Positions 1 to 64,000 of a stretch of DNA of 64,000 nt are shown here, piece by piece. The DNA comes from Candidatus Rokuibacteriota bacterium (lineage in GTDB: Bacteria; Methylomirabilota; Methylomirabilia; Rokubacteriales; CSP1-6), in NCBI GenBank assembly GCA_003220225.1, contig QHRU01000040.1, positions 19,666 to 83,665 on the forward strand, given 5' to 3'. The translations under genes were made by a program, and so were the position numbers. How positions within the stretch are numbered: the stretch's first letter is position 1; every line of letters starts with the position of its first letter. The notes beneath the pieces were generated by a model. The model was not told where the DNA came from, ran no database searches, and saw only the letters and a list, made by a program, of their open reading frames with translations.

Positions 1-3000
1 CAGATGATCGCCGAGAAGTCGCTCACCCTCGAGCCCAGCGTGCGCCGCTCGATCGTGCTGCCGTTCGCCCACCAGGGCGGCGGCACCGTCACCGCGAAGA
101 TCGGCGTGAACGACGACCTCGCCACCGACAACGTCGCCTACGCCGTGATCCCGCCGCCCAAGAAGATCGCGGTCACGCTGGTGAGCCCCGGCAACCTCTT
201 CCTCGAGAAGGTGCTGCGCACCGATCCCACGGTGGCCCTGGAGGTGAAGACGCCCGAGCAGTACCAGGGCGGCATGGGTGAGGCCGACGTGGTGGTGCTC
301 GACTCGTCGGCGCCGCCGAAGGTCGGCCCGGGCCGCTACGTCTTCGTCAACACGGTGCCGCCCGACGTGCCGCTCGAGGTGCTCGGCCGCATCGAGGCGC
401 CGACGGTGATGGACTGGGACCGCTCGCACCCCGTCATGCGCCACGTCGAGTTCGCCAAGGTGGCCATCCAGGACGCGATGCGCGTGCGGCCGCTGGCCGC
501 CGGGCGCGCGCTCGTGGAGGCGGTCGGCGGGCCGCTGCTCTACGCGCTCGAGGAGCCGGACCGCAAGGCGATCTTCATCGGCTTCGACCTCTTCAAGACG
601 GACTTCCCGCTGCGCGTGGCCTTCCCCCTGATCCTGTCGAACACGCTGCGCTGGCTGCACCCGGCCGCGCTCGATCAGTCGAGCCTGCAGCTGGCGGCGG
701 GCCAGCCGATCCTGCTGCCGGTCGCCCACGGCATCTCCTCGGCCACCGTCAACACGCCGAGCGGGCGCGCGGTGAAGGCGCTGATCACCCGCGGCGTCGT
801 GTCGTTCACCGACACCGACGAGGTCGGGGTCTACACGCTGTCGACGGCGCGCGGCGACATGAAATTAGCGGTGAACCTCGGCGACGGTGACGAGTCCGAC
901 ATCACGCCGCATCCGCTGCCCGCGCCGCCGGCGCAGGTGACGGCGGCGTCGCCGCCGGTGCCGATCCAGCGCGAGCTGTGGCCGCTCTTCGTGCTGGTGG
1001 CCGCCGTGCTCCTCGCGCTCGAGGGCGTCCTCTACTGGCGCCGGCAGACGGGCGGCCGCCTGCGCGTGCCGTCGGTGACCGGCGATCAGTGGGCGCTGGC
1101 GCTTCGCGGCGCGCTCGTCGTCGTGCTGCTCGTCACGCTGCTGCGGCCGACGCTGCCACGCTGGGTGGACCGCCTCAACGTCGTCTTCCTGCTCGACCAC
1201 TCGGACAGCGTGAGCCTGGTGGCCCGCGAGCGCGCCTATCGCTTCGTGGCCGAGGCCGTCAAGCACCTGAAGAGCGGCGACCGGCACGAGGTGATCGTGT
1301 TCGGTGAGGAGGCGGTGGTGGACCAGCCGCTCTCCAACCGCCCGAGCGTGGACCGGCCCAAGGCGGTGGTGAGCGGACGCGGCACCAACATCTTCCAGGC
1401 GATGCAGCTGGCGCTGGCGACGGTCACCCCGGGCCACGCCAACCGACTCGTGATGCTGACCGACGGCCGCCAGAACGCGGGCAACGCGCTGGCGGGCGCC
1501 CAGGCCGCCAAGGACGCGCGCGCGGACATCTTCTACGTGCCGGCGCCGCTGACCTTCACGCAGGAGGTCGTCGCGGAGGCGATGCTCTTGCCGCAGGAGG
1601 TGAAGTACGGCGAGCCGTTCCAGGCCAAGGTCGTGGCCTGGAGCCTCAAGGAGACGCAGGCGCGGCTCTCGCTCTTCCGCAACGGCGAGTTCCTCGGCTC
1701 GCAGATCGTGCGCCTCACCGCCGGCAAGAACGTGTTCGCCTACCGCCAGGCCCTGGACCAGAGCGGCATCCACGTCTACCAGGCCGCTCTCGACGTGGAG
1801 GGCGATACCATCGAGGACAACAACCGCGCGGTGGGCACCGTCGTCGTCCGCGGCCGGCCGCAAGTCTTGCTCGCCGACCGCGACCGCTCGCACGCCTCGT
1901 CGCTGGCGGCCGCGCTGCGCTCGCAGAACATCGAGGTCACCGTCGTCGAGCCGCCGGGGATCCCGAAGGACGTCGCGGGGCTGCAGAAGTACGACGGCGT
2001 CGTGCTCTCCAACGTGTCGTCCCTCAAGCTGACGCGGCCACAGATGGCGCAGATCCGGGACTACGTCCGCGACCACGGCGGCGGCCTCATGATGATCGGC
2101 GGCGAGGAGTCGTTCGGCCTCGGCGGCTACTACCGCACGCCCGTCGAGGAGGCGCTGCCGGTCACGATGGAGGTCAAGCAGAAGGTCGAGATCCCGAGCC
2201 TGGCCGTCGTGCTGTCGATCGACCGCTCGGGCTCGATGGCCATGTCCACCGACGAGAAGGTGACCAAGCTCGACCTCGCCAAGGAGGCCGCCCACCTCGT
2301 GGTGGACCTGCTCGACGAGCGCAACGAGGTCGGCGTGATGTCGTGGGACACAGAGTTCATCTGGGACTCGCCGATGCGGGGCGCACGCGACAAGGGGGCC
2401 ATCCACCACGCCATCGCCACCATCAAGGCGGGCGGCGGCACCGACGGCTACCCGGCGCTCAAGGAGTCGTACCAGATCCTCTTCGACCGGCCGGCCCTCC
2501 TCAAGCACGTCATCTTCCTGTCCGACGGCCAGATGACCCGCGGCGACTTCGCGGGCCTGCTGCGGCGCATGGCCAAGGACAAGATCACGGTGTCCACGGT
2601 GGCCATCGGCAAGGACGCCGACGTCCAGCTCATGGTCGACATCGCCAAGTGGGGCAAGGGGCGCTTCTACTACACCGAGGACTCGCAGACGATCCCACGC
2701 ATCTTCACGCTGGAGACGCAGCTGGCCTCCAAGGCCTCGCTGGTGGAGCAGCCCTTCAAGCCGCAGCTCACCGCGCCCAACCACGAGGCCATGCAGGACA
2801 TCAACTGGAAGGCGGTGCCGCCGCTCGGCGGCTACGTGGCCACCACCGTGAAGCAAAACGCCGAGCTGGTGCTGATGAGTCACCAGGAGGATCCCGTCCT
2901 CGCGACGTGGCGCTACGGGCTCGGCCGCGCGGCGGCGTTCACCTCGGACGCCAAGTCCAAGTGGGGCGTCCTCTGGCTGCGCTGGGGCGACTTCAACAAG

Positions 3001-3618
3001 TTCTGGGCGCAGCTCACGCGCTGGACCCTGCGCAGCGGCTCGCGCTCGGATACCACGGCGATCGTGCAGCGCATCGACCAGACGGGCGAAGTGGTCGTCG
3101 ACGCGGTGGACGGCAAGGGCGAGTTCATCAACTTCCTCGACTCGCAGATCGGCGTGGTCGCCCCGAACCGGGAGCGCAGCGTCGTGGACCTCGAGCAGAT
3201 CGGCCCCGGCCGCTACCGCGGCCGCTTCCCGGCGCCGCAGGAGGGCGTGTACCTGGTCGGAATGGCACAGCGGAAGGCCGAGCGCGTGGTTGGCTCGCAG
3301 CTGGCCGGCCTGGTGGTACCGTATGCTCAAGAGCTTCGCGATCTGGGCGTGGACGAGACGCTGTTGCGAGAGCTGGCGGAGCTGACGGGCGGCTCGGCGC
3401 TCCAGGAGCCGCAGGACGCGTTCTTGAAGCTGCGGCGGCGCTCGCGGATCGCCGTCGAGATCTGGCCGTGGCTGGTCGGGATCGTGGCGCTCATGATGGT
3501 GCCTGATATCGCCCTCCGCCGCGTGGGGCCGGGGGGCCTGTCGCGGATGAGGGGCTGGCTGAGCCGGAGGCTGCGCCGGGCCACGCCGGTGCCGGAACGA
3601 GGGGAGGAGGGCGCCTGA
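1..3618 (+). CDS. vWA domain-containing membrane protein with two vWA domains (BatA/BatB-like), 5' partial
   Basis: ORF runs to window edge with no upstream stop; two vWA/MIDAS-like segments (VVFLLDHSDSVS... and LAVVLSIDRSGSMAM...GGGTDGYPAL); internal TM pair and C-terminal TM helix; stop overlaps next start (TGATG). Confidence 0.6.
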   Translation, partial: QMIAEKSLTLEPSVRRSIVLPFAHQGGGTVTAKIGVNDDLATDNVAYAVIPPPKKIAVTLVSPGNLFLEKVLRTDPTVALEVKTPEQYQGGMGEADVVVLDSSAPPKVGPGRYVFVNTVPPDVPLEVLGRIEAPTVMDWDRSHPVMRHVEFAKVAIQDAMRVRPLAAGRALVEAVGGPLLYALEEPDRKAIFIGFDLFKTDFPLRVAFPLILSNTLRWLHPAALDQSSLQLAAGQPILLPVAHGISSATVNTPSGRAVKALITRGVVSFTDTDEVGVYTLSTARGDMKLAVNLGDGDESDITPHPLPAPPAQVTAASPPVPIQRELWPLFVLVAAVLLALEGVLYWRRQTGGRLRVPSVTGDQWALALRGALVVVLLVTLLRPTLPRWVDRLNVVFLLDHSDSVSLVARERAYRFVAEAVKHLKSGDRHEVIVFGEEAVVDQPLSNRPSVDRPKAVVSGRGTNIFQAMQLALATVTPGHANRLVMLTDGRQNAGNALAGAQAAKDARADIFYVPAPLTFTQEVVAEAMLLPQEVKYGEPFQAKVVAWSLKETQARLSLFRNGEFLGSQIVRLTAGKNVFAYRQALDQSGIHVYQAALDVEGDTIEDNNRAVGTVVVRGRPQVLLADRDRSHASSLAAALRSQNIEVTVVEPPGIPKDVAGLQKYDGVVLSNVSSLKLTRPQMAQIRDYVRDHGGGLMMIGGEESFGLGGYYRTPVEEALPVTMEVKQKVEIPSLAVVLSIDRSGSMAMSTDEKVTKLDLAKEAAHLVVDLLDERNEVGVMSWDTEFIWDSPMRGARDKGAIHHAIATIKAGGGTDGYPALKESYQILFDRPALLKHVIFLSDGQMTRGDFAGLLRRMAKDKITVSTVAIGKDADVQLMVDIAKWGKGRFYYTEDSQTIPRIFTLETQLASKASLVEQPFKPQLTAPNHEAMQDINWKAVPPLGGYVATTVKQNAELVLMSHQEDPVLATWRYGLGRAAAFTSDAKSKWGVLWLRWGDFNKFWAQLTRWTLRSGSRSDTTAIVQRIDQTGEVVVDAVDGKGEFINFLDSQIGVVAPNRERSVVDLEQIGPGRYRGRFPAPQEGVYLVGMAQRKAERVVGSQLAGLVVPYAQELRDLGVDETLLRELAELTGGSALQEPQDAFLKLRRRSRIAVEIWPWLVGIVALMMVPDIALRRVGPGGLSRMRGWLSRRLRRATPVPERGEEGA

Positions 3619-4955
3619 TGGCTCGACGCTGGATGCTCGTCGCGGTCCTGGCGTGCTGCGGGCTCGTCGCGGTGGTTCCCGCCCAAGCCGCGGTCAAGCC
3701 GCGGACGATCCTCGTCGTGCCCTTCGAGACCAATGGCCTGTCCGCCGACGAGCAGTGGATCGGCGAGGGCGCCGCCCAGGCCGTGGCGCTGGGTCTCGTG
3801 CAGTCGGCCGCCTTCGTCCAGGTCGACCGGGCGCGGCTGCGCGCCTTCGGCCAGCCGGAGGCGTGGGGCGAGGCCACCGTGCTCCAGGCCGCGCGGAGCC
3901 TGCGCGTCGACGCCGCTCTCTACGGCCGCGTCGCCCGCACCAACAACGAGCTGGTGCTCCAGCCCAGGATCCTCGAGCTCCGGAGCGGGAGCGGCGACCC
4001 CGTCTCCATGGAGCCGGTGACCGTCGCCGACGGAGACCTGATCGTCCGCCTCGCCGCGCTGCCGACCGCCTACGCGCGCACGCTCAAGGTGCCGCTCACC
4101 GACGCCGACGTGCGTCGAATGGAGAGGTCGGCGGCGCCGACGAAGTCCGTTCGCGCGTTCGAGCTGTTCGCGCGCGCGCAGATGGCGGCCGCGCGCGGCG
4201 GCCAGGAGGCCAACGAGAACGCGGTGGACCTGCTCTCGCGCGCGATCGAGGTCGACGCCAACTTCGTCGTCGCGCAGTACACGCTCGGGGCCGTGCACCA
4301 GGCCCTCGGCAATCGCTGGAAAGCGGCCGCGCAGTTCCGCGCCGCCACCCAGCTCGACGCGACGTACCCGGAACCGTACAAAGCGCTCGGTGATCTGTTC
4401 CTGGCCGCGCCGCGGCGACTCTTCGACCAGGCGGTGGAGGCCTTTAACAAGGCCATCGAGCTGCGTCCCTTCTACGCCGACGCCCACGTCGGCCTCGGCG
4501 ACGCCCGCGCGGCGAAGGGCGAGATCGACGGCGCCATCAGCGCCTACCAGAAGGCGCTGACCTACAACGCGATCAATCCCAAGGTCTACATGAGCCTCGG
4601 CAAGATCTACTACGCCGAGAAGGGCCTCTACTACGAGTCCGTGCAGGCGTACCGGCGCGCGATCGATCTCGATCCCCACTCCGTCGACGCGCGCATGGGC
4701 CTCGGCGAGGTCTACGAGGACAAGGGCCTCTACAAGGAGGCGGTCGAGGAGTATCGCAAGGTGATCGAGCTCGACGACAAGAACACCGGCGCGCTCTACA
4801 ACCTGGCCCTCGTCTACGAGAAGACGGATCCCAAGGAGGCCATCGTGCAGTGGGAGAAGTACATCACGCTGGCCTCCCAGCTCCCGTCCGAGAAGGACTG
4901 GGTGGACGTGGCCCGTCAGCACCTGCGCAAGCTCAAGGGCCAGATCAAGGAGTAA
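3618..4955 (+). CDS. TPR-repeat protein with N-terminal signal peptide (BatC-like)
   Basis: Signal peptide MARRWMLVAVLACCGLVAVVPAQA; multiple TPR-like repeats (AxxxYxxAlxldP patterns); translationally coupled to upstream vWA gene. Confidence 0.6.
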   Translation: MARRWMLVAVLACCGLVAVVPAQAAVKPRTILVVPFETNGLSADEQWIGEGAAQAVALGLVQSAAFVQVDRARLRAFGQPEAWGEATVLQAARSLRVDAALYGRVARTNNELVLQPRILELRSGSGDPVSMEPVTVADGDLIVRLAALPTAYARTLKVPLTDADVRRMERSAAPTKSVRAFELFARAQMAAARGGQEANENAVDLLSRAIEVDANFVVAQYTLGAVHQALGNRWKAAAQFRAATQLDATYPEPYKALGDLFLAAPRRLFDQAVEAFNKAIELRPFYADAHVGLGDARAAKGEIDGAISAYQKALTYNAINPKVYMSLGKIYYAEKGLYYESVQAYRRAIDLDPHSVDARMGLGEVYEDKGLYKEAVEEYRKVIELDDKNTGALYNLALVYEKTDPKEAIVQWEKYITLASQLPSEKDWVDVARQHLRKLKGQIKE

Positions 4956-4965
4956 CTGCGAGTCG

Positions 4966-5955
4966 GTGGACGAGCTCAGGAAAGACCCGACACGTGGGCA
5001 GTGGGTGCTCATCCGACCGAAAGGCGCGTGGGTGCCGGACGCGCCCTGCCGCTACTGCCCCGGCGCCGAGCACCTGACCGGAAGCGAGATCGCCGCCTAC
5101 CGCAAGGACGGCTCGCTCGCCAACGCCCCCGGCTGGACGGTGCGCGTGGTCCCCGAGGCCGACGCCTACTTCCGCATCGAGTGGGAGCTGGTCCGCGAGG
5201 GCGTCGGCATGTTCGACATGATCACGCCGCGCGGCGCCAGCGAGCTGATCGTCGAGTCACCCAACCACGACGACACGCTGGCCACGATGGACCCCGACCA
5301 GATCGAGGGCGTGCTCTGGATGTACCGCGACCGTCTCCTCGACCTCAAGCGCGATGGCCAGATCCGCGACATCCTCATCAACCGCCACCACAAGAAGCCC
5401 GGCGTTCCGCCCCACCATCCGTATTCCCGGGTCACCGCGATCCCGATCGTGTTCGACGAGACGCGGCGCGAGCTGTACCAGGCACGGGAGTACTACCAGT
5501 ACAAGCGCCGCTGCCTCTACTGCGACATGCTCCGCCAGGAGATCGCCGCCGAGGAGCGCGTGGCGAAGCTGATGCCGGGCTTCGCGGCGCTCGTGCCCTA
5601 CGCCTCGCGCACGCCGGGTGAAACCTGGATCGTGCCGCGCCAGCACGGCTGCTCGTTCGAGGACGCGCTGACCGCGGAGACCGGCCGCGACCTCGCGCGG
5701 CTGCTCTCGAGCTACTTCCGGACCCTTGCGCGCGCCTTCGGCGATCCCGGCTACGAGCTGGTGCTGCACACGGCGCCGAATCTCCGCTCGCGCATCCTCC
5801 AGGGGGACTGGGCGACGATCCGCGACGACTACCACTGGCACATCGAGATCGTCGTCCACCCGGAGCGCGCCAACACCGTCGGCGGCATCTTCATCAACGA
5901 AACCCCGCCCGAGCAGGTCGCCTCCGAATTGCGCCGAGCCTTCGACAGCCCGTAG
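4966..5955 (+). CDS. GalT-family (galactose-1-phosphate uridylyltransferase-like) HIT-superfamily nucleotidyltransferase
   Basis: 329 aa; CxxC zinc motif (CRYCPGAEH) and HxH (HWHIEIV) typical of GalT-like branch of HIT superfamily; GTG start. Confidence 0.45.
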   Translation: MDELRKDPTRGQWVLIRPKGAWVPDAPCRYCPGAEHLTGSEIAAYRKDGSLANAPGWTVRVVPEADAYFRIEWELVREGVGMFDMITPRGASELIVESPNHDDTLATMDPDQIEGVLWMYRDRLLDLKRDGQIRDILINRHHKKPGVPPHHPYSRVTAIPIVFDETRRELYQAREYYQYKRRCLYCDMLRQEIAAEERVAKLMPGFAALVPYASRTPGETWIVPRQHGCSFEDALTAETGRDLARLLSSYFRTLARAFGDPGYELVLHTAPNLRSRILQGDWATIRDDYHWHIEIVVHPERANTVGGIFINETPPEQVASELRRAFDSP

Positions 5956-6017
5956 GAGTCTGTCGGAATATGGAGGGGCGCCACGGCTTCGCCGGGGCGT
6001 CCCGAGCGCTTGGGGGT

Positions 6018-6042
6018 ATGGGGGCCATTTCGGGGCCCCCAT
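6018..6042. terminator. Perfect 9-bp inverted repeat hairpin between convergent genes (bidirectional terminator candidate)
   Basis: ATGGGGGCC-N7-GGCCCCCAT between GalT-like stop (5955) and gdh stop (6047). Confidence 0.45.
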
Positions 6043-6046
6043 GTCA

Positions 6047-7309
6047 TCAGGGGTAGAGGCCGCGCACCTTGTAGCCTTCGGCGACACGCTTGATGCCTTC
6101 CATCAGCGCGGCTGTTCGCAGGTCGACGCCTTCCTTGGAGCCGAGCGCCCACACCCGATTGAACGCGCGCGTCATGACCTCTTGCAGCCGCGCGGTGATC
6201 TCGCTCTCGCGCCAGAAGTAGTACTGCAGCCCCTGCACCCACTCGAAGTACGAGACGACGACGCCGCCGGCGTTGCAGAGGATGTCGGGGATCACGGTCG
6301 CGCCGCGCTCTCGCAGGATCACGTCGGCCTCGGGCGTCGTCGGGCCGTTGGCGCCCTCGGCGACGATGGAGGCCTTGACCCGGTCGGCGTTGCCTTCGTG
6401 GATCTGGCCGCCGACGGCGGCCGGGATCAGCACGTCGCACGGCTGGGTGATGAGGTCCGAGTTGCTGATCGGCTCGCTGCCGGGGAAGCCGGTGACGGAG
6501 CCGGTCTCGGCCACGTGCGCCTCGAGCTGGCGGATGTCGATGCCGTCCGGCTTCCAGATACCGCCCTTGACGTCGCTGATGCCGACGATCGTGCAGCCCT
6601 CCCGCCACAGCAGCCGCGCGGCCACGGCGCCGACGTTGCCGAAGCCCTGCACGACCACCTTGCGCCCGCGCAGCTCCTGGCCGAGGTGACGCGCCGCCTG
6701 GTAGAGCGTGTAGACGATGCCGCGTCCGGTGGCCTCGCGGCGGCCGGCCGAGCCGCCGACGATGAGCGGCTTGCCGGTGACCACGCCGGGTACGCTCTTG
6801 CCCTGGGTCATCGAGTACGTGTCCATCATCCAGGCCATCGTCTGCTCATCGGTGCCGAGGTCCGGGGCGGGAATGTCCAGGTCCGGGCCGATCATGAGGA
6901 TGATCTCGGCGGTATAGCGTCGGGTGAGGTTCTCCTTCTCCTGCATCGAGAGCTTGCGGGGATCACACCGGACGCCGCCCTTGGCCCCGCCATAGGGGAG
7001 GCTCATCAGGGCGCACTTCCAGGACATCAGCATCGCCAGGGCGCTGACCTCGCCCAGGTCCACGTCCGGGGCGTAGCGGAGCCCCCCTTTGGTCGGTCCG
7101 AGCACCGTGTTGTGGTGAACCCTGTAACCCACGAATACTTCGGTCTTTCCTGAGTCCATCCGGACGGGGATCGACACCACCAGGGCGCGGCGAGGGTAGC
7201 GGAGCCGCCCGTGGATGTCGGCGTCGAGCCCGAGCCGGGCGGCTACCCGGTCCAGCTGGGCGATAGCAGTGCGGTGCAGCTCGGAGTCGAACTCTGAATT
7301 CGCGTTCAT
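6047..7309 (-). CDS. gdhA: Glutamate dehydrogenase (Glu/Leu/Phe/Val dehydrogenase family)
   Basis: 420 aa; GGAKGG glycine-rich motif, Rossmann GFGNVG, full-length similarity to bacterial GDH. Confidence 0.85.
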   Translation of the reverse strand: MNANSEFDSELHRTAIAQLDRVAARLGLDADIHGRLRYPRRALVVSIPVRMDSGKTEVFVGYRVHHNTVLGPTKGGLRYAPDVDLGEVSALAMLMSWKCALMSLPYGGAKGGVRCDPRKLSMQEKENLTRRYTAEIILMIGPDLDIPAPDLGTDEQTMAWMMDTYSMTQGKSVPGVVTGKPLIVGGSAGRREATGRGIVYTLYQAARHLGQELRGRKVVVQGFGNVGAVAARLLWREGCTIVGISDVKGGIWKPDGIDIRQLEAHVAETGSVTGFPGSEPISNSDLITQPCDVLIPAAVGGQIHEGNADRVKASIVAEGANGPTTPEADVILRERGATVIPDILCNAGGVVVSYFEWVQGLQYYFWRESEITARLQEVMTRAFNRVWALGSKEGVDLRTAALMEGIKRVAEGYKVRGLYP

Positions 7310-7324
7310 CGAAAGCCCTTTCCG

Positions 7325-7353
7325 TTGACAGCGCGCTAGCGAGGTGGCAGAAT
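7325..7353 (+). promoter_or_regulatory. Sigma70-like promoter upstream of iscR (TTGACA-N17-CAGAAT with TGn)
   Basis: TTGACA at 7325-7330, 17-nt spacer, TGgCAGAAT at 7345-7353; followed in 5' UTR by TCGCCGAT-N7-ATCGGCGA palindrome (7367-7389). Confidence 0.4.
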
Positions 7354-7427
7354 CCGACCGAAACAGTCGCCGATCGAAATCATCGGCGATACAATGGGAG
7401 TCGCGAAAGGCAAGGACAGGTCACCGA

Positions 7428-7856
7428 ATGCTCCGATTCACCAAGCGCGCCGATTACGGGTTGATGGCGATTCATTATATCGCCGTCAACGACGGCTTCG
7501 GCGCCGTGAGCGCCAAGCGGATCGCCGAGGAGTTCGCGATCCCGCCGGAGCTCATGGCCAAGATCCTCCAGCGGCTGGCCAAGCAGCGGCTGGTCGTCAG
7601 CACCAACGGGCCCAAGGGCGGCTACGCGCTGGCGCGCCGGCCGACCGAGATCACGGTGGGCCAGGTGATCCGAGCGCTGGAGGGGCCGATCAACATCGTC
7701 TCGTGCCTGGAAGATTCCGAGTGCCCGCAGATGGAGAAGTGCAACCTGCGGCGACCCGTCCACAAGATCCAGGCGGCGATCACGCAGGTGCTGGACACCA
7801 TGAGCCTGGCCGAGCTGACGAGCGCCGACGTGCCGGAACTGCTGTCGATCAGGTAG
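7428..7856 (+). CDS. iscR: Rrf2-family Fe-S cluster regulator IscR
   Basis: MLRFTKRADYG N-terminus, Rrf2 wHTH, three-Cys cluster motif CLEDSECPQMEKC; first gene of isc operon; ORF-track start 7344 likely over-extended. Confidence 0.8.
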   Translation: MLRFTKRADYGLMAIHYIAVNDGFGAVSAKRIAEEFAIPPELMAKILQRLAKQRLVVSTNGPKGGYALARRPTEITVGQVIRALEGPINIVSCLEDSECPQMEKCNLRRPVHKIQAAITQVLDTMSLAELTSADVPELLSIR

Positions 7857-7992
7857 TGCGAGCCGGAGGACGTCGCGGGGCTGGGGCCCCCGCCGTCCGA
7901 GGCGAGCTTACGAACAGGTAGTGCGAGCCGGAGGACGTCGCGGGGCTGGGGCCCCGCCGTCCGAGGCGAGCTTACGAAGAGGGTAGAGCACG

Positions 7993-9219
7993 ATGGGGCT
8001 GAAGTTTCCGATCTTCATGGACGCGCAGTCGACGACGCCGTGCGACCCGCGCGTGGTCGAGGCGATGCTGCCGTACTTTACCGAGAAGTTCGGGCACCCG
8101 GCCAGCCGCAACCATCCGTTCGGATGGGAGGCGGAGGGCGCGGTCGACGCCGCGCGCGCCAAGATCGCCACGCTGATCGGCGCGCGCGATCCGAAGGAGC
8201 TCGTCTTCACCTCGGGCGGCACCGAGGCGATCAACCTCGCCCTCAAGGGCGTGGCCGAGATGTACAAGGAGAAGGGCAACCACATCGTCACCACCGTCAT
8301 CGAGCAGCGCGCGAGCATCGACACGTTCAAGCGCCTCGAGCGGCAGGGGTTCCAGGTGACGTACGTGCCCGTGCAGCCCGACGGGGTCATCGACGTCGAG
8401 GAGATCCGCAAGGCGCTCACGGACAAGACGATCCTGATCTCCGTGATGTTCGCCAACAACGAGATCGGCACCATCCAGGACGTCGCGGCCATCGGCAAGC
8501 TCGCCAAGGAGAAGGGGATCATCTTCCATACCGACGCCACGCAGGCCGTCGGCAAGATCCCCGTCGACGTCGAGGCGATGGGCATCGATCTCCTGTCGTG
8601 CACCGCGCATCTCATCTACGGCCCCAAGGGCGTGGGCGCGCTCTACGTCCGGCGCAAGGGCCCGCGCGTGCGGATCGCGCCGATGATGGACGGCGGCGGC
8701 CACGAGCGCGGCATGCGCTCGGGGACCCTGCCGGTGCCGCTGATCGTCGGGTTCGGCAAGGCCGCGGAGATCTCGCGTGAGGTGATGGCCGAGGAAGGTG
8801 CGCGGCTGGCGAAGCTGCGCGACCGGCTCCAGGACGTGATCCTCTCGAGCGTGGAGGAGGCGTTCCTGAACGGCCGGCCGGACCGCCGGCTGCCCCAGAA
8901 CCTGAACATCTCCTTCGCCTACGTCGAGGGCGAGTCGGTGCTGATGGGGCTGAACAAGGAGACCGCGCTGTCGTCCGGGTCCGCGTGCACCTCGTCGACG
9001 CTGGAGCCCTCGTACGTGATCGCGGCGCTGGGCGCCTCCGCGGAGCTGGCCCACTCGTCGATCCGCTTCAGCCTCCATCGCTTCACGACGGCGGAGGAAG
9101 TCGAGTACGTCGGGCAGCGCACGATCGAGGTCATCAAGCGGCTGCGGGAGATGTCGCCGCTCTACGAGCTGGCGAAAGAAGGCGTGGATATCAAGACCAT
9201 CAAGTGGAAGGCCGACTAG
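7993..9219 (+). CDS. iscS: Cysteine desulfurase IscS
   Basis: 408 aa, near-colinear with E. coli IscS (SSGSACTS active-site Cys loop, PLP Lys region HKIYGPKG). Confidence 0.9.
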   Translation: MGLKFPIFMDAQSTTPCDPRVVEAMLPYFTEKFGHPASRNHPFGWEAEGAVDAARAKIATLIGARDPKELVFTSGGTEAINLALKGVAEMYKEKGNHIVTTVIEQRASIDTFKRLERQGFQVTYVPVQPDGVIDVEEIRKALTDKTILISVMFANNEIGTIQDVAAIGKLAKEKGIIFHTDATQAVGKIPVDVEAMGIDLLSCTAHLIYGPKGVGALYVRRKGPRVRIAPMMDGGGHERGMRSGTLPVPLIVGFGKAAEISREVMAEEGARLAKLRDRLQDVILSSVEEAFLNGRPDRRLPQNLNISFAYVEGESVLMGLNKETALSSGSACTSSTLEPSYVIAALGASAELAHSSIRFSLHRFTTAEEVEYVGQRTIEVIKRLREMSPLYELAKEGVDIKTIKWKAD

Positions 9220-9231
9220 GGGGATATCGCG

Positions 9232-9642
9232 ATGGCGTACAGCGACAAGGTAGTCGACCACTACAACAACCCGCGCAACGTCGGCTCCTTCGGCAAGGAG
9301 ACGCCGGGCGTGGGCACCGGGCTCGTCGGGGCGCCGGAGTGCGGCGACGTGATGAAGCTGCAGATCAGGGTCAACCTCGAGACCGGCGTCATCGAAGATG
9401 CCAAGTTCAAGACCTTCGGCTGCGGCAGCGCGATCGCCTCTTCGAGCCTGGCCACCGAGTGGCTCAAGGGCAAGACGATCGACGAGGCGGCGAAGATCAA
9501 GAACACCGACATCGTGAACGAGCTGAAGCTTCCGCCGGTGAAGATCCACTGCTCGGTGCTGGCGGAAGACGCCATCAAGGCGGCGCTCGCGGACTACAAA
9601 GAGAAGCACGCATCGGTGCCGAGCGGCGCCGCATCGAAATAG
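9232..9642 (+). CDS. iscU: Fe-S cluster scaffold IscU
   Basis: 136 aa; GAPECGDVMKLQ, LPPVKIHCS motifs diagnostic of IscU. Confidence 0.9.
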   Translation: MAYSDKVVDHYNNPRNVGSFGKETPGVGTGLVGAPECGDVMKLQIRVNLETGVIEDAKFKTFGCGSAIASSSLATEWLKGKTIDEAAKIKNTDIVNELKLPPVKIHCSVLAEDAIKAALADYKEKHASVPSGAASK

Positions 9643-9657
9643 GGGAGGAACCGAGTC

Positions 9658-9987
9658 ATGGCGGTCGTGTTGTCGGAGGCGGCGGCGAAGCAGGTGAAGG
9701 AGCTCAAGCAGGCGCAGAACCTGCCCGAGACGGCGTTCCTGAGGATGGGCGTGCGCGGCGGCGGGTGCTCGGGTATGTCGTACGTGCTGGAGTTCGACAC
9801 CGAGAAGAGCCCGCACGACAAGGAGTTCGACATCGACGGCGTGAAGGTCGTGATCGACAAGAAGAGCTACATCTATCTGAACGGCACGACCCTCGACTAC
9901 GTCACGCAGGGGCTGACGGGCGGCTTCACGTTCGTGAACCCGAGCGCGAAATCGTCCTGCGGGTGTGGAACCTCGTTTTCCGCGTGA
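9658..9987 (+). CDS. iscA: A-type Fe-S carrier IscA
   Basis: 109 aa; GGGCSG and C-terminal CGCGTSF motifs. Confidence 0.85.
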   Translation: MAVVLSEAAAKQVKELKQAQNLPETAFLRMGVRGGGCSGMSYVLEFDTEKSPHDKEFDIDGVKVVIDKKSYIYLNGTTLDYVTQGLTGGFTFVNPSAKSSCGCGTSFSA

Positions 9988-10014
9988 CACGACGGTAGTC
10001 CGCCGGCGGAGTTT

Positions 10015-10080
10015 GAGGGGGGTCTCCCCCCTCGATAAACAAATGGTCGGGCCCGTTAACGCCGGGCCCGTCGTCGTTTT
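10015..10080 (+). terminator. Intercistronic GC hairpins plus T-tract between iscA and hscB (attenuator/partial terminator candidate)
   Basis: GAGGGGGG-TCT-CCCCCCTC (10015-10033) and CGGGCCCG-N7-CGGGCCCG (10048-10070) followed by TCGTCGTTTT. Confidence 0.35.
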
Positions 10081-10089
10081 GGGGGAACG

Positions 10090-10704
10090 GTGCTGAAGCA
10101 GGATTACTTCTCGGTGTTCGGTCTGCCCCGGAAGCTGGCCATCGACACGGCCGAGCTTCAGCGGCGGTTCTATGCCCTGGCGCGGGAGCACCATCCCGAC
10201 TTCCACCAGGCCGCCCCGCCCGAGGAGCTCGCGCGCGTCGAGGCGACGTCCGCGCTCGTGAACACCGCCTACCGCACGCTGCGCGACCCGATCGCGCGCG
10301 TGGATTACCTGGTGCGGCTGGAAGAGGGCCGCACGACGAGGGAGGGCGCCGCGGAGAAGCCGAAGGCACCGCCCGCGCTGCTGCAGGAGATGTTCGAGAT
10401 CCAGGAGGCGCTGGCGGAGGCCAAGACCGGCGCCCTCGACGCCGCCACGCGCGCGAGGCTTTCCGCGCAGCGCGAGGGCCTGCGCGCGCGGTTGAAGGAC
10501 GAAGAGGCCAGGCTCGGCGCGTCGCTCAGCGCGCGCTGGGACGGCGCCGCGCCGGCGGAGCGCCCCGCGGTGCTCGCCGCGCTCAAGGAGGCGCTCGCCA
10601 CGCGGGCGTATCTCCGCACCGTGATCGACGACCTGGCCGAGGCGCTGGGAGAGGACGAGCCCTCCCGGAGAGAGGACAAGCGTGTCGCGCATCATCGGCA
10701 TTGA
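10090..10704 (+). CDS. hscB: Co-chaperone HscB (J-domain)
   Basis: 204 aa; J-domain with HPD motif (EHHPDF); position between iscA and hscA. Confidence 0.8.
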   Translation: MLKQDYFSVFGLPRKLAIDTAELQRRFYALAREHHPDFHQAAPPEELARVEATSALVNTAYRTLRDPIARVDYLVRLEEGRTTREGAAEKPKAPPALLQEMFEIQEALAEAKTGALDAATRARLSAQREGLRARLKDEEARLGASLSARWDGAAPAERPAVLAALKEALATRAYLRTVIDDLAEALGEDEPSRREDKRVAHHRH

Positions 10705-12535
10705 CCTGGGGACGACCAACAGCCTCGTTGCCTACGTGGACGAGGCGACCGGACTCCCGCGCGTCATCCCCGATGCCGAGGGACGGCCGCTCCTGCCGTC
10801 CGTGGTCGCATTCACGCCCGACGGCATCGTCGTCGGCGAGGCCGCGCGCCGCCAGCTCGCGCGGCGTCCCGCCGACACCGTCTACTCGGTGAAGCGGCTG
10901 ATGGGTCGCGGCCACGAGGACGTCAAGGACGAGATGCGCTTCCTGCCGTTCCGGATCGTGCCGGGCGAGGGGCTGGTGAAGCTGGCCGTCGGCGGCCGTG
11001 AGGTGACGCCGCCCGAGGTCTCCGCGGCCGTGCTGAAGGCGCTGAAGGAGCGCGCCGAGCGCCACTTCGGCGAGCCCATCGAGAAGGCCGTCGTCACGGT
11101 GCCCGCCTACTTCAACGACGCCCAGCGGCAGGCCACGAAGGACGCCGGCCGCATCGCGGGCCTCGACGTCGTGCGGATCGTGAACGAGCCGACGGCGGCC
11201 TCGCTCGCCTACGGCCTGCAGCGCCTCTCGGAGGGCGTGATCGCCGTCTACGACCTGGGCGGAGGGACGTTCGACGTCTCGATCCTGCGCGTCAAGGGCG
11301 GCGTGTTCGAGGTGCTCGCGACCAACGGCGACACGCACCTCGGCGGCGACGACCTCGACCGGGTGCTCGCGCTGTGGCTGCTCGAGGACATCGCGGTGCG
11401 CCACCACGCCGAGCTGGACCGCGACTGCGTGGACCTCGCGCGCGATCCCGAGGCGATGCAGGAGCTGCGGCTGGCGGCGGAGGCGGCGAAGATCCGCCTG
11501 TCGAGCGAGGAGCGGACGACGCTCACGATCCCGTTCGCGGGCTTCACCTACCGCCGCGACATCACGCGCGCCGAGCTCGAGCGCCTCGTGGAGCCGCTGG
11601 TGACGCGCACCCTCGGTCCCTGCCGCCGCGCGCTGGGCGACGCCGGCCTGACGCCGGCCGACATCGACGAGATCGTGCTCGTGGGCGGCTCGACGCGCGT
11701 GCCGCTCGTGCGCCGGCGCGTGCAGGAGCTGTTCGGCAAGGCGCCGCACAGCCAGCTGAACCCCGACGAGGTCGTCGCGCTCGGCGCGGCCGTGCAGGCC
11801 CACATCCTGGCCGGCGGCTTCACCAACATGCTGCTGCTGGACGTGACGCCGCTGTCGCTCGGCATCGAGTCGCTCGGCGGCATCGTCAACGTGCTGATCC
11901 CGCGCAACACCACGATCCCGACGAGCGCGCGCGAGATGTTCACGACGTCGGTCGACGGCCAGACGCTGGTGGACCTGCACGTGGTCCAGGGCGAGCGTGA
12001 GCTGGTCAAGGACTGCCGCTCCCTCGGCCGCTTCGAGCTGCGCATCGATCCCATGCCGGCGGGGATGCCGAAGATCGAGGTCACCTTCCTCATCGACGCC
12101 AACGGCATCCTCCAGGTGCAGGCGAAGGAGCAGCGCAGCGGCAAGGCCGCGTCGATCGAGGTGAAGCCGACCTACGGCCTCAGCGAGACCGAGGTCGAGC
12201 AGATGATCGAGGACTCGTTCACCTACGCGGAGGCCGACGTCGCGACGCGCATGCTCATCGAGGCGCGCAACGAGGCCGACACCGTGCTCGTCCACGCCGG
12301 CCGCGCGCTCAAGCAGGGCGCCGACCTCGTGCCCGCCGAGGAGCGCGCCGCCATCGAGGCCGCCGTGGCCGCCCTGCGGGCGGCGCGCGGGGGTGACGAT
12401 CGCGAGCGCATCCACGAGGCGACCACCGCCGTCAACCGCGCCACCGAGCACCTGGCCGAGGTGCTGATGGACGCCGCGCTCAAGGGCGCGCTCGGGTCGC
12501 GCCGCGCGACCGAGATCCTCGGGGAGCGGACGTGA
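10682..12535 (+). CDS. hscA: Hsp70-type chaperone HscA
   Basis: 617 aa; [18 protein letters not shown] Hsp70 signatures; overlaps hscB end. Confidence 0.9.
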
Positions 12536-12858
12536 TGGGGGTCTACAAGGTCACGTTCCTGCCGCTGAACAAGACCGTCGAGGTCGACGACGAGAAGTAT
12601 CCGCTGGCCGACCACGGGAAACCAGGATCACTCCTCGATATCGCCCTCGCGCACGGTATCGACCTCGAGCACAACTGTGGTGGCTCGTGCGCCTGCACGA
12701 CGTGCCACGTGGTCGTGAGAGAAGGCGAGGAGAACCTCTCCGAGATGCAGGAGGACGAGGAGGATCGGCTGGACACCGCCGAGGGCCTCACGATCCACTC
12801 GCGGCTCGGCTGCCAGGCGGTGGTGCGCGGCGACGTCGTGGTGGAGATCCCGAAGTGA
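12535..12858 (+). CDS. fdx: [2Fe-2S] ferredoxin of the ISC system (Fdx)
   Basis: CGGSCACTTCHV...C motif of adrenodoxin-type ISC ferredoxin; follows hscA. Confidence 0.85.
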   Translation: MGVYKVTFLPLNKTVEVDDEKYPLADHGKPGSLLDIALAHGIDLEHNCGGSCACTTCHVVVREGEENLSEMQEDEEDRLDTAEGLTIHSRLGCQAVVRGDVVVEIPK

Positions 12859-13058
12859 TGACGTGGCGCGACGCGGAAGACATCGGCATCGCGCTCAGCG
12901 AGAAGTTTCCGGAGCAGGACCCGCTGACGGTGCGCTTCACGGACCTGCACCGCTACGTGACGGAGCTGCCGGAGTTCACGGACGACCCGAAGGCCAGCAA
13001 CGAGAAGCTGCTCGAGGCCATCCAGATGGCGTGGCTCGATGAGTACCGGAACCGCTAG
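12858..13058 (+). CDS. iscX: IscX (YfhJ) Fe-S assembly accessory protein
   Basis: 66 aa MTWRDAEDIGIALSEKFPEQDPLTVRFTDLHRYV... matches IscX; start overlaps fdx stop (TGATG). Confidence 0.75.
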   Translation: MTWRDAEDIGIALSEKFPEQDPLTVRFTDLHRYVTELPEFTDDPKASNEKLLEAIQMAWLDEYRNR

Positions 13059-13062
13059 GCCG

Positions 13063-13287
13063 CTACCAGGTCACGACCTGATCGGCCTCGAACACGGCCT
13101 CCAGGAGCCGCTCGTACGACCACTGATCGGGGACGCGGTGCACGGGGGCGCCGGCGGGCAGCGCCGGGGCGGTCGCCCCGGGCAGGAGCGCGACGGTGAC
13201 GGCGTCGCCGGCGGCGAGCTGGCGTTCGATGGTGGTCCGCGCGAGCGCGGTGTCGCCGCCCTTGAGGACGTGGAGCGTGCGCGCCAT
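13063..13287 (-). CDS. TusB/DsrH-like sulfur relay protein
   Basis: 74 aa, MxxTLHVL N-terminus and C-terminal W like TusB; last gene of DsrEFH-like triplet; only 4 bp from convergent iscX stop. Confidence 0.6.
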   Translation of the reverse strand: MARTLHVLKGGDTALARTTIERQLAAGDAVTVALLPGATAPALPAGAPVHRVPDQWSYERLLEAVFEADQVVTW

Positions 13288-13646
13288 CAGAACGCGATGA
13301 AGCGGCGCGCGGCGCGCACGAGGTCGGCGATCTGCTCGCGCGTCACCCGCACCACCTCGTGGCCCTCGGCGTTCCAGTCCGGGTCGGCGGGCACGGCGGA
13401 GGCCTCGACGTGGAACGGGATGCCCAGCCGCTTGAGGTTGGCGCGGAACTTCGCGATGTCGTCGCCGTCCACGAGGTCATCGGTGTCGCCGTCGAGCAGG
13501 TGGACGGCCGGCCCCGCCAGCACGAACGTCACCTCGTTCTCCCCGGCCACGATGCCGATGCCGATTCGCATGGCCTCGAACGCGCGGCCGGTTGCGCGCG
13601 GGTCCTGGGTGATGAGGACGAGGACCGGCTCGTCGGCCACGACCAC
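13287..13646 (-). CDS. TusC/DsrF-like sulfur relay protein
   Basis: 119 aa DsrE/DsrF-fold pattern (VTFVLAGPAV...IAKFRANLKRLGIPFHV); ATGA overlap with downstream gene. Confidence 0.6.
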   Translation of the reverse strand: MVVADEPVLVLITQDPRATGRAFEAMRIGIGIVAGENEVTFVLAGPAVHLLDGDTDDLVDGDDIAKFRANLKRLGIPFHVEASAVPADPDWNAEGHEVVRVTREQIADLVRAARRFIAF

Positions 13647-13650
13647 CCGC

Positions 13651-13977
13651 TCAGTTGAGCGCGACGAAGCGCTCGGTCGCGTTGATCAGATCGGTGAGCA
13701 CCACGAGGCCGCAATAGGTCACGCGGTCCGCGTGGTCGAGCGGGATGCGCCGCTTCTGGCAGCCGTACGCGCACACGAAGAGCTTGGCGCCGCGATCGGG
13801 CAGCGCGCGCACGCGCGCATCGTCGAGCGCGCGCACGCCGTCGTCGATCAGGTAGAGGTAGAGATCGGCGCCGCGCGCGAGGGCGGCCTCCGAGAGACCG
13901 ACGGCCGCGTCGAGGTTCGTCGCGTGCTCGGGACCCGTGGAGAGCAGCATCCCGAACTTTTTCTTCGACAGATCCAT
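13651..13977 (-). CDS. TusD/DsrE-like sulfur relay protein (conserved Cys)
   Basis: 108 aa; LFVCAYGC cysteine region comparable to TusD active-site Cys; first gene of triplet. Confidence 0.65.
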   Translation of the reverse strand: MDLSKKKFGMLLSTGPEHATNLDAAVGLSEAALARGADLYLYLIDDGVRALDDARVRALPDRGAKLFVCAYGCQKRRIPLDHADRVTYCGLVVLTDLINATERFVALN

Positions 13978-14018
13978 CGCGGGCGCAGCGTAGCATCGGC
14001 GATGAGGGAGAGCAAGGA

Positions 14019-15176
14019 ATGAACCGTCGTGTCTACCTCGATCACAACGCGTCGACGCCCGTGCACCCCGAGGTGGTGGCGGAGATGCTGCCGTACTTCA
14101 GCGACGTCTACGGCAACCCGTCGAGCGTGCACGGCTTCGGCCGCGACGCGCGTGCGGCGGTGGACGCCGCGCGCGACCGCGTCGCCGCGTTTCTGCGCGT
14201 GCGGCCGGAGGAGCTCGTGTTCACCTCGGGTGGGACGGAATCCGACAACTTCGGCGTGAAGGGCCTCGCCCTCGCGCGCGGCAGCGGCCACGTCATCACC
14301 AGCAGGGTCGAGCACCACGCGGTGCTGCGCTCGGCACAGGCGCTCGAGGCGCAGGGCTTCACGGTCACCTACCTGCCCGTCGACCAGTACGGCATGGTCG
14401 ATCCCGACGACGTGCGGCGCGCGCTGCGCCCCGACACGATCGCGATCTCGATCATGCACGCCAACAGCGAGGTCGGCACCATCCAGCCGGTGCGCGCGAT
14501 CGGCGCCCTGGCGCGTGACGCCGGCGTGCCCTTCCACGTCGACGCCGTGCAGACGTTCGGCAAGGTCGAGGTCGACGTGCACGCCATGAACATCGACGCG
14601 CTGTCGTTCTCGAGCCACAAGATCTACGGGCCCAAGGGCATCGCGGGCCTCTACATCCGCCGCGGCACCAAGATGGTCTCCATCCAGCACGGCGGCGAGC
14701 ACGAGCGGCGGCGGCGCGCCGGCACCGAGAACGTGCCGGGCATCGTGGGCCTCGGCAAGGCGGTCGAGATCCGCGCGCGCGACATGAAGGCCGAGGCGGA
14801 GCGGGTGAGCGCCCTGCGCGATCGCATGTGGGAGGGCATCCGCGCCCGCGTGCCGGACGTACGGCTCAACGGGCACCCGACCGAGCGCCTGCCGGGCACC
14901 GCCAACGTCTGCTACCGCAACGTCGAATCCGAATCCATCGTCCTCGGCCTGGATCTCAAGGGCATCGCGGTGTCGGCGGGCTCCGCCTGCACCGCGGGCA
15001 GCGTCGAGCCCTCGCACGTGCTGGTGGCCATGGGCGTGCCGCTCGACTGGGCGATGGGCGCCGTGCGCTCCTCGCTCGGCCGCTCGACGACGACCGAGGA
15101 CGTGGACTTCGTGGTGGCGTCGGTGACGGAGGTCGTCAGCCGGATCCGCCAGGCGATGCCGGTCGGAGCCGCATGA
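14019..15176 (+). CDS. nifS: NifS-type cysteine desulfurase (class I)
   Basis: 385 aa; [13 protein letters not shown]-Lys region, [10 protein letters not shown] catalytic Cys loop; second desulfurase in window. Confidence 0.85.
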
Positions 15177-15559
15177 GGTACAGCCCGACGCTGGTCGATC
15201 ACTTCCTCAACCCGAGAAACGCCGGGCTGATGCGGGACGCCGACGGCTCCGGCAGCGACGAGTACGCCGGCTGCGGCGACCTCACGCGGTTCTATCTGAA
15301 GATGCGCGCGGGGTGCCTCGCCGAGGCGCGCTTTCAGGCCTACGGCTGCGGCCCGACGATCGCCGCGGCCAGCGTGGCCACCGAGCTGGTGGCGGGCCGC
15401 GCGGTGGAGGATCTGCTGGTCCTGAAGGCGCAGGAGATCGAAGACGCGCTCGACGGGCTTCCGGAGGATCGGAAGCACGCGGCCGAGGTGGCGGCGGGCG
15501 CGATGCGGGCGGCGGCGCTGGACGCGCTCCGCCGCCGGCCTGGGAACAGGGAGGCGTGA
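15173..15559 (+). CDS. NifU-like N-terminal (IscU-type) scaffold domain protein
   Basis: 128 aa; [18 protein letters not shown] conserved Cys sites of U-type scaffolds; ATGA overlap with nifS. Confidence 0.75.
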
Positions 15560-16221
15560 TGTTCGACCGACTGCGGGACGACATCCGGACGGTGATGGAG
15601 CGTGACCCGGCGGCGCGCTCTGCGTGGGAGGTCATTCTCTGCTACCCGGGGGTGCACGCGCTGGCCTTCCACCGCGTCGCGCACCGGCTCTGGCGCGCGC
15701 GCTGGACCACGAGCGCGCGCTGGGTGTCGCACCTCTCGCGTTTCCTGACCGGCATCGAGATCCATCCTGCCGCACGGCTCGGGCGCGGGCTCTTCATCGA
15801 CCACGGCATGGGCGTGGTGATCGGCGAGACCTCCGAGGTCGGCGAGAACGTGACGCTCTACCAGGGCGTGAGTCTGGCGGGGACGAGCCTCAAGAAGGAG
15901 AAGCGCCACCCGACGCTCGGCAACAACGTGACGGTGGGCGCGGGCGCCAAGATCATCGGCGGCTTCACGATCGGCGACAACAGCCGCGTCGGCGCCGGCT
16001 CGGTGGTCGTCCGCGAGGTGCCGCCGAACTCCGTTGTGGTCGGCGTGCCGGGCCGAGTAACATACAAGGACGGGCAGCGGGTCGACGGTGTGGATCTCAA
16101 CCAGACCGACCTGCCGGACCCGGTGACGAAGGCGCTCGAGCAGCTCGTGGAGCGGATCCGCACGCTCGAGGCGGAGGTCGAGACGCTCCGCAAGACCGTC
16201 GACAGGGAGGAACGCGCGTGA
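15559..16221 (+). CDS. cysE: Serine O-acetyltransferase
   Basis: Hexapeptide-repeat left-handed beta-helix ([31 protein letters not shown]...); start overlaps upstream stop. Confidence 0.85.
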
Positions 16222-16400
16222 CCCCGAAGGACGTGCTGAGCCTGGAAGAGGCCTCGCGGTACCTGGCCATGGATCAATCCACACTGAGCGTGATGGCCGC
16301 CGAGCGCCGCATCCCGTGCCTGGAGCTGAACGGCGGCTGGGTGTTCTCCAAGAAGTCCATCGACAAGTGGCGGAGCCAGCAGACGATCCGTCGAGCCTGA
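16218..16400 (+). CDS. Small HTH DNA-binding protein (excisionase/MerR-like HTH_17 type)
   Basis: 60 aa from GTG; pattern [17 protein letters not shown]...[20 protein letters not shown] typical of HTH_17 family. Confidence 0.5.
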
Positions 16401-16512
16401 TCCCCCGGTCGGCGGCGATATCATCATCACCCGCGACCTCGCCTGGTCGATCCTGACCGAGTTCACGAAAGGCGAGAGCCTCCGCAAGCACGCCCGTGCG
16501 GTCGAAGCCTCC

Positions 16513-16986
16513 ATGCGCGCCTACGCGCGTCGCTATGCCGAGAGCGAAGACGCGTGGGGGATCGCGGGCATGCTCCACGATTTCGACTACGAGATGCATC
16601 CGCACGCGCCCTTGCACCCCGTGAAGGGCGCCGAGATCCTGCTCGCGCGCGGCGTCGATCCCGCCATCGTCCACGCCATCCTCGCCCACGCCGACTACTC
16701 GGGCGTGCCGCGCGTGAGCCTGCTCGATCGCGCGCTGTACGCGTGCGACGAGCTGACCGGCTTCGTGCACGCGTGCGCGCTCGTGCGGCCGGGCAAGGTG
16801 ATCGACGGGCTCGAGCCGGCGTCGGTGCGGAAGAAGCTCAAGGACAAGGGCTTCGCGCGCACGGTGAATCGCGACGACGTCTATCGCGGGGCCGCCGAGC
16901 TGGGCGTGGACCTCGACGCCCACATCGCCTTCGTCGTGGACGCGCTCACCTCCGTCGCCCCCGAGCTCGGACTGGCCCGGGCCTGA
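16513..16986 (+). CDS. HD-domain (HDIG) phosphohydrolase; true start probably upstream near 16402-16426 at a non-canonical codon
   Basis: GIAGMLHDFDYE HD motif; conserved N-terminal His (LRKHARAVE) lies in the open frame upstream of the first ATG with no ATG/GTG/TTG available. Confidence 0.6.
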   Translation: MRAYARRYAESEDAWGIAGMLHDFDYEMHPHAPLHPVKGAEILLARGVDPAIVHAILAHADYSGVPRVSLLDRALYACDELTGFVHACALVRPGKVIDGLEPASVRKKLKDKGFARTVNRDDVYRGAAELGVDLDAHIAFVVDALTSVAPELGLARA

Positions 16987-17024
16987 CCCGTGGCCCCGCC
17001 TGCCGCTCGCGCGATCAGAACGGC

Positions 17025-18197
17025 ATGACGCGTCCTCGGAGCATCGTGCACGTGGACATGGACGCGTTCTACGCGTCCGTCGAGCAGCGCGACCGTCCCG
17101 AGCTGCGCGGCCGTCCCGTGATCGTCGGCGCCGATCCCAAGGGCCGCGGCGTCGTCTCCGCCGCCTCCTACGAGGCGCGCGTCTTCGGCGTGCGGTCCGC
17201 GATGCCGATCGGCAAGGCCGCGCGCCTGTGTCCCGACGGCGTCTTCCTGCCGGTGGACATGGACAAGTACGCCGGCGCCTCGCGCCAGATCATGGGGATC
17301 CTCGGCGACTTCTCACCGCTGGTGGAGCCGGTCTCCGTGGACGAGGCGTTCGTCGACCTGACGGGGACGGCGTCGCTGTTCGGACCGGCGCCGGAGGCGG
17401 TGCGCGAGATCAAGCGACGGATCCGGGCCGAGACGGGTCTCACGGCCTCCGCCGGGCTCGCCGCCAACAAGTTCATCGCCAAGGTGGCCTCCGATCTGAA
17501 GAAGCCCGACGGCCTCGTGATCGTCGAGGCGGGCCGCGAGGCAGAGTTCCTGGCGCCGCTGCCGATCGAGCGGCTCTGGGGCGTGGGCAAGGCGACGGCG
17601 AAGGACCTGGCCGCGCTCGGCATCGCGACGATCGGCCAGCTCCAGCGGCTGTCGCGCGCGACCCTCGTGGCGCGTCTCGGCGACCACGGCGCCGGGCTGC
17701 ACGACCTCGCCTTCGGCCGCGACGACCGGCCGGTGGAGCCGTGGACGCCGCCCAAATCGATGGGCGCGGAGACGACGTTCGAGCGCGACACGACGGACCG
17801 CGCCCGGCTCGACACCACGCTGCGCGGCCAGGCCGAGCGCGTGGCGCGCGAGCTGCGCGCGGAGCGGCTGGCCGCCGCGCGCGTGACGCTGAAGCTGCGC
17901 TTCGCCGACTTCCGCACGCTCACGCGCAGCCACACGAGCGACCCGACCCAGGACGGCCTCGAGCTCTACCGGCGCGTGGCGATCTTGCTGGCGCGCGAGA
18001 CGCTCGTGCAGCCGGTGCGGCTGATCGGCGTCTCCGCCTCGGCGCTGACGGCCGAGCAGACCGGCCAGCTCGGGCTGCTCGGGGACGACGCCGTGCGACG
18101 CGAGCGCCTCTCGCGGGCGGTGGATCGCATCACCGACCGCTTCGGGCTGGACGCCATCCGGCCCGCCGCGCTCGTTCGCCGGCCGCCCCGAGACTGA
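17025..18197 (+). CDS. dinB: DNA polymerase IV (Y-family)
   Basis: IVHVDMDAFYASVE N-terminus, SxDEAFLD motif, full-length DinB similarity. Confidence 0.85.
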   Translation: MTRPRSIVHVDMDAFYASVEQRDRPELRGRPVIVGADPKGRGVVSAASYEARVFGVRSAMPIGKAARLCPDGVFLPVDMDKYAGASRQIMGILGDFSPLVEPVSVDEAFVDLTGTASLFGPAPEAVREIKRRIRAETGLTASAGLAANKFIAKVASDLKKPDGLVIVEAGREAEFLAPLPIERLWGVGKATAKDLAALGIATIGQLQRLSRATLVARLGDHGAGLHDLAFGRDDRPVEPWTPPKSMGAETTFERDTTDRARLDTTLRGQAERVARELRAERLAAARVTLKLRFADFRTLTRSHTSDPTQDGLELYRRVAILLARETLVQPVRLIGVSASALTAEQTGQLGLLGDDAVRRERLSRAVDRITDRFGLDAIRPAALVRRPPRD

Positions 18198-18221
18198 TCG
18201 GGTGAGCGGCCGAGACACCGA

Positions 18222-18247
18222 GGGCGCGTGCCGCGCGACACGCGCCC
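18222..18247. terminator. GC-rich inverted repeat between convergent dinB and secreted-protein gene
   Basis: GGGCGCGTG-N8-CACGCGCCC. Confidence 0.4.
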
Positions 18248-18273
18248 CCAGACGACGTCTCTGCTTCTAGCGC

Positions 18274-20439
18274 TCAGGGGCCCGGATTGCACTTCCCGCC
18301 GTCGCCAGGCTGATTGCAGACATCGCTCGCGACCGCTTGCGCGATCAGGGCATCGCGGTCTGCCGCGAGCAGGTACCCTTGATTGAAGGCGTTGTTCGCG
18401 GCCGCCGTCACCGCGGCGACGTACCCGGCGTGGGTGCCGTAGCGCTCTTCCAGCGACAGGCGCGGATCGCCCGCGGCGAGCCGCTGCGCCTTGGTCTTGA
18501 AGAACGGCACCATGCCGCCCACGTAGTTGCAGACCTGTCCGGCGTGGAACGGCCTGCCGTCGTAGGCCGCGCGGCCCGGACCCGATGTGATGTTCCAGCC
18601 GAGATAGGTGCCGAGCGGCGCGTCACGCTGGACGGTCGGCACACCGCCCAATTCGTTGCCGTCCGCATCCACACGCGGCACCATCATCTTGATGACGTGC
18701 AGGATCGGGGGCGGCGCGTTCGTCGGGGTCCCGGTCGCGTCGCTCTCGTTGAACTCGGGACCCCAGTCGTAATCGAAGACCGGGAAGATGAAGTTCTCCG
18801 GCAGGAAGACCGAATCCGGAATGCCGGGCACGCCGCTCGGGAATCCCATGGCGGCCTTGGTCGGCTCGACCAGGGTCTTCTTCGCCAGCGTCGGCCACTG
18901 GCTCGGCGGCGGATCCACGCCGAGCATCACCCAGTCGCGCAAGGCGACCCGCATCCGATTGACCAGCCCGGTCGCGGGCACGGGATTCGCCAGCAACGTA
19001 CCTGTTCCCCAGTTGTTGCCGGGGCACCCGACGACGTTCTTCGGCGGATTTTCGGTGGTCGTCCCATTGCCGCCGCCGTGCGTCGAACTGGGCAGGTAGT
19101 AGCGGCGGACGTTCTTCGGCACTGGAATGTCGTTCTTCGCCGAGGTGCCGACCCAGGAGGTCGTCATCTTCAGCGCAAACACCTCGGCGCCGCCGAACGT
19201 CTCGACGATCTTCGGGCACGTCTTGGTCGCTTCACAGCGGTCGAGGATGCCCGCCGGGTGCAGACCGCGGACCGTGTCGGGGAACTGGTGCCACCACTGG
19301 GGACCTTCGCTGCCCATCTGGTAGAGCTCGAGCACGCCATCCGGCTGGCCCCAGCGGGAATTGTTGGCGACGCGACGACCCGCGATGAGCGGCCACGCGC
19401 CGTCGTGGACGATGCGTCCCTGTTCGTCCTGGTTCATGCCGAGATGGATGAAGTGCCGTGTGAAGTTGCCGGACTGCGACGACCCACGAATGATCGCCCA
19501 CTTGATGCTGCCCGCGAGCGGGTTCGGTGTGCCGAAGTCGTCATTGGGCTCATACCTGAAAAAGGACGCGACGTCGCGGAACGCTGCCGTGCCCGCGCCC
19601 AGGACGTACGGGTCCGTGACGGTGTAGACCAGCTGGTAGAGCTTCGTCGCATCGAAGCCGTCCTTCAGGCACAGCCGCACCGGTAGCGTGGTGACCGGCG
19701 TCGGCGCCGCGAACGTGCCACCGCCGCAGAAGTTCCAGTCGCTGTTCGGGATGGTGGATCCCTCGGTCACGATGCCGGTGATCGTCTCGTGCAGGTGCGT
19801 GGTCAGCGTCGCTCCGGCGTTGTTCGTGGGGTCGACCGGGAAATACGGAATCGGATTGCCCATCACGTTCAGCGGCTGCGCCCCGAGGCCGCTGCGATTG
19901 ATGATGCGGCCGACGATGTGTCCGGTCACGCCCGTGAGCACCGGCACCTTCACCCACTCATTGCTGCTCGGGGTGACCGGGGCAAGCGTCGATGCATTTG
20001 CGGGGACGATCGTCGCGGGCGCGGTCACCGGGTTCGCGCCGGCGTTGTCACCCTGCCAGCCGCTGCTCAAGCCGACGTCGCTCAGGTTACGCAGATCCGG
20101 CGTGATGGTGATCCGGCCGCCGCGGTTCGGCACGTCGTGCCACATCAGCCCGCTCGCCCGCGACATGTCGACGGGCTTGACGATGAAGAAGCTGGCGACG
20201 TACCCGACCTTGCCGTTGACCCGTGGGGCCAGGTCGATGTCCGTGATGAGCGTGTTGAGCGGATCGCTCGGATCCAGCTCGCCGAACGCGCGCCCGGTCA
20301 GCCTCTCGTAGGGAATGTTCTGACCGGTCAGGGGCTCGGTCTTGTCGATGATGATTCTCGTCACGCGGGCGTGCGCCGCCGGCGCCCACGCGAGGACCGC
20401 GACCACGACGAGCATGAACCACGTCGCTCGATGTCTCAT
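18274..20439 (-). CDS. Secreted protein of unknown function, paralog A (721 aa)
   Basis: Sec signal peptide (MRHRATWFMLVVVAVLAWAPAAHA); clearly alignable to upstream paralog (DDFGTPNPL, FPxKTKAxRLAxGDPRxSxEERY, GWxxxxGP blocks); strong GC3 bias. Confidence 0.75.
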   Translation of the reverse strand: MRHRATWFMLVVVAVLAWAPAAHARVTRIIIDKTEPLTGQNIPYERLTGRAFGELDPSDPLNTLITDIDLAPRVNGKVGYVASFFIVKPVDMSRASGLMWHDVPNRGGRITITPDLRNLSDVGLSSGWQGDNAGANPVTAPATIVPANASTLAPVTPSSNEWVKVPVLTGVTGHIVGRIINRSGLGAQPLNVMGNPIPYFPVDPTNNAGATLTTHLHETITGIVTEGSTIPNSDWNFCGGGTFAAPTPVTTLPVRLCLKDGFDATKLYQLVYTVTDPYVLGAGTAAFRDVASFFRYEPNDDFGTPNPLAGSIKWAIIRGSSQSGNFTRHFIHLGMNQDEQGRIVHDGAWPLIAGRRVANNSRWGQPDGVLELYQMGSEGPQWWHQFPDTVRGLHPAGILDRCEATKTCPKIVETFGGAEVFALKMTTSWVGTSAKNDIPVPKNVRRYYLPSSTHGGGNGTTTENPPKNVVGCPGNNWGTGTLLANPVPATGLVNRMRVALRDWVMLGVDPPPSQWPTLAKKTLVEPTKAAMGFPSGVPGIPDSVFLPENFIFPVFDYDWGPEFNESDATGTPTNAPPPILHVIKMMVPRVDADGNELGGVPTVQRDAPLGTYLGWNITSGPGRAAYDGRPFHAGQVCNYVGGMVPFFKTKAQRLAAGDPRLSLEERYGTHAGYVAAVTAAANNAFNQGYLLAADRDALIAQAVASDVCNQPGDGGKCNPGP

Positions 20440-20464
20440 GCGCGTCTCTCCTCGGGCCGCAGCC

Positions 20465-22627
20465 CTAGTCGTCGTCTCTCTCGTCGTCCCTGTCGTCCCC
20501 GTGGTGTTCGTTCTTGTCGCCGCAGAGCGGCACCGGGGACACGGCGGGCGGCGGGCCCGGCGGCGCGGGCACGCCCTGGGCCAGTCCCAGCGCGATCAGT
20601 CGCGCGTACTCGCTGGCAGTGTCCTCGCACAGCATCAGGCGATCCTCGACCATCTCCCTGATCGCGTGGGCCACCCGGTGCTGGTACTGCTCGAACGTCG
20701 GATAGCGCTCCTCGACCGACTGGCGCGGATCGCCGGAAGCCAGGCGGTCGGCTTTGGTCTTCGGGAACGGGACGAACTGGCCCGCGCTCTCGCAGCCGTC
20801 GTTGGCCTGGGGGCCGGCCCGCAGCGCCCAGCCAGTATACGTGGCGATCGGCACGGTGACATCGACCAGACGCACGCCTGCGATGTCGTTGCCGTCGCGG
20901 TCGGTCTTCGGGATGAAGCTCGGATAGATCGGTCCGTTGTGCGGATTGTCCTCGTACGGCGGCGTGATCAGGGGCGGGTTGACCGTCGCAATACCGGTGT
21001 CGTAGTAGTGCGGCCCGTAGTCGAGCAGATAGCGCGTCGTCTTGAGACCGGTGTAGGTGACGCCCGGAATGCTGGGGAAGCCCATGCCCGCCTGCGGCAG
21101 CGGCGGCACCAGGGTCTTGTCGTGAAGCCTCGGCACCCGGCTGCGCGGCGGCTTCGTGTGCTCGGTCGCCCACTCGTCCAGTGCGACGAACAGGGCGCGC
21201 TGCACCGGCGCGGAGTTCAGCGGATTCAGGAACTGCTGGCAGTTGCCCTTCGACGCGCTGTTGCCGGTGCCGTGCTGGTGGCTGGAGATCAGGTAGTTGC
21301 GCGTGAACCGCGACTCGTGGAGGTCCCTGGTGCCCTGAGAATTGGTGTGCAGGAGCGAGGCGGCCTTCACCCAGTACTCGTTGGCCGAGTAGATCTCCAC
21401 GCCGTACGGGCAGGTGCCGGTCTCCTTGCAGCGCGCGTACCGGCTATCTGTCTTGCCCGTGATCGGATCGTGTGTCTTCACGTTGGCGAACGGAAAGACC
21501 CCCTCGGCGTAGAGATGATCCTGGCGGTTGCGCTCGGTGCGGCCCGGCTGCGAGAACCGGTAGTTCATGTTGATGCCGTCGCCCGCCGCGATCCACTGCA
21601 TCAGGCCGTCGAACACCTTCTTGCCGTTCTCGGCCTGGTTGAAGCCGAGGTGCCGGAAGTCGTTGAGCAGCCGTCCGGGCTGCGAGACGACTTCCGTGTA
21701 GATCCGCTGGATGTCCCCCTTCAACGGATTGGGCGTGCCGAAGTCGTCGGCCGCCTCGTACCGCAGCCAGGCGTTCCAGTCCCGGATGGCGGCGAATCCC
21801 AGCCCGTTCACGGACGGGTCGTTGGCCGTGTACGAGAACTCGTAGATGTCGTTCGCGACCCAGCCTGCCGGGACCAGGTTGATCGTCGTTCCGCTCGCGT
21901 TGTACGTCCAACCCGTCGCGGGAATCACCGCGGGCACGTCGTTCAGGTGAACGCGATGGGTCAACGTCGCCTTGCTCTTGTCGAGCGTGGCCGCCGGATA
22001 GTTGAGCGGGAACGCGGCCGTTCCCGACATCACGATGTACTCGTACGCCGGCCCGGTGATCGACGAGCCATCGGCGTTCTTGGCGATCGGCAGCGTGATC
22101 GTCGTGTTGAAGCCCGCAGTGCTGGTGCCCGCCGCCTTGTCCCAGCCGCTCCACACCATCGTGTAGCCGCGCGGCATCAGGAAGGCGTTTGCCAGCACGG
22201 TCGGGTCCGTGACCGAGCCGGGGTCGTTGCCGCCGGGCATGCGACCGAAGTTTCCCCACGTTTTGCCGCCGCGGTTCGGCGGCTCGTACATCACCTTGTG
22301 CGCGCCGCGACTGAGGTCGATCGGCTTGAGGATGTAGAAGTCGAACGAGTACTCGACCTTGCCGCCGGCGTTCCGCGGCGCGAGCTGGATGTCCACGATC
22401 ACGGCGTTCTTCGTGTCGAAGGGATCGACCTCGCCGAACGCCTTGCCGACGACCTTCTCGTACTGTCCGACGCCCGGCCACGAATAGCCGCCAAACGTCG
22501 GCGATTCGGTGGCCGTGACCTGGATCCTGACGATGCGGGCGTCGGCGGTGCCGGGCGAGCCGCACACGGCAAGCAGGGCGAGGATCGCGAGCAGACAGGA
22601 AGCCGTCCAGCGCGTTCGTGCGTTCAT
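20465..22627 (-). CDS. Secreted protein of unknown function, paralog B (720 aa), acidic C-terminal tail
   Basis: Signal peptide; same conserved blocks as paralog A; 25-bp intergenic spacer suggests co-transcription; divergent from LysR gene. Confidence 0.75.
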   Translation of the reverse strand: MNARTRWTASCLLAILALLAVCGSPGTADARIVRIQVTATESPTFGGYSWPGVGQYEKVVGKAFGEVDPFDTKNAVIVDIQLAPRNAGGKVEYSFDFYILKPIDLSRGAHKVMYEPPNRGGKTWGNFGRMPGGNDPGSVTDPTVLANAFLMPRGYTMVWSGWDKAAGTSTAGFNTTITLPIAKNADGSSITGPAYEYIVMSGTAAFPLNYPAATLDKSKATLTHRVHLNDVPAVIPATGWTYNASGTTINLVPAGWVANDIYEFSYTANDPSVNGLGFAAIRDWNAWLRYEAADDFGTPNPLKGDIQRIYTEVVSQPGRLLNDFRHLGFNQAENGKKVFDGLMQWIAAGDGINMNYRFSQPGRTERNRQDHLYAEGVFPFANVKTHDPITGKTDSRYARCKETGTCPYGVEIYSANEYWVKAASLLHTNSQGTRDLHESRFTRNYLISSHQHGTGNSASKGNCQQFLNPLNSAPVQRALFVALDEWATEHTKPPRSRVPRLHDKTLVPPLPQAGMGFPSIPGVTYTGLKTTRYLLDYGPHYYDTGIATVNPPLITPPYEDNPHNGPIYPSFIPKTDRDGNDIAGVRLVDVTVPIATYTGWALRAGPQANDGCESAGQFVPFPKTKADRLASGDPRQSVEERYPTFEQYQHRVAHAIREMVEDRLMLCEDTASEYARLIALGLAQGVPAPPGPPPAVSPVPLCGDKNEHHGDDRDDERDDD

Positions 22628-22702
22628 TCACGTTCTCCTCAGCGCGAGGGGCTCCGCTCAGCGCGCGCCGGGAGAGTGCACCGGCCGCCGGCGTTCAGGC
22701 AA

Positions 22703-22731
22703 TTGAATATTTGTTATTGCAGTCATATAGT
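22703..22731 (+). promoter_or_regulatory. Sigma70-like promoter for LysR gene (TTGAAT-N17-TATAGT), probably leaderless, overlapping GCAAT-N12-ATTGC dyad
   Basis: Only AT-rich patch in 110-bp divergent intergenic region; -10 ends 6 nt before ATG 22738; dyad 22699-22720 resembles a LysR T-N11-A type box. Confidence 0.45.
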
Positions 22732-22737
22732 CCCGCT

Positions 22738-23643
22738 ATGAATTTCACCCTCCGTGAGCTCGAGGCGTTTCTGGGCGTCGCCCGTCTCGGAAACTTCACC
22801 CGTGCCGCCAAGGCGCTGAACATGTCGCAGCCCGCGCTCACCGTCCGCATCCGCCATCTCGAGGAGGCGCTCGGCGTGCGGCTGCTCGATCGCACCACGC
22901 GCTCCGTGGCGCTGACGCAGATCGGGCGCGAGTTCCTGCCGGTCGTCGCGCGCGTGCTGGGCGAGATCGACGCGGTGGCCGTCAATGCCCGCGACGTCGC
23001 GGGACGGCGACGCGGCGTCGTCACCGTCGCCGCCCTGCCGTCCGCGGCGTCGACGCTGCTGCCCGCGATCATCGCGGCCTTCAAAGCCCGCCACCGCGGC
23101 ATCGTCGTGCGGCTGCGTGACGGTGTCGCGCAGCGCGTGACGGCGCTCGTGAAGTCGGGCGAAGCCGACTTCGGGATCGGCAGCCCGACGAAGCGCGACC
23201 CCGAGCTGCGGTGCTCGCCGCTCCTGTCCGACCCGATGAGTGCGGTCTTTCCGCCGGGGCACCCGTTCGAGCAGCGTGCCGCGGTGCGCCTGGAAGATCT
23301 GCTGACGGTGCCGCTCATCCTCATGGACAGCGAATACAGCGTTCGCACGCTGGTCGACCAGGCGTTCGAGTCGATCGGCAAAGGGGTCGCGCCCGCCTAC
23401 GAGGCGAGCTACGTGTCCACGGCGCTCGGGCTCGTCAAGGCCGGCCTGGGCGTCGCGGTGCTCGCGTACTCGGCCGCCGACGAGGCCGCCACGCAGGCGG
23501 CCGCGCTCCGGGCGCGCGTCATCGAGCATCCGATGCTCGTCCGCGAGATCAGTCTCATCGAGAGCACGAGGCGCTCGCTGTCGCCGGCCGCGCAGCAGTT
23601 CCTCGAGGCGGTGCGCCAGGGGGCGCCGCGGCGGATCGCGTGA
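22738..23643 (+). CDS. LysR-family transcriptional regulator
   Basis: N-terminal HTH (LRELEAFLGVARLGNFTRAAKALNMSQPALTVRIRHLEEALGVRLLDR) plus C-terminal substrate-binding domain. Confidence 0.85.
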   Translation: MNFTLRELEAFLGVARLGNFTRAAKALNMSQPALTVRIRHLEEALGVRLLDRTTRSVALTQIGREFLPVVARVLGEIDAVAVNARDVAGRRRGVVTVAALPSAASTLLPAIIAAFKARHRGIVVRLRDGVAQRVTALVKSGEADFGIGSPTKRDPELRCSPLLSDPMSAVFPPGHPFEQRAAVRLEDLLTVPLILMDSEYSVRTLVDQAFESIGKGVAPAYEASYVSTALGLVKAGLGVAVLAYSAADEAATQAAALRARVIEHPMLVREISLIESTRRSLSPAAQQFLEAVRQGAPRRIA

Positions 23644-23716
23644 GCGCGATTTGCGGGCCGTCGGCGCATCGGCTACACTCGCTGAACAGCGGTTCATTCG
23701 CCCCGGAGGCCAACGC

Positions 23717-24472
23717 ATGGATCGACCGATCGCCTACGACAAGCTCGCGCGCGAGGACCGCTTCGTGCGCATGCGTGCGCGCGAGGTCGGCGAGCTGAAG
23801 GTCGAGCAGGGTCTGCCGCCGTTCCCCGACCTCGCGAGCCGAGAGTCCATTCGCGAGCGCGTGCACGGCATCATGGTCGGCGAGCTCCAGGCGATGGAGG
23901 GCGCCGGCCGCACCGTCTACGACTTCCCGGAGGCGCCGTGGGAGTTCACGCTGGACATGGCGCGGCAGGTGTGGGACGAGTCGCGCCACGTCGAGACCTA
24001 CCTCGGCCTGCTCGAGCACCTCGGCGGCCGGGTGGGCGAGTTCCCGGAGTCCACCATCCTCTGGCGCTGCGCGTGCGCGGAAGACGCCGCCGCCCGCGTG
24101 GCCGGCGTCAACCGCGGTCTCGAGGGCCTGGCGTGCGACGTCTTCAACCAGCTCATTCACATCGCGCAGAAGATCGGCGATCCGATCATCGAGAAGTCGG
24201 TGGACTACGTGCTGGCCGACGAGATCACGCACGTGCGCATGGGCTCGCGCTGGCTCAACGAGCTGACGCGCGGCGACGCCGAGCGCCGGCGCAAGGCCAT
24301 CGAGTTTCAGGAGACGATCGACGAGCGCTTCAACCTGGGCGGCAGCCGCCAGGACGGCCACCACGAGGTGGTGCCGATCTCGATCGCCAAGGAGGCGCGC
24401 AAGCTCGCGGGCTTCACCGACGAGGAGATCGAGCGGCTCATCAAGAGCACGCAGCGCTCGCAGGTGTATTGA
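23717..24472 (+). CDS. Ferritin-like diiron-carboxylate protein (DUF455-like)
   Basis: Two E...ExxH motifs (WDESRHVE; ADEITHV) with ~100 aa spacing; overall pattern resembles DUF455 family. Confidence 0.65.
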   Translation: MDRPIAYDKLAREDRFVRMRAREVGELKVEQGLPPFPDLASRESIRERVHGIMVGELQAMEGAGRTVYDFPEAPWEFTLDMARQVWDESRHVETYLGLLEHLGGRVGEFPESTILWRCACAEDAAARVAGVNRGLEGLACDVFNQLIHIAQKIGDPIIEKSVDYVLADEITHVRMGSRWLNELTRGDAERRRKAIEFQETIDERFNLGGSRQDGHHEVVPISIAKEARKLAGFTDEEIERLIKSTQRSQVY

Positions 24473-25452
24473 GCTCCCACCACCTCGCGGGCCACTTCTC
24501 CGTCGACGACTCCGCGCGGCGGATCCGCAACTACCGGTACGCCGAGGAGCGCATGATGCGCGTGCTCGGCGGCTGGATCGCGCTGACGCCCGAGCTGCCC
24601 GCCAAGCTGCTGTTCGGCCGCCACGTGTGGGACTGCGCCCAGCACGCGGATCTCTGGGGACGGCGGCTGCCCGAGCTGCGCGCGGCGGCGCACGAATCGG
24701 AGCCGGCGAACGACGCGATGGTCGCCTTCACGGAGATGCTCGAGAGTCCGGAGGGTCCGCGGCAGACGCTCGAGCGCATCGTCGGCGTCTACGCCGTGCT
24801 CAAGCCGCACCTCGTGACGGTCTACGCGCGTCACCTCGCGTCGACGAACGCCGTGTACGAGCCGCCGACCCGGCGCATCCTGACCCGCTGCCTGGAGGAG
24901 GAGCGGCGCCACGCCGCCGCCGGCGCGATCGTGCTCGACCGGCTCGCGCGCGACGCCGCCGGCCGCGCGCGCGTCGCCGACTGCGCGCGGCGCCTGCTCG
25001 CGGCGCTCGAGAAGGCCGGCGGCGTCACGGGCGACGCGCCGGCGCCGCTCGTGGACCCCGCGCTGCTCGACGTGGCCCCCGAGATCGTCGCTCCCGATCT
25101 CGTCCAGGTTCCGCCGGACTTCGATCCCGCCGCGCTGTCCGCCGATCTCGCGTCCGCCGTGAACGACCATCGCGAGTCGCTGGAGTCGGGTGACGCCGCG
25201 GGCGCCGCGGAGTGGGTCGAGCCCGGGGCGCGCGACGCGCTGAGCGCAGCCTTCGCCCCCCTCGCGGGCGGGATCACCAGCACGCGCGTCGTCGGTCTCG
25301 CCGCGATCGGCCGCCAGCAGATGGTCAAGCTGCGGATCGAAAGCCCGCGCGCGATCGGCTTCGTCCAGCTCCGCTGGACGCAGACGACGTCGGGCTGGCG
25401 CATCGCCGCCGGCGACCTGGTCTCCACCGAGCCCGTCTCCGCCGCTCCCTGA
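24469..25452 (+). CDS. Ferritin-like (putative diiron) domain protein with C-terminal NTF2/SnoaL-like domain
   Basis: TTG start overlapping upstream stop (TTGA); ExxH-like motifs (DCAQH; EEERRHAA) and C-terminal ...WTQTTSGWRI beta-rich domain. Confidence 0.55.
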   Translation: MSSHHLAGHFSVDDSARRIRNYRYAEERMMRVLGGWIALTPELPAKLLFGRHVWDCAQHADLWGRRLPELRAAAHESEPANDAMVAFTEMLESPEGPRQTLERIVGVYAVLKPHLVTVYARHLASTNAVYEPPTRRILTRCLEEERRHAAAGAIVLDRLARDAAGRARVADCARRLLAALEKAGGVTGDAPAPLVDPALLDVAPEIVAPDLVQVPPDFDPAALSADLASAVNDHRESLESGDAAGAAEWVEPGARDALSAAFAPLAGGITSTRVVGLAAIGRQQMVKLRIESPRAIGFVQLRWTQTTSGWRIAAGDLVSTEPVSAAP

Positions 25453-25454
25453 GC

Positions 25455-26801
25455 GTGTTCCGCACCGTCCTCGTCGCCAACCGCGGGGAGATCGCGCGTC
25501 GCATTGTCCGCGGCTGCCGCGCGCTGGGACTGCGCACCGTCGCCGTCTACTCCGAGGCCGATCGCGACGCGCCCCACGTGAAGGACGCGGATCACGCGGT
25601 GCTGCTCGGCCCGGCGCCGGCGCGCGAGTCGTACCTGAGCGTCGAGCGAATCCTCGCCGCGGCCCGCGAGTCGGGCGCCGAGGCGGTACATCCTGGTTAC
25701 GGCTTTCTCTCCGAGAGCTGGCGCTTCGCCGAGGCGTGCGCTCGGGCCGGGCTCACGTTCATCGGGCCCTCGGCGGAGGCGATCCGCGCGATGGGCGACA
25801 AGCCCGAGGCGCGCCGCCGCATGGCCGCCGCCGGCGTGCCGATCGTGCCCGGCAGCCCGGAGCCCGTCGCGGACGCCGCGAGCGCCGAGCGCGTCGCCGG
25901 CGGGCTCGGCTATCCGGTCATCCTCAAGGCGGCCGCCGGCGGCGGTGGCATCGGGATGGCGAAGGTGGCGTCGGCGGACGAGCTGGCGGGCGCGTTCGCC
26001 ACGGCGACCCGGCGCGCGCAGAGCGCGTTCGGCAGCGGCCAGGTCTACGTCGAGCGCTATCTCGAGGCGCCGCGCCACGTCGAGGTGCAGGTCTTCGGCG
26101 ACACGAAAGGCACCGTCGTGCACCTGCACGACCGCGAGTGCTCGATCCAGCGCCGCCACCAGAAGCTCGTCGAGGAATCGCCGGCGCCGAACCTCGACGC
26201 GCGCATCAGGCGCGGGCTGACCGAGGCCGCCGTCGCGGGCGCGCGCGCCATCGGCTACGTGAACGCCGGCACCCTCGAATTCCTCGTGGACGCCCAGGGC
26301 GGCTTCTATTTCCTGGAGATGAACACGCGGCTGCAGGTGGAGCACCCGGTCACCGAGGAGATCACCGGCCTCGACCTCGTCGCCGCGCAGCTGCGCGTGG
26401 CCGCCGGCGAGCCGCTGCCCTTCACGCAGGAGACGATCGAGCCGCGCGGCGCCGCCGTCGAGGTGCGCGTCTACGCGGAGGACCCGGCCAGGAATTTCCT
26501 GCCCTCGCCGGGCACGATCACGCGGCTGGCGCTGCCCGGGGGCGAGGGGATCCGGCTCGAGTCGGGTGTGGTCGAGGGCAGCGTCGTCTCCGTCCACTAC
26601 GACGCGCTGCTCTTCAAGCTCATCGCGCGCGGCGCCGACCGCGCCCAGGCGATCGAGCGTCTGGCGCGGGCGCTGGACACGTGCGTGGTGGAGGGCGTGA
26701 AGACCACGCTGCCGCTGCTCCGCACGATCACCGCGCATGCGGACTTTCGCCGCGGCCGCGTGCACACTCAGATGGTCGAACAAGGAGCGTTCCATGGCTG
26801 A
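25455..26801 (+). CDS. Biotin carboxylase subunit of a biotin-dependent carboxylase (AccC-like)
   Basis: GTG start; VLVANRGEIA, ATP-grasp motifs, EMNTRLQVEHPVTE; 448 aa. Confidence 0.85.
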   Translation: MFRTVLVANRGEIARRIVRGCRALGLRTVAVYSEADRDAPHVKDADHAVLLGPAPARESYLSVERILAAARESGAEAVHPGYGFLSESWRFAEACARAGLTFIGPSAEAIRAMGDKPEARRRMAAAGVPIVPGSPEPVADAASAERVAGGLGYPVILKAAAGGGGIGMAKVASADELAGAFATATRRAQSAFGSGQVYVERYLEAPRHVEVQVFGDTKGTVVHLHDRECSIQRRHQKLVEESPAPNLDARIRRGLTEAAVAGARAIGYVNAGTLEFLVDAQGGFYFLEMNTRLQVEHPVTEEITGLDLVAAQLRVAAGEPLPFTQETIEPRGAAVEVRVYAEDPARNFLPSPGTITRLALPGGEGIRLESGVVEGSVVSVHYDALLFKLIARGADRAQAIERLARALDTCVVEGVKTTLPLLRTITAHADFRRGRVHTQMVEQGAFHG

Positions 26802-27009
26802 GGAGATCAAGGCGCACATCACCGGGGTCGTGTTCCAGGTGACCGCCAAGGTCGGCGACAAGGTCGCCGCCGGCGATCCCGTGATCGTGCTCGAGTCGAT
26901 GAAGATGGAGATCCCGGTGGAGGCGCCGCGCGCCGGCGCGGTCAAGGAGATCCGGGTGCGCGAGGGACAGACCGTGCAGGAGGGCGAGACGGTGGTGGTG
27001 CTGGAGTAG
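26794..27009 (+). CDS. Minimal biotin carboxyl carrier protein (biotinyl domain only, 71 aa)
   Basis: LESMKME biotinylation motif; overlaps biotin carboxylase stop. Confidence 0.75.
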   Translation: MAEEIKAHITGVVFQVTAKVGDKVAAGDPVIVLESMKMEIPVEAPRAGAVKEIRVREGQTVQEGETVVVLE

Positions 27010-27011
27010 CC

Positions 27012-27557
27012 ATGAGCCTGGATGAGCGATCAGAGGAGGAGGGCACGATGAGCGTGGGGATGATCCGCGATCTCTACGACTATCACCGCTGGGCGAACCG
27101 CCGGCTCTTCGACTTCGCCGCCGCGCTGGGCGAGCAGGCGTGCGCGCGGGACGTCGGCGCGCAGTTCAGCCACTCCAAGGTGACGCGGATGTTCGCGCAC
27201 CTGTACGGCGCCGACTGGGTGTGGCTGAGCCGCTGGAAGGGCACGTCGCCGACGAACCTGCCGGGGGCCGACCTGCCGACGATGGCCATCGTGCGCGCCA
27301 AGTGGGACGCGCTCGAGGCCGAGCAGCAAGCCTTCGTGGCCGCGCTGACGGAGGCCGACCTCTCGCGCGCGGTGGCGTACAAGAACACGGAGGGCAAGGC
27401 CTTCAGCGCGCCGCTCGGGCCGCTCCTGCAGCACGTCGCGAATCACGCGACCCACCATCGCAGCGAGATCGCTACCATGGTGACGATGCTCAGCGGCTCG
27501 CCGCCCGACACCGGCATCAACACCTGGATCCTGGCCCGGACGGGACAGATGCGCTAG
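27012..27557 (+). CDS. DinB/YfiT-like (DinB_2) four-helix-bundle protein
   Basis: YDYHRWANRRLFD N-terminal signature and conserved His pattern (HVANHATHHRSEIATM). Confidence 0.6.
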   Translation: MSLDERSEEEGTMSVGMIRDLYDYHRWANRRLFDFAAALGEQACARDVGAQFSHSKVTRMFAHLYGADWVWLSRWKGTSPTNLPGADLPTMAIVRAKWDALEAEQQAFVAALTEADLSRAVAYKNTEGKAFSAPLGPLLQHVANHATHHRSEIATMVTMLSGSPPDTGINTWILARTGQMR

Positions 27558-27559
27558 GG

Positions 27560-29113
27560 ATGGGGATGAAGGAGCACGCCGACGACCTGGCCGCCCGGCG
27601 CGAGCGCGCCGAGCAGATGGGCGGCAAGGCGGCCGTCGACAAGCAGCACGCCGCCGGCAAGCTGACGGTGCGCGAGCGGATCGACCGGCTCTTCGATGCC
27701 GGCACCTTCACCGAGATCGGGGTGCACGCGACCCACGCCGGGATCGCCCCCGAGCTGGAGGGCAAGGTGACGCCGGCGGACGGCGTCGTCACCGGCTTCG
27801 GCAAGATCGACGGGCGGCTGGCCTCCGTCATCGCGTACGACTTCACGGTCATGGCCGGCTCGATGGGCCGCAACGCCGAGGCGAAGTGCAACCGCGCGCG
27901 CGAGATCGCCTACACCAAGCGGATCCCGATGATCTGGCTGATCGACTCCGCGGGCGCGCGGATCCAGGAGGCGATCGGCTCGCGCTGGTTCGCCGGCTCG
28001 GGCCTGCTCTTCCGCGAGGAGTCGATCATGTCGGGCGTGGTGCCGCAGGTGGCGGCGATGATGGGCCCCGGCGCCGCCGGCACCGCCTACATCCCGGCCC
28101 TCGCCGACTTCGTGCCGATGGTGAAGGGGACGAGCAACATGGCGCTCGGCGGGCCGCCGCTGGTCAAGGCGGTGGTCGGCGAGGACATCACCGCCGAGGA
28201 GCTGGGCGGCTCCAAGGTCCACTGCGAGATCTCCGGCGTGGGCGACCTCGAGGTCGAGGACGACGAGCATTGCCTGCGCGTGGTGAAGGAGTACCTGTCG
28301 TACTTCCCATCACACAACCAGGAGCCGCCGCCGGTGATCGCGTGCGAGGACGCCGCCGAGCGCCGCGACGAGGCGCTGCTGACGATCCTGCCCGACAGCC
28401 CGCGCCGCGCCTACGACGTCAAGAAGGTGCTGCGCGCGGTGGTGGACCACGGCCGGCTCTTCGAGATCAAGCCGGGCTGGGCCAAGAACATCGTGGTGGC
28501 GCTCGCGAGGCTGAACGGCCGTGCCGTCGGCGTCGTCGCCAACCAGCCGATGGTGCTCGGGGGCGCGCTCGACATCGACGCCGCCGACAAGGCCGCGCGC
28601 TTCATCATGCTGTGCGACGCGTTCGGCATTCCGCTCGTGTTCTTCCAGGACGTGCCCGGCTTCATGGTCGGCAGCAAAGTCGAGCGCGCCGGCATCATCC
28701 GGCACGGCGCCAAGATGCTCTATGCGGTGAGCGAGGCCACGGTGCCCAAGCTGACGGTGGTGATGCGCAAGGCGTACGGCGCCGGCTACTTCGTGATGTG
28801 CGGCCGCGCCTACGAGCCTGATCTCATCGTGGGCTGGCCGACGGCCGAGATCAGCGTCATGGGGCCGGAGGGCGGGACCAACATCGTCTTCCGCAAGGAG
28901 ATCGCCGCCGCCGCCGAGCCGGACGCCGAGCGCGCGAAGAAGGTCGAGCAGTTCCGCCAGCTCATCAGCCCCTACATCGCCGCCGGCGCCGCCCTCATCG
29001 ACGACGTCATCGATCCGCGCGACACCCGACCGACGCTGATCCGGGCGCTCGAGATGGCCCGCACCAAACGGGTCGACCGCCCATGGCGCAAGCACGGCGT
29101 CATGCCGGTGTGA
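27560..29113 (+). CDS. Acyl-CoA carboxylase carboxyltransferase subunit (PccB/AccD5-like)
   Basis: 517 aa; full-length similarity to propionyl/methylmalonyl-CoA carboxyltransferase family (two crotonase-like halves). Confidence 0.85.
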   Translation: MGMKEHADDLAARRERAEQMGGKAAVDKQHAAGKLTVRERIDRLFDAGTFTEIGVHATHAGIAPELEGKVTPADGVVTGFGKIDGRLASVIAYDFTVMAGSMGRNAEAKCNRAREIAYTKRIPMIWLIDSAGARIQEAIGSRWFAGSGLLFREESIMSGVVPQVAAMMGPGAAGTAYIPALADFVPMVKGTSNMALGGPPLVKAVVGEDITAEELGGSKVHCEISGVGDLEVEDDEHCLRVVKEYLSYFPSHNQEPPPVIACEDAAERRDEALLTILPDSPRRAYDVKKVLRAVVDHGRLFEIKPGWAKNIVVALARLNGRAVGVVANQPMVLGGALDIDAADKAARFIMLCDAFGIPLVFFQDVPGFMVGSKVERAGIIRHGAKMLYAVSEATVPKLTVVMRKAYGAGYFVMCGRAYEPDLIVGWPTAEISVMGPEGGTNIVFRKEIAAAAEPDAERAKKVEQFRQLISPYIAAGAALIDDVIDPRDTRPTLIRALEMARTKRVDRPWRKHGVMPV

Positions 29114-29256
29114 GGCGGGAGCGATGGGCGGGCGCACGCTGATCATGGCCGTCGAGGCGCGGGCGCGGCTGAAGGCGACGTATCGCATCGAGGCCGGCCA
29201 CGAATAGCAAGCTGCTTCCGCCCGCGCTCTACGTCGCCAGCGCGCTCGCGATCGGC

Positions 29257-29634
29257 GTGTTCGTCGGCTCGCTGAACCTGCCCCACTACTCCCGCCTCGA
29301 GGCCCACGGCGCCAGCGCCCGGGCACAGGTGACGTCCACCGATTGCGGTAATCATGGAGCGGTGGCCTACGAGTTCCGGGTCGACGATCGCACCTACGCC
29401 GGGCGCGGCAACGCCGGCTACGGCATTCCGGCGTGCGGTCACCTGAAGCCGGGAGACACGGTGCTCGTCCGGTACCTCGTCGCCGATCCGAGGGAGAGCC
29501 TGCCCGGCGACATCAACGACCGGCTGCGCAACGAGTGGCTCAGCGTCGTGCTGGCGGCGTTCGGGTTGCCGCTGATCATCCTGTTCTTCGCGCGGCGCCA
29601 GGTCAGGCGCTGGGGCGGCGCCCCGTCGTCATGA
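29257..29634 (+). CDS. Small membrane protein (DUF3592-like topology); start may lie upstream at CTG 29212
   Basis: C-terminal TM helix; predicted N-terminal TM (LLPPALYVASALAIGVFVGSL) is in-frame upstream of first GTG with no canonical start. Confidence 0.45.
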   Translation: MFVGSLNLPHYSRLEAHGASARAQVTSTDCGNHGAVAYEFRVDDRTYAGRGNAGYGIPACGHLKPGDTVLVRYLVADPRESLPGDINDRLRNEWLSVVLAAFGLPLIILFFARRQVRRWGGAPSS

Positions 29635-30086
29635 GGCCGGCGCCGCTCTTGCGGATCTCGTGGCGTCTCGCCGGCTGGCTGTTCGCGCACCGGCTCGAGA
29701 AGTCGCATCCGGCGCACGTCGTCGCCTGGTGGGAGCTGCGGCGGCTGCCGTACAACATGATCGTGGGCGCGACCGGTGTCTTGAGCCTCGGGGTGTTCTT
29801 CGCGGTCGCCTTCGGGTGCGAGCGCAGCCGCGGCGTGCCGCTCGGGCTGCCGAGCCCGCCGCTGCTCGTGGTCATCGCGGTCGCCGCGTACTTGATCGTG
29901 GCGAACATCTTCTACACGGGCGGATGGATCCTCGAGCTGCTCGTGGCGAAGGTGTGGCGCGTCAGCACCCCCGTGTTCGGGCCGATCGCGTTCACGCTGG
30001 GCACGGCGTTGTCGGTGGTCGTGACCCTCGTCCCCGCCGGTCTGGTGATCCTCCTGGCCGTGTTCACGTCGTGCCGGGGGCTGTGA
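29631..30086 (+). CDS. Integral membrane protein (about 4 TM helices), unknown function
   Basis: ATGA overlap with upstream gene; hydrophobic helices throughout. Confidence 0.5.
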   Translation: MRPAPLLRISWRLAGWLFAHRLEKSHPAHVVAWWELRRLPYNMIVGATGVLSLGVFFAVAFGCERSRGVPLGLPSPPLLVVIAVAAYLIVANIFYTGGWILELLVAKVWRVSTPVFGPIAFTLGTALSVVVTLVPAGLVILLAVFTSCRGL

Positions 30087-30120
30087 GGCGCGCCGGCCGC
30101 ATCGTGGCCGTCCTGACCCG

Positions 30121-31359
30121 GTGAGCCTCTCGCCGGTCGCCGCGCTGGCGGGGCGGCTGGTGGTGGCCGAGGTCCTCCAGGAGCCGAGCTACCGTCGGCT
30201 CTGGGTCTCCGGCCTCTGCGTCAATGTCGCGCGCTGGATGGACCTCGTCACGGTCGGATGGCTGGCGCTCCAGCTCACCGGCTCGCCCTTCATGGTCGGT
30301 CTCGCGGCATTCGCGCGCGCGGCCCCGCTGATGGCCGTCGGGCCCTTCGCCGGCATCGTGGCCGATCGCATGGTGCGCGGGCGGGTGCTGCTGGCCGCGC
30401 AGTCGGTCGGTCTCGTGACGGCGCTCGCGCTCGCCGCGATCTTCGCCAGCCGCGCGGGCGGCTACTGGCCCCTGGTCGCGCTGGAGATCGTGTTTGGCGC
30501 GATGTGGGCGCTGGACTTCCCGGCGCGCCGCACCGCGCTCTACACGATCCTCGGCGCCTCGCGCGTCGCCCAGGCCGTCTCGCTCGAGACCGTCTCGATG
30601 CAGATCGCCAAGATGCTCGGCCCGCTGGCCGCCGGCGTCTGCCTCGCGCGGCTGGGCCCGGCCGCGTCGTATCTGGTCATGGCGCTCGTGTACACGGCGG
30701 GGCTGCTCGCATCCCGCGGTCTCGTCGGGCGGCTCGGCGGTCCGGGCGGCGGTGCGCCGACGTCCGTGGTGGCGAGCCTGCGTACGGGTCTGCAGGCGGC
30801 GTGGACGAGCCCGACCGTGCGCGGCGTGTTGCTCGTCACCGTCGCGATGAACACGCTGTTCTTTCCCTACCAGCACATGCTGCCCGTCTTCGCGCGCGAC
30901 GTCCTGGCCGTCGGCCCGACCGCGCTCGGCGCGCTCGTCGCGGCCGACGGCTGCGGCGCGCTGCTCGGCGCGCTGATGATCGCCTCGCGAGGCGGTCAGT
31001 TCGCCCAGCGCACGCTGTTCGCCGCCTCCGTGCTCGTGGCGCCGGTCCTCCTCGTGGCGCTGTCCGGCTCGCGCTCGTTCCTCGCGTGCGTCGCGCTGCT
31101 GGTCGTCATGGGCGCGGCGGAGTCGGGGTTCGCCGCGATGCAGAGCACGCTCGTGCTGCTCTCGGCGCCCGAGCGGGTGCGGGGCGGGGCGATGGGGATC
31201 CTGTCGGCGTGCATCGGGACGCAGCCGCTCGGCACGCTGGCCATCGGCCTGCTGGCGGCCAGCGTGGGCGCGCCCCTGGCCTTCGCCGTGAACGCGCTCG
31301 CCGCCCTGCTCGTGATCATCCCGCTCGCGGTGCCGCTCGCGCGGGGCCGCCCCGGCTGA
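30121..31359 (+). CDS. MFS transporter (EntS/YbdA-like)
   Basis: 412 aa, about 12 TM segments, MFS motif region GxxADRxxRxR. Confidence 0.75.
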   Translation: MSLSPVAALAGRLVVAEVLQEPSYRRLWVSGLCVNVARWMDLVTVGWLALQLTGSPFMVGLAAFARAAPLMAVGPFAGIVADRMVRGRVLLAAQSVGLVTALALAAIFASRAGGYWPLVALEIVFGAMWALDFPARRTALYTILGASRVAQAVSLETVSMQIAKMLGPLAAGVCLARLGPAASYLVMALVYTAGLLASRGLVGRLGGPGGGAPTSVVASLRTGLQAAWTSPTVRGVLLVTVAMNTLFFPYQHMLPVFARDVLAVGPTALGALVAADGCGALLGALMIASRGGQFAQRTLFAASVLVAPVLLVALSGSRSFLACVALLVVMGAAESGFAAMQSTLVLLSAPERVRGGAMGILSACIGTQPLGTLAIGLLAASVGAPLAFAVNALAALLVIIPLAVPLARGRPG

Positions 31360-31367
31360 GCGCGGGC

Positions 31368-32612
31368 TCAGCAGTAGCGGCAGGGCGGGACGTCGCGGCT
31401 GTAGACGGGCTGCCGGAGAAAGGCATCCGGGCTGTACTTCCAGAACTGCGAGACGGCGGGGATCGTCACGATCACGGTGTTCTGGAGCTCGCCCTCTCGG
31501 TTGCGCTCCACTTTCCTGAAGTAGACGTTCTGGATCGGATTGCCGTACGTGTCGAGCCTGACGGGCCCCCGCGGCGCGTCGGCGATCTCGACCTTCCGCA
31601 GCGCCGCCAGCAGCTTCTCGCGGTCTTCCACGTTGCCGCCGAGCGCCTTGACCGCCTCGTTGATCCAGCGTCCGCTCGTGTAGTTCGTCTCCGAAAAGTA
31701 GGAGGGGACCTTGCCGAAGCGCGCGCGGTACTCCTTGACGAAGCGCCGGTTGGCGGGCGTCTCGAGCGCGCCGCTGTAGATGAGCGGAGTGACGACGCCC
31801 AGGGCCTCGTCGCCCATCGACGGCAGGAGGGCCTCGTCGACGGCCGGGCCGCCGCCGATCAGCGGGATCCTGGCCTTCAGCCCCGCCTCCTCGTACTGCT
31901 TGAGGAACTGCAGCGTCGAGGCGCCGGCGATCATCGTCAGGACCGCGTCGGCGTCCCGGCGGATCTTCGCGATGTACGGCGAGAGATCCATGACGCCGAG
32001 CGGGGCCCAGAGCTTCTGGATCACCTGGCCGCCGTTCTCCTCGAACGTGCGCTGGAATCCACCGACGACTTCCCAGCCGAACGCGTAGTCGGAGGCGACG
32101 ACGGCGACCTTGCGATAGCCGAGCGTCCTGGCGGCGTACTCACCGAAGGGGTGGGAGGGCTGGCTCGACGCCCACCCGGTCCGGATGACCCAGCGGTACT
32201 TGAGCCGCTGCGTGAGGTCGTCCGAGGCCGCGACGGTGAAGAGCGCCGGGATGCGGTACTCCTCCACCTTCGGGGCCATCGCGTAGCCGATGTGGCCGAA
32301 GAGCACGCCGGCCACGATGTGGACGCGGTCGTGCTCGACGATCTTGCGCAGCTTGGTCAGCGCGACGTCGGGCCGGCCCTGGCTGTCTTCCACGATCAGC
32401 TCGACCTTCCGCCCCGCCATCTGCGAGCCGATCTCGTCCAGGTACAGCGTCAGGCCGTTGACCATGTCCTTGGCCGCCTGCGCCGCCGGCCCGGTGAGGT
32501 CGGTGACGAAGCCGATCCTGATCGGCCCCGGCTGAGCCGGGGCCACGCCGATACCCGCGAGGAGGAGGACCAGCAGGGCGCCCAGCACGATCGAGAACCT
32601 GTTCGCACTCAT
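31368..32612 (-). CDS. ABC transporter substrate-binding protein (branched-chain amino acid/LivK family)
   Basis: Signal peptide MSANRFSIVLGALLVLLLAGIGVAPAQP; type-I periplasmic binding fold; SD ggaggag upstream of ATG 32612. Confidence 0.8.
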   Translation of the reverse strand: MSANRFSIVLGALLVLLLAGIGVAPAQPGPIRIGFVTDLTGPAAQAAKDMVNGLTLYLDEIGSQMAGRKVELIVEDSQGRPDVALTKLRKIVEHDRVHIVAGVLFGHIGYAMAPKVEEYRIPALFTVAASDDLTQRLKYRWVIRTGWASSQPSHPFGEYAARTLGYRKVAVVASDYAFGWEVVGGFQRTFEENGGQVIQKLWAPLGVMDLSPYIAKIRRDADAVLTMIAGASTLQFLKQYEEAGLKARIPLIGGGPAVDEALLPSMGDEALGVVTPLIYSGALETPANRRFVKEYRARFGKVPSYFSETNYTSGRWINEAVKALGGNVEDREKLLAALRKVEIADAPRGPVRLDTYGNPIQNVYFRKVERNREGELQNTVIVTIPAVSQFWKYSPDAFLRQPVYSRDVPPCRYC

Positions 32613-32678
32613 GGCCGCTCCTCCTGGTGGACGGGGTTGCGCCAGATGATAGCGCCCTCCGCGTGCTATAGGGACGGG

Positions 32679-33131
32679 GTGAGGATCGCGCTTGCCGCCG
32701 TCCTGCTCTGGGCCACCACGGTGTCCGCGCAGCCGGCTCAGTATCGCCACGCCTACTATTTTGTTCCTCGCCGACAGGGTGACGGGCTGCGAGCCCTGCT
32801 ACATCCCGTTGCTGCTGACCTCCGCGCCGCTCGACGCGCTCGGCGTCCCGGCTCTCGATGTCGTCGTGATCACGACGTACGAGCGCGACTCGATCTGGTC
32901 GTCGGAGAAGGCGTGCGGCTCGCGGCGGCCGACGTCGTCCCGGTCGGGCGGACGCTACGTCTGCGCGACAAGCGCTATCGCTACCAGGAGATCTCGCCCC
33001 GCGAGGTCGTGCGGCTGCTGGAGAATCCCCGCGGTGCGATCCCGATCGGCCGACCGATGACGCCGGCGCTGCCCGCGGCCGAGCTCGCCCAGCTGCTCGC
33101 CGACTTCCGCGCGCTCTCCACCGAACGCTGA
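32679..33131 (+). pseudogene. Small secreted protein ORF requiring two compensating frameshifts (pseudogene or indel error)
   Basis: Signal peptide in frame 0, codon-bias-supported middle segment in frame +1 (100% GC3 over 19 codons vs 47%), C-terminal segment back in frame 0. Confidence 0.35.
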
Positions 33132-33149
33132 GATTCCCAGAGTGCTACG

Positions 33150-34454
33150 ATGCCGGCCACGATGAAGGCCGTTGCGGCCGCATGCACGCTCGTCAGCCTG
33201 CTCGCCGGATGCGCGGCGCCCGGGGCGCCCGGCGCGCGCGACGGCATCGCCTCGGGCTCGCCGGCCGCTTCCGCGCCCGCGCCGCGCTTCGCGCCGAGCG
33301 GTCCGGACGCCGAGGACTACGGAGCGAGCGACGGCCACCCGACCGGCGATCGCACGAGCTTCTTCCGCACGCCGTTCCTGGTCGGCTCCCACAGCCAGCT
33401 CGACCAGGTGTTCGAGGGCCGGCTCGTCCGGCGTGCCGCCACGCCGTCGCGGCTGGGGCGCGCAGCCTCGGAGCCGGCGATCCAGTACTACTACCAGGGC
33501 GCGGCCGCGGACCTCGACCGGTACCTCTCGCGCAACCCGGCCACCGGGCTCCTCGTCGCGCGTGGCGACACGATCCTCATCGAGCGCTACCAGTACGGGC
33601 GCAACGATCGCCATCGATTCACCTCGTGGTCGATGGCGAAGACCGTCACCTCGATGCTGGTCGGCATCGCGATCGCAGAGGGCCGCATCCGCTCCGTCGA
33701 CGATCCCGCCGCCGTCTATGTGCCTGCGCTCGCCGGGACCGAATACGGTCGGACGTCGCTCCGCCACTTGCTGCAGATGTCTTCGGGGGTCCGGTTCGTC
33801 GAGGAGTATTCGGGCCGGGACGACGTGGCGCGGCTCTCGGCCGACACCTTCCGACAGGTCGGCTCCGGCGGCGTGGAGGCGGTGACCCCGTACGACCAGC
33901 GCGTGCTGCCGGCCGGCGCCAAGTTCTCCTATGCCTCGGTGGAGACGCAGGTCCTGGGCCTCGTGTTGCGCAATGCCGTCGGCCGGCCGGTCGCCGACTA
34001 CCTGTCAGAGAAGATCTGGCAGCCGATGGGCGCCGAGGCTGACGCCACGTGGCTCGTGGATCGCACAGGCCAGGAAGCGACCTACTGCTGCATCAACGCG
34101 GTGCTGAGAGACTACGCGCGGCTGGGACTGCTGCTCGCGCACGACGGCAACTGGCGGGGTCGACAGATCATCCCGTCTGCCTGGATCGCGGAGGCCACTC
34201 GCGTGCGGCCGGAGCAAGGTCATGTCAAGCCGGGCGTCGCGACGCCGTTCTTCGGCTACGGCTACCAGACCTGGATCTTCCCGGGGGAGCGGCCGATGTT
34301 CGCCCTCCTCGGCGTGCGCGGTCAGACGATCATGGTCGATCCCACCAGTCGTCTCGTCATGGTTCACACCGCGGTCCGCAAGCAGCCCTCCAGTCCAGGC
34401 CCCAGCGAGCTGGGCGCGCTCTGGCGGACCGTCGTGACCGAGTTGGGCACCTGA
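33150..34454 (+). CDS. Serine hydrolase, beta-lactamase family lipoprotein
   Basis: Lipobox LLAGC; SxxK motif (SWSMAKT); 434 aa class C beta-lactamase/esterase-like. Confidence 0.8.
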   Translation: MPATMKAVAAACTLVSLLAGCAAPGAPGARDGIASGSPAASAPAPRFAPSGPDAEDYGASDGHPTGDRTSFFRTPFLVGSHSQLDQVFEGRLVRRAATPSRLGRAASEPAIQYYYQGAAADLDRYLSRNPATGLLVARGDTILIERYQYGRNDRHRFTSWSMAKTVTSMLVGIAIAEGRIRSVDDPAAVYVPALAGTEYGRTSLRHLLQMSSGVRFVEEYSGRDDVARLSADTFRQVGSGGVEAVTPYDQRVLPAGAKFSYASVETQVLGLVLRNAVGRPVADYLSEKIWQPMGAEADATWLVDRTGQEATYCCINAVLRDYARLGLLLAHDGNWRGRQIIPSAWIAEATRVRPEQGHVKPGVATPFFGYGYQTWIFPGERPMFALLGVRGQTIMVDPTSRLVMVHTAVRKQPSSPGPSELGALWRTVVTELGT

Positions 34455-34482
34455 CCGAGACTCTCGCCGCGGCAGGGTGGCG

Positions 34483-34940
34483 GTCGATTCGCGAGCCGAA
34501 CGGCCGCCTCGGCATCCGCCGCGCGGTCGCCGACCGAGGTCATCGCGAGAACAGCCGCCGCGGGTGAGGGCGGGGGTGGCGGCAGGGCCGCCCCCGTGAG
34601 GGCCGTGTTTCGGCTAACGCGTCGGACCCGGCCCGGAATCGGTGCTCGCTGACAGGCGCGCCGTCCTGTCGATTCGCGAGCCGAACGGCCGCCGCGGCAT
34701 CCGCCGCGCGGTCGCCGACCGAGGTCATCGCGAGAACAGCCGCCGCGGGTAAGGGCCGGGGGGCGGCGGCAGGGCCGCCCCCCGTGAGGGCCGTGTTTCG
34801 GGTAACGCGTCGGACCCGGCCCGGAATCGGTGCCCGCTGACCGGCGCACCGTCCGGTCGATTCGCGAGCCGAACGGCCGCCGCGGCATCCGCTGTGCGGT
34901 CGCCGACCGAAGTCATCACGAGAACGGCCGCCGCGGGCAC
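34483..34940. repeat. Tandem direct repeat, 185-188 bp unit x about 2.4 copies, each with a GC hairpin module
   Basis: Copies start 34483, 34668, 34856 (>90% identical); hairpin CGGGGG(T/G)GGCGGC-AGG-GCCGCCCCCCG in each; inverted copy of hairpin module at 34962-34985. Confidence 0.8.
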
Positions 34941-35001
34941 GGTCGATTTGCGTGCCCGAACGGGGGCGGCCCTGCCGCCACCCCCGCCCGTTCACGAGCG
35001 G

Positions 35002-36501
35002 CTAATTCTCGACGAAGGCCTTGAGGTTGCGCCCGCGCAGCGGGTGGCGCAGCTTGCGGAGCGCCTTGGCCTCGATCTGCCGGATGCGCTCGCGCGTCAC
35101 CGCGAAGCGCTTGCCGACCTCTTCGAGCGTGTGCTCCCCCTCTTCGCCGATGCCGAACCGGAGGCGCAGGATCTCCTTCTCCTTCGGCGACAGCGTGGCC
35201 AGCGCGCGCTCGACCTGGGTCGTGAGGTCCTGACCCATCAGCGTGTCGTTGGGCGAGCCGGCCGACTTGTCCTCTAGAAAATCGCCGAGCTCGCTGTCCT
35301 CGCCGATCGGCGTCTCCAGCGACAGCGGCTTGCGCGACGACTCGAGGATGAGCCGCACCTTCTTGGCCGGCACGCCCGTGCGCTGCGCCAGCTCCTCGGG
35401 TGTGGGCTCACGACCCATCTCGTTGACCATGTTGCGGTTGACGCGCGAGATGCGGTTGAGCGTCTCGACCATGTGCACCGGAATCCGGATGGTGCGCGAG
35501 TGGTCCGCGATCGCGCGGGTGATGGCCTGACGGATCCACCACGTCGCGTAGGTCGAGAACTTGAACCCACGCCGGTACTGGAACCGGTCCACGGCCTTCA
35601 TGAGGCCGATGTTGCCCTCCTGGACGAGGTCCAGCAGCGACAGGTCGCTGCCCAGGTAGCGCTTGGCCACCGAGACGACGAGGCGCAGGTTGGCTTCCAT
35701 CAGCTCGCGCTTGGCCTGGCGCACCGTGCGGTCACTCGTCTCGATCTCGGCCAGCAGGGTCTGAAGCTGCTTGCGGAGTAGCCCGGCCTCCGACTCGAGC
35801 CGCTTGAGCTCCTTCGCCGGCGCGGTCGTCCGGTTGCGGCGCGACTCCTGGGCCAGGGCATCGATGCGCTGGCAGAGGCGCCGCACCTTGCCGACAAGGT
35901 CGTCGATAAGCGCCGGCTTGAGCGGCATGTCGGCGACGGTCTTCTGGATCCCCGCGCGATAGGTCGCGATCTGCTTCTGGACGCTGGCGCGCCACGACGC
36001 CGAGCGGCGCTTGTCGCCCAGCGACTCCTCGAGCCGCGCGATCTTACGCTCCAGGCGGCGAATGCGGCCGAACGCCAGGAGGACGGGACGGATCTCCTTG
36101 GCCTCCAGCTCGCCCCCCTCGGGCAGCACGATCACGTCGTCGGCCGCGATGTCGTTGTGACGGAGCCGGTCGCCCACGTCCAGCAGCGCCCGAACGGCCA
36201 GCGGGATGCCCGCGAGCCCGCGGCGGAGCGCGATCTGGCCGACCTCGATCCGCCGGCCGATCTGGACTTCCTGCTGGGCCGTTAGGAGGGGAACCTTGCC
36301 GATTTCCTTGAGGTATAGACGGACCGGGTCCTCGCCCTTCGCCGGGAGCGGCGTGAGCGCCTCCTCGGGGACGGGCTGGACCTCGTCGTCGTCGTGGATC
36401 GTGGCGGGCGGGGTCTCCTCCTCGGTGGCCAGGGCGGCTGCGGGGACGAGGTGCTCCGCCTCGCTGTTGTGATTCTCCTGCGCCTGCTCGCGAAATGTCA
36501 T
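35002..36501 (-). CDS. rpoD: Primary RNA polymerase sigma factor sigma-70
   Basis: 499 aa; regions 1.1-4.2 incl. [16 protein letters not shown] and [17 protein letters not shown]. Confidence 0.9.
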
Positions 36502-36941
36502 GGTGTCACCGGCTTGCGTTTGCCTGTATGATGCTGTGCGCCTCCGGAACGTTTCTTTGCGCCGGAGGAGAGTTCAAGAAGCAGGCCAAGGATTCCCAAC
36601 TTTTCCTAACCGGTTGTAAGGCCTACGTCTCCGATGCGCCATGGGACCTTGGGCCAACAGTCAGATGGGAATTTCTCTTCATGTATTCAGGTCTTGATTG
36701 CTCTGCTATCCTTTTTCGGCCGGGGAATCGTGGGCGCCGAGGTCCTTGTCCCCCGGGTATGGGCCCGCCAATTCGTCTCAGACTGTCGAGCGTGTTCTAC
36801 AACGGGACTGACGAGACGTTCATCCGCCGACGCGCGAGAGCGCCACTAAGGAACGCCGAGGACCGGGCCCCGGGTTCCCTGTGAACCGGGGGGGGCCGCG
36901 CCAAGTTGACTTGGCTCGGCGGGCGAGGGTAGAAGCGAAGA

Positions 36942-38384
36942 ATGTCCACGGTGGCGCCGAGCGCCAGCTATAGCCTGACCGTCCGCCTGGCGATACAGAA
37001 CCGCACCGGCATGCTCGGCCGTGTCGCCATGGCCATCGGCAACGCCGGCGGCGACATCGGCGCGGTGGACCTGGTCGAGTCGGGTCGCGACCGGATCATC
37101 CGCGACATCACCATCAACGCGCGCGACAGCGTGCACGGCATGCAGATCGTCAACCGGCTCAAGCAGCTGGCCGGCGTCCGCGTCGTCAACATCTCCGACC
37201 GCACCTTCCTCATGCACCTCGGCGGCAAGATCGAGGTCCAGAGCAAGGTACCGGTGCGGACGCGCGACGACCTCTCGATGGCCTACACGCCCGGGGTGGC
37301 GCGCGTCAGCCTGGCCATCAAGGAGGACCGGCAGCGCGCGTTCTCGCTCACGATCAAGCAGAACACCGTGGCCGTCGTCACCGACGGCACGGCCGTGCTC
37401 GGGCTGGGCGACATCGGCCCCGAGGCGGCGCTGCCGGTCATGGAAGGCAAGGCGATGCTCTTCAAGGAGTTCGCCAACGTCGACGCCTTCCCGATCTGCC
37501 TGGCCACGAAGGAGCCGGACAAGATCGTCGAGACGGTGAAGTACCTGGCACCGGGCTTCGGCGGCATCAACCTCGAAGACATCGCGGCCCCGCGCTGCTT
37601 CGAGATCGAGGAGCGGCTGCGCAAGGAACTGGACATCCCCGTCTTCCACGACGACCAGCACGGCACCGCCGTCGTCGTGCTGGCGGCGCTGCTCAACGCG
37701 CTGCGCATCGTGAAGAAGGACCTCAAGAAGCTCCGCGTGGTTGTGACGGGCGTCGGCGCCGCCGGCACCGCGACCATCAAGATCCTCCTGTCGAGCGGTG
37801 TGCGCGACATCATCGGCGTGGACGAGCACGGCACGATCTATCGCGGGCGCGCCCAAGGCATGGACTTCATGAAGCGCTGGGTGGCCGGTGCCACCAACCC
37901 GCGCCAGGTCAAGGGGCGGCTCGCCGACGCCCTCGCGCGCGCGGACGTCTTCATCGGATTGTCGGTGCCGGGTATCCTGACCGTCCGCGACCTCAAACGC
38001 ATGGCGCGCGACCCGATCGTGTTCGCCATGGCCAATCCGGTGCCCGAGATCCAGCCGGAGCAGGCCCAGGACCACGTGCGCGTCATGGCTACGGGCCGCT
38101 CGGATTATCCGAACCAGATCAACAACGTGCTCTGCTTCCCCGGCTTCTTCCGGGGCCTCCTCGACTCGCGGGCGCGGACGGTGAACGACGAGATGAAGGT
38201 GGCCGCCGCGCGGGCGATCGCCGCCTGCGTCGGGCGCTCGGAGCTGAGCGAGGAGTACATCATCCCGAGCGTGTTCAACAAGGCCGTCGCTCCCGCGGTC
38301 GCCGCGGGCGTCGCGCGCGCCGCCCACGCCACGGGCGTAGCGCGTCGCCGGCGGCAGGTCGACCTGTCGGTCATTCCATCGTGA
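36942..38384 (+). CDS. Malic enzyme with N-terminal ACT domain
   Basis: 480 aa; ACT-like N-terminus then malic enzyme NAD-binding motifs (VVTGVGAAGTA). Confidence 0.85.
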   Translation: MSTVAPSASYSLTVRLAIQNRTGMLGRVAMAIGNAGGDIGAVDLVESGRDRIIRDITINARDSVHGMQIVNRLKQLAGVRVVNISDRTFLMHLGGKIEVQSKVPVRTRDDLSMAYTPGVARVSLAIKEDRQRAFSLTIKQNTVAVVTDGTAVLGLGDIGPEAALPVMEGKAMLFKEFANVDAFPICLATKEPDKIVETVKYLAPGFGGINLEDIAAPRCFEIEERLRKELDIPVFHDDQHGTAVVVLAALLNALRIVKKDLKKLRVVVTGVGAAGTATIKILLSSGVRDIIGVDEHGTIYRGRAQGMDFMKRWVAGATNPRQVKGRLADALARADVFIGLSVPGILTVRDLKRMARDPIVFAMANPVPEIQPEQAQDHVRVMATGRSDYPNQINNVLCFPGFFRGLLDSRARTVNDEMKVAAARAIAACVGRSELSEEYIIPSVFNKAVAPAVAAGVARAAHATGVARRRRQVDLSVIPS

Positions 38385-38394
38385 CGGAGCCGTT

Positions 38395-39126
38395 GTGACC
38401 GAGCCGCGCTGGTCGGTCGTTATTCCCGCGTTCAACGAGGCGGCGCGCCTCCCGCGCTATCTCGACGAAGTCGTCTCCTACCTCGTGACGCGCGGCGAGC
38501 CGTGGGAGGTGATCGTGGTCGACGACGGCTCCACCGACGGCACCCCCGAGGTCGTGCGGGCCGTGGGCACGCGCTGCCCTCGGGTGAGGCTGCTGCGCCG
38601 GGAGCCCAACGCCGGCAAGGGCGCGGCGGTCCGCGCGGGCATGATGGCCGCGCGCGGCGCCTGGCGGCTCTTCACCGACGCCGACGGCGCCACGCCGATC
38701 GCCGAGCTGAAACGGCTCGAGGCGGCGGTGGCCGCGGGCGCGGACGTGGCGATCGGCTCTCGCGCGATGGCGGCCGCCGGCGTCGTCGTGCGTGCGCGCC
38801 GGCACCGGGTCGTCGCCGGGCGCGTCTTCAGCCGCCTGGCCGAGTCGCTCGGCCTCGCGGGCATCCAGGACTCGCAGTGCGGGTTCAAGGCGTTCAGCGC
38901 GGCCGCGGCGGCGGACCTCTTCCCGCGGCTCGCGACGACCGGGTTCGGCTTCGACGTCGAGTTGCTGCTGCGGGCCAGGGCGCGCGGGTGGCGCGTGGTC
39001 GAGGTGGCCGTGAACTGGGAGGACCAGCCGGCCAGCAAGGTCGGCGTCTTCACGGATGGCCCGCGCATGCTGTGGCAGATGCTCGCGGCGCGGTGGCGCG
39101 TCGCGCGCGAGGAGCGCCGCCGGTGA
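38395..39126 (+). CDS. GT2 glycosyltransferase (polyprenyl-phosphate sugar synthase-like, Ppm/ArnC type)
   Basis: VVIPAFNEA...VVDDGSTDGT...DADG; GTG start. Confidence 0.8.
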   Translation: MTEPRWSVVIPAFNEAARLPRYLDEVVSYLVTRGEPWEVIVVDDGSTDGTPEVVRAVGTRCPRVRLLRREPNAGKGAAVRAGMMAARGAWRLFTDADGATPIAELKRLEAAVAAGADVAIGSRAMAAAGVVVRARRHRVVAGRVFSRLAESLGLAGIQDSQCGFKAFSAAAAADLFPRLATTGFGFDVELLLRARARGWRVVEVAVNWEDQPASKVGVFTDGPRMLWQMLAARWRVAREERRR

Positions 39127-40283
39127 GGGGTGGTTTCGCGCGCCGGGTCCGCGAGATCGAGCCGTTCCTCGCGGTGGAGGTGGCCGAGCGCGCCGGCACG
39201 CTCGAGCGCTCGGGCGTCGACGTCGTGCATCTCGAGTACGGCGAGCCGGACTTCGAGGCGCCGCCGGTGGTGCGCGACGCGCTGGAGAAGGCGCTCAAGG
39301 ACGGCCGCGCCCGCTACACGCACAGCCTCGGCCTCCTCGAGCTGCGCGAGGCGATCGCCGAGCACTACGAGCGCGCCTACGGCGTGAGCGTCTCGCCCGA
39401 CCAGGTGCTCGTCACCCCGGGAACCTCGCCGGCCATGCTCCTGCTCTTCGGTCATCTGCTCGATCCCGGCGACGAGGTCGTGCTGTCGAATCCCTACTAT
39501 GCCTGCTATCCGAACTTCATTCGCTACGCTGACGGCGTGCCGGTGGAGGTCGACGTGAGCGAGGCGGACCGGTTCCAGTACCGCCCCGAGGCGATCCGCG
39601 AACGCCTGAGCGCGCGCACGAGAGCCATCGTCGTGAACTCGCCCGCGAACCCGACGGGCAGCGTGCTCGCGCCCGATCGCATGGCCGCCCTCGCCGCCCT
39701 CGCGCGCGAGCGCGGCGTGGCCGTCGTCTCGGACGAGATCTACCACGGTCTCACCGAGGGCGGCCGCGACCGCTCGATTCTCGAGTTCACGGACCAGGCG
39801 TTCGTGCTCAACGGGTTCTCGAAGGCCTTCGCGATGACGGGCTGGCGGCTGGGCTGGGTGATCGCCCCGCCCGAGCACGTCCGCTCGCTCCAGACGCTCT
39901 ACGGCAACTTCTTCATCTCGACCAACGAGTTCGTGCAGTGGGCGGGCGTGGCCGCGCTCCGCGAGGCCGTCGACGAGACCGCGCGCTTCCGCCGCATCTT
40001 CGCCGAGCGGCGGCGCGCGATGGTGGACGGCCTGCGCGCGATCGGCCTCGGCGTCGGCTTCGAACCTGAGGGCGCCTTCTACGTGCTCGCCAACGCGCGG
40101 CGCTTCACGCGCGACTCCGTGTCCTTCGCCTACGAGATCCTCGAGCGCGCCCACGTCGCGGTGACGCCGGGCGCCGCCTTCGGCAGCAACGCGGAGGGCT
40201 ACCTGCGCTTCTCCTATGCCTCGTCGGTCGAGCGCATCCGCGAAGGGCTGCGGCGCCTCGGCGACTTCCTCGCCGCCCGGTGA
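39123..40283 (+). CDS. PLP-dependent aminotransferase class I
   Basis: NSPANPTG and SKAFAMTGWRLG (PLP-Lys) motifs; GTGA overlap with upstream gene. Confidence 0.8.
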   Translation: MRGGFARRVREIEPFLAVEVAERAGTLERSGVDVVHLEYGEPDFEAPPVVRDALEKALKDGRARYTHSLGLLELREAIAEHYERAYGVSVSPDQVLVTPGTSPAMLLLFGHLLDPGDEVVLSNPYYACYPNFIRYADGVPVEVDVSEADRFQYRPEAIRERLSARTRAIVVNSPANPTGSVLAPDRMAALAALARERGVAVVSDEIYHGLTEGGRDRSILEFTDQAFVLNGFSKAFAMTGWRLGWVIAPPEHVRSLQTLYGNFFISTNEFVQWAGVAALREAVDETARFRRIFAERRRAMVDGLRAIGLGVGFEPEGAFYVLANARRFTRDSVSFAYEILERAHVAVTPGAAFGSNAEGYLRFSYASSVERIREGLRRLGDFLAAR

Positions 40284-40699
40284 GCCCCGACTGCCGGGCC
40301 TGCCGCGGCGAGTGGCCGCCGGCCGAGACGTTCATCGCGGACTGCGGCCCGGCCAACGCCTATCTCTACGCCGACCAGTTTTTCCCCGGCTGGACGGTGC
40401 TCGTGCTCAAGCGCCATGCGGCGGAGCCGTGGGAGCTCGAGCGGGACGAGCGCAACGCGCTGATGGACGGCGTGACGCAGGTGGCGCGCGCGCTCGCCAC
40501 CGTCTACGAGGCGAAGAAGATGAACTACGAGCTGCTCGGCAATCAGCTCGCGCACATCCACTGGCACCTGGTTCCGCGGCGCGCCGACGATCCCGTCCCG
40601 CGCCTGCCTGTCTGGACCCACACGCACGAGCCGCTCGCGCTCTCGCCCGCCGAGCAGCGCGCCCGCATCGACGCCATCCGCGCCCGCCTGAAGAAATGA
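40280..40699 (+). CDS. HIT-family nucleotide hydrolase/transferase
   Basis: Histidine triad HIHWHLVPR. Confidence 0.75.
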   Translation: MSPDCRACRGEWPPAETFIADCGPANAYLYADQFFPGWTVLVLKRHAAEPWELERDERNALMDGVTQVARALATVYEAKKMNYELLGNQLAHIHWHLVPRRADDPVPRLPVWTHTHEPLALSPAEQRARIDAIRARLKK

Positions 40700-42855
40700 C
40701 GCCGTGGAGCGCGCCCGCGGCGGGCACCGGCCGCGAATGGGCGCTCGTGGGCGCCGCCTGGCTCGCGATCGCCCTCTGCGTCGCCGTCTGGCTGGCCATC
40801 GACAACCGCCCGCCGGAGTGGGACCACGCCAACCACCTCCAGCGCGTCGTCGCCTGCGCGCGCGACCTCGCCACCGGCGACTGGCGCATGATCCTCGAGC
40901 GCTCGTCGTTCTACCCGCCCATCGTGCCGTGCGCCGCGGCCGTCGCGTACCGGCTGATGCCGACCGACGTCGCCGCCGCGCAGGTCGTCATGCTGCTCTT
41001 CCTCGGCGCCGGCATGGCCGCCACCTACGCCCTCGCCCGCGCGCTGGCTGACGGCACCGCGGGCGTGGCCGCCGCCTGGATCTTCGGCTCGGCCCCGTTC
41101 GTCGTCTTCAGCGCGCTGCGCTTTCAGCTCGACCTGCCGCTGGCGACGCTGGTGGCCGTCGCCCTTCTCGTGCTGATCCGCACCGAGGGCTTCACCCGCG
41201 TCGGCTGGTCGCTGGTGGCGGGCGGCGTGTTCGCCGTCGGCATGCTCATCAAGCCGCCGTTCGCCGCATATCTGTTGCCGCCGGTCGTCTGGCTGCTCGT
41301 CGAGGAGCGCAGTCGGCCCGCGCTCGGCAACGCGGCGTTCGCCGCGCTCGTGGCCGGCGCCGTCAGCCTGCCGTGGTACGGCCCGCGCCTCGTCGGGATG
41401 CCGCGGCAGATCGCGTTCCGCGCCGTGACCCACGCGGCCGAGGAGGGCAAGCCGCCCACCCTCTCAGCCGTCGCGCTCGCGTTCTATCCGACCTCGCTGC
41501 CGGTGCAGCTCGGCGTCCTCGCGACGGTGCTGCTCGTGGCGGGGATCGTCGTCGCGTTGATGCGACGCCAGGGGCTCGTGGTCGTCGCGTTCCTGGCGCC
41601 GCTCGCGCTCTTCATGCTCCTGCGCAACAAGGACCTCCGCTACACGCTGCCGCTCGTGCCCGCGGCCGCCGCCCTCGCGGGACTGGCGGTCGCCGCGCTC
41701 GGCCCGCGACTGCGCGGCGTCGCGCTGGCCGTGCTGGCGGTCGTCGGCGGCCTGCAGGTTTCCGCCGTCGCGTGGGCGGTGCCGCCGCCCGTGACGCTGC
41801 CGGGACTCGGCACGCCGTGGGTGCTCGCCAGCCCGCCCGCGGGGGGCGACTGGCGCCAGCGCGATTTCCTCCGCATCATCGTGCAGGATCGCGCGGGGCG
41901 GCCGGCGATGGTGAGCGTCGTGCCGAACGACAACTACTTCTCGGTCAGCAACTTCCGCTATTACGCGGTCCGTGACGAGCTGCCGCTGCGGTTCACGCGT
42001 CCGTGGGAGGGCGAGCCCCTCGGCATCGACTACATGATCCTCAAGAGCGGCGACCAGGGCCCCGACTTCAGCGAGGCCAAGAGCCGGCGCGTGATCGAGC
42101 GGCTGGCGCGCGATCCCGCGCTCGCGCGCGCGTATCCGGTGATCGCGGAGTTCCCGCTGCCCGATGGCTCCACGGGTATGTTGCGCGCGCGCCGGATCAC
42201 CGATCCCGCCGCGGCGCCGCCCGAGGCGCTCGCGCGGCGCCTCGAGGCGGCCATGCGTCGGCGGGTCGGCGAGGTCGCGCGCGACGTGGACGGGCTCGAG
42301 ATCCGGCTCGCGTACGACGCCGAGATCGCGCGCGGTCGCATCCAGCGCCTGGAGGTGACGGCGCGCGCGGCCACGGCCGGGGAGCTGCGCAAGCGTGACG
42401 CGGCGACCCTCCGCCTCCAGCACCTCCGCTTCGTCGCCGCCGACGTCCTCATCAACCCGTATGCGCTCGAGGCCGGACGCGCAGAATTGCTGGACGTGGG
42501 ACGCTTCCGGCTCGAGCAGATGGAGATCACGGCAGCCGATCTGCAGGCCTTCGTGGCCGGGCTCAAGGGTTTCCGCGGCACGCGCGTCCAGCTCGTGCCG
42601 GGCGCGATCGACCTCGTGGTGGAGCAGCCCGGGCCCGACCTCGCCGCCCGCGTGCGCTTGGTGCCGGCCGCCGACCGGCCGTTCGCGATCGCCGTCGACC
42701 GGGCGAGGCTCGGCTGGGTGCCGCTGCCCCGGCTGCTCGTCGACTGGGTGGTACGCAACTACGATCCGACGCCGCAGATCGCGGACCGCCTGCCCTTCCG
42801 GGTGGAGGTCGCGCGGGTCAGCGTGAGCGAGCAGGCGATCCGGGTGGGGGAGTGA
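40696..42855 (+). CDS. GT39/ArnT-PMT-like membrane glycosyltransferase with about 250-aa C-terminal soluble extension
   Basis: Multiple TM helices, N-terminal loop DNRPPEWDHANH typical of GT-C (ArnT/PMT_2) enzymes; ATGA overlap with HIT gene. Confidence 0.65.
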   Translation: MTPWSAPAAGTGREWALVGAAWLAIALCVAVWLAIDNRPPEWDHANHLQRVVACARDLATGDWRMILERSSFYPPIVPCAAAVAYRLMPTDVAAAQVVMLLFLGAGMAATYALARALADGTAGVAAAWIFGSAPFVVFSALRFQLDLPLATLVAVALLVLIRTEGFTRVGWSLVAGGVFAVGMLIKPPFAAYLLPPVVWLLVEERSRPALGNAAFAALVAGAVSLPWYGPRLVGMPRQIAFRAVTHAAEEGKPPTLSAVALAFYPTSLPVQLGVLATVLLVAGIVVALMRRQGLVVVAFLAPLALFMLLRNKDLRYTLPLVPAAAALAGLAVAALGPRLRGVALAVLAVVGGLQVSAVAWAVPPPVTLPGLGTPWVLASPPAGGDWRQRDFLRIIVQDRAGRPAMVSVVPNDNYFSVSNFRYYAVRDELPLRFTRPWEGEPLGIDYMILKSGDQGPDFSEAKSRRVIERLARDPALARAYPVIAEFPLPDGSTGMLRARRITDPAAAPPEALARRLEAAMRRRVGEVARDVDGLEIRLAYDAEIARGRIQRLEVTARAATAGELRKRDAATLRLQHLRFVAADVLINPYALEAGRAELLDVGRFRLEQMEITAADLQAFVAGLKGFRGTRVQLVPGAIDLVVEQPGPDLAARVRLVPAADRPFAIAVDRARLGWVPLPRLLVDWVVRNYDPTPQIADRLPFRVEVARVSVSEQAIRVGE

Positions 42856-42857
42856 GG

Positions 42858-43529
42858 ATGGCGGCGGAGAGTCGTGCGGCGAAGCAGGCGCGGGCCAAGA
42901 AGATCCTGGATCTCCTCGCGCGCGCGTATCCCGACGCGAAGATCGCCCTCGACTTCCGGACGCCGTTCGAGCTGCTCGTCGCCACCATCCTCTCCGCGCA
43001 GTGCACGGACGAGCGCGTGAACATGGTGACGCCCGCGCTCTTCCGCAAGTACCCGACGGCGCGCGAGCTGGCGCGGGCGCGCACCCCGAGCCTCGAGAAG
43101 GAGATCCGCTCCACCGGATTCTTCCGCGCCAAGGCGCGCTCGCTGCTTGGCATGTCGAAGGCGCTCGTCGAGCATCACGGCGGCGAGGTGCCCGAGGCCC
43201 TCGAGGCGCTCGTCGAGCTGCCGGGCGTCGGGCTCAAGACCGCCAACGTCGTCATCGGCAACGCCTTTGGAGGCCAGGCCCTCGCCGTGGACACGCACGT
43301 CTTCCGCGTCTCGCAGCGGCTCGGCCTGGCGCGCTCGGACGATCCCAACGAGATCCACGACCAGCTGGTCGCGCTGCTGCCGCGCGAGTCGCTCACGCAG
43401 GCCACGCATCTGATGATCACGCACGGCCGCCGCACGTGCGTGGCCAGGAAGCCGGCCTGCCCCGTCTGCCCGGTGCGCGCGCTGTGTCCGTGGCCGGACA
43501 AGACCGGCGCCCCTGCCCGCCGCGCGTGA
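42858..43529 (+). CDS. nth: Endonuclease III
   Basis: HhH-GPD (LPGVGLKTANVV) and C-terminal 4Cys cluster CVARKPACPVCPVRALC. Confidence 0.85.
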   Translation: MAAESRAAKQARAKKILDLLARAYPDAKIALDFRTPFELLVATILSAQCTDERVNMVTPALFRKYPTARELARARTPSLEKEIRSTGFFRAKARSLLGMSKALVEHHGGEVPEALEALVELPGVGLKTANVVIGNAFGGQALAVDTHVFRVSQRLGLARSDDPNEIHDQLVALLPRESLTQATHLMITHGRRTCVARKPACPVCPVRALCPWPDKTGAPARRA

Positions 43530-43539
43530 GCCGCCCGCC

Positions 43540-44307
43540 GTGAGCACCCACGACGAGCTGCTCGCGCTCCAGCGCGCGCTCTACGAGTCCCGCAACCCGA
43601 CGCGCCGCTGGCTGCACTGCACGCGGCGCGACTGGATCGCCGAGCGACTGACGCGCCTGGCCGCCGGCCGGCGCGGCGCCGCCCTGGAGGTCGGTCCCGG
43701 CTCCGGCGTGTACGTGCCACTCCTCGCGCGCCTGTTCGACCGCGTCACCGTCAGCGACGTGCACGACGCGTATCTGGCCGCGGCGCGCGTCATCGCCGCC
43801 GACCACCCGAACGTCGCCGTCGTGCAGGACGACATCCGCCGGCCGGCGCTGCCCGCCGCCTCGTTCGACGTCGTGCTCTGCACGGAGGTGATCGAGCACG
43901 TCGTCGAGTCGCGCGCGGCGCTGGCGGGGATGCGCCGGCTGCTGAGGCCGGGCGGCGTGCTCGTGCTCTCGACGCCCCAGCGCGGGAGCCCGCTCGAGGT
44001 CTGCTCGAAGATCGCGTTCCTTCCCGGCGTGATCGACGTCGTCCGTCTGGTCTACCGCGAGCCGATCCTGCCGACGGGGCACGTGAACGTGATGACGGCG
44101 GGCGAGATGCGCCGCCAGCTCGACGCGGCCGGCTTTGCGATCCGCGAGTCGCACAAGTCGGGACTCTACGTCCCGGTGCTCGCCGAGGCCGGCGGCGAGC
44201 CCGGCCGGCGGCTCGCGGCGTGGCTGGAGGCCCGCATCTACCCGGGACCGCTCGATTGGCTGCTGTGGACCCAGTACCACGTGGCCGTCGCGCGGACTCG
44301 GGATTGA
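43540..44307 (+). CDS. Class I SAM-dependent methyltransferase
   Basis: LEVGPGSG motif I; 255 aa. Confidence 0.7.
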   Translation: MSTHDELLALQRALYESRNPTRRWLHCTRRDWIAERLTRLAAGRRGAALEVGPGSGVYVPLLARLFDRVTVSDVHDAYLAAARVIAADHPNVAVVQDDIRRPALPAASFDVVLCTEVIEHVVESRAALAGMRRLLRPGGVLVLSTPQRGSPLEVCSKIAFLPGVIDVVRLVYREPILPTGHVNVMTAGEMRRQLDAAGFAIRESHKSGLYVPVLAEAGGEPGRRLAAWLEARIYPGPLDWLLWTQYHVAVARTRD

Positions 44308-44333
44308 CAGAGGCCCCCGGGGTCCGTTATCAT
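44304..44333 (+). promoter_or_regulatory. Canonical sigma70 promoter TTGACA-N18-TATCAT upstream of rplM-rpsI
   Basis: TTGACA 44304-44309, TATCAT 44328-44333, about 70 nt upstream of rplM ATG. Confidence 0.55.
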
Positions 44334-44401
44334 CCGACGTTGCGATTTCTGCCGGTAGAACGCCTATTTAGCGCCGGGGATTGAACGCCGAAAGGGCCGT
44401 G

Positions 44402-44857
44402 ATGAGCGAGATCGAGCGCAAGTGGTATGTCGTCGATGCCCAGGGACAGGTGCTGGGGCGCCTGGCCACCCAGGTGGCGACGATCCTCCGGGGCAAGCAC
44501 AAGACGACCTTTGCCCCGCACCTCGACGTCGGTGATCATGTCGTGGTGCTGAACGCCTCCAAGGTGCACCTCACCGGCCGCAAGCTGAAGGACAAGCGGT
44601 ATCGCTGGCACACCGGCTACATCGGCGGCCTCAAGGACGTCTCGGCCGAACAGATGCTCGACAAGCACCCCGAGCGGGTGATCGAGTGGGCCGTGCAGGG
44701 CATGCTCCCCAAAAACCGGCTCGGCCGCGCGATGGCCAAGAAGCTGAAGGTCTATCGCGGCGCCGAGCATCCGCACAGCGCTCAGCAGCCGACCGCGCTC
44801 GCGGTGAACACGTCGCGTCCATCCAAGTCGGTGGTCACGTCTGCGGAGGATCGGTAA
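44402..44857 (+). CDS. rplM: 50S ribosomal protein L13
   Basis: [17 protein letters not shown]... L13 signature; start chosen at ATG 44402. Confidence 0.85.
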
Positions 44858-45256
44858 ATGGCGGCGGTGCTCGACAGGTTCTACGGCACGGGGCGACGCA
44901 AGACGTCCGTGGCCCGCGTGTGGATCAAGCCCGGCTCCGGGCACATCGTCGTCAACCGGCGCGCGTTCGAGGACTACTTCCCGCGCGAGACGTTGCGGAT
45001 GATCATCGCCCAGCCGCTGGCGATCACGAACACCGTCGGCCAGTTCGACGTGCTCGCCACCGTCAAGGGCGGCGGGCCCACCGGCCAGGCCGGCGCCGTC
45101 CGCCACGGGCTGGCGCGCGCGATCGCGCGCTTCGACGACAAGCTGCGGCAGCCGCTGAAGAAGGCGGGGCTGCTGACCCGCGACCCGCGCGCGCGCGAGC
45201 GGAAGAAGTACGGCCAGCCCGGCGCCCGCCAGAAGTTCCAGTACAGCAAGCGGTAG
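44858..45256 (+). CDS. rpsI: 30S ribosomal protein S9
   Basis: [12 protein letters not shown] and C-terminal [18 protein letters not shown]. Confidence 0.9.
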
Positions 45257-45257
45257 C

Positions 45258-46322
45258 GTGGGCGGCACAATCGCGATCCGCGTCGCCGTCGCCGGCGCCA
45301 GCGGCTACATGGGAGCCGAGCTGCTGCGGCTCCTGCTCGTGCACCCGCGCGTGACGCTCACGGGCGTCACCTCCGAGCGCCTCGCCGGCGAGCCGCTCGG
45401 CAGCGTCTATCCGCACCTGCGCGGCCTGACCGACCTGGTCTTCCACGATCTCGACGCCGAGTGGCTGGCCGGCGCGTGCGACGTCGCGTTCCTCGCGCTG
45501 CCGCACATGGAGTCGCAGAAGATGGTGCCCGTGCTGCGCAAGCGCGGCCGCAAGGTGATCGATCTCTCGGCCGACTACCGCCTGCACGACGCGGCGGACT
45601 ACACGACCTGGTACAAGACAGCGCACGTCGACCCGGCCGGGCTCGCCGAGGCCGTCTACGGGCTGCCGGAGCTGCACCGCAAGGCGATCGCGGCGGCCTC
45701 GCTCGTGGCCTCGCCGGGCTGCTATGCGGCGGGCGCCATCCTCGCGACGGCGCCGCTGCTCAAGAACGGCCTCGGGCGGCTCGAGGGCATCGTGATCGAC
45801 GGCAAGTCGGGCGTGAGCGGCGCCGGGGCGCAGGGCCGCAAGGTGGATCCGATGTATCTCTTCACCGAGGCCAACGAGAACGTGCAGGCCTACGCGATCG
45901 GCGCTCACCGCCACACCGCGGAGATGGAGCAGGAGCTGTCCGCGCTCGCGGGCGAACGCGTGCGGGTGTCGTTCACGCCCCACCTGTTGCCGCTCACCCG
46001 CGGCCTGTTCACGACCGCGTCGGTGCCGCTGGCCACGCCGCTCGGCACCGCCGAGCTCCTGAACGTCTACCGCGAGTTCTACGCCGGCGAGTCGTTCGTC
46101 CGGGTCCTGGGCGAGGGCGAGCGGCCGACGACGCGCGCCGTGGTGGGCTCCAACTACTGCGACCTCACGGTCGTGGCCGACCCCCGCACCGGCCGCGCCG
46201 TGTGCGTGTCGGCGCTCGACAACCTCGGGAAGGGCGGCTCGGCCAACGGCGTGCAAAACCTCAACGTCCTCTTCGGCTGGCACGAGCGGGCGGGCCTCGA
46301 GGCCCCGCCGGTGTACCCCTGA
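45258..46322 (+). CDS. argC: N-acetyl-gamma-glutamyl-phosphate reductase
   Basis: GASGYMG Rossmann, active-site SPGCYA; GTG start. Confidence 0.85.
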   Translation: MGGTIAIRVAVAGASGYMGAELLRLLLVHPRVTLTGVTSERLAGEPLGSVYPHLRGLTDLVFHDLDAEWLAGACDVAFLALPHMESQKMVPVLRKRGRKVIDLSADYRLHDAADYTTWYKTAHVDPAGLAEAVYGLPELHRKAIAAASLVASPGCYAAGAILATAPLLKNGLGRLEGIVIDGKSGVSGAGAQGRKVDPMYLFTEANENVQAYAIGAHRHTAEMEQELSALAGERVRVSFTPHLLPLTRGLFTTASVPLATPLGTAELLNVYREFYAGESFVRVLGEGERPTTRAVVGSNYCDLTVVADPRTGRAVCVSALDNLGKGGSANGVQNLNVLFGWHERAGLEAPPVYP

Positions 46323-46341
46323 GCCACGTCACGGGCCGTCG

Positions 46342-47574
46342 ATGACCGGCGACATGGAGTGGCTCGACGGCGGCGTCACGGCCGTCCCCGGCATCCTCGC
46401 CGGCGGCGTCGCGGCCGGCATCAAGCCCAGCGGGAAGAAGGACCTGGCCCTCATCCACTCGCCGTCGCCCGCGCGCTCGGCGGCCGTGTTCACGACCAAC
46501 CAGGTGAAGGGCGCGCCGGTGCTGGTGTCCATGGAGCACGCGCGCGGCGGCGCGCTGCAGACGATCATCGTCAACAGCGGCTGCTCGAACGTCTGCAACG
46601 GCGAGCGCGGGCTGAAGGACGCGCGTGAGATGGTCAAGCAAGTCGCCGACCTCCTGCGGATCCCCGCCTCCCATGTGCTCGTCGGCTCCACCGGCGTCAT
46701 CGGCCACCCGCTGCCGATGGACAAGATCCGCGCGGGCATCCCGACGCTCGTGAAGGCGCTGTCGCCGCAGGGCGGCCGCGCGGCCGCCGAGGCCATTCTC
46801 ACCACCGACGCGCGCACGAAGGAAGCGGCGCTGCGCTGCGAGATCGGCGGCCGGACGGTGACCTTCGGCGGCATCGCCAAGGGCGTGGGCATGATCGAGC
46901 CGCACCTGGCCACGATGTTCTGCTTCGTGACGACCGACGCCGCCGTCGCGCGCGGCGCGCTCGATCCCGTCCTCAAGCGCGCGGTGGACCGCTCGTTCAA
47001 CCGCATCACGGTGGACAGCGACACGTCCACGAGCGACACGGTGGCGGTGATCGCCAACGGCCTGGCCGAGAACCCACCGGTCGACCGCGGCGGCCGCGGC
47101 ATCCGCGAGATCGCCGCCGCGCTGGAGGCGCTGACGGGGCGGCTGGCCCGCATGCTCGTGCAGGACGGCGAGGGCGCCACCAAGCTCGTCTCGATCACCG
47201 TGCGCGGCGCCGCCAGCCGGCGCGACGCGCTGGTGGCCGCCCGGAGCGTCGCCAACTCGCCGCTCGTGAAGACGGCCATCAACGGCCAGGACCCCAACTG
47301 GGGCCGGATCATGATGGCCCTGGGCAAGTCGGCGGCGCGGGTGGAGCAGGACAAGGTGGCCATCACCTTCGGAGGTGACGAACGGCAGAGCGAGCGGCTG
47401 GTCGAGCGGGGGATGCTCCGCGAAGGCGTGCTTCTGTCGCGGGTTCGGGAGATCATGGGAGGACAGGCCTACGACATCACCATCGACCTCGGGATCGGGC
47501 GGGGCGAGGAGCGGGTCTGGACCTGCGACCTGAGCGAGGAGTACGTGCGGATCAACGGGAAGTACACGACGTAG
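46342..47574 (+). CDS. argJ: Bifunctional glutamate N-acetyltransferase/amino-acid acetyltransferase
   Basis: ATMxxFxxTDA autoprocessing region (ATMFCFVTTDA), 410 aa. Confidence 0.85.
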   Translation: MTGDMEWLDGGVTAVPGILAGGVAAGIKPSGKKDLALIHSPSPARSAAVFTTNQVKGAPVLVSMEHARGGALQTIIVNSGCSNVCNGERGLKDAREMVKQVADLLRIPASHVLVGSTGVIGHPLPMDKIRAGIPTLVKALSPQGGRAAAEAILTTDARTKEAALRCEIGGRTVTFGGIAKGVGMIEPHLATMFCFVTTDAAVARGALDPVLKRAVDRSFNRITVDSDTSTSDTVAVIANGLAENPPVDRGGRGIREIAAALEALTGRLARMLVQDGEGATKLVSITVRGAASRRDALVAARSVANSPLVKTAINGQDPNWGRIMMALGKSAARVEQDKVAITFGGDERQSERLVERGMLREGVLLSRVREIMGGQAYDITIDLGIGRGEERVWTCDLSEEYVRINGKYTT

Positions 47575-47658
47575 CAGTCATCACGCACGCCGCGCGCGAT
47601 TCGGTCGGTGCCCATGGGGGCCCGTAGCGCGGCGGAGGATAACCGAAGGAGGAAGAAT

Positions 47659-49019
<1,361 letters not shown>

Positions 49020-49023
49020 GCCG

Positions 49024-49767
49024 GTGACGGCGGCAGCGGCCGCCGGGCGCCCCGTGTATCGCCGCATCGTCCTGAAGCTCTCCGGAGAAGCGCTCGCGGG
49101 GAGCCAGGGCTACGGCATCGATCCGCCCGTGCTCGACCGCGTCGGGGAAGAGGTGCGCGCCGTGACCGAGCTCGGCGTGCAAGTCGCCATCGTCATCGGC
49201 GGCGGCAACATCTTCCGCGGCATCGCCGCCAGCGCCGCCGGCATGGACCGGGCCACCGCCGACTACATGGGGATGCTGGCGACGATCATCAACTCGCTGG
49301 CCCTCCAGGACGCGCTGGAGAAGGCGGGGCTGCAGACGCGCGTGCTCTCGGCGATCGAGATGCGCGCGGTGGCCGAGCCCTACATCCGCCGGCGCGCCAT
49401 CCGCCATCTCGAGAAGGGCCGCGTGGTGATCTTTGCGGCGGGCACCGGCAACCCGTTCTTCACCACGGACACCGCCGGCGCCTTGCGCGCGGTGGAGATC
49501 GGCGCCGATGCCATCATCAAGGCGACCAAGGTCGACGGCATCTACACGGCCGACCCCAAGCTCGACCGCAACGCGCGGCGGCTCGAGAGGGTCACGTACA
49601 TCGAGGTGCTGAACCAGGGCCTCGGCGTCATGGACACCACCGCCATCTCGCTCTGCATGGACAACAAGCTGCCGATCATCGTGTTCGACCTCACGCAGGC
49701 CGGCAACATCAAGCGCCTCGTGCTCGGCGAGCCCGTGGGCTCGATCGTCTCGTCGTCGGCGGGGTAA
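49024..49767 (+). CDS. pyrH: UMP kinase
   Basis: [19 protein letters not shown] motifs; GTG start with GGAGG 9 nt upstream. Confidence 0.85.
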
Positions 49768-49779
49768 GGAGGAGACGGC

Positions 49780-50340
49780 ATGCAGACGGTGCTGAAGGAT
49801 CTCGACGCGCGCATGAACGGCGCCCTCGAGGTGCTCGGGCGCGAGTTCGCCGGGGTGCGGACGGGCCGCGCCTCCGCGGGACTGCTCGAGAGCATCCGAG
49901 TGGACTACTACGGCAATCCGACGCCCATCAGTCAGATGGCCTCGGTCTCCGTGCCCGACGCGCGCACGCTCATGATCCAGCCGTGGGAGGCCGCCCAGCT
50001 CAAGGAGGTCGAGAAGGCGATCATGAAGTCCGACCTCGGCATCCAGCCGGTGAACGACGGCAAGGTCATCCGACTCACGATGCCGACGCCGACCGAGGAG
50101 CGCCGCAAGCAGCTCGTCAAGAACGTCCACAAGATGGCTGAGGACGCGCGGGTGGCCGTGCGCAACGTGCGCCGCGAGGCCAACGACAAGCTGAAGGCGC
50201 TCGCCAAGGACAAGAGGGCGCCGATCACCGAGGACGACGAGCGCCGCGGCCACGACCAGATCCAGAAGACGACCGACAAGTTCATCGCCAGGATCGACGA
50301 GCTCCTGAAGAAGAAGGAGCAGGAGATCATGTCCTTCTGA
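49780..50340 (+). CDS. frr: Ribosome recycling factor
   Basis: 186 aa, full-length RRF similarity. Confidence 0.9.
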
Positions 50341-51083
50341 TGGCCGTCACCGCCGAGTCCGCGCTGCTGGAGGCCGTCCGCGCGCACCCGGTGCCCGCCC
50401 ACGTCGCCATCATCATGGACGGCAACGGGCGCTGGGCGACCCAGCGCGGCCTGCCGCGCGTGGCCGGCCATCGCGAGGGCGTGAAGGCGGCGCGCGCGAT
50501 CGTCCGCGCCGCCGACGCGGCCGGGCTGCGCTTCCTCACGCTCTACGCGTTCTCCACGGAGAACTGGAACCGCCCGGAGGACGAGGTCACAATGCTGATG
50601 CGGCTGCTCGAGGAGTCGATCTATCGCGAGCTGCCGGACCTCATGGAGAACAAGGTGCGGCTGCGCGTGATCGGGCGCACGGCCGGCGTGCCGCTGCCCG
50701 TCCGTCGCGGGCTCGAGCACGTCGCGCTCGAGACGCGCGACAACCCGGGCCTCACGCTCCTCGTCGCCTTCAACTACGGCGGGCGCGACGAGCTGCTCGA
50801 CGCCTTTCGCGTCCTCGCGCGGCGCGTGCAGGCGGGCGAGCTGGCGCCGGACGCGGTGTCGGAGGCGGACATCAGCCGCGCGCTCTACACCGAGGGCCTG
50901 CCGGATCCCGACCTGCTCATCCGCACGAGCGGCGAGATGCGCGTCTCGAACTTCCTGCTGTGGCAGATCGCCTATACCGAGCTCTGGATGACGCCGACGC
51001 TCTGGCCCGACTTCGGCCCCTCGGATCTCTATCGCGCCATCGCCGACTACCAGCGCCGCGACCGCCGCTTCGGTGGGGTGTGA
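50340..51083 (+). CDS. uppS: Undecaprenyl diphosphate synthase
   Basis: HVAIIMDGNGRWA, cis-prenyltransferase signature. Confidence 0.85.
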   Translation: MAVTAESALLEAVRAHPVPAHVAIIMDGNGRWATQRGLPRVAGHREGVKAARAIVRAADAAGLRFLTLYAFSTENWNRPEDEVTMLMRLLEESIYRELPDLMENKVRLRVIGRTAGVPLPVRRGLEHVALETRDNPGLTLLVAFNYGGRDELLDAFRVLARRVQAGELAPDAVSEADISRALYTEGLPDPDLLIRTSGEMRVSNFLLWQIAYTELWMTPTLWPDFGPSDLYRAIADYQRRDRRFGGV

Positions 51084-51084
51084 C

Positions 51085-51939
51085 ATGGCCATGCCGACCA
51101 GTGTCGCGTTGGGCGCGCCCCGCGGGTCGGGCATCCTGAAGCGCCTGCTCAGCGCCCTCGTGCTGCTGCCGGTGTTCCTGCTCATCGTCGTCAAGGCGCC
51201 GGGGTGGATGTTCAACACGCTCGTCGTGATCGCCAGCGCCGCCGCGCTGTGGGAGGTCGTGCGTCTCTTCGAGCAGGCCGGGCGCCCGGTGGACCGCGTC
51301 CTCGCCCTCGTGACGGGCGTGGGCGTCACCGCGTCGTTCGGCGCCTCGCGGCTGCTCGAGCCCAACGCGCTGCCCGTCTTCAGCCTGATGATGGCCGTGG
51401 TGGCCGTGCTGGCGGCGCCGGTGTGGCGCGGCACGCCGGACGTCGAGCGCTCTGCGAACACGCTGCTCGCCATCACGTACGTCGGCTGGCTGCTCGGCTT
51501 CGGCATCCTGCTGCACCACGCCTCGCCGCTCGGCGACGAGCTGGTGCTCTACGTCGTCGGCGTGACGTGGGTCGGCGAGACGGCCGCCTATGTCGTCGGC
51601 TCGACCCTGGGACGCCGCAAGCTGGCGCCCGTGATCAGCCCCAAGAAGTCGGTGGAGGGCGCGCTGGCCCAGGTGGTGGCGTCCATCGCGACCGGCGCCG
51701 CGGTCGGCGCGTGGCTGCTGCCCACGTGCGGCGCGGGACTCTGGCTCGGCGCCGGCGCGCTCCTGGGCGTGGTCGGCCAGTTCGGCGACCTCGCGGAATC
51801 CGCGATCAAGCGCAGCGCGGGGGCCAAGGACACGGGGGCGTTGATCCCCGGCCACGGCGGGGTGCTCGACCGGATCGACAGCCTGCTCTTCAACCTGCCG
51901 GCCTTCTACTACTTCTCACGGCTCGCGGGGTGCGCATGA
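51085..51939 (+). CDS. cdsA: Phosphatidate cytidylyltransferase
   Basis: Multi-TM; C-terminal CTP-transferase signature (SxxKRxxxxKDxGxxxPGHGGxxDRxDS). Confidence 0.8.
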   Translation: MAMPTSVALGAPRGSGILKRLLSALVLLPVFLLIVVKAPGWMFNTLVVIASAAALWEVVRLFEQAGRPVDRVLALVTGVGVTASFGASRLLEPNALPVFSLMMAVVAVLAAPVWRGTPDVERSANTLLAITYVGWLLGFGILLHHASPLGDELVLYVVGVTWVGETAAYVVGSTLGRRKLAPVISPKKSVEGALAQVVASIATGAAVGAWLLPTCGAGLWLGAGALLGVVGQFGDLAESAIKRSAGAKDTGALIPGHGGVLDRIDSLLFNLPAFYYFSRLAGCA

Positions 51940-53108
51940 AGCGCATCACGCTGCTCGGCGCCACCGGCTCGATCGGCCTGCGCACACTCGAGCTCGTCTC
52001 CGGCTTCCCCGAGGAGTTCGCGGTGGCCGGCATGGCCGCGCGCGGCTCCAACCCCGAGCTGATCGCCGACCTGTGCCGGAAGTACGCGCCGGCGGCGGTG
52101 GCGTTGCTGGAGCCGGCGGCCGTGGACGCGCTGGCGCGGCTGCTGCCGGCGCCGCGGCCCGAGCTGCTGTCGGGGATCGACGGGCTCGTGGCCCTCGCGC
52201 GTGACGTCGACGCCGACGTCGTGCTCTCGGCGCTCGTGGGCGGCGTCGGCCTGCTGCCGACGATGGCGGCCATCCAGGCCGGGCGCACGATGGCCCTGGC
52301 CAACAAGGAAACGCTGGTGATGGCCGGGCGCCTCATGACCGCCGCTGCGCGCGCCCGGGGCGTGTCGTTGCTGCCCGTAGACTCCGAGCACAGCGCGGTC
52401 TTCCAGTGCCTCGTCGGCCACAATCGCGGCGACGTTCACCGGGTCCTCCTCACGGCCTCGGGGGGGCCGTTCCGCGAGCTGCCCAAGGCGAAGTTCGAGT
52501 CGGTGACGGTGGAGGACGCGCTGCGCCACCCGACCTGGAAGATGGGCGCCAAGATCACCATCGATTCCGCCACCCTCATGAACAAGGGCCTCGAGGTGAT
52601 CGAGGCGCGCTGGCTCTTCGACCTGGCGCCCGACCAGGTGCAGGTGGTCATCCACCCGCAGTCGATCGTGCACTCGATGGTGGAGTACATCGACGGCTCG
52701 GTGATCGCCCAGCTCGGCGTCGCCGACATGGGCATCCCGATCCTCTACGCGCTCACCTTCCCGGAGCGGCGGCCGACGCCGTCCGCCCGGCTCGACCTCA
52801 CGCGGACGGGGCCGCTCACGTTCGAGTCGCCCGACCCCGACCGCTTCCCGGCCCTGCGGCTGGCGCGCGCCGCCCTCGAGCAGGGCGGCGCGGCGCCCGT
52901 GGTGCTCAACGCGGCCAACGAGCTCGCGGTGGCCGCCTTCCTCGAGCGCCGCATCGGATTTCCCGAGATCACGCAATCGATCGAGCGCGCGCTGGCCGCG
53001 GAGCCGCCGGCCGAGCTCGGATCCATCGAGGAGTGCGTCGAGGTCGACGCGCGCACGCGACGCCGCGTGCGCGACTGGATCGCCGCGCGCTCCGGAGGCA
53101 GGTCGTGA
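51936..53108 (+). CDS. dxr: 1-deoxy-D-xylulose 5-phosphate reductoisomerase
   Basis: LLGATGSIG, LANKETLV, DSEHSA motifs. Confidence 0.9.
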   Translation: MKRITLLGATGSIGLRTLELVSGFPEEFAVAGMAARGSNPELIADLCRKYAPAAVALLEPAAVDALARLLPAPRPELLSGIDGLVALARDVDADVVLSALVGGVGLLPTMAAIQAGRTMALANKETLVMAGRLMTAAARARGVSLLPVDSEHSAVFQCLVGHNRGDVHRVLLTASGGPFRELPKAKFESVTVEDALRHPTWKMGAKITIDSATLMNKGLEVIEARWLFDLAPDQVQVVIHPQSIVHSMVEYIDGSVIAQLGVADMGIPILYALTFPERRPTPSARLDLTRTGPLTFESPDPDRFPALRLARAALEQGGAAPVVLNAANELAVAAFLERRIGFPEITQSIERALAAEPPAELGSIEECVEVDARTRRRVRDWIAARSGGRS

Positions 53109-54493
53109 CAGTGACAGTCGACGTTCTCGTCATGGTGCTGCGGTTCATCGTCGTCATCGGCGTCTTGATCCTCGTGCACGAGCTCGGTCACTTCTTCGTG
53201 GCGCGGCTCACCGGCGTGGGCGTCGAGCGCTTCTCGATCGGCTTCGGCCCCGTCCTGGTGCGCTGGCGCGGCCGGGAGACCGAGTACTGCCTGTCGCTGA
53301 TCCCGATGGGCGGGTACGTGAAGATGATGGGCGAGGAGAGCCCGATCGAGGGCGGCGAGGCGATGCCCTACGACCCCAAGAAGGCGTTCGCGCTCAAGCC
53401 GCTGTGGGCGCGATTCCTCATCGTCTTCGCCGGCCCCGGCATGAACTTCGTCCTCGCCGTGGCCATCTTCGCGGTCGTGTTCGCGACCTTCGGCCGTCCG
53501 GTGTGGCCCGCCGTCGTCGGCCGCGTCCTCGACGGCAGCCCGGCCGCCGCCGCCGGGATCAGGAGCGGCGACACCGTGGTGGAGGTGAACGGGCGGCGCG
53601 TCAGCTACTGGGAGGACCTCGAGCGCACGCTTGCCGACTCCGGTGGGCGGCCGGTCACCGCGCGCGTGAAGCGCGCCGACGGCGAGCAGACGGTCACCGT
53701 GACGCCGCGTCGCAAGACGGTGATCGATCCCATCTTCGGCGAGCGGCGCGAGGTGTGGGACATCGGCGCCGGGCCGCACCTCATTCCCCAGATCAGCTCG
53801 GTGCTCGCCGACTCGCCGGCGCAGCGCGCCGGGCTCCAGCCGGGCGACGTCGTGCTGGCGGTGGCGGGGCAGCCCGTGTACACGCCCGAGGACCTCGTGG
53901 AGGTGATCCGCACGCGGCCCGGGCGGCCGTTCCCGATCACCGTGGAGCGCGGCGGCAGGACGCTGACGCTCACGGTCACGCCGCGCGCGGTGCCCGAAAA
54001 GGCGCCGGCGACCGGCCAGGAGACCACCGTCGGCAAGATCGACGCCCACATCGCGACGAAGTCGGTGCGCTTCGAGCCCTACGGGCCCGTGGACGCCGTC
54101 GAGCACGGCGTGGTGCGCACGTGGGACGTGACCGGGCTCACGCTCAAGGGCCTCTGGAAGCTCGTCTCGCGGCAGATCGACTCGTCGAACATCGGCGGGC
54201 CGATCCAGATCGCGACCGAAGCGGGGCGCCAGGCCAAGGAAGGGCTGGGGCCGCTGGCGATCTTCACCGCCTTCATCAGCGTGAACCTGGCCGTGCTCAA
54301 CCTGCTGCCGGTGCCGATGCTCGACGGCGGGCATCTCTTCTTCTTCGTGATCGAGGCGATCCTGGGCCGCCCGCTGTCGCTCAAGAAGCGGGAGGCGGCC
54401 CAGCAGCTCGGCTTCGTGCTGTTGATGCTGCTCATGGTCTACGCGCTCTACAACGACCTGGTGCGGATCGACGCGTTCAAGTTCTTCAGATAG
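53105..54493 (+). CDS. rseP: RIP site-2 zinc metalloprotease RseP
   Basis: HELGH zinc motif, PDZ domain, LDG motif in C-terminal TM. Confidence 0.85.
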   Translation: MTVTVDVLVMVLRFIVVIGVLILVHELGHFFVARLTGVGVERFSIGFGPVLVRWRGRETEYCLSLIPMGGYVKMMGEESPIEGGEAMPYDPKKAFALKPLWARFLIVFAGPGMNFVLAVAIFAVVFATFGRPVWPAVVGRVLDGSPAAAAGIRSGDTVVEVNGRRVSYWEDLERTLADSGGRPVTARVKRADGEQTVTVTPRRKTVIDPIFGERREVWDIGAGPHLIPQISSVLADSPAQRAGLQPGDVVLAVAGQPVYTPEDLVEVIRTRPGRPFPITVERGGRTLTLTVTPRAVPEKAPATGQETTVGKIDAHIATKSVRFEPYGPVDAVEHGVVRTWDVTGLTLKGLWKLVSRQIDSSNIGGPIQIATEAGRQAKEGLGPLAIFTAFISVNLAVLNLLPVPMLDGGHLFFFVIEAILGRPLSLKKREAAQQLGFVLLMLLMVYALYNDLVRIDAFKFFR

Positions 54494-54505
54494 GGACGGG
54501 GGGAC

Positions 54506-56029
54506 ATGATCAATCGGCGCAAGACGCGGCAGATCCAGATCGGCAACGTCAAGGTGGGCGGCGGCGCGCCCATCACCGTGCAGTCGATGACCAAGACCGA
54601 CACGCGGGACGTGCAGGCGACGCTGCTCGAGATCTGGTCGCTGGAGGCCGCCGGCTGCGACATCGTGCGCTGCGCGGTGCCCGTGCGCGAGGCCGCCGAG
54701 AAGCTCGGTGAGATCAAGCGCCAGATCCGCATCCCGCTCGTGGCCGACATCCACTTCAATTACAAGCTCGCCCTCATCGCGCTGGAGCAGGGCGTGGACG
54801 GGCTGCGGCTGAACCCCGGCAACATCGGTGGCAAGAAGTTCGTGATGGAGGTCGTGAGCCTCGCCAAGGATCGCAAGATCCCGATCCGCATCGGCGTGAA
54901 TGCGGGCTCGCTGGAGAAAGACCTCCTCGACAAGTACAACGGACCCACGGCTCAAGGAATGGTCGAATCGGCCCTCCGCCACATCCACATCCTCGAGGAG
55001 TGCGATTACCCAGAGATGAAGGTCTCGCTCAAGGCCTCCGACCCGCTGATGATGATCGAGGCCTACCGGATGCTCGCCGACCAGGTCGACTACCCGTTCC
55101 ATCTCGGGGTGACCGAGGCGGGCACACCGGGCGTGGGGACCATCAAGTCCTCCGTCGGCCTCGGCGCCGTGCTCTCGCAGGGCATCGGCGACACCATCCG
55201 CGTGTCGCTCTCCGCCGATCCGACCGAGGAGGTGCGCGTCGGCATCGACATCCTCAAGGCGCTGGGCCTGCGCAAGGGTGGCCTCACCTTCGTCTCGTGC
55301 CCGTCGTGCGGCCGCGCCGACGTGGATCTCGTCAAGCTCGCGAAGGAGGTCGAGGACGAGTTCCGCGGCCTCAACGAGGAGATCCACATCGCGGTCATGG
55401 GGTGCGTGCCGGAGGGCCAGCCGGTGATCACCCCCGCCGGGGCGACGCCGATCGAGAGCGTCGACGAGGGCGCGGAGGTCCTGACGCACGAGGGTGAATA
55501 CAGAAAAGTGTTGTGGGCGACGCGCCACGCGTTCGATGGCGAGCTCATCGAGATCCGCCCGGTGGGCTTCGCGCCTTTCCGGGTGACCCCGAATCATCCG
55601 ATTCTCGCCGCTCCGCGCGCTCAGGCCGAGCGGGAGTGGGTGCGCGCCGACCGCCTCGCGGCTGGCTGGGTCCTGGCGTATCCGGTTCCCGAAGAGAACG
55701 TCGAGCGTGCCCGCGTCGCCACGGCTGACGTCGTCGAAGTCCGCCGGGTGCAGTACACCGGTCACGTCCATAATCTCGAGGTCGACGGCATCCACTCGTA
55801 CGCGGTCTCGGGCGCGGCTCTGCACAACTGCGAAGTCAACGGCCCCGGCGAGGCGCGCGCGGCGGACATCGGCGTGGCGGGCGGGCGCGGGATCGGGCTC
55901 ATCTTCAAGGGCGGCGAGGTCATCCGGAAAGTCCCGGAGGCGGAGATCGTGAGCGCCATGCGCGAGGAAGTGGACAAGTTCGTCGCCGAGCGCAAGGCGG
56001 CGAAGGCGACGGCGGGAGCGGACGACTGA
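54506..56029 (+). CDS. ispG: 4-hydroxy-3-methylbut-2-enyl diphosphate synthase IspG (GcpE), interrupted by a 142-aa mini-intein
   Basis: 507 aa vs about 365-370 aa typical; TIM-barrel N-domain and Fe-S domain (SCPSCGR ... MG|C..VNGPGE) with insertion between MG and CEVNGPGE. Confidence 0.9.
   Translation: MINRRKTRQIQIGNVKVGGGAPITVQSMTKTDTRDVQATLLEIWSLEAAGCDIVRCAVPVREAAEKLGEIKRQIRIPLVADIHFNYKLALIALEQGVDGLRLNPGNIGGKKFVMEVVSLAKDRKIPIRIGVNAGSLEKDLLDKYNGPTAQGMVESALRHIHILEECDYPEMKVSLKASDPLMMIEAYRMLADQVDYPFHLGVTEAGTPGVGTIKSSVGLGAVLSQGIGDTIRVSLSADPTEEVRVGIDILKALGLRKGGLTFVSCPSCGRADVDLVKLAKEVEDEFRGLNEEIHIAVMGCVPEGQPVITPAGATPIESVDEGAEVLTHEGEYRKVLWATRHAFDGELIEIRPVGFAPFRVTPNHPILAAPRAQAEREWVRADRLAAGWVLAYPVPEENVERARVATADVVEVRRVQYTGHVHNLEVDGIHSYAVSGAALHNCEVNGPGEARAADIGVAGGRGIGLIFKGGEVIRKVPEAEIVSAMREEVDKFVAERKAAKATAGADD
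55403..55828 (+). mobile_element. Mini-intein (Hint domain only, no endonuclease domain) in ispG
   Basis: Starts with Cys (CVPEGQPVIT... block A), TxxH block B (VTPNHPI), block F/G (VHNLEVDGIHSYAVSGAALHN) ending HN followed by +1 Cys; excision restores AVMG-CEVNGPGE. Confidence 0.8.
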
Positions 56030-56361
56030 TGGGCCAATACGACGTCCACGTATTCGTGTGCACCAGCGGCGACGACTGTCCGACGAAGGCCAATGTCGAG
56101 GACTTCGTGAAATACCTGCGTGGCGAGGTCGTCAAGGCCGGCCGCCAGGGAGACGTCCGGATCAACAAGGCCGGCTGCTTCTCGCAGTGCGGCCATGGGC
56201 CGATGATCGTCGTGTACCCGGAGAACGTCTGGTACGCCGGCGTCAAGCAAGAGGACCTGCAGGAGATCGCGCAGTCGCACATCCTCGGCGGCAAGCCGGT
56301 CGCGCGGCTCGTCTACGCGCCGGGCGTGAAGGGCGCCAACAAGACGAAAGACGCGAAGTAG
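56029..56361 (+). CDS. Thioredoxin-like [2Fe-2S] ferredoxin
   Basis: 110 aa; CxxxxC ... CxxxC spacing (CTSGDDC, CFSQC) of Trx-like 2Fe-2S ferredoxins; start overlaps ispG stop, stop abuts proS ATG. Confidence 0.7.
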   Translation: MGQYDVHVFVCTSGDDCPTKANVEDFVKYLRGEVVKAGRQGDVRINKAGCFSQCGHGPMIVVYPENVWYAGVKQEDLQEIAQSHILGGKPVARLVYAPGVKGANKTKDAK

Positions 56362-58050
56362 ATGCGGCTGTCGAAGTCGCTCGTCCCCACCCTGCGCGAG
56401 GATCCCGCGGACGCGGAGGCGATCAGCCACAAGCTGATGCTCCGCGCGGGGCTCGTGCGTCAGCTCGCCGCGGGCATCTATGTCTGGCTGCCCCTCGGCC
56501 AGCGTGTACTCGATCGCATCAACGCCATCATCCGCGAGGAGATGAACGCGATCGGCGGGCAGGAGATGACCATGCCCGTCCTGCATCCCGCGGAGATCTG
56601 GCGCGACTCCGGCCGCTGGGACGCCATCGGCCCCGAGATGTTCCGGCTCAAGGACCGCAACGACCGGGACATGTGCCTGGCCATGACGCACGAAGAGGTC
56701 ATCGCGTGGCTGGCCGCGCGCGAGATCCGGTCGTATCGCGACCTGCCGCAGATCTGGTACCAGATCCAGACGAAGGAGCGCGACGAGGCGCGGCCGCGCT
56801 CGGGCGTGCTGCGCACGCGCGAGTTCGTCATGAAGGACTCCTACACGCTCGACCCCGACGTGGCCGCGCTCGACCGCTCGTACGCCGCGCACGAGGCCGC
56901 CTACCGGAAGATCTTCGACCGCTGCGGCCTGACATATCGCGTCGTGCAGTCCGACACCGGGATGATGGGCGGCCTCGGCGCCCACGAGTTCATGGCGCCG
57001 AGCGCGGCGGGCGAGGACGAGATCGCGATCTGCGGGGGCTGCGGCTACGCCGCCAACGTCGAGCTCGCGCGCGGCGTGCCGGAGGCGCCGGTGTTTCCGA
57101 GCTGGACGCGCGAAGAGGTCGCGACGCCGAACGCCAGGACGATCGCCGAGGTGGCGGCGTTTCTGAAGATCGATCCGCGGCTCACGATCAAGTCGCTGCT
57201 GTTCGTCGCGCCGAAGGCGGGGCGCGTGCTGGTGCTGGTGCGCGGCGACCACAACCTGCACGAGCGCAAGCTCGCCCGCGCGCTCGGCGAAGAGGCGCGC
57301 CCCGGTCATCCCGAGGAGGTGCTCCAGCACTTGAACGCTCCGGTCGGCTCCGTGGGGCCGGTGGGCGCGCGCGTGCCGATCCTGGCCGACGAGGCGCTCC
57401 GCGAGGGGACCTACGTCGTCGGCGCGAACCGCGAGGGCTTCCACCTGCGCGGCGTCGTTCCGGGGCGCGACTTCCAGGCGCGCTTCGTCGATCTCCACGC
57501 GGTGGCCGCCGGCGAGGCGTGCGGGCACTGCGGCAAGGCGCTCGAGGTCGAGCGCGTCATCGAGATCGGCAACATCTTCAAGCTCGGCACCAAGTACTCC
57601 GAGGGGCTGAACGCGAAGTACCTCGACGAGTCGGGGCAGGAGCGCCCGATCGTCATGGGCTCCTACGGCATCGGGCCCGCCCGCATCGCCGCCACCGCGA
57701 TCGAGCAGGGCGCCGACGCCGACGGCATCGTGTGGCCCGCGTCGATCGCGCCCTTCGACGTCCACATCGTGCTCGTGAGCCTGCGCGACCAGGCGCAGAT
57801 CGCGGCCGCCGAGTCCATCTACGCCGCGTGCCGGGCGGCCGGGCTGCAGGCGCTGCTGGACGATCGCGACGAGCGGCCCGGCGTGAAGTTCAAGGACGCC
57901 GACCTGCTCGGCGTCCCCGTCCGCGTGACCGTCGGCAACGCGCTCGCAAAGGAGGGCGTGGTCGAGGTCAAGGAGCGCCGGGCGCCTCGCCGCGAGCAGC
58001 GCGTCGCTCCGGGCGCCGTCGTAGAGGCGATTCGCGCGCTCGCGCGCTGA
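56362..58050 (+). CDS. proS: Proline--tRNA ligase (bacterial type with editing insertion domain)
   Basis: 562 aa; class II aaRS motifs and C-terminal anticodon-binding domain. Confidence 0.9.
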   Translation: MRLSKSLVPTLREDPADAEAISHKLMLRAGLVRQLAAGIYVWLPLGQRVLDRINAIIREEMNAIGGQEMTMPVLHPAEIWRDSGRWDAIGPEMFRLKDRNDRDMCLAMTHEEVIAWLAAREIRSYRDLPQIWYQIQTKERDEARPRSGVLRTREFVMKDSYTLDPDVAALDRSYAAHEAAYRKIFDRCGLTYRVVQSDTGMMGGLGAHEFMAPSAAGEDEIAICGGCGYAANVELARGVPEAPVFPSWTREEVATPNARTIAEVAAFLKIDPRLTIKSLLFVAPKAGRVLVLVRGDHNLHERKLARALGEEARPGHPEEVLQHLNAPVGSVGPVGARVPILADEALREGTYVVGANREGFHLRGVVPGRDFQARFVDLHAVAAGEACGHCGKALEVERVIEIGNIFKLGTKYSEGLNAKYLDESGQERPIVMGSYGIGPARIAATAIEQGADADGIVWPASIAPFDVHIVLVSLRDQAQIAAAESIYAACRAAGLQALLDDRDERPGVKFKDADLLGVPVRVTVGNALAKEGVVEVKERRAPRREQRVAPGAVVEAIRALAR

Positions 58051-58124
58051 CGACGACGCCCTCGGCCGCCCGCCGATCGGTGGGGGCAAACTTGCCTCCG
58101 CCGCCCCCCCGTGCTAAAGTCCTG

Positions 58125-58152
58125 AAAAAGTGGGCGTTGCCCACTTTTTTAC
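58125..58152 (+). terminator. Rho-independent terminator after proS
   Basis: AAAAAGTGGGC-GTT-GCCCACTTTTT hairpin followed by TACTTT. Confidence 0.55.
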
Positions 58153-58168
58153 TTTCGAGTGATCGGTG

Positions 58169-58648
58169 ATGCAGGACGACGAGAGGCAGCTCGAGATCGA
58201 GGGAGTCGTGCAGCCCGTGCTCCGCGATCACGGGTTGATGCTCGTCGACCTGGAGTGGCGGCCGCGCCGGCCCCGGGGCGTGCTGCGCTTGTTCGTGGAC
58301 AAGCCGGGGGGCGTCGGCATCGACGACTGCCAGCGGCTGAGCCGCGAGGTCGGCGACGTGCTCGACGCGTCGGCGTTGATCGAGGAGGCGTACGATCTCG
58401 AGGTTTCGTCGCCGGGGCTGGATCGCCAGCTCCGAACGGATCGAGAATTTCGCTGGGCGGTCGGCAAGCGTGTGTGCTGCTGGCTGGCCGGCGGACAGGA
58501 AGTGCGGGGCCGACTGCTCGGTCTCGACGGCGGGCAGATCGTCCTCGAACAGGACGGCGGCACGGAGGCCAGGCTGGATCGGGCCAGCGTCACGAAGGCC
58601 CGGCTGGAGGCCGAGGTGCCCTGGAGCAAACGGTCGCAGGACAGATGA
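58169..58648 (+). CDS. rimP: Ribosome maturation factor RimP
   Basis: DLEVSSPGLDR signature; upstream of nusA. Confidence 0.8.
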   Translation: MQDDERQLEIEGVVQPVLRDHGLMLVDLEWRPRRPRGVLRLFVDKPGGVGIDDCQRLSREVGDVLDASALIEEAYDLEVSSPGLDRQLRTDREFRWAVGKRVCCWLAGGQEVRGRLLGLDGGQIVLEQDGGTEARLDRASVTKARLEAEVPWSKRSQDR

Positions 58649-60003
58649 ATCGCGAATTGATCATGGTCATCGAGCAGCTCGGACGCGAGAAGGGGATCGA
58701 CAAAGAGGTCCTCTTCGAGGCGCTGGAGACTGCCCTGTTGTCGGCATCCCGCAAGAGCCTGGGGCCGGCCGACAACGTCCGCATCCACATCGACCGCAAG
58801 ACGGGCGACTTCCGCATCTACCAGCGCAAGCAGGTGGTCGAGGACGTCACCGACCCGGAGACGCAGATCGCGCTGGCTGACGCCAAGGCGCTCAATCCCG
58901 CGGCCGAGCTCGGCGTCGAGCTGGAGCTGCTGCAAGACCGACCGCTGCAGGACCTCGGCCGCATCGCGGCCCAGACCGCCAAGCAGGTCATCCTCCAGAA
59001 GGTCCGCGACGCCGAGCGCGAGGGCATCTACTCGGAGTTCGTCGGCAAGGAAGGCCAGATCCTCCGCGGCGTCGTGCACCGGATCGAGAAGCGCAACGTG
59101 ATCCTGGAGGTCGGCAAGGCGGAGGCGATCCTGCCCGAGCGCGAGCAGATCCCCGGGGAGCGCTACAACCCGGGCGACCGCGTGCGCGCCTACGTGCTCG
59201 AGGTGCGGCGCACGGCCAAGGGCCCGCAGATCTCGCTCTCGCGCACACACCCGGGCTACCTCGCGCGGCTCTTCGAGACGGAGATCCCCGAGATCCAGGA
59301 GGGGATCGTCGTCGTCAAGGCGACGGCGCGCGAGGGCGGCGAGCGCGCCAAGGTCGCGGTGGCCTCCACCAAGCGCGACGTGGACCCCATCGGCGCCTGC
59401 GTGGGCCTGCGCGGCACGCGCATCCAGGTCATCAGCCGCGAGCTGCGCGGCGAGAAGATCGACATCATCGAGTGGTCGAACGACCCGGCCTCGTTCGTGG
59501 CGCGCGCGCTGTCGCCCGCGAAGGTGTCGTCGGTGACCATCGCCGAGGAGCCGGCCGAGGGCGGCGAGGCCCACGGTGAGACACACATGGCGGCGCTGGT
59601 GGTCGTGCCCGACAACCAGCTCTCGCTCGCCATCGGCAAGAAGGGGCAAAACGCGCGGCTGGCGGCCAAGCTCACCGGCATGCGCATCGACATCAAGAGC
59701 GAGGGCGAGGTCGAGGCCGAGCGCGCCGAGGCGGAGCACGCCGAGGCGGCGCGCGCGGCGCTGTCCACCCTCCCCGGCGTGACGCCGGAGGCATTCCAGG
59801 CGCTCGTCGAAACGGGGCTCGTCTCGCCGCGCGCTGTGGTGGCAGCCGGGCGCGAGCGGCTCGCGCAGCTGCCGGCCGTCGGCGCCGCCGCCGACGCGAT
59901 TCTCGCCGCCGCCGAGGCGTGGGTGGCGGAGCGCGAACCGAAGGACACGCAGGAGGACGACGGCGCGGTGGCGGAGCCGGAGCACCCGCCCGCGACGGCG
60001 TGA
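58645..60003 (+). CDS. nusA: Transcription termination/antitermination factor NusA
   Basis: S1 and two KH domains, N-terminal [18 protein letters not shown]; ATGA overlap with rimP. Confidence 0.9.
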
Positions 60004-60260
60004 CGACGAAGGGGGCCGAGCCGATCCGTACGTGCCTGGGCTGCCGCCGCCGGCGGCCCAAGGGGGCGATGCTGCGGCTGGTGCGCGGGGCCGACGGCCG
60101 CGTGAGCTTCGACGGCACCGCGCCGGGGCGCGGGGCGTACGTCTGTCGCGATCCGGAGTGCCAGGAGCGCGCGCTGAAGCCCGCGCGCCTGGCGCACGCG
60201 TTCCGCGGGCCGAGCGAAGCGAAGACGGAGTTGATCGAAACCGTGGTTTCGGGGAGGTGA
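60000..60260 (+). CDS. YlxR/DUF448 family RNA-binding protein
   Basis: RTCLGCRRRRPKGAMLRL...YVCRDPEC pattern; GTGA overlap with nusA. Confidence 0.65.
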   Translation: MTTKGAEPIRTCLGCRRRRPKGAMLRLVRGADGRVSFDGTAPGRGAYVCRDPECQERALKPARLAHAFRGPSEAKTELIETVVSGR

Positions 60261-60267
60261 GGGGACT

Positions 60268-62808
60268 GTGGCAGCGACCAAGGTGAAAGTCATCGAGCTG
60301 GCGAAGGAGCTCGGCGTCACGAGCAAGGATTTGATGCTGGCGGCCGAGGAGATGGGCCACAAGGGCGTGCGCGCCATGACTCCCCTCGACGCGAAGCTCG
60401 CCAACGAGCTGCGCACCAAGCTGGGCAAGGGACGTGAGCTCCCCGAGGAGCCGGTCAAGCCCAAGCGCGTCGCGAAGCCGAAGGCGCCGAAGGAAGACGG
60501 CGCCGTCGTCGACGGCGCCGAGATCGTGGCGAAGAAGCCGCGCGCGAAGAAGGCCAAGCCCGCCGACGCGGCCGAAGAGGTCGCCGCCGCGGTCAAGCCG
60601 GCCGCGACGATCGTCAAGCCGAAGCCCGTCGAGATCACCGGCGAGCCGCCGGCCATCGTCGCCAAGCAGCCGGAGATCGCGCCGGAGCCCTCCCGCGTGG
60701 CCCCCGTGACGCCGCCGCCGCCGGCGGAGCCGGTGAAGCCGGCCGCTGCAGCCGCGGGACCCGCCGCGCCGCCCAAGCCGGAGCCGAAGATCGTACCCTT
60801 CCGGCCGCTGGAGCGTCCGGCGCCGCCGCCGCCCTCGCGGCCGTCGCGTCAGCCCGCCGGCCCGTTCGCGCCGCCGCGCGTGATGCAGGGAGCGGCGCGT
60901 CCGGCGGGGCTGCCCGCGCCGCCGCGTCCGGCAGCGCCGCGTCCCGCGGCGCCCGCCGCCGGCGCGCCCCCCGCGCCGGCGAGGCCCGCGGCGGAAGCTC
61001 CCGCCGCGCGCGTCACCACGCCGGACGCCGTCGAGGCGCCGCCGGCCCCGCCCGCCGAGGTCCGCCGCGAGCTCATCCGCGTGCCGGAGTCGGTCACGGT
61101 GGCCGAGCTGGCCGAGAAGATGCGGCGCAAGTCGGGCGAGGTCATCAAGGGCCTGCTCGAGCTGGGCGTCATGCGGATGGTCAACGACCTGCTCGATCCG
61201 ACCGAGGCCAAGCTCGTCGCCGACAAGTTCGGCTTCGACGTCGAAATCCGCTCGGTGGAAGGCGACGTCCTCGAGGAGGAGGACGCGGACACCGGCACCC
61301 AGGCGCTCCGGCCGCCCGTCGTCACCGTCATGGGCCACGTCGACCACGGCAAGACGTCGCTCCTCGACGCCATCCGCAAGTCGAAGGTGGCGGAGAAGGA
61401 GTTTGGCGGCATCACGCAGCACATCGGCGCCTACCAGGTCATGACCGGCCACGGCAAGGTCACGTTCCTGGACACGCCGGGCCACGAGGCGTTCACGGCC
61501 ATGCGCGCGCGCGGCGCCCAGGCGACCGACATCGTCATCCTCGTCGTCGCCGCCGACGACGGCGTGATGCCGCAGACGCAGGAGGCCATCAACCACGCCC
61601 GCGCGGCCAACGTGCCGATCATCGTGGCCATCAACAAGGTCGACAAGCCCGAGGCGGATCCCGACCGCGTCAAGCGCGAGCTGGCCAACCTCGAGCTGGT
61701 GCCCGAGGACTGGGGGGGCCAGACGATCTTCGTGCCGACCTCGGCCAAGAAGGGCACGGGCATCGAGCAGCTGCTAGAGATGACCGCGCTGCAGTCCGAG
61801 ATCCTCGAGCTGAAGGCCAATCCCAACCGCGCCGCCAAGGGCGTGATCATCGAGAGCCGGCTCGACCGCGGCCGCGGCCCCGTGGCCACCGTGCTCATCC
61901 AGAACGGCACCCTGAGGGAGGGCGACGCCGTCGTGGTCGGCGCGCACTCCGGACGCGTCCGTGCGCTCCTCGATCCCACCGGGAAGAAGACGACGGCGGC
62001 GGGGCCCTCCGACCCCGTCGAAATCCACGGCCTCAGCGGCGTGCCGTCGGCGGGCGACGTTCTCGTCGGCGTCTCCGACGAGCGCAAGGCGCGGCAGATC
62101 GCGACCATGCGCGCCGACCGGGCCAAGGGCGCGGGCAAGGCCTCCACCCGCATCACGCTGGAAGGCCTGCAGAAGCAGATCCAGACCGGCGAGGTCAAGG
62201 AGCTGCGGCTCATCCTCAAGGCGGACGTGCAGGGCTCGGTGGAGGCGCTGGCGCAATCGCTCGAGCAGCTCTCGACCGAGGAGGTGAAGCTGAAGGTCAT
62301 CCACTCCTCGGTCGGCGCCATCAACGAGAGCGACGTCATGCTGGCCTCGGCCTCGGGCGCCATCGTGCTCGGCTTCAACGTGAAGGCGGAGCCCAAGGCG
62401 AGCCAGCAGGCGCAGGCCAACGGCGTCGACCTGCGCGCCTACAACGTCATCTACGAGGCGATCAACGACCTCAAGGCGGCCCTGGCCGGCATGCTCGCGC
62501 CGGAGATCCGCGAGACGATCGTCGGCCGCGCGGAGGTGCGACAGATCTTCGTCATCTCCAAGCTGGGGCCGATCGCGGGCTCCTACGTGGCCGAGGGCAA
62601 GATCGTGCGGGGCGCCAAGGTGCGCGTGCGCCGCGGCGACTCGATCTTCGGCACGGGGACGGTCACCTCGCTCAAGCGCTTCAAGGACGACGTGCGCGAG
62701 GTGCCGAACGGTCAGGAGTGCGGCATCGGCGTCGACGCCGTCCCCGGGATCCTGCCGGGCGACGTGCTCGAAGTGTTCTCGACCGAAGAGGTCGCCCGCA
62801 CGCTGTAA
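60268..62808 (+). CDS. infB: Translation initiation factor IF-2 (Pro/Ala-rich N-terminal region)
   Basis: 846 aa; GTPase G-domain [24 protein letters not shown]. Confidence 0.9.
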
Positions 62809-62827
62809 CGCGGCGGCGGGAGGGCTC

Positions 62828-63118
62828 GTGAGCGCCGCGCGCGTCGCGCTGGGGATGATGGAGCTGCACCTGCCGGACGTGGACTCGCTCAAGGGCAAGC
62901 GCCACGTGCTGAAGGGTCTGAAGGAGCGGGTGCGCGCCCGCTTCGAGGTCTCGGTGGCGGAGGTGGACCACCAAGACATGTGGCAGCGGGCGACCCTCGC
63001 GCTCGCCTACGTCTCCTCCGACGCCCGTCACGCCAACGAGGTGGTGTCCAAGGCGATGGACTTCATCGAGGACCACATCCAGGGGATGGTGCTCGATACG
63101 ACCGTGGAGATACTCTGA
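62828..63118 (+). CDS. DUF503 (YlxP-like) protein
   Basis: 96 aa, conserved position between infB and rbfA. Confidence 0.65.
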   Translation: MSAARVALGMMELHLPDVDSLKGKRHVLKGLKERVRARFEVSVAEVDHQDMWQRATLALAYVSSDARHANEVVSKAMDFIEDHIQGMVLDTTVEIL

Positions 63119-63468
63119 TGCAGGGCAAGCGACTCGACCGCGTGAACCAGCTCATCAAGGAAGAAGTCTCGATGCTGCTGCAGCGCGAGCTGAAGGACCC
63201 GCGGCTGGGCTTCGTGACGGTGACCGAGGTCGAGACGTCGAAAGACCTGCGCTCCGCCAAGATCTTCGTCTCCGTGCTGGGTGACGACGCCCAGTGGAAG
63301 GGCTCGATGGCGGCGCTGGAGAGCGCGCGGGGCTTCGTACGCAACTGGCTGCGCCAGCATCTCGAGCTGCGCGTCACCCCGGAGCTCGACTTCCGTCCCG
63401 ACCACTCGCTCGAGCACGCCGCGCGCATTCAGTCCCTCCTCAAGCAGGTGCGGGCGCCCGGCTCGTGA
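63118..63468 (+). CDS. rbfA: Ribosome-binding factor A
   Basis: RVNQLIKEEVSMLLQRELKDPRLGFVTVTEVETSKDLRSAKIFVSV. Confidence 0.85.
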   Translation: MQGKRLDRVNQLIKEEVSMLLQRELKDPRLGFVTVTEVETSKDLRSAKIFVSVLGDDAQWKGSMAALESARGFVRNWLRQHLELRVTPELDFRPDHSLEHAARIQSLLKQVRAPGS

Positions 63469-64000
63469 GCGGAGACCTCGTGAGCGACGCCCCCCGTGTG
63501 CCGGCCGACGTCGTCGCCGCCCTCGACCGCGCCCCGGGGCGGGCGCTGATGCTCGGCCACGTCCATCCCGACGCCGACGTGCTGGGGACGCTGCTCGCGA
63601 TCGGCGAGGCACTGCAGGCGCGGCGGTGGTCGGTCGTCGCCGGCGGGCCGCACCCGGCGCCCGGGGCGCTGTCGTTTCTGCCGGGCGTCGAGCGCTACGA
63701 GGTGCTCAAGACGCTCGAGGGCGCCTTCGACGTGGCGGTGCTCACCGACTGCCCGAACCCCGACCGCACCGAGGGGCTCATCGACGCGGCGAAGCGCGCG
63801 GCGCCCGTCGTCGTCAACATCGACCATCATCCCGACAACCGCCGCTACGGCACCGTGAACTGGATCGACGTGGGCGCCGCCGCCACCGGCGAGATGGTCT
63901 ATCGCCTGCTCACGGCGCTGGGCGCGCCGCTCACGCCCTCGATCGCGACCAACCTCTTCACGGCCGTCCACACCGACACGGGCTCGTTCCGCTATTCCAA
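63465..64000 (+). CDS. DHH-family phosphoesterase (NrnA-like), 3' partial
   Basis: GTG start overlapping rbfA stop; GHVHPDADVLGT and NIDHHPDN DHH motifs; ORF continues past window end. Confidence 0.7.
   Translation, partial: MSGDLVSDAPRVPADVVAALDRAPGRALMLGHVHPDADVLGTLLAIGEALQARRWSVVAGGPHPAPGALSFLPGVERYEVLKTLEGAFDVAVLTDCPNPDRTEGLIDAAKRAAPVVVNIDHHPDNRRYGTVNWIDVGAAATGEMVYRLLTALGAPLTPSIATNLFTAVHTDTGSFRYS

Follow-up and report, generated by a model that had tools for sequence, protein, structure and literature searches.

In the genome of a soil Candidatus Rokuibacteriota, two neighboring genes, here denoted A and B, encode exported alpha/beta hydrolases of the Pfam family PF20091 (Abhydrolase_10), and a gene for a LysR-type transcriptional regulator is oriented divergently from them. 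We consider it likely that the exported pair comprises co-transcribed serine esterases under the control of this regulator. The outcome is a useful annotation rather than a new kind of system. The features on which this reading is based are compiled in Table 1, where positions refer to the window, that is, the whole 64-kb stretch of DNA that was analyzed; A and B are the only PF20091 members encoded in it.

Table 1. Features of the A/B locus (nucleotide positions in the window; residue numbers for the encoded proteins).
Feature	Position	Strand	Details
GC-rich inverted repeat	18222..18247	.	13-nt arms, 92% complementary; repeat search
Gene A	18274..20439	-	721 aa; exported PF20091 (Abhydrolase_10) alpha/beta hydrolase; Pfam E=3.3e-39
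B-A spacer	20440..20464	-	25 bp; ribosome-binding site GAGGAG at 20453..20448
Gene B	20465..22627	-	720 aa; exported PF20091 paralog; Pfam E=1e-31
B-lysR divergent control region	22628..22737	.	110 bp; conserved blocks across orthologous loci
Candidate B-A promoter	22673..22702	-	TTGCCT (22702..22697), 18-nt spacer, CACTCT (22678..22673)
Dyad GCAAT-N12-ATTGC	22699..22720	.	GCAAT 22699-22703, ATTGC 22716-22720; holds palindrome CAATTG (22700-22705)
Predicted lysR promoter	22703..22731	+	TTGAAT-17-TATAGT; promoter scan
LysR-type transcriptional regulator	22738..23643	+	301 aa; HTH_1 PF00126 E=2.7e-22; LysR_substrate PF03466 E=2.6e-47
A, predicted catalytic residues	Ser321, Glu419, His454		Ser in elbow R-G-S-S-Q-S-G; AF2 and conservation
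A, oxyanion-region loop	104-108		P-N-R-G-G; conservation
B, predicted catalytic residues	Ser315, Glu417, His452		Ser in variant elbow E-V-V-S-Q-P-G; AF2 and conservation

A preliminary description of this DNA had reported two adjacent minus-strand open reading frames separated by 25 bp, and their coordinates and lengths were confirmed. A scan of the spacer between B and A recovered no terminator-like site, and because this spacer is also short, co-transcription is likely; judged from the sequence, A and B very probably form one transcribed unit. The inverted repeat between the convergent 3' ends of gene A and a DNA polymerase IV gene is a candidate bidirectional terminator that may mark the end of the operon. 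No catabolic or transport gene was identified in the flanks within the window, where DNA polymerase IV, DUF455, biotin carboxylase, and housekeeping genes were found instead. The remaining genes of the window are also housekeeping genes and provide no clue to the function of A and B.

The pair had been described as lying head-to-head with a LysR gene across a 110-bp region containing a GCAAT-N12-ATTGC dyad, and this arrangement was borne out, with the LysR gene being genuine. The listed reading frame of lysR begins at GTG 22618, and the real start is ATG 22738, since the resulting protein has the length of its orthologs and its HTH domain then begins at approximately residue 5; it is this start that delimits the divergent control region. 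Because the predicted -10 hexamer ends 7 nt before the ATG, a leaderless lysR mRNA is implied. The public name of the protein is ‘LysR family transcriptional regulator’ (Candidatus Rokuibacteriota), and an automatic JGI label, ‘carnitine catabolism activator’, is unverified. Among NCBIfam equivalogs, all matches to the regulator were below cut-off, with the best being PsrA (182 bits versus a 540-bit cut-off).

The GCAAT-N12-ATTGC pattern occurs once in the window compared to 0.06 sites expected by chance, and it encloses a T-N11-A motif (T22704..A22716). The dyad is a candidate site for LysR binding and overlaps the -35 hexamer and spacer of the predicted lysR promoter. A core, ATATTCAATTG, was detected in 19 of 19 loci with an orthologous LysR (defined by a threshold of >=400 bits) and in 0 of 155 other loci. 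The dyad is present with a conserved core, but its perfect form is confined to this window, with one arm invariant in orthologous loci and the other reading only ATnGC. Across 14 non-redundant orthologous intergenic regions, the -35 and -10 hexamers of lysR show little or no variation, and on sequence comparison the conserved positions match these hexamers as well as or better than they match a LysR box. The candidate promoter of B-A, at a position that we infer from sequence, is back-to-back with the lysR -35 hexamer within the CAATTG palindrome. A consensus promoter scan made no call at this position, and the pattern TTG[CT]C[TC]...CA[CG]T[CG]T is kept in orthologous loci while the bases around it vary. 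We propose that B-A would be transcribed as one operon from a weak promoter back-to-back with the divergent lysR promoter, and that the LysR protein would most likely bind the conserved CAATTG-centered block, repress its own gene, and activate B-A when its ligand is present.

Outside the window, the B-A order with a short spacer is found again at other loci. Among 50 soil metagenome loci that could be assessed, A directly follows B in 23, and the pair was also identified in metagenome-assembled genomes (MAGs) labeled Burkholderiales, Gemmatimonadales, Dehalococcoidia, and Phycisphaerae. Many loci have B without A despite long flanks (L005, L092, L112, L114, L125, and others), and L088 and L090 have A without B. 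A 756-aa protein encoded upstream of lone B in L092-L094 was considered as a hidden third paralog and proved to be unrelated (no Pfam match; hhalign probability 0.3%). The preliminary description had tied its regulatory reading to conservation of LysR next to homologs of the pair, and this holds in part: an orthologous LysR with the invariant promoter/operator block adjoins B or A orthologs in 19 loci with at least four flanking contexts, but this adjacency is limited to one lineage. Of the 52 B loci that could be assessed, 14 have the divergent LysR upstream, and few of 80 genome loci do. The presence of LysR correlates with the presence of A (counts 9/1/8/19, Fisher p=0.002), although such synteny counts are not phylogenetically independent, since nine of the LysR loci share the DUF455 synteny of Rokubacteria.

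A less likely alternative is that LysR controls nothing but its own gene or the genes that follow it (DUF455, a 327-aa unknown, and biotin carboxylase), and that its adjacency to the hydrolases is inherited synteny. The distance of the conserved block is constant to lysR and not to the hydrolase gene (73 bp to the start of B here versus 252 bp to the start of the A ortholog in L088) and thus may serve lysR expression only; its conserved positions also coincide with the lysR -35 and -10. Moreover, in the nine loci noted above lysR is still followed by both DUF455 and the unknown gene, whereas most family members elsewhere, including many B and A orthologs, have no LysR nearby. However, the association with B or A orthologs persists where other flanks differ (L088, L106, L108, and L121-124), including loci in which the DUF455 side has been replaced (L088, L108, and L121-124), and the second conserved pattern, TTGCC[TC]-18-CA[CG]T[CG]T, is oriented toward the hydrolase genes. 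Divergence from the target operon is, in addition, the norm for LysR-type regulators. Collectively, these observations suggest that the adjoining LysR is probably the controller of B-A.

The two proteins had been assigned to an unrecognized family. This does not hold, as both score far above the gathering score of the PF20091 Pfam HMM (135.5 bits for A and 110.8 bits for B versus 23 bits). Nor is this a well-characterized family with a known function, an outcome for which the preliminary description had allowed; PF20091 is named without a known function. On the basis of these profile matches, A and B are members of a very large family, with 10,900 representatives at the level of 50%-identity clusters, for which we found no characterized member. 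The representatives are mostly exported and derive mainly from soil and freshwater bacteria. All 240 homologs listed carry PF20091, and an ortholog from Burkholderiales (P0068) bears the NCBI name ‘alpha/beta hydrolase domain-containing protein’. Searches of the PDB and the literature recovered no solved structure, substrate, or paper naming the family, nothing on function was found in the literature for PF20091/Abhydrolase_10, DUF6351/PF19878, or IPR045394, and neither A by itself nor a 93-sequence profile had a sequence match in the PDB even at E<=10. NCBIfam yielded noise-level matches for A, none for B, and no family model, while Pfam searches with three sub-segments of A (E<=10) returned PF20091 and one noise-level match (E=3.7).

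A and B share the typical traits of PF20091, namely a length of 650-750 aa, export signals, and G-x-S-Q-S, H-G, N-R-G, and GDPR..ERY motifs. The Pfam model covers them only from approximately residue 260 (profile positions 128-429), and family-wide similarity begins ahead of this, at the mature N-terminus. Sec signal peptides had been proposed for both proteins, and a heuristic evaluation of the n-region, hydrophobicity, and AxA cleavage site agrees with processing by signal peptidase I. In both, the n-region is positive, the hydrophobic core reaches 3.3 on the Kyte-Doolittle scale, and an AxA site stands right before the first conserved strand; the predicted signal peptide of A is MRHRATWFMLVVVAVLAWAPAAHA (residues 1-24, cleavage between AHA and R) and that of B is MNARTRWTASCLLAILALLAVCGSPGTADA (residues 1-30, cleavage between ADA and R). 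Each exported protein is ~75 kDa in size. Neither N-terminus has a canonical lipobox or a Tat motif by the same heuristic. B was ruled out as a lipoprotein, since its L-A-V-C departs from the canonical lipobox and homologs do not retain the Cys. N-termini resembling signal peptides were detected in 199 of 229 close homologs and 78 of 103 diverse homologs. A pattern of Cys residues is also conserved (C402, C408, C472, and C637 in A; C400, C406, C463, and C612 in B).

A and B are paralogs, as had been suggested, and share 32% identity over their full length (~720 columns; BLASTP E=8e-84). Among the sequence blocks quoted as common to both, DDFGTPNPL is exact in each protein and SQxG..HLGxNQxE and KTKAxRLAxGDPRxSxEERY are present, while ‘FPxKTKA’ is really F[FP]KTKA. 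The proposed duplication is correct insofar as the genes are paralogous and adjacent, but it is ancient rather than local: sequence comparison indicates an old divergence, with a separate widespread group of orthologs for each paralog. The C-terminal tail of B (residues ~690 to 720) is acidic, His/Asp-rich, and of low complexity.

In confident AF2 models (pLDDT 85.7 and pTM 0.88 for A; pLDDT 82.0 and pTM 0.85 for B), each protein forms a single large alpha/beta-hydrolase fold that carries long insertions, plus a conserved extension at the C-terminus, and the topology of B is as in A. The model of A places S321 between a strand (314-320) and a helix (322-332), E419 after a strand at 410-416, and H454 after a strand at 444-449. 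B has the same strand-nucleophile-helix elbow at S315 and the same order of nucleophile, acid, and His along the chain. The triad was assigned from this order of secondary structure and from conservation rather than from three-dimensional geometry. Among 110 diverse PF20091 members with a mutual identity of only 30-40%, Ser is conserved in 98%, His in 99%, Glu in 95% (with 4 Asp), and N-R-G in 98-99%, and all four are invariant in 38 A-type and 55 B-type sequences. The models and this conservation suggest that A and B most likely act as serine hydrolases. The elbow Ser would be activated by the His that follows the last core strand, the acid would be the Glu that follows the preceding strand, an unusual choice, and the invariant P-N-R-G-G loop, located after an early strand, would sit where oxyanion-hole loops normally sit.

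Foldseek searches of the PDB returned alpha/beta hydrolases as all top matches of A and nearly all top matches of B, and these matches are weak (E>=1.7e-3); a search of a viral structure library gave no informative match. The structures matched include CE7 acetyl xylan esterases, CE15 glucuronoyl esterase, LipA, SulE, MHETase, and prolyl oligopeptidase/DPP-IV. Genes that recurrently neighbor PF20091 genes encode Tannase (PF07519), the tannase-like DUF6351, another Abhydrolase_1, CHRD, and carboxylate-binding proteins (TctC in 15 loci, and DctP). From the fold matches and recurrent neighbors, the substrates would be carboxylic esters that release an acid, most likely complex or aromatic ones that derive from organic matter of plants or soil, and A and B may differ in specificity or catalyze successive steps.

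An amidase or peptidase role is conceivable because some loci, among neighbors that vary widely, include peptide-related genes (gamma-glutamyl transpeptidase, M16 peptidase, or amidohydrolases), and the Foldseek matches extend to prolyl oligopeptidase, DPP-IV, acylaminoacyl peptidase, and oligopeptidase B. Nevertheless, we regard it as unlikely that A and B are exported S9/S15-like serine peptidases or amidases instead of carboxylesterases, as the better-ranked structural matches are the CE7, CE15, SulE, and LipA esterases, neither protein matches any peptidase family in Pfam at E<=10, and the commonest hydrolase neighbors are tannase-type esterases, with carboxylate-binding proteins also recurring. 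A and B are thus probably ester-cleaving.

Both proteins carry the family-conserved N-R-G, G-x-S-Q, E, H-G, DxDGN, and GDPR..ERY elements, with the sole exception that Val replaces Gly at Nu-2 in B. Gly occupies Nu-2 in 93% of PF20091, whereas the B clade has Val/Ile at this position and Pro at Nu+2, which places B in a minority subfamily with an x-x-S-Q-P elbow. Lacking Gly at Nu-2, the elbow of B may support compromised or altered catalysis. This could indicate that B is impaired or non-catalytic, binding substrate or regulating within a heteromer in which only A (G-x-S-Q-S) is active; adjacency of B and A across phyla, the correlated divergence of the two genes, and the greater divergence of B than A in syntenic relatives (72-76% versus 77-89% identity in L111, L154, and L172) are consistent with this. 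However, none of the 55 B-clade sequences deviates at the catalytic residues or N-R-G, the wider x-x-S-Q-P subfamily keeps them as well, and either gene can occur without the other, which makes an inactive B rather improbable. We give equally little credence to a broader version, in which B-A is a two-subunit exported hydrolase with B as the altered partner of a canonical A, and PF20091 is a new Ser-Glu-His esterase class that is distantly related to tannases and acts on complex soil esters. Finally, it is very improbable that A and B are exported proteins with a binding or structural role and no more than the fold of a hydrolase: no activity was found reported for any PF20091 member and the proteins have large non-catalytic insertions and a conserved C-terminal extension with DxDGN and GDPRxSxEERY, but the near-universal Ser, His, acid, and oxyanion-region loop at such low identity form a pattern that is hard to explain without catalysis.

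For genome annotation, two ‘hypothetical proteins’ become exported PF20091 alpha/beta hydrolases in one of the larger ‘dark’ hydrolase families. New from this analysis are a concrete predicted triad (Ser, Glu, His), a described variant-elbow subfamily, a recurrent B-A partner pattern with tannase-type esterases, CHRD, and carboxylate-binding proteins, and a LysR lineage with a defined operator-like block. For enzyme discovery directed at ester hydrolysis in lignocellulose, tannins, or polyesters, the locus offers two defined candidates for expression, together with a regulator whose ligand could point to the substrate. If the two-subunit, new-class reading were true, it would provide a function for a family of >10,000 sequence clusters that has no characterized member.

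The best-ranked structural neighbors are of the CE7 family of acetyl xylan esterases and cephalosporin C deacetylases (TM0077 and Bacillus pumilus AXE, with the related BF1801, 3nuz), and these matches are weak (TM at most 0.46). CE7 enzymes are intracellular hexamers of ~320 aa. They have a Ser-Asp-His triad and an HE motif, whereas A and B are exported proteins of ~700 aa with Glu as the acid and H-G as the His motif, and neither matched CE7 AXE1 (PF05448) at E<=1. Of the CE7 signature motifs RGQ, GXSQG, and HE (PMC9606172), the Gln after the nucleophile is common to A (GSSQS), and an Arg-Gly motif occurs early in the fold in both CE7 and A/B. However, the signature is not satisfied by the elbows G-S-S-Q-S (A) and V-V-S-Q-P (B), and RGQ is replaced by N-R-G-G.

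Like A and B, the tannase/feruloyl esterases (PF07519, e.g., MHETase) and DUF6351 (PF19878) are large secreted alpha/beta hydrolases with big insertions. Tannase or DUF6351 genes repeatedly adjoin PF20091 genes (L001, L006, L010, L025, and L090), MHETase is among the Foldseek matches of B, and a weak local hhalign match places H454 of A and the following helix onto the ‘HCGGG...WVE.G.AP’ region of tannases. In contrast, the Cys beside Ser and His in tannases (G-C-S-x-G-G, H-C) is absent from A and B, with no Cys adjoining S321 or H454, and neither protein has a Pfam match to PF07519 or DUF6351. The hhalign probabilities (5.9% for tannase and 3.6% for DUF6351) are too low to support homology of PF20091 to these families. 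With respect to regulation, the locus differs from other LysR-type systems in its apparently leaderless lysR mRNA and in matching no equivalog model at cut-off, but it resembles known divergent LysR-type systems in its HTH_1 and LysR_substrate domains, its 110-bp divergent region, and an AT-rich dyad located over the regulator's own promoter.

The two adjacent genes for exported proteins, A and B, match Pfam family PF20091 (Abhydrolase_10) with 135.5 and 110.8 bits, respectively (cut-off 23 bits), and their assignment in the preliminary description to an unrecognised family is not upheld. They are further members of a known though uncharacterised family: in a profile search, 10,900 of 1.84 billion cluster representatives reached E ≤ 1e-3, and 1,917 of these E ≤ 1e-30; most are 650-750 aa long and align end to end. 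PF20091 is functionally dark. No functional mention of it or of its frequent neighbour DUF6351 was found in the literature, there is no NCBIfam model for it, and no sequence relative was detected in the PDB, not even when a profile of 93 sequences was run at E ≤ 10. A Burkholderiales orthologue is named 'alpha/beta hydrolase domain-containing protein' by NCBI; the window is identical to Candidatus Rokuibacteriota MAG proteins, and members of the A and B clusters are labelled 'hypothetical protein'. The locus is of modest interest in itself and of more to anyone who wants a way into this very large family of hydrolases.

Both minus-strand ORFs have the positions and lengths first described, and the sequence blocks quoted for them occur in A and B, with 'FPxKTKA' correctly reading F[FP]KTKA. 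BLASTP aligned A and B over their whole length (32% identity, E = 8e-84). At each N-terminus, a basic n-region and a core of strong hydrophobicity lead to an AxA site, which reads AHA|R in gene A's product and ADA|R in that of B and immediately precedes the first conserved strand; neither protein contains a canonical lipobox or twin-arginine motif. The predicted mature chains are residues 25-721 of A and 31-720 of B. On this heuristic signal-peptide check (not SignalP), together with the BLASTP result, the description of a paralogous, exported pair holds. The 25-bp spacer between the genes contains a ribosome-binding site (GAGGAG), no terminator-like site was found between them, and A and B are probably co-transcribed. 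Between the convergent 3' ends of A and a DNA polymerase IV gene lies a GC-rich inverted repeat with 13-nt arms (92% complementary) and no loop, likely a bidirectional terminator without a U-tract. The C-terminus of B (residues about 690-720) is rich in Pro and then runs into a low-complexity tail that is acidic and rich in His and Asp (…CGDKNEHHGDDRDDERDDD), with pLDDT below 50. Conservation here is poor, the last 60 residues of the alignment being 33-40% identical in orthologues. Metal binding and a disordered tail are both possibilities.

Coordinates of features in the window and in related loci (L-numbers)
Feature	Locus	Position	Strand	Length	Basis
Gene A	window	18274-20439	minus	721 aa	ORF
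Gene B	window	20465-22627	minus	720 aa	ORF
B C-terminal stretch and tail	window	20465-20560	minus
Inverted repeat	window	18222-18247
Dyad GCAAT-N12-ATTGC	window	22699-22720
Predicted lysR promoter to ATG (TTGAAT-17-TATAGT)	window	22703-22740	plus		promoter scan and conservation
Opposite-strand pattern	window	22702..22697 and 22678..22673	minus
DUF455 gene and 327-aa ORF	window	23651-25452	plus
Long ORFs without Pfam match	window	30258-33131; 4966-5955, 8985-9998, 13039-14022 (plus)		one of 957 aa
A, DUF6351, B in a row	L006	445-7271
Tannase, GGT, DUF6351, B-A, CHRD	L001	1-10322
Protein upstream of lone B	L092	3476-5746		756 aa

The confident AlphaFold2 models of A (pLDDT 85.7, pTM 0.88) and B (pLDDT 82.0, pTM 0.85) each contain one core of the alpha/beta-hydrolase type. 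Long insertions interrupt it (in A at roughly residues 130-260 and 352-409), and a C-terminal extension bears conserved DxDGN and GDPRxSxEERY motifs. The order along the modelled A chain is canonical: strand 314-320 leads to S321 and helix 322-332, E419 follows strand 410-416, and H454 follows strand 444-449. In B, S315, E417 and H452 occupy the equivalent places. Strand 98-102 of A leads into the invariant loop P-N-R-G-G, at the usual place of oxyanion-hole loops. Among 110 PF20091 members that are only about 30-40% identical to A and B, the Ser is conserved in 98%, the His in 99% and N-R-G in 98-99%, and the acid is Glu in 95%, plus four Asp. Secondary-structure order and conservation predict a Ser-Glu-His triad in both proteins. 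The nucleophile elbow is G-x-S-Q-S in 76 of the 110 sequences and R-G-S-S-Q-S-G in A.

Neighbours in the window are uninformative as to function (serine acetyltransferase, HD protein, DNA polymerase IV, DUF455, biotin carboxylase and carboxyltransferase, DnaK, cysteine desulfurases and RpoD). Related loci recurrently encode the exported hydrolases Tannase (PF07519) and tannase-like DUF6351, CHRD-domain proteins, gamma-glutamyl transpeptidase (GGT) and periplasmic carboxylate-binding proteins (TctC in 15 loci, plus DctP), and a further exported hydrolase, Abhydrolase_1, is immediately upstream in eight Comamonadaceae and Alcaligenaceae loci. Because of these neighbours and the esterase-dominated fold matches, we tentatively favour hydrolysis of carboxylic esters, with the acid released for uptake, over a peptidase or amidase role, which is a live alternative. 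In soil MAGs, PF20091 genes cluster with those of further large hydrolases that are exported, in L001, L006, L010 (where two Tannase genes and one for CHRD lie downstream of A) and L090; the clusters have the appearance of multi-esterase islands. The window also holds long ORFs without a Pfam match at E ≤ 1e-5, some of which may be spurious in this 70% GC genome.

B has the elbow x-x-S-Q-P in common with a minority subfamily 43-70% identical to it; in the B clade, relative to the nucleophile Ser (Nu), Nu-2 is Val or Ile and Nu+2 is Pro. We read B as a predicted active enzyme with a variant elbow because Ser, Glu and His are invariant in all 55 B-clade sequences; impaired catalysis is a less likely alternative.

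The A/B duplication is ancient, not recent or local; each gene has its own orthologue group (>70% identity, hundreds of soil-metagenome contigs). Of the 80 soil loci that a search with B retrieved, 50 could be assessed, and in 23 of these the B-type gene is followed directly by one of A type. Searching genomes with A gave loci in which the closest orthologues (at least 65% identical) usually adjoin a B-type gene; the MAGs concerned bear the labels Burkholderiales, Gemmatimonadales, Dehalococcoidia, Phycisphaerae and Casimicrobiaceae. B mostly precedes A; the reverse holds in L004, L009 and L017, DUF6351 intervenes in L006, and A and B identities co-vary across loci. The pairing is frequent and old; it is not obligatory, because B occurs without A in loci with long flanks (L005, L092, L112, L114 and others), as does A without B (L088, L090), and distant A-like genes (52-62% identity) are single-copy in Burkholderiales isolates (e.g., Variovorax, Ramlibacter, Roseateles). 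Two cooperating specificities fit this distribution better than an obligate heteromer. Directly upstream of the lone B orthologue in L092 (also L093, L094) is a protein without a Pfam match, ruled out as a hidden family member (hhalign probability 0.3%).

A orthologues 68-76% identical to the window gene are carried by MAGs with the labels Phycisphaerae, Gemmatimonadales, Acidobacteria, Dehalococcoidia and Burkholderiales (L006, L008, L013, L014 and others), and such identities between phyla, into which binning errors may enter since MAG labels are not fully reliable, suggest that the gene or an A-B cassette has spread horizontally among soil bacteria. In the syntenic relative L154, which lies on the L086 contig (WNFQ01001721), identity of the A orthologue is 92-100% over the C-terminal half and falls to 60-87% over the N-terminal half; B is only about 73% identical to the window B, and the flanking DUF455 protein is 96% identical. 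The LysR bit score there is close to that of a full-length match (561, with 617 for the near-identical L095 copy). At 83% identity, the window B is nearer to lone B genes found in different contexts (L096-L098). Such mosaic divergence suggests recombination or allele replacement within the module.

The LysR gene divergent from B starts at ATG 22738, giving 301 aa, the same length as its orthologues; the ORF finder's GTG 22618 is not its start codon. The intergenic region is therefore 110 bp, as the preliminary description had it, and includes the dyad reported there. The suggested tie to LysR stands for this lineage, with an orthologue (≥400 bits) upstream of B and divergent from it in 14 of the 52 loci that could be assessed, and fails as a general rule, LysR not being a general neighbour across 80 genome loci. 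LysR presence correlates with A presence (9/1/8/19, Fisher p = 0.002). Nine of the LysR loci have Rokubacteria DUF455 synteny in common and so are not independent. Adjacency of LysR and hydrolase is kept despite differing flanks in L088 (LysR 74% identical, beside a lone A orthologue), L106, L108 and L121-124, and the link is conserved in the window's lineage. Non-orthologous LysR genes adjoin the pair in L089, L011 and L090. NCBIfam equivalog matches for LysR all fall far below cut-offs; its JGI label, 'carnitine catabolism activator', is an automatic, unverified name. Downstream of lysR on the same strand are genes for a DUF455 protein and a 327-aa ORF without a Pfam match, then biotin carboxylase. 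LysR, DUF455 and this ORF are 75-96% identical in Rokubacteria-like contigs, and the trio might be a second LysR target.

The dyad is the sole such site in 64 kb (0.06 expected). Its perfect form is specific to the window: across 14 aligned non-redundant orthologous intergenic regions, the second arm is kept only as ATnGC. The 11-mer ATATTCAATTG occurs in 19/19 loci with an orthologous LysR and in 0/155 others. CAATTGAATATT and CAGTCATATAG are (near-)invariant in the alignment and coincide with a sigma-70-like lysR promoter. Only 7 nt separate the end of its -10 element from the ATG, an arrangement conserved in the 14 loci that leaves no room for a Shine-Dalgarno sequence, so the lysR mRNA is probably leaderless. 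On the opposite strand, TTGCC[TC], 18 nt and CA[CG]T[CG]T are conserved in the same regions, plausibly as a weak activator-dependent B-A promoter that has the CAATTG palindrome in common with the lysR -35; B transcription would start near 22666. Such a layout is consistent with autoregulation of the classical LysR type together with divergent activation. Because the conserved block keeps its distance to lysR and not to the hydrolase start, control of B-A by LysR is something that we infer, and consider somewhat probable.

Published motifs of CE7 esterases are RGQ, GXSQG and HE (PMC9606172), to which N-R-G-G and G-S-S-Q-S bear only a partial likeness. A and B lack a PF05448 match and so are not CE7 members. 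The Cys pair of tannases is not present in A and B. With neighbours of the tannase family, hhalign gives a weak match (probability 5.9%) that places 'THGGGNG...ALRDWV.LG..PP' opposite the tannase 'AHCGGGTG...PLEHWVEDGIAP' region and is a lead towards a possible distant kinship with tannases.

Follow-up and report, generated by a model that had tools for sequence, protein, structure and literature searches.

Based on its gene content and on comparison with related genomes, we describe an operon of the uncultured Rokubacteria group that joins a pair of ferritin-like diiron genes to the genes of a biotin-dependent carboxylase. The window, which is the whole 64-kb stretch of DNA analysed, comes from a Rokubacteriales (Methylomirabilota) soil bacterium. 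Sequence and profile searches place nine genes at 23717-31359, all on the + strand (Table 1), in the families that a preliminary description had assigned to them. As judged from the sequences, the operon is real and conserved across the group. We tentatively prefer to read its first two genes, g1 and g2, as an oxygenase of acyl-thioesters that is coupled to the carboxylation of a short-chain acyl-CoA.

A conserved core with lineage-specific additions

Table 1. Features of the operon and its upstream region in the window
Feature	Position	Strand	Basis
LysR-family regulator gene	22738..23643	+	HTH_1 and LysR_substrate domains
Sigma-70-like promoter, predicted	23651..23679	+	TTGCGG, 17 nt, TACACT, read from sequence
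Palindromic operator, putative, CTGAACAGCGGTTCAT	23682..23697	.	consensus CTGAAC-N4-GTTCAG
g1, DUF455 ferritin-like diiron-carboxylate protein, 251 aa	23717..24472	+	PF04305
g2, degenerate ferritin-like and NTF2-like domains, 327 aa, TTG start	24469..25452	+	model, fold matches
Biotin carboxylase (BC), 448 aa	25455..26801	+	Biotin_carb_N, CPSase_L_D2 and Biotin_carb_C domains
Biotin carboxyl carrier protein (BCCP), single-domain, 71 aa	26794..27009	+	Biotin_lipoyl domain
DinB-fold protein, 181 aa (169 aa from start 27048)	27012 (or 27048)..27557	+	PF05163
PccB-type carboxyltransferase (CT), 517 aa	27560..29113	+	PF01039
g7, small protein, one C-terminal hydrophobic segment	29257..29634	+	weak DUF3592 match
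g8, small hydrophobic protein, 151 aa	29631..30086	+	no family match in Pfam and NCBIfam profile searches
MFS_3 (EntS-like) transporter, 412 aa	30121..31359	+	PF05977

The reading frames from the LysR to the MFS gene have a GC3 of 0.85-0.94, which supports them in a genome of 70% GC. A ribosome-binding site, GGAGG, precedes g1 at 23705-23709. The genes g1 and g2 overlap by 4 nt (TTGA), BC starts with GTG 2 nt after g2, BC and BCCP overlap by 8 nt, and gaps of 2 nt separate BCCP from the DinB-fold gene and the latter from CT. The 0-4 bp packing claimed at the outset does not extend throughout, because 143 nt containing an unconserved 27-codon ORF separate CT from g7, and 34 nt separate MFS from g8, which itself overlaps g7 at ATGA. 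A sequence scan found no terminator-like site within the stretch.

A census of related Rokubacterial loci was taken in about 80 species-level genomes, the denominators being the loci that extend far enough for each gene. It defines a core of promoter and operator, g1, g2, BC, BCCP, the DinB-fold gene and, in some species, CT. The g1 and g2 genes are adjacent in all 75 of 75 loci. In 61 of 65 loci the biotin carrier gene, the most tightly linked to them, follows on the same strand, no more than 9 kb away, and this clustering is far above chance. BC is present in 57 of 68 loci and the DinB-fold gene in 49 of 63, with two tandem copies in some, while CT is found inside the operon in 23 of 54 (~43%). 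In about ten loci BCCP is kept after g2 with no BC in the cluster, and three of these also keep CT; here it is the carrier and the transferase, rather than BC, that stay with g1-g2. The tight linkage noted at the outset was recovered, and the core order is strongly syntenic across the ~80 species.

The same cannot be said of an eight- or nine-gene unit. LysR lies beside the cluster in 1/68 loci, a g7 orthologue in 0/53, g8 in 3/53 census loci (closest relatives only; tblastn matches occur in six genome loci) and an MFS gene, 75-83% identical, after DinB or CT in 4/48. These four genes are lineage-specific additions, and only part of the stretch is the conserved unit. LysR does adjoin the operon in the window, as described earlier, but it is a separate upstream gene outside the conserved unit, and g1 has its own promoter-like element and operator. 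The LysR protein falls below every NCBIfam equivalog cut-off. The g7 match to DUF3592 (PF12158, E 1.9e-4) is below cut-off, and the first canonical start codon of g7 is preceded by a further hydrophobic stretch. The transporter matches PF05977 at E 1.6e-31 and is far under the cut-off of TIGR00900.

Conserved sequence elements before g1 suggest a promoter and an operator. A 16-bp palindrome overlies the predicted transcription start. Of 75 distinct upstream regions, 51 carry it with two mismatches at most, at a distance of 30-38 nt from the start codon. In 51/51 palindrome-carrying loci a -10-like TA(C/G/A)ACT hexamer lies 2-5 nt before it, and the consensus of these loci has a -35-like element, gTTGcc, ~17 nt upstream of the hexamer. 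The core GAAC-N4-GTTC occurs once in the window and 48 times in 1.21 Mb of Rokubacterial loci, 40 of these within 60 nt before g1. Since the operon has a dedicated operator, its expression may be conditional.

This core matches, in sequence and spacing, the LexA box of Firmicutes and Actinobacteria, GAAC-N4-GTTC (PMC4951493). A LexA-type repressor could then control the operon, which stress or DNA damage would induce. Its products, for example a diiron protein resembling a peroxidase or ferroxidase and a member of the DinB family, would in that case be protective and would not make up a catabolic pathway. The operon lies directly downstream of the Pol IV gene in most species, and bacterioferritin is the best solved-structure match of the DUF455 profile. 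The operon also contains a member of the DinB family (PF05163), which is named after a damage-inducible gene of B. subtilis. However, only one of the eight other GAAC-N4-GTTC sites in the 1.21 Mb lies upstream near a Pol IV gene (locus L043), with Pol IV in 54 loci, and biotin carboxylase and its carrier have no known SOS role. We find this the least credible of the explanations.

The diiron pair and its relatives

The g1 protein matches PF04305 (DUF455) with 101.8 bits (cut-off 34.3, E 6e-29) and carries the motifs WDESRH and ADEITH. It is 74-98% identical across 79 loci. Its presumed ligands, E61, E88, H91, E136, E169 and H172, are invariant across distant relatives, and in an alignment made with the family profile (E 5e-7) they coincide with the ferroxidase ligand motifs of bacterioferritin. 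The sequence indicates a complete E/EXXH/E/EXXH diiron site, and g1 is presumed to be the catalytic subunit; its structure model is too poor for inspection of a substrate pocket. The g2 protein has no Pfam or NCBIfam match. It consists of a degenerate ferritin-like domain (residues ~12-185), which is highly conserved, and a poorly conserved NTF2-like domain (~225-322). This layout, proposed earlier, gains support from profile comparisons and from an AlphaFold model (pLDDT 78.5) with a helical N-half and a C-half that matches NTF2-fold structures, among them AtzH and SgcJ (Foldseek E ~3e-3). Paralogy of g2 with g1 is weak: a low-confidence alignment keeps three of the six ligand positions, and R31, C56 and K112 replace Glu. 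We presume that g2 is a non-catalytic partner, a degenerate paralogue of g1.

The literature yielded no function for the DUF455 family. In long single-chain DUF455 proteins, e.g. P0395 of Streptomyces sp. 846.5, a C-terminal DUF455 domain with the same ligands follows an N-terminal extension homologous to the N-domain of g2 (hhalign probability 95.9%, E 5e-9). This Rosetta-stone fusion argues that g1 and g2 form a complex. Unlike g1-g2, the long proteins are fused, in the order g2 N-domain then DUF455, lack the NTF2 domain, are 27-36% identical to g1 and lie not beside a carboxylase but in PKS, NRPS or RiPP clusters (6/6 contexts read). The closest non-Rokubacterial g1-g2 pair adjoins an NRPS module with PaaA/PaaC-like and AurF-like genes. 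Such thiotemplate and RiPP contexts fit an oxygenase role on tethered or thioester substrates. The pair is a module older than the operon and occurs in other phyla without any carboxylase. The pair and the carboxylase can therefore function separately, and a regulatory instead of a metabolic connection could explain why they are linked here.

The second option of the preliminary description was biosynthesis of an exported metabolite. The starting point would be a carboxylated acyl-CoA extender unit, with the diiron oxygenase tailoring the small specialised product and the MFS protein exporting it. The tailoring-type genes related to the DUF455 module in PKS, NRPS and RiPP clusters agree with it, as does the EntS-like MFS_3 gene that comes after the operon, both here and in a small number of distant relatives. 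Yet the conserved core contains no synthase, ligase or carrier besides BCCP, and the operon occupies a core-genome position whose synteny is conserved. The case for export depends solely on a transporter that most relatives lack, and we regard this option as very unlikely.

Which characterized oxygenases does the pair resemble? Like PaaA/PaaC and the alpha/beta subunits of bacterial multicomponent monooxygenases, it joins a ferritin-like diiron subunit, presumed catalytic, to a probable paralogue in which ligands have been lost. PaaA of phenylacetyl-CoA epoxidase acts on a CoA thioester, as g1-g2 may do, and the g2 model gives a weak match to 3rmk_B, the beta subunit of toluene-4-monooxygenase. 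In contrast to these systems, no PaaB, PaaD, PaaE, reductase, ferredoxin or effector gene is present here. Pfam results at E <=0.01 do not include PF05138 for g1 or g2, whose family is DUF455; a faint PF05138 match was seen in the relative P0244 only. By analogy, the nearest functional precedent is BioE, a ferritin-like six-ligand diiron oxygenase that makes pimeloyl-CoA/ACP (PMC12704756, PMC12915131). It is biotin-linked, takes acyl-CoA or acyl-ACP as substrate and works without a reductase gene of its own. Unlike g1-g2, BioE is a homodimer or monomer encoded beside bioFDBA under BioL.

A biotin-centred operon would follow if g1-g2 were a BioE/BioI analogue that cuts long acyl-ACP or acyl-CoA to a pimeloyl thioester with O2, co-regulated with BCCP and BC through a BioQ-like operator. 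The tight linkage of BCCP to g1-g2 speaks for this, and fused relatives adjoin fatty-acyl-AMP-ligase PKS genes. Moreover, the DUF455 profile and the g2 model are weakly similar to aldehyde-deformylating oxygenase, the reported closest structure to BioE. The operator half-sites TGAAC/GTTCA are those of predicted BioQ boxes, TGAAC-N3-GTTCA (PMC3398298), but the spacer is 4 nt here against 3. The DUF455 profile did not match fragments of CpBioE that were reconstructed from published primers. The ligands are also spaced differently, with 48 residues from the second to the third ligand-bearing motif here versus 72 in BioE. Rough regex tests on 2.0 Mb of related loci returned no BioB or BirA motif and only one BioD P-loop, and outgroup g1-g2 pairs are not near bio genes. 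We consider a biotin-centred role improbable.

The carboxylase and its genomic setting

BC scores 610 bits against NF006367 (cut-off 597), its closest solved chains being the biotin carboxylases 8hz4 and 9eb7 and the PCC alpha subunit 6ybp. BCCP, with the motif ESMKME, scores 81.6 bits against NF004547 (cut-off 75); the stretch LESMKMEIPVEaPRAG is almost invariant among 62 orthologues, and among single-domain structures BCCP is closest to 1z6h, the biotin/lipoyl attachment protein (BLAP) of B. subtilis. CT matches PF01039 with 569 bits and is closest to T. maritima PCC beta 1vrg, 12S transcarboxylase 1on3 and the ACC beta chain 7w5u. In its segment RKAYGAGYFVM, Phe takes the place of an Ile or Leu in the other top solved chains and of an Asp in PCC 6ybp. 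We take this to be the position of Asp422 in S. coelicolor PccB. Asp at PccB 422 reportedly (Diacovich et al. 2004) marks a preference for propionyl-CoA. The DinB-fold protein matches PF05163 (E 2.5e-14) and PF12867 (E 1.2e-9), and 51 orthologues share several of its His residues, those of a C-terminal H-x3-H-x2-HH stretch among them.

In sequence the carboxylase resembles the split-subunit acetyl-/propionyl-CoA carboxylases (1vrg, 7w5u with 8hz4, 1on3). There, as here, separate genes encode BC, BCCP and one Carboxyl_trans subunit of ~515 aa. In comparisons with these chains CT scores 492-521 bits, and BC reaches 492 bits with 8hz4. Unlike in those systems, the carrier is a bare 71-aa domain, CT has Phe for their Ile/Leu/Asp, and CT or BC is often encoded elsewhere in the genome. 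The diiron pair heads the operon and adjoins the carboxylase, and the DinB-fold gene lies between the carrier and CT, a layout not described before; the claim of a non-standard ACC/PCC layout is upheld.

A second system invites comparison. The B. subtilis yngJIHGFE operon encodes a CT (YngE), a hydratase (YngF), a lyase (YngG), a BC (YngH), a 73-aa carrier (YngHB/BLAP), a CoA ligase (YngI) and a dehydrogenase (YngJ). The Rokubacterial operon likewise has a separate BC, a single-domain carrier closest to BLAP and a CT. At least eight deep-branching Rokubacterial species carry a 3-5 kb insert between BC and BCCP on the same strand, which in three annotated loci (L052, L056, L068) contains genes for an AliA-like CoA ligase, an AliB-like acyl-CoA dehydrogenase, an enoyl-CoA hydratase and SDRs. 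The CoA ligase, dehydrogenase and hydratase that the L052/L068 sublineage adds extend the likeness to yng. Unlike in yng, CT is PCC-like and not MCC-like (521 bits versus 1vrg, 302 versus MCC beta 3u9r), HMG-CoA lyase is lacking, and the diiron pair and DinB-fold gene have no counterpart.

Could BC, BCCP and CT simply be a general acetyl-/propionyl-CoA carboxylase, split into subunits with a PccB-type CT, and the DUF455 pair and DinB-fold protein co-transcribed passengers or regulators that share no substrate with it? The neighbourhood is conserved housekeeping (isc genes, Pol IV, rpoD, malic enzyme, argCJ, rpsB), and in one lineage the cluster directly follows the fatty-acid synthesis operon yceD-rpmF-plsX-fabHDG-acpP-fabF. 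The proximity of BC and CT to solved ACC and PCC enzymes, the hydrophobic Phe and the high conservation of all subunits point the same way. On the other hand, the carrier is of the BLAP/YngHB, archaeal or Mmd gamma type and not a ~150-aa AccB; many species have the cluster without BC or CT while the carrier stays with g1-g2; catabolic acyl-CoA genes enter the operon in one sublineage; and the operator is dedicated. Because the operon lies among housekeeping genes, we see a general carboxylase, the alternative that the preliminary description itself named as refuting its proposal, as possible, if somewhat unlikely.

A working model for the operon

We propose that the conserved unit may be one repressor-controlled operon of Rokubacteriales, comprising the promoter, the operator, g1, g2, BC, BCCP, the DinB-fold gene and often CT. 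The likeliest role for the g1 and g2 proteins would be as the catalytic and the structural subunit, respectively, of a ferritin-like diiron oxygenase, by analogy with PaaA/PaaC and multicomponent monooxygenases. The substrate of this oxygenase may be an acyl-thioester, with either CoA or a carrier protein as the thiol partner. BC, BCCP and CT would carboxylate a short acyl-CoA of the oxygenase's route, and the DinB-fold protein would supply a metal- or thiol-dependent step. The linkage counts, the junctions from g1 through CT, the conserved promoter-like element and operator, the six invariant g1 ligands, the acyl-CoA genes inserted between BC and BCCP and the BC-less loci that keep the carrier favour this reading. 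Against it count that the operon encodes no reductase or ferredoxin partner and that CT lies outside the operon in over half of the species; the housekeeping neighbourhood suits a general carboxylase as well as a dedicated one. The dedicated oxidation-plus-carboxylation pathway suggested at the outset is still the best reading, although the housekeeping site and the ACC/PCC-like BC and CT also fit a general carboxylase. In either case, the pairing of a DUF455 diiron pair with a biotin-dependent carboxylase has not previously been described.

Composition and conservation of the operon

The conserved unit in this part of the window is g1-g2-BC-BCCP-DinB, encoding a DUF455 protein, its partner, a biotin carboxylase, a biotin carrier and a DinB-fold protein, with or without the PccB-type carboxyltransferase gene CT; the remainder of the reported stretch is lineage-specific. 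This conclusion follows from the locus counts in the table. Both g1 and g2 have their closest homologues in Candidatus Rokubacteria/Methylomirabilota MAGs, and clusters identical to that of the window are present on JGI soil-metagenome contigs. A scan of one genome per species gave 80 loci with g2 relatives, nearly all labelled Rokubacteria or Methylomirabilota, against which the window proteins were run by tblastn; a gene was counted as present or absent solely in loci extending far enough. The check proposed in the preliminary description, a search for the same gene order in other genomes, thus shows a syntenic core, above all for the g1-g2 pair and BCCP. The unit of eight or nine genes described there is not sustained, as LysR, g7, g8 and the MFS gene are found in few or none of the related loci. 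For the same reason metabolite biosynthesis with export, another suggestion of that description, is quite improbable: the MFS exporter that closes the gene run in the window is rare elsewhere. In about ten loci BCCP comes straight after g2 and BC is absent, and some loci carry two tandem DinB genes. Judged by its identity across the loci, g1 is unusually constrained in sequence.

Since the window is 66-74% GC, coding frames were chosen by third-position GC. Ten consecutive genes share the plus strand, and the first description is confirmed apart from two junctions. Tight packing holds between g1 and CT, where the junctions are a TTGA overlap, 2-nt gaps and an 8-nt BC/BCCP overlap, and at the ATGA overlap of g7 and g8; it does not hold for CT to g7 and g8 to MFS, which are separated by 143 and 34 nt. 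A terminator scan found no terminator, and no credible RNA element came up when 22000-32000 was scanned against Rfam. The products of g7 and g8 are small hydrophobic proteins. A hydrophobic stretch, LLPPALYVASALAIGVFVG, is encoded upstream of the first canonical start codon of g7, which has either a non-standard start or is a decaying gene. Contigs of ~70% GC with a typical Rokubacterial operon (L051, L052, L060, L066, L069, L077) are assigned to non-Rokubacterial MAGs labelled Dormiibacterota, Nitrosotalea, Acidoferrum, Limnocylindria, Deferrimicrobiaceae and Verrucomicrobiia, probably through mis-binning in public assemblies.

Features of the window and, for the operon genes, occurrence and median identity across related loci
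Feature	Coordinates	Strand	Product	Loci with gene	Median identity
Weak palindrome match	7294-7309
Two apparent cysteine-desulfurase/scaffold sets	7428-7856, 7987-12535, 14019-15559	+
Abhydrolase_10 paralogue	18274-20439	-	720 aa
Abhydrolase_10 paralogue	20465-22627	-	720 aa
Ten-gene run, LysR to MFS_3	22738-31359	+
LysR		+		1/68
Promoter and 16-bp palindrome	23651-23697
GAAC-N4-GTTC core	23684-23695
g1 (DUF455)	23717-24472	+	251 aa	75/75, immediately before g2	86% (range 74-98%)
g2	24469-25452	+	327 aa		53%
BC	25455-26801	+		57/68	73%
BCCP	26794-27009	+	71 aa	61/65
DinB-fold gene	27012-27557	+		49/63	64%
CT (g6)	27560-29113	+	517 aa	23/54, in operon
27-codon ORF	29124-29207	+
g7 (29257 = first canonical start)	29257-29634; 29173-29634 with upstream stretch	+		0/53
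g8	29631-30086	+	151 aa	3/53
MFS_3	30121-31359	+		4/48
IspG/GcpE	54506-56029	+	507 aa

Promoter, operator and chromosomal setting

How is the operon controlled? Immediately upstream of g1 lie a sigma-70-like promoter, TTGCGG-17 nt-TACACT, and the 16-bp palindrome CTGAACAGCGGTTCAT. Alignment of the 120 nt preceding g1 gave the consensus gTTGcc, ~17 nt, TA(C/G/A)ACT, followed 2-5 nt further on by the palindrome CTGAAC-N4-GTTCAG, which starts 30-38 nt upstream of the g1 start codon; the arrangement is found in 51 of 75 distinct upstream regions. The loci, 1.21 Mb in all, contain 48 copies of the core GAAC-N4-GTTC, 40 of them within 60 nt upstream of g1; the 64-kb window contains one. With a conserved promoter and palindrome directly before it, g1 would be the first gene of its own transcription unit, apparently a repressor-controlled one. 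About one third of species have a TATAAT-type promoter upstream of g1: at these loci (L037, L040, L045, L063, L070 and ~20 more) TATAAT lies ~7-10 nt from the g1 ATG and the palindrome is absent, which points to leaderless transcripts and a lost operator. A second, weak palindrome match in the window falls where a minus-strand gene begins, upstream of an Rrf2-type regulator, and was judged to be due to chance.

The operator core and spacing are identical to the LexA box of Firmicutes and Actinobacteria, GAAC-N4-GTTC (PMC4951493), and the half-sites to those of predicted BioQ boxes, TGAAC-N3-GTTCA (PMC3398298). The first likeness would favour SOS or stress control of the operon; however, only one of the eight occurrences elsewhere in the loci (L043) lies upstream near a Pol IV gene, and we regard such control as very improbable indeed.

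The operon lies in core-genome territory. Its recurring neighbours in many species are IscS/IscU-like genes and genes for a hexapeptide transferase, an HD protein and DNA polymerase IV upstream, and rpoD on the opposite strand and malic enzyme downstream; in the window the latter two are followed by argC, argJ, rpsB, ispG and proS. One lineage has the operon immediately after the fatty-acid synthesis operon. Compared with most Rokubacteria, the window has LysR and two Abhydrolase_10 genes, tandem paralogues, inserted between the Pol IV gene and g1. Two cysteine-desulfurase/scaffold sets also appear to be present; from the sizes and order of the ORFs and one translation, the first resembles an isc-type operon preceded by an Rrf2-type regulator, and the second is an Aminotran_5/NifU_N pair followed by a hexapeptide transferase. 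IspG/GcpE gives a weak match to Hint_2 (intein-like) at residues 300-369 (27.8 bits, cut-off 28.4).

The DUF455 pair inside and outside Rokubacteria

Family membership of g1 is clear from its match to DUF455 (PF04305; 101.8 bits, cut-off 34.3, E 6e-29), and its closer relatives are few: only 81 at E <= 1e-30 in a library of 1.8 billion cluster representatives. In an alignment of 15 diverse relatives (28-86% identity), E61, E88, H91, E136, E169 and H172 are invariant and would provide the six ligands of a ferritin-like diiron-carboxylate protein, E...EXXH...E...EXXH on a four-helix bundle. At E 5e-7 the g1-family profile picks up bacterioferritin, where the EXXH, E and EXXH motifs line up; its match to aldehyde-deformylating oxygenase is weak. 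The family match and the six aligned ligands bear out the initial reading of g1 as a diiron-carboxylate protein. Sequence searches of the PDB with g1, g2 and the DinB-fold protein returned nothing significant, profile and sequence searches found no solved structure belonging to the DUF455 family, and no assigned function or functional data for DUF455 (COG2833, PF04305) came up in the searchable literature. The structure of g1 predicted from a shallow alignment reached a pLDDT of 52 and was left out of the fold search. A tblastn search of a plasmid collection with g1 was uninformative: it hit a single copy on a Geobacillus plasmid, flanked by transposases, and two Neisseria chromosomes that are mislabelled.

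What is the role of g2? The protein has no family match, and its C-terminal half, which is poorly conserved in sequence, has no Pfam match. In its model (pLDDT 78.5) the N-half is helical and the C-half may be NTF2-like; for the latter Foldseek returned AtzH, SgcJ and other NTF2 structures (E 3e-3 to 5e-2, TM ~0.5 on target). Long DUF455 proteins (410-480 aa) carry an N-terminal domain homologous to that of g2 (hhalign probability 95.9%, E 5e-9), and on these grounds g1 and g2 are the split form of a two-domain protein. The alignment of g2 with g1 is weak (E 9e-4, probability 22%); in it, at low confidence, g2 keeps three of the six ligands (H59, E145, H148) and has R31, C56 and K112 at Glu ligand positions of g1. 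We infer that g2 may be a non-catalytic paralogue of g1, a ligand-losing partner like PaaC and the beta subunits of multicomponent monooxygenases. The pair differs from PaaABCDE and the multicomponent monooxygenases themselves: neither protein matches PF05138 at E <= 0.01, and no PaaB, PaaD, PaaE, reductase or effector gene was found in the operon or the 80 related loci. The conserved operon holds no reductase or ferredoxin gene.

A metagenome scan with g1 relatives of 45-60% identity yielded ~40 outgroup loci in which a short g2-like gene comes after a g1-like one; the NTF2 half was not seen. None of these loci has BC, BCCP or DinB genes nearby. In L137, one of the outgroup loci, a weak CT-like match (38% identity) adjoins the g1-like gene on the other strand. 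Several loci have a TetR gene upstream of the pair; these genes gave no specific NCBIfam regulator match, and the palindrome is absent there. The remaining neighbours are not conserved. A Myxococcales-labelled contig carries g1 (74% identity) with a full-length g2 and, downstream, two genes of PaaA/PaaC-like type, one for a radical SAM protein, an NRPS module and one AurF-like gene. The fused form, a single chain with a g2-like N-domain before the DUF455 domain, was found in biosynthetic clusters in all six contexts read: hybrid PKS/NRPS clusters, fatty-acyl-AMP-ligase PKS clusters, LanB, YcaO and B12-radical-SAM RiPP clusters, and in Streptomyces a PCP, adenylation, ACAD-like and FMN-reductase set. 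L166-L170 and L075 hold such fused proteins, plus one split pair, within PKS, NRPS and RiPP clusters; the Myxococcales-labelled contig is among these examples. The fused protein of Streptomyces sp. 846.5 adjoins an FMN reductase gene and a prolyl-PCP-dehydrogenase-like set. These contexts support a putative role of the DUF455 module as an oxygenase on tethered or thioester substrates. Because outgroup pairs and fused forms have other neighbourhoods, the comparison shows that the carboxylase linkage is specific to Rokubacteria.

The carboxylase and a candidate acyl-thioester route

The three carboxylase genes together encode the components of a biotin-dependent acyl-CoA carboxylase, namely three BC domains, a biotinyl-Lys carrier and a Carboxyl_trans CT. 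BC matches PF00289, PF02786 and PF02785 end to end, exceeds the cut-off of NF006367 and is closest to solved biotin carboxylases. BCCP is a bare biotinyl domain that passes NF004547, comes closest to B. subtilis BLAP and carries the biotinyl-lysine motif (A/E/S)MKM as ESMKME, invariant in 62 orthologues. CT is a single PccB-type chain (PF01039, 569 bits), closest to T. maritima PCC beta (1vrg), the 12S transcarboxylase (1on3) and the ACC beta chain 7w5u; it scores 521 bits against 1vrg, in contrast to 302 against MCC beta (3u9r) and 246 against GCC beta (5ikl), and so departs from the MCC/GCC (Liu/Atu) type. Canonical AccABCD has separate AccA and AccD subunits and an AccB of ~150 aa with an N-terminal domain; here CT is one chain, the carrier has 71 aa, and the accA, accD and BCCP equivalog models score far below their cut-offs. 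Na+-pumping biotin decarboxylases (Mmd/Gcd/Oad) have a membrane beta subunit and lack a biotin carboxylase; the operon differs in that BC is present, g8 (151 aa) has no family match and the mmdA model gives 605 bits (cut-off 998.8). The CT motif RKAYGAGYFVM has Phe where 6ybp (PCC) has Asp, 1vrg and 7w5u have Ile and 1on3 has Leu. We take this position to be that of Asp422 in S. coelicolor PccB (RKAYGGAYDVM), a residue that Diacovich and colleagues reportedly found to mark a preference for propionyl-CoA. On that basis CT is probably not a strict PCC. With a diiron protein pair at its head and a DinB-fold gene between carrier and CT, the layout is, as first stated, not that of a described ACC or PCC. 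The main rival explanation takes BC, BCCP and CT for the general acetyl-/propionyl-CoA carboxylase of the cell, linked to the DUF455 pair by regulation only; we consider it rather unlikely. A 27-codon ORF directly after CT was considered as a small epsilon subunit of the kind that actinobacterial carboxylases encode at this place, and was rejected for want of conservation in related loci.

At least eight deep-branching species (L052, L056, L060, L065, L067-L069, L076) have a same-strand insertion of 3-5 kb separating BC from BCCP. Annotation of this insertion in L052, L056 and L068 shows genes for a CoA ligase, an acyl-CoA dehydrogenase, an enoyl-CoA hydratase and SDRs. The NCBIfam models that these products match best, in every case with a score under the cut-off, are AliA (cyclohexanecarboxylate-CoA ligase), AliB (cyclohexanecarboxyl-CoA dehydrogenase) and BadH; one SDR is BadH-like and one FabG-like, below equivalog cut-offs. 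The presence of such genes within the operon argues that it handles an acyl-CoA. The DinB-fold protein has a DinB/YfiT-like fold (PF05163, 54 bits, cut-off 23; PF12867, 39 bits, cut-off 24.8) and conserved His residues across 51 orthologues, and its metal binding is putative.

We propose, at slightly less than an even chance, that this is a repressor-controlled operon for one acyl-thioester route. The g1-g2 pair would act as a two-subunit diiron oxygenase on an acyl-thioester, BC, BCCP and CT would form a short-chain acyl-CoA carboxylase in the same route, and the DinB-fold protein would supply an accessory step. A different, biotin-centred operon was suggested by BioE, a ferritin-like diiron oxygenase for which synthesis of pimeloyl-CoA/ACP was recently shown (PMC12704756, PMC12915131), with g1-g2 as a BioE-like pimeloyl-forming oxygenase. 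This is improbable: the DUF455 profile finds no match on ~60% of CpBioE, a partial sequence rebuilt from primers as fragments, and these fragments have no Pfam match either; ligand spacing in BioE differs from that in g1; and a rough motif test found no bio genes nearby, whereas BioE is encoded next to bioFDBA. It is a similarly long shot that the DUF455/g2 heterodimer represents a new family of biotin-linked diiron oxygenases, serving an O2-dependent pimeloyl route or acting as a direct swinging-arm partner of the 71-aa carrier. For the pimeloyl alternative, one possibility is that the oxygenase is co-regulated with the biotin acceptor through the BioQ-like box. Either biotin-linked alternative, if true, would be the first function for DUF455.

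What does the operon mean for Rokubacteria and for DUF455? Its components are each of a known kind; their combination and the operator are not described in the searchable literature, which also gave no functional data on Rokubacteria carboxylases or on pairings of ferritin-like proteins with biotin carboxylase. Throughout an entire order of abundant, uncultured soil bacteria, a very strongly conserved g1 is tied to BC and a minimal biotin carrier in an operon behind a sharply defined predicted operator. DUF455, a family known from eukaryotes and many biosynthetic clusters as well, is paired with a degenerate partner domain, encoded adjacent or fused, and is a module recurrently used in natural-product clusters. 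The operon offers a concrete entry point to its function, since proteins, carrier and operator are defined. Should both halves of the operon act on a common substrate, O2-dependent and biotin-dependent chemistry would be combined on acyl thioesters in a new way; otherwise, the operon still shows how a Rokubacterial acyl-CoA carboxylase is organized.
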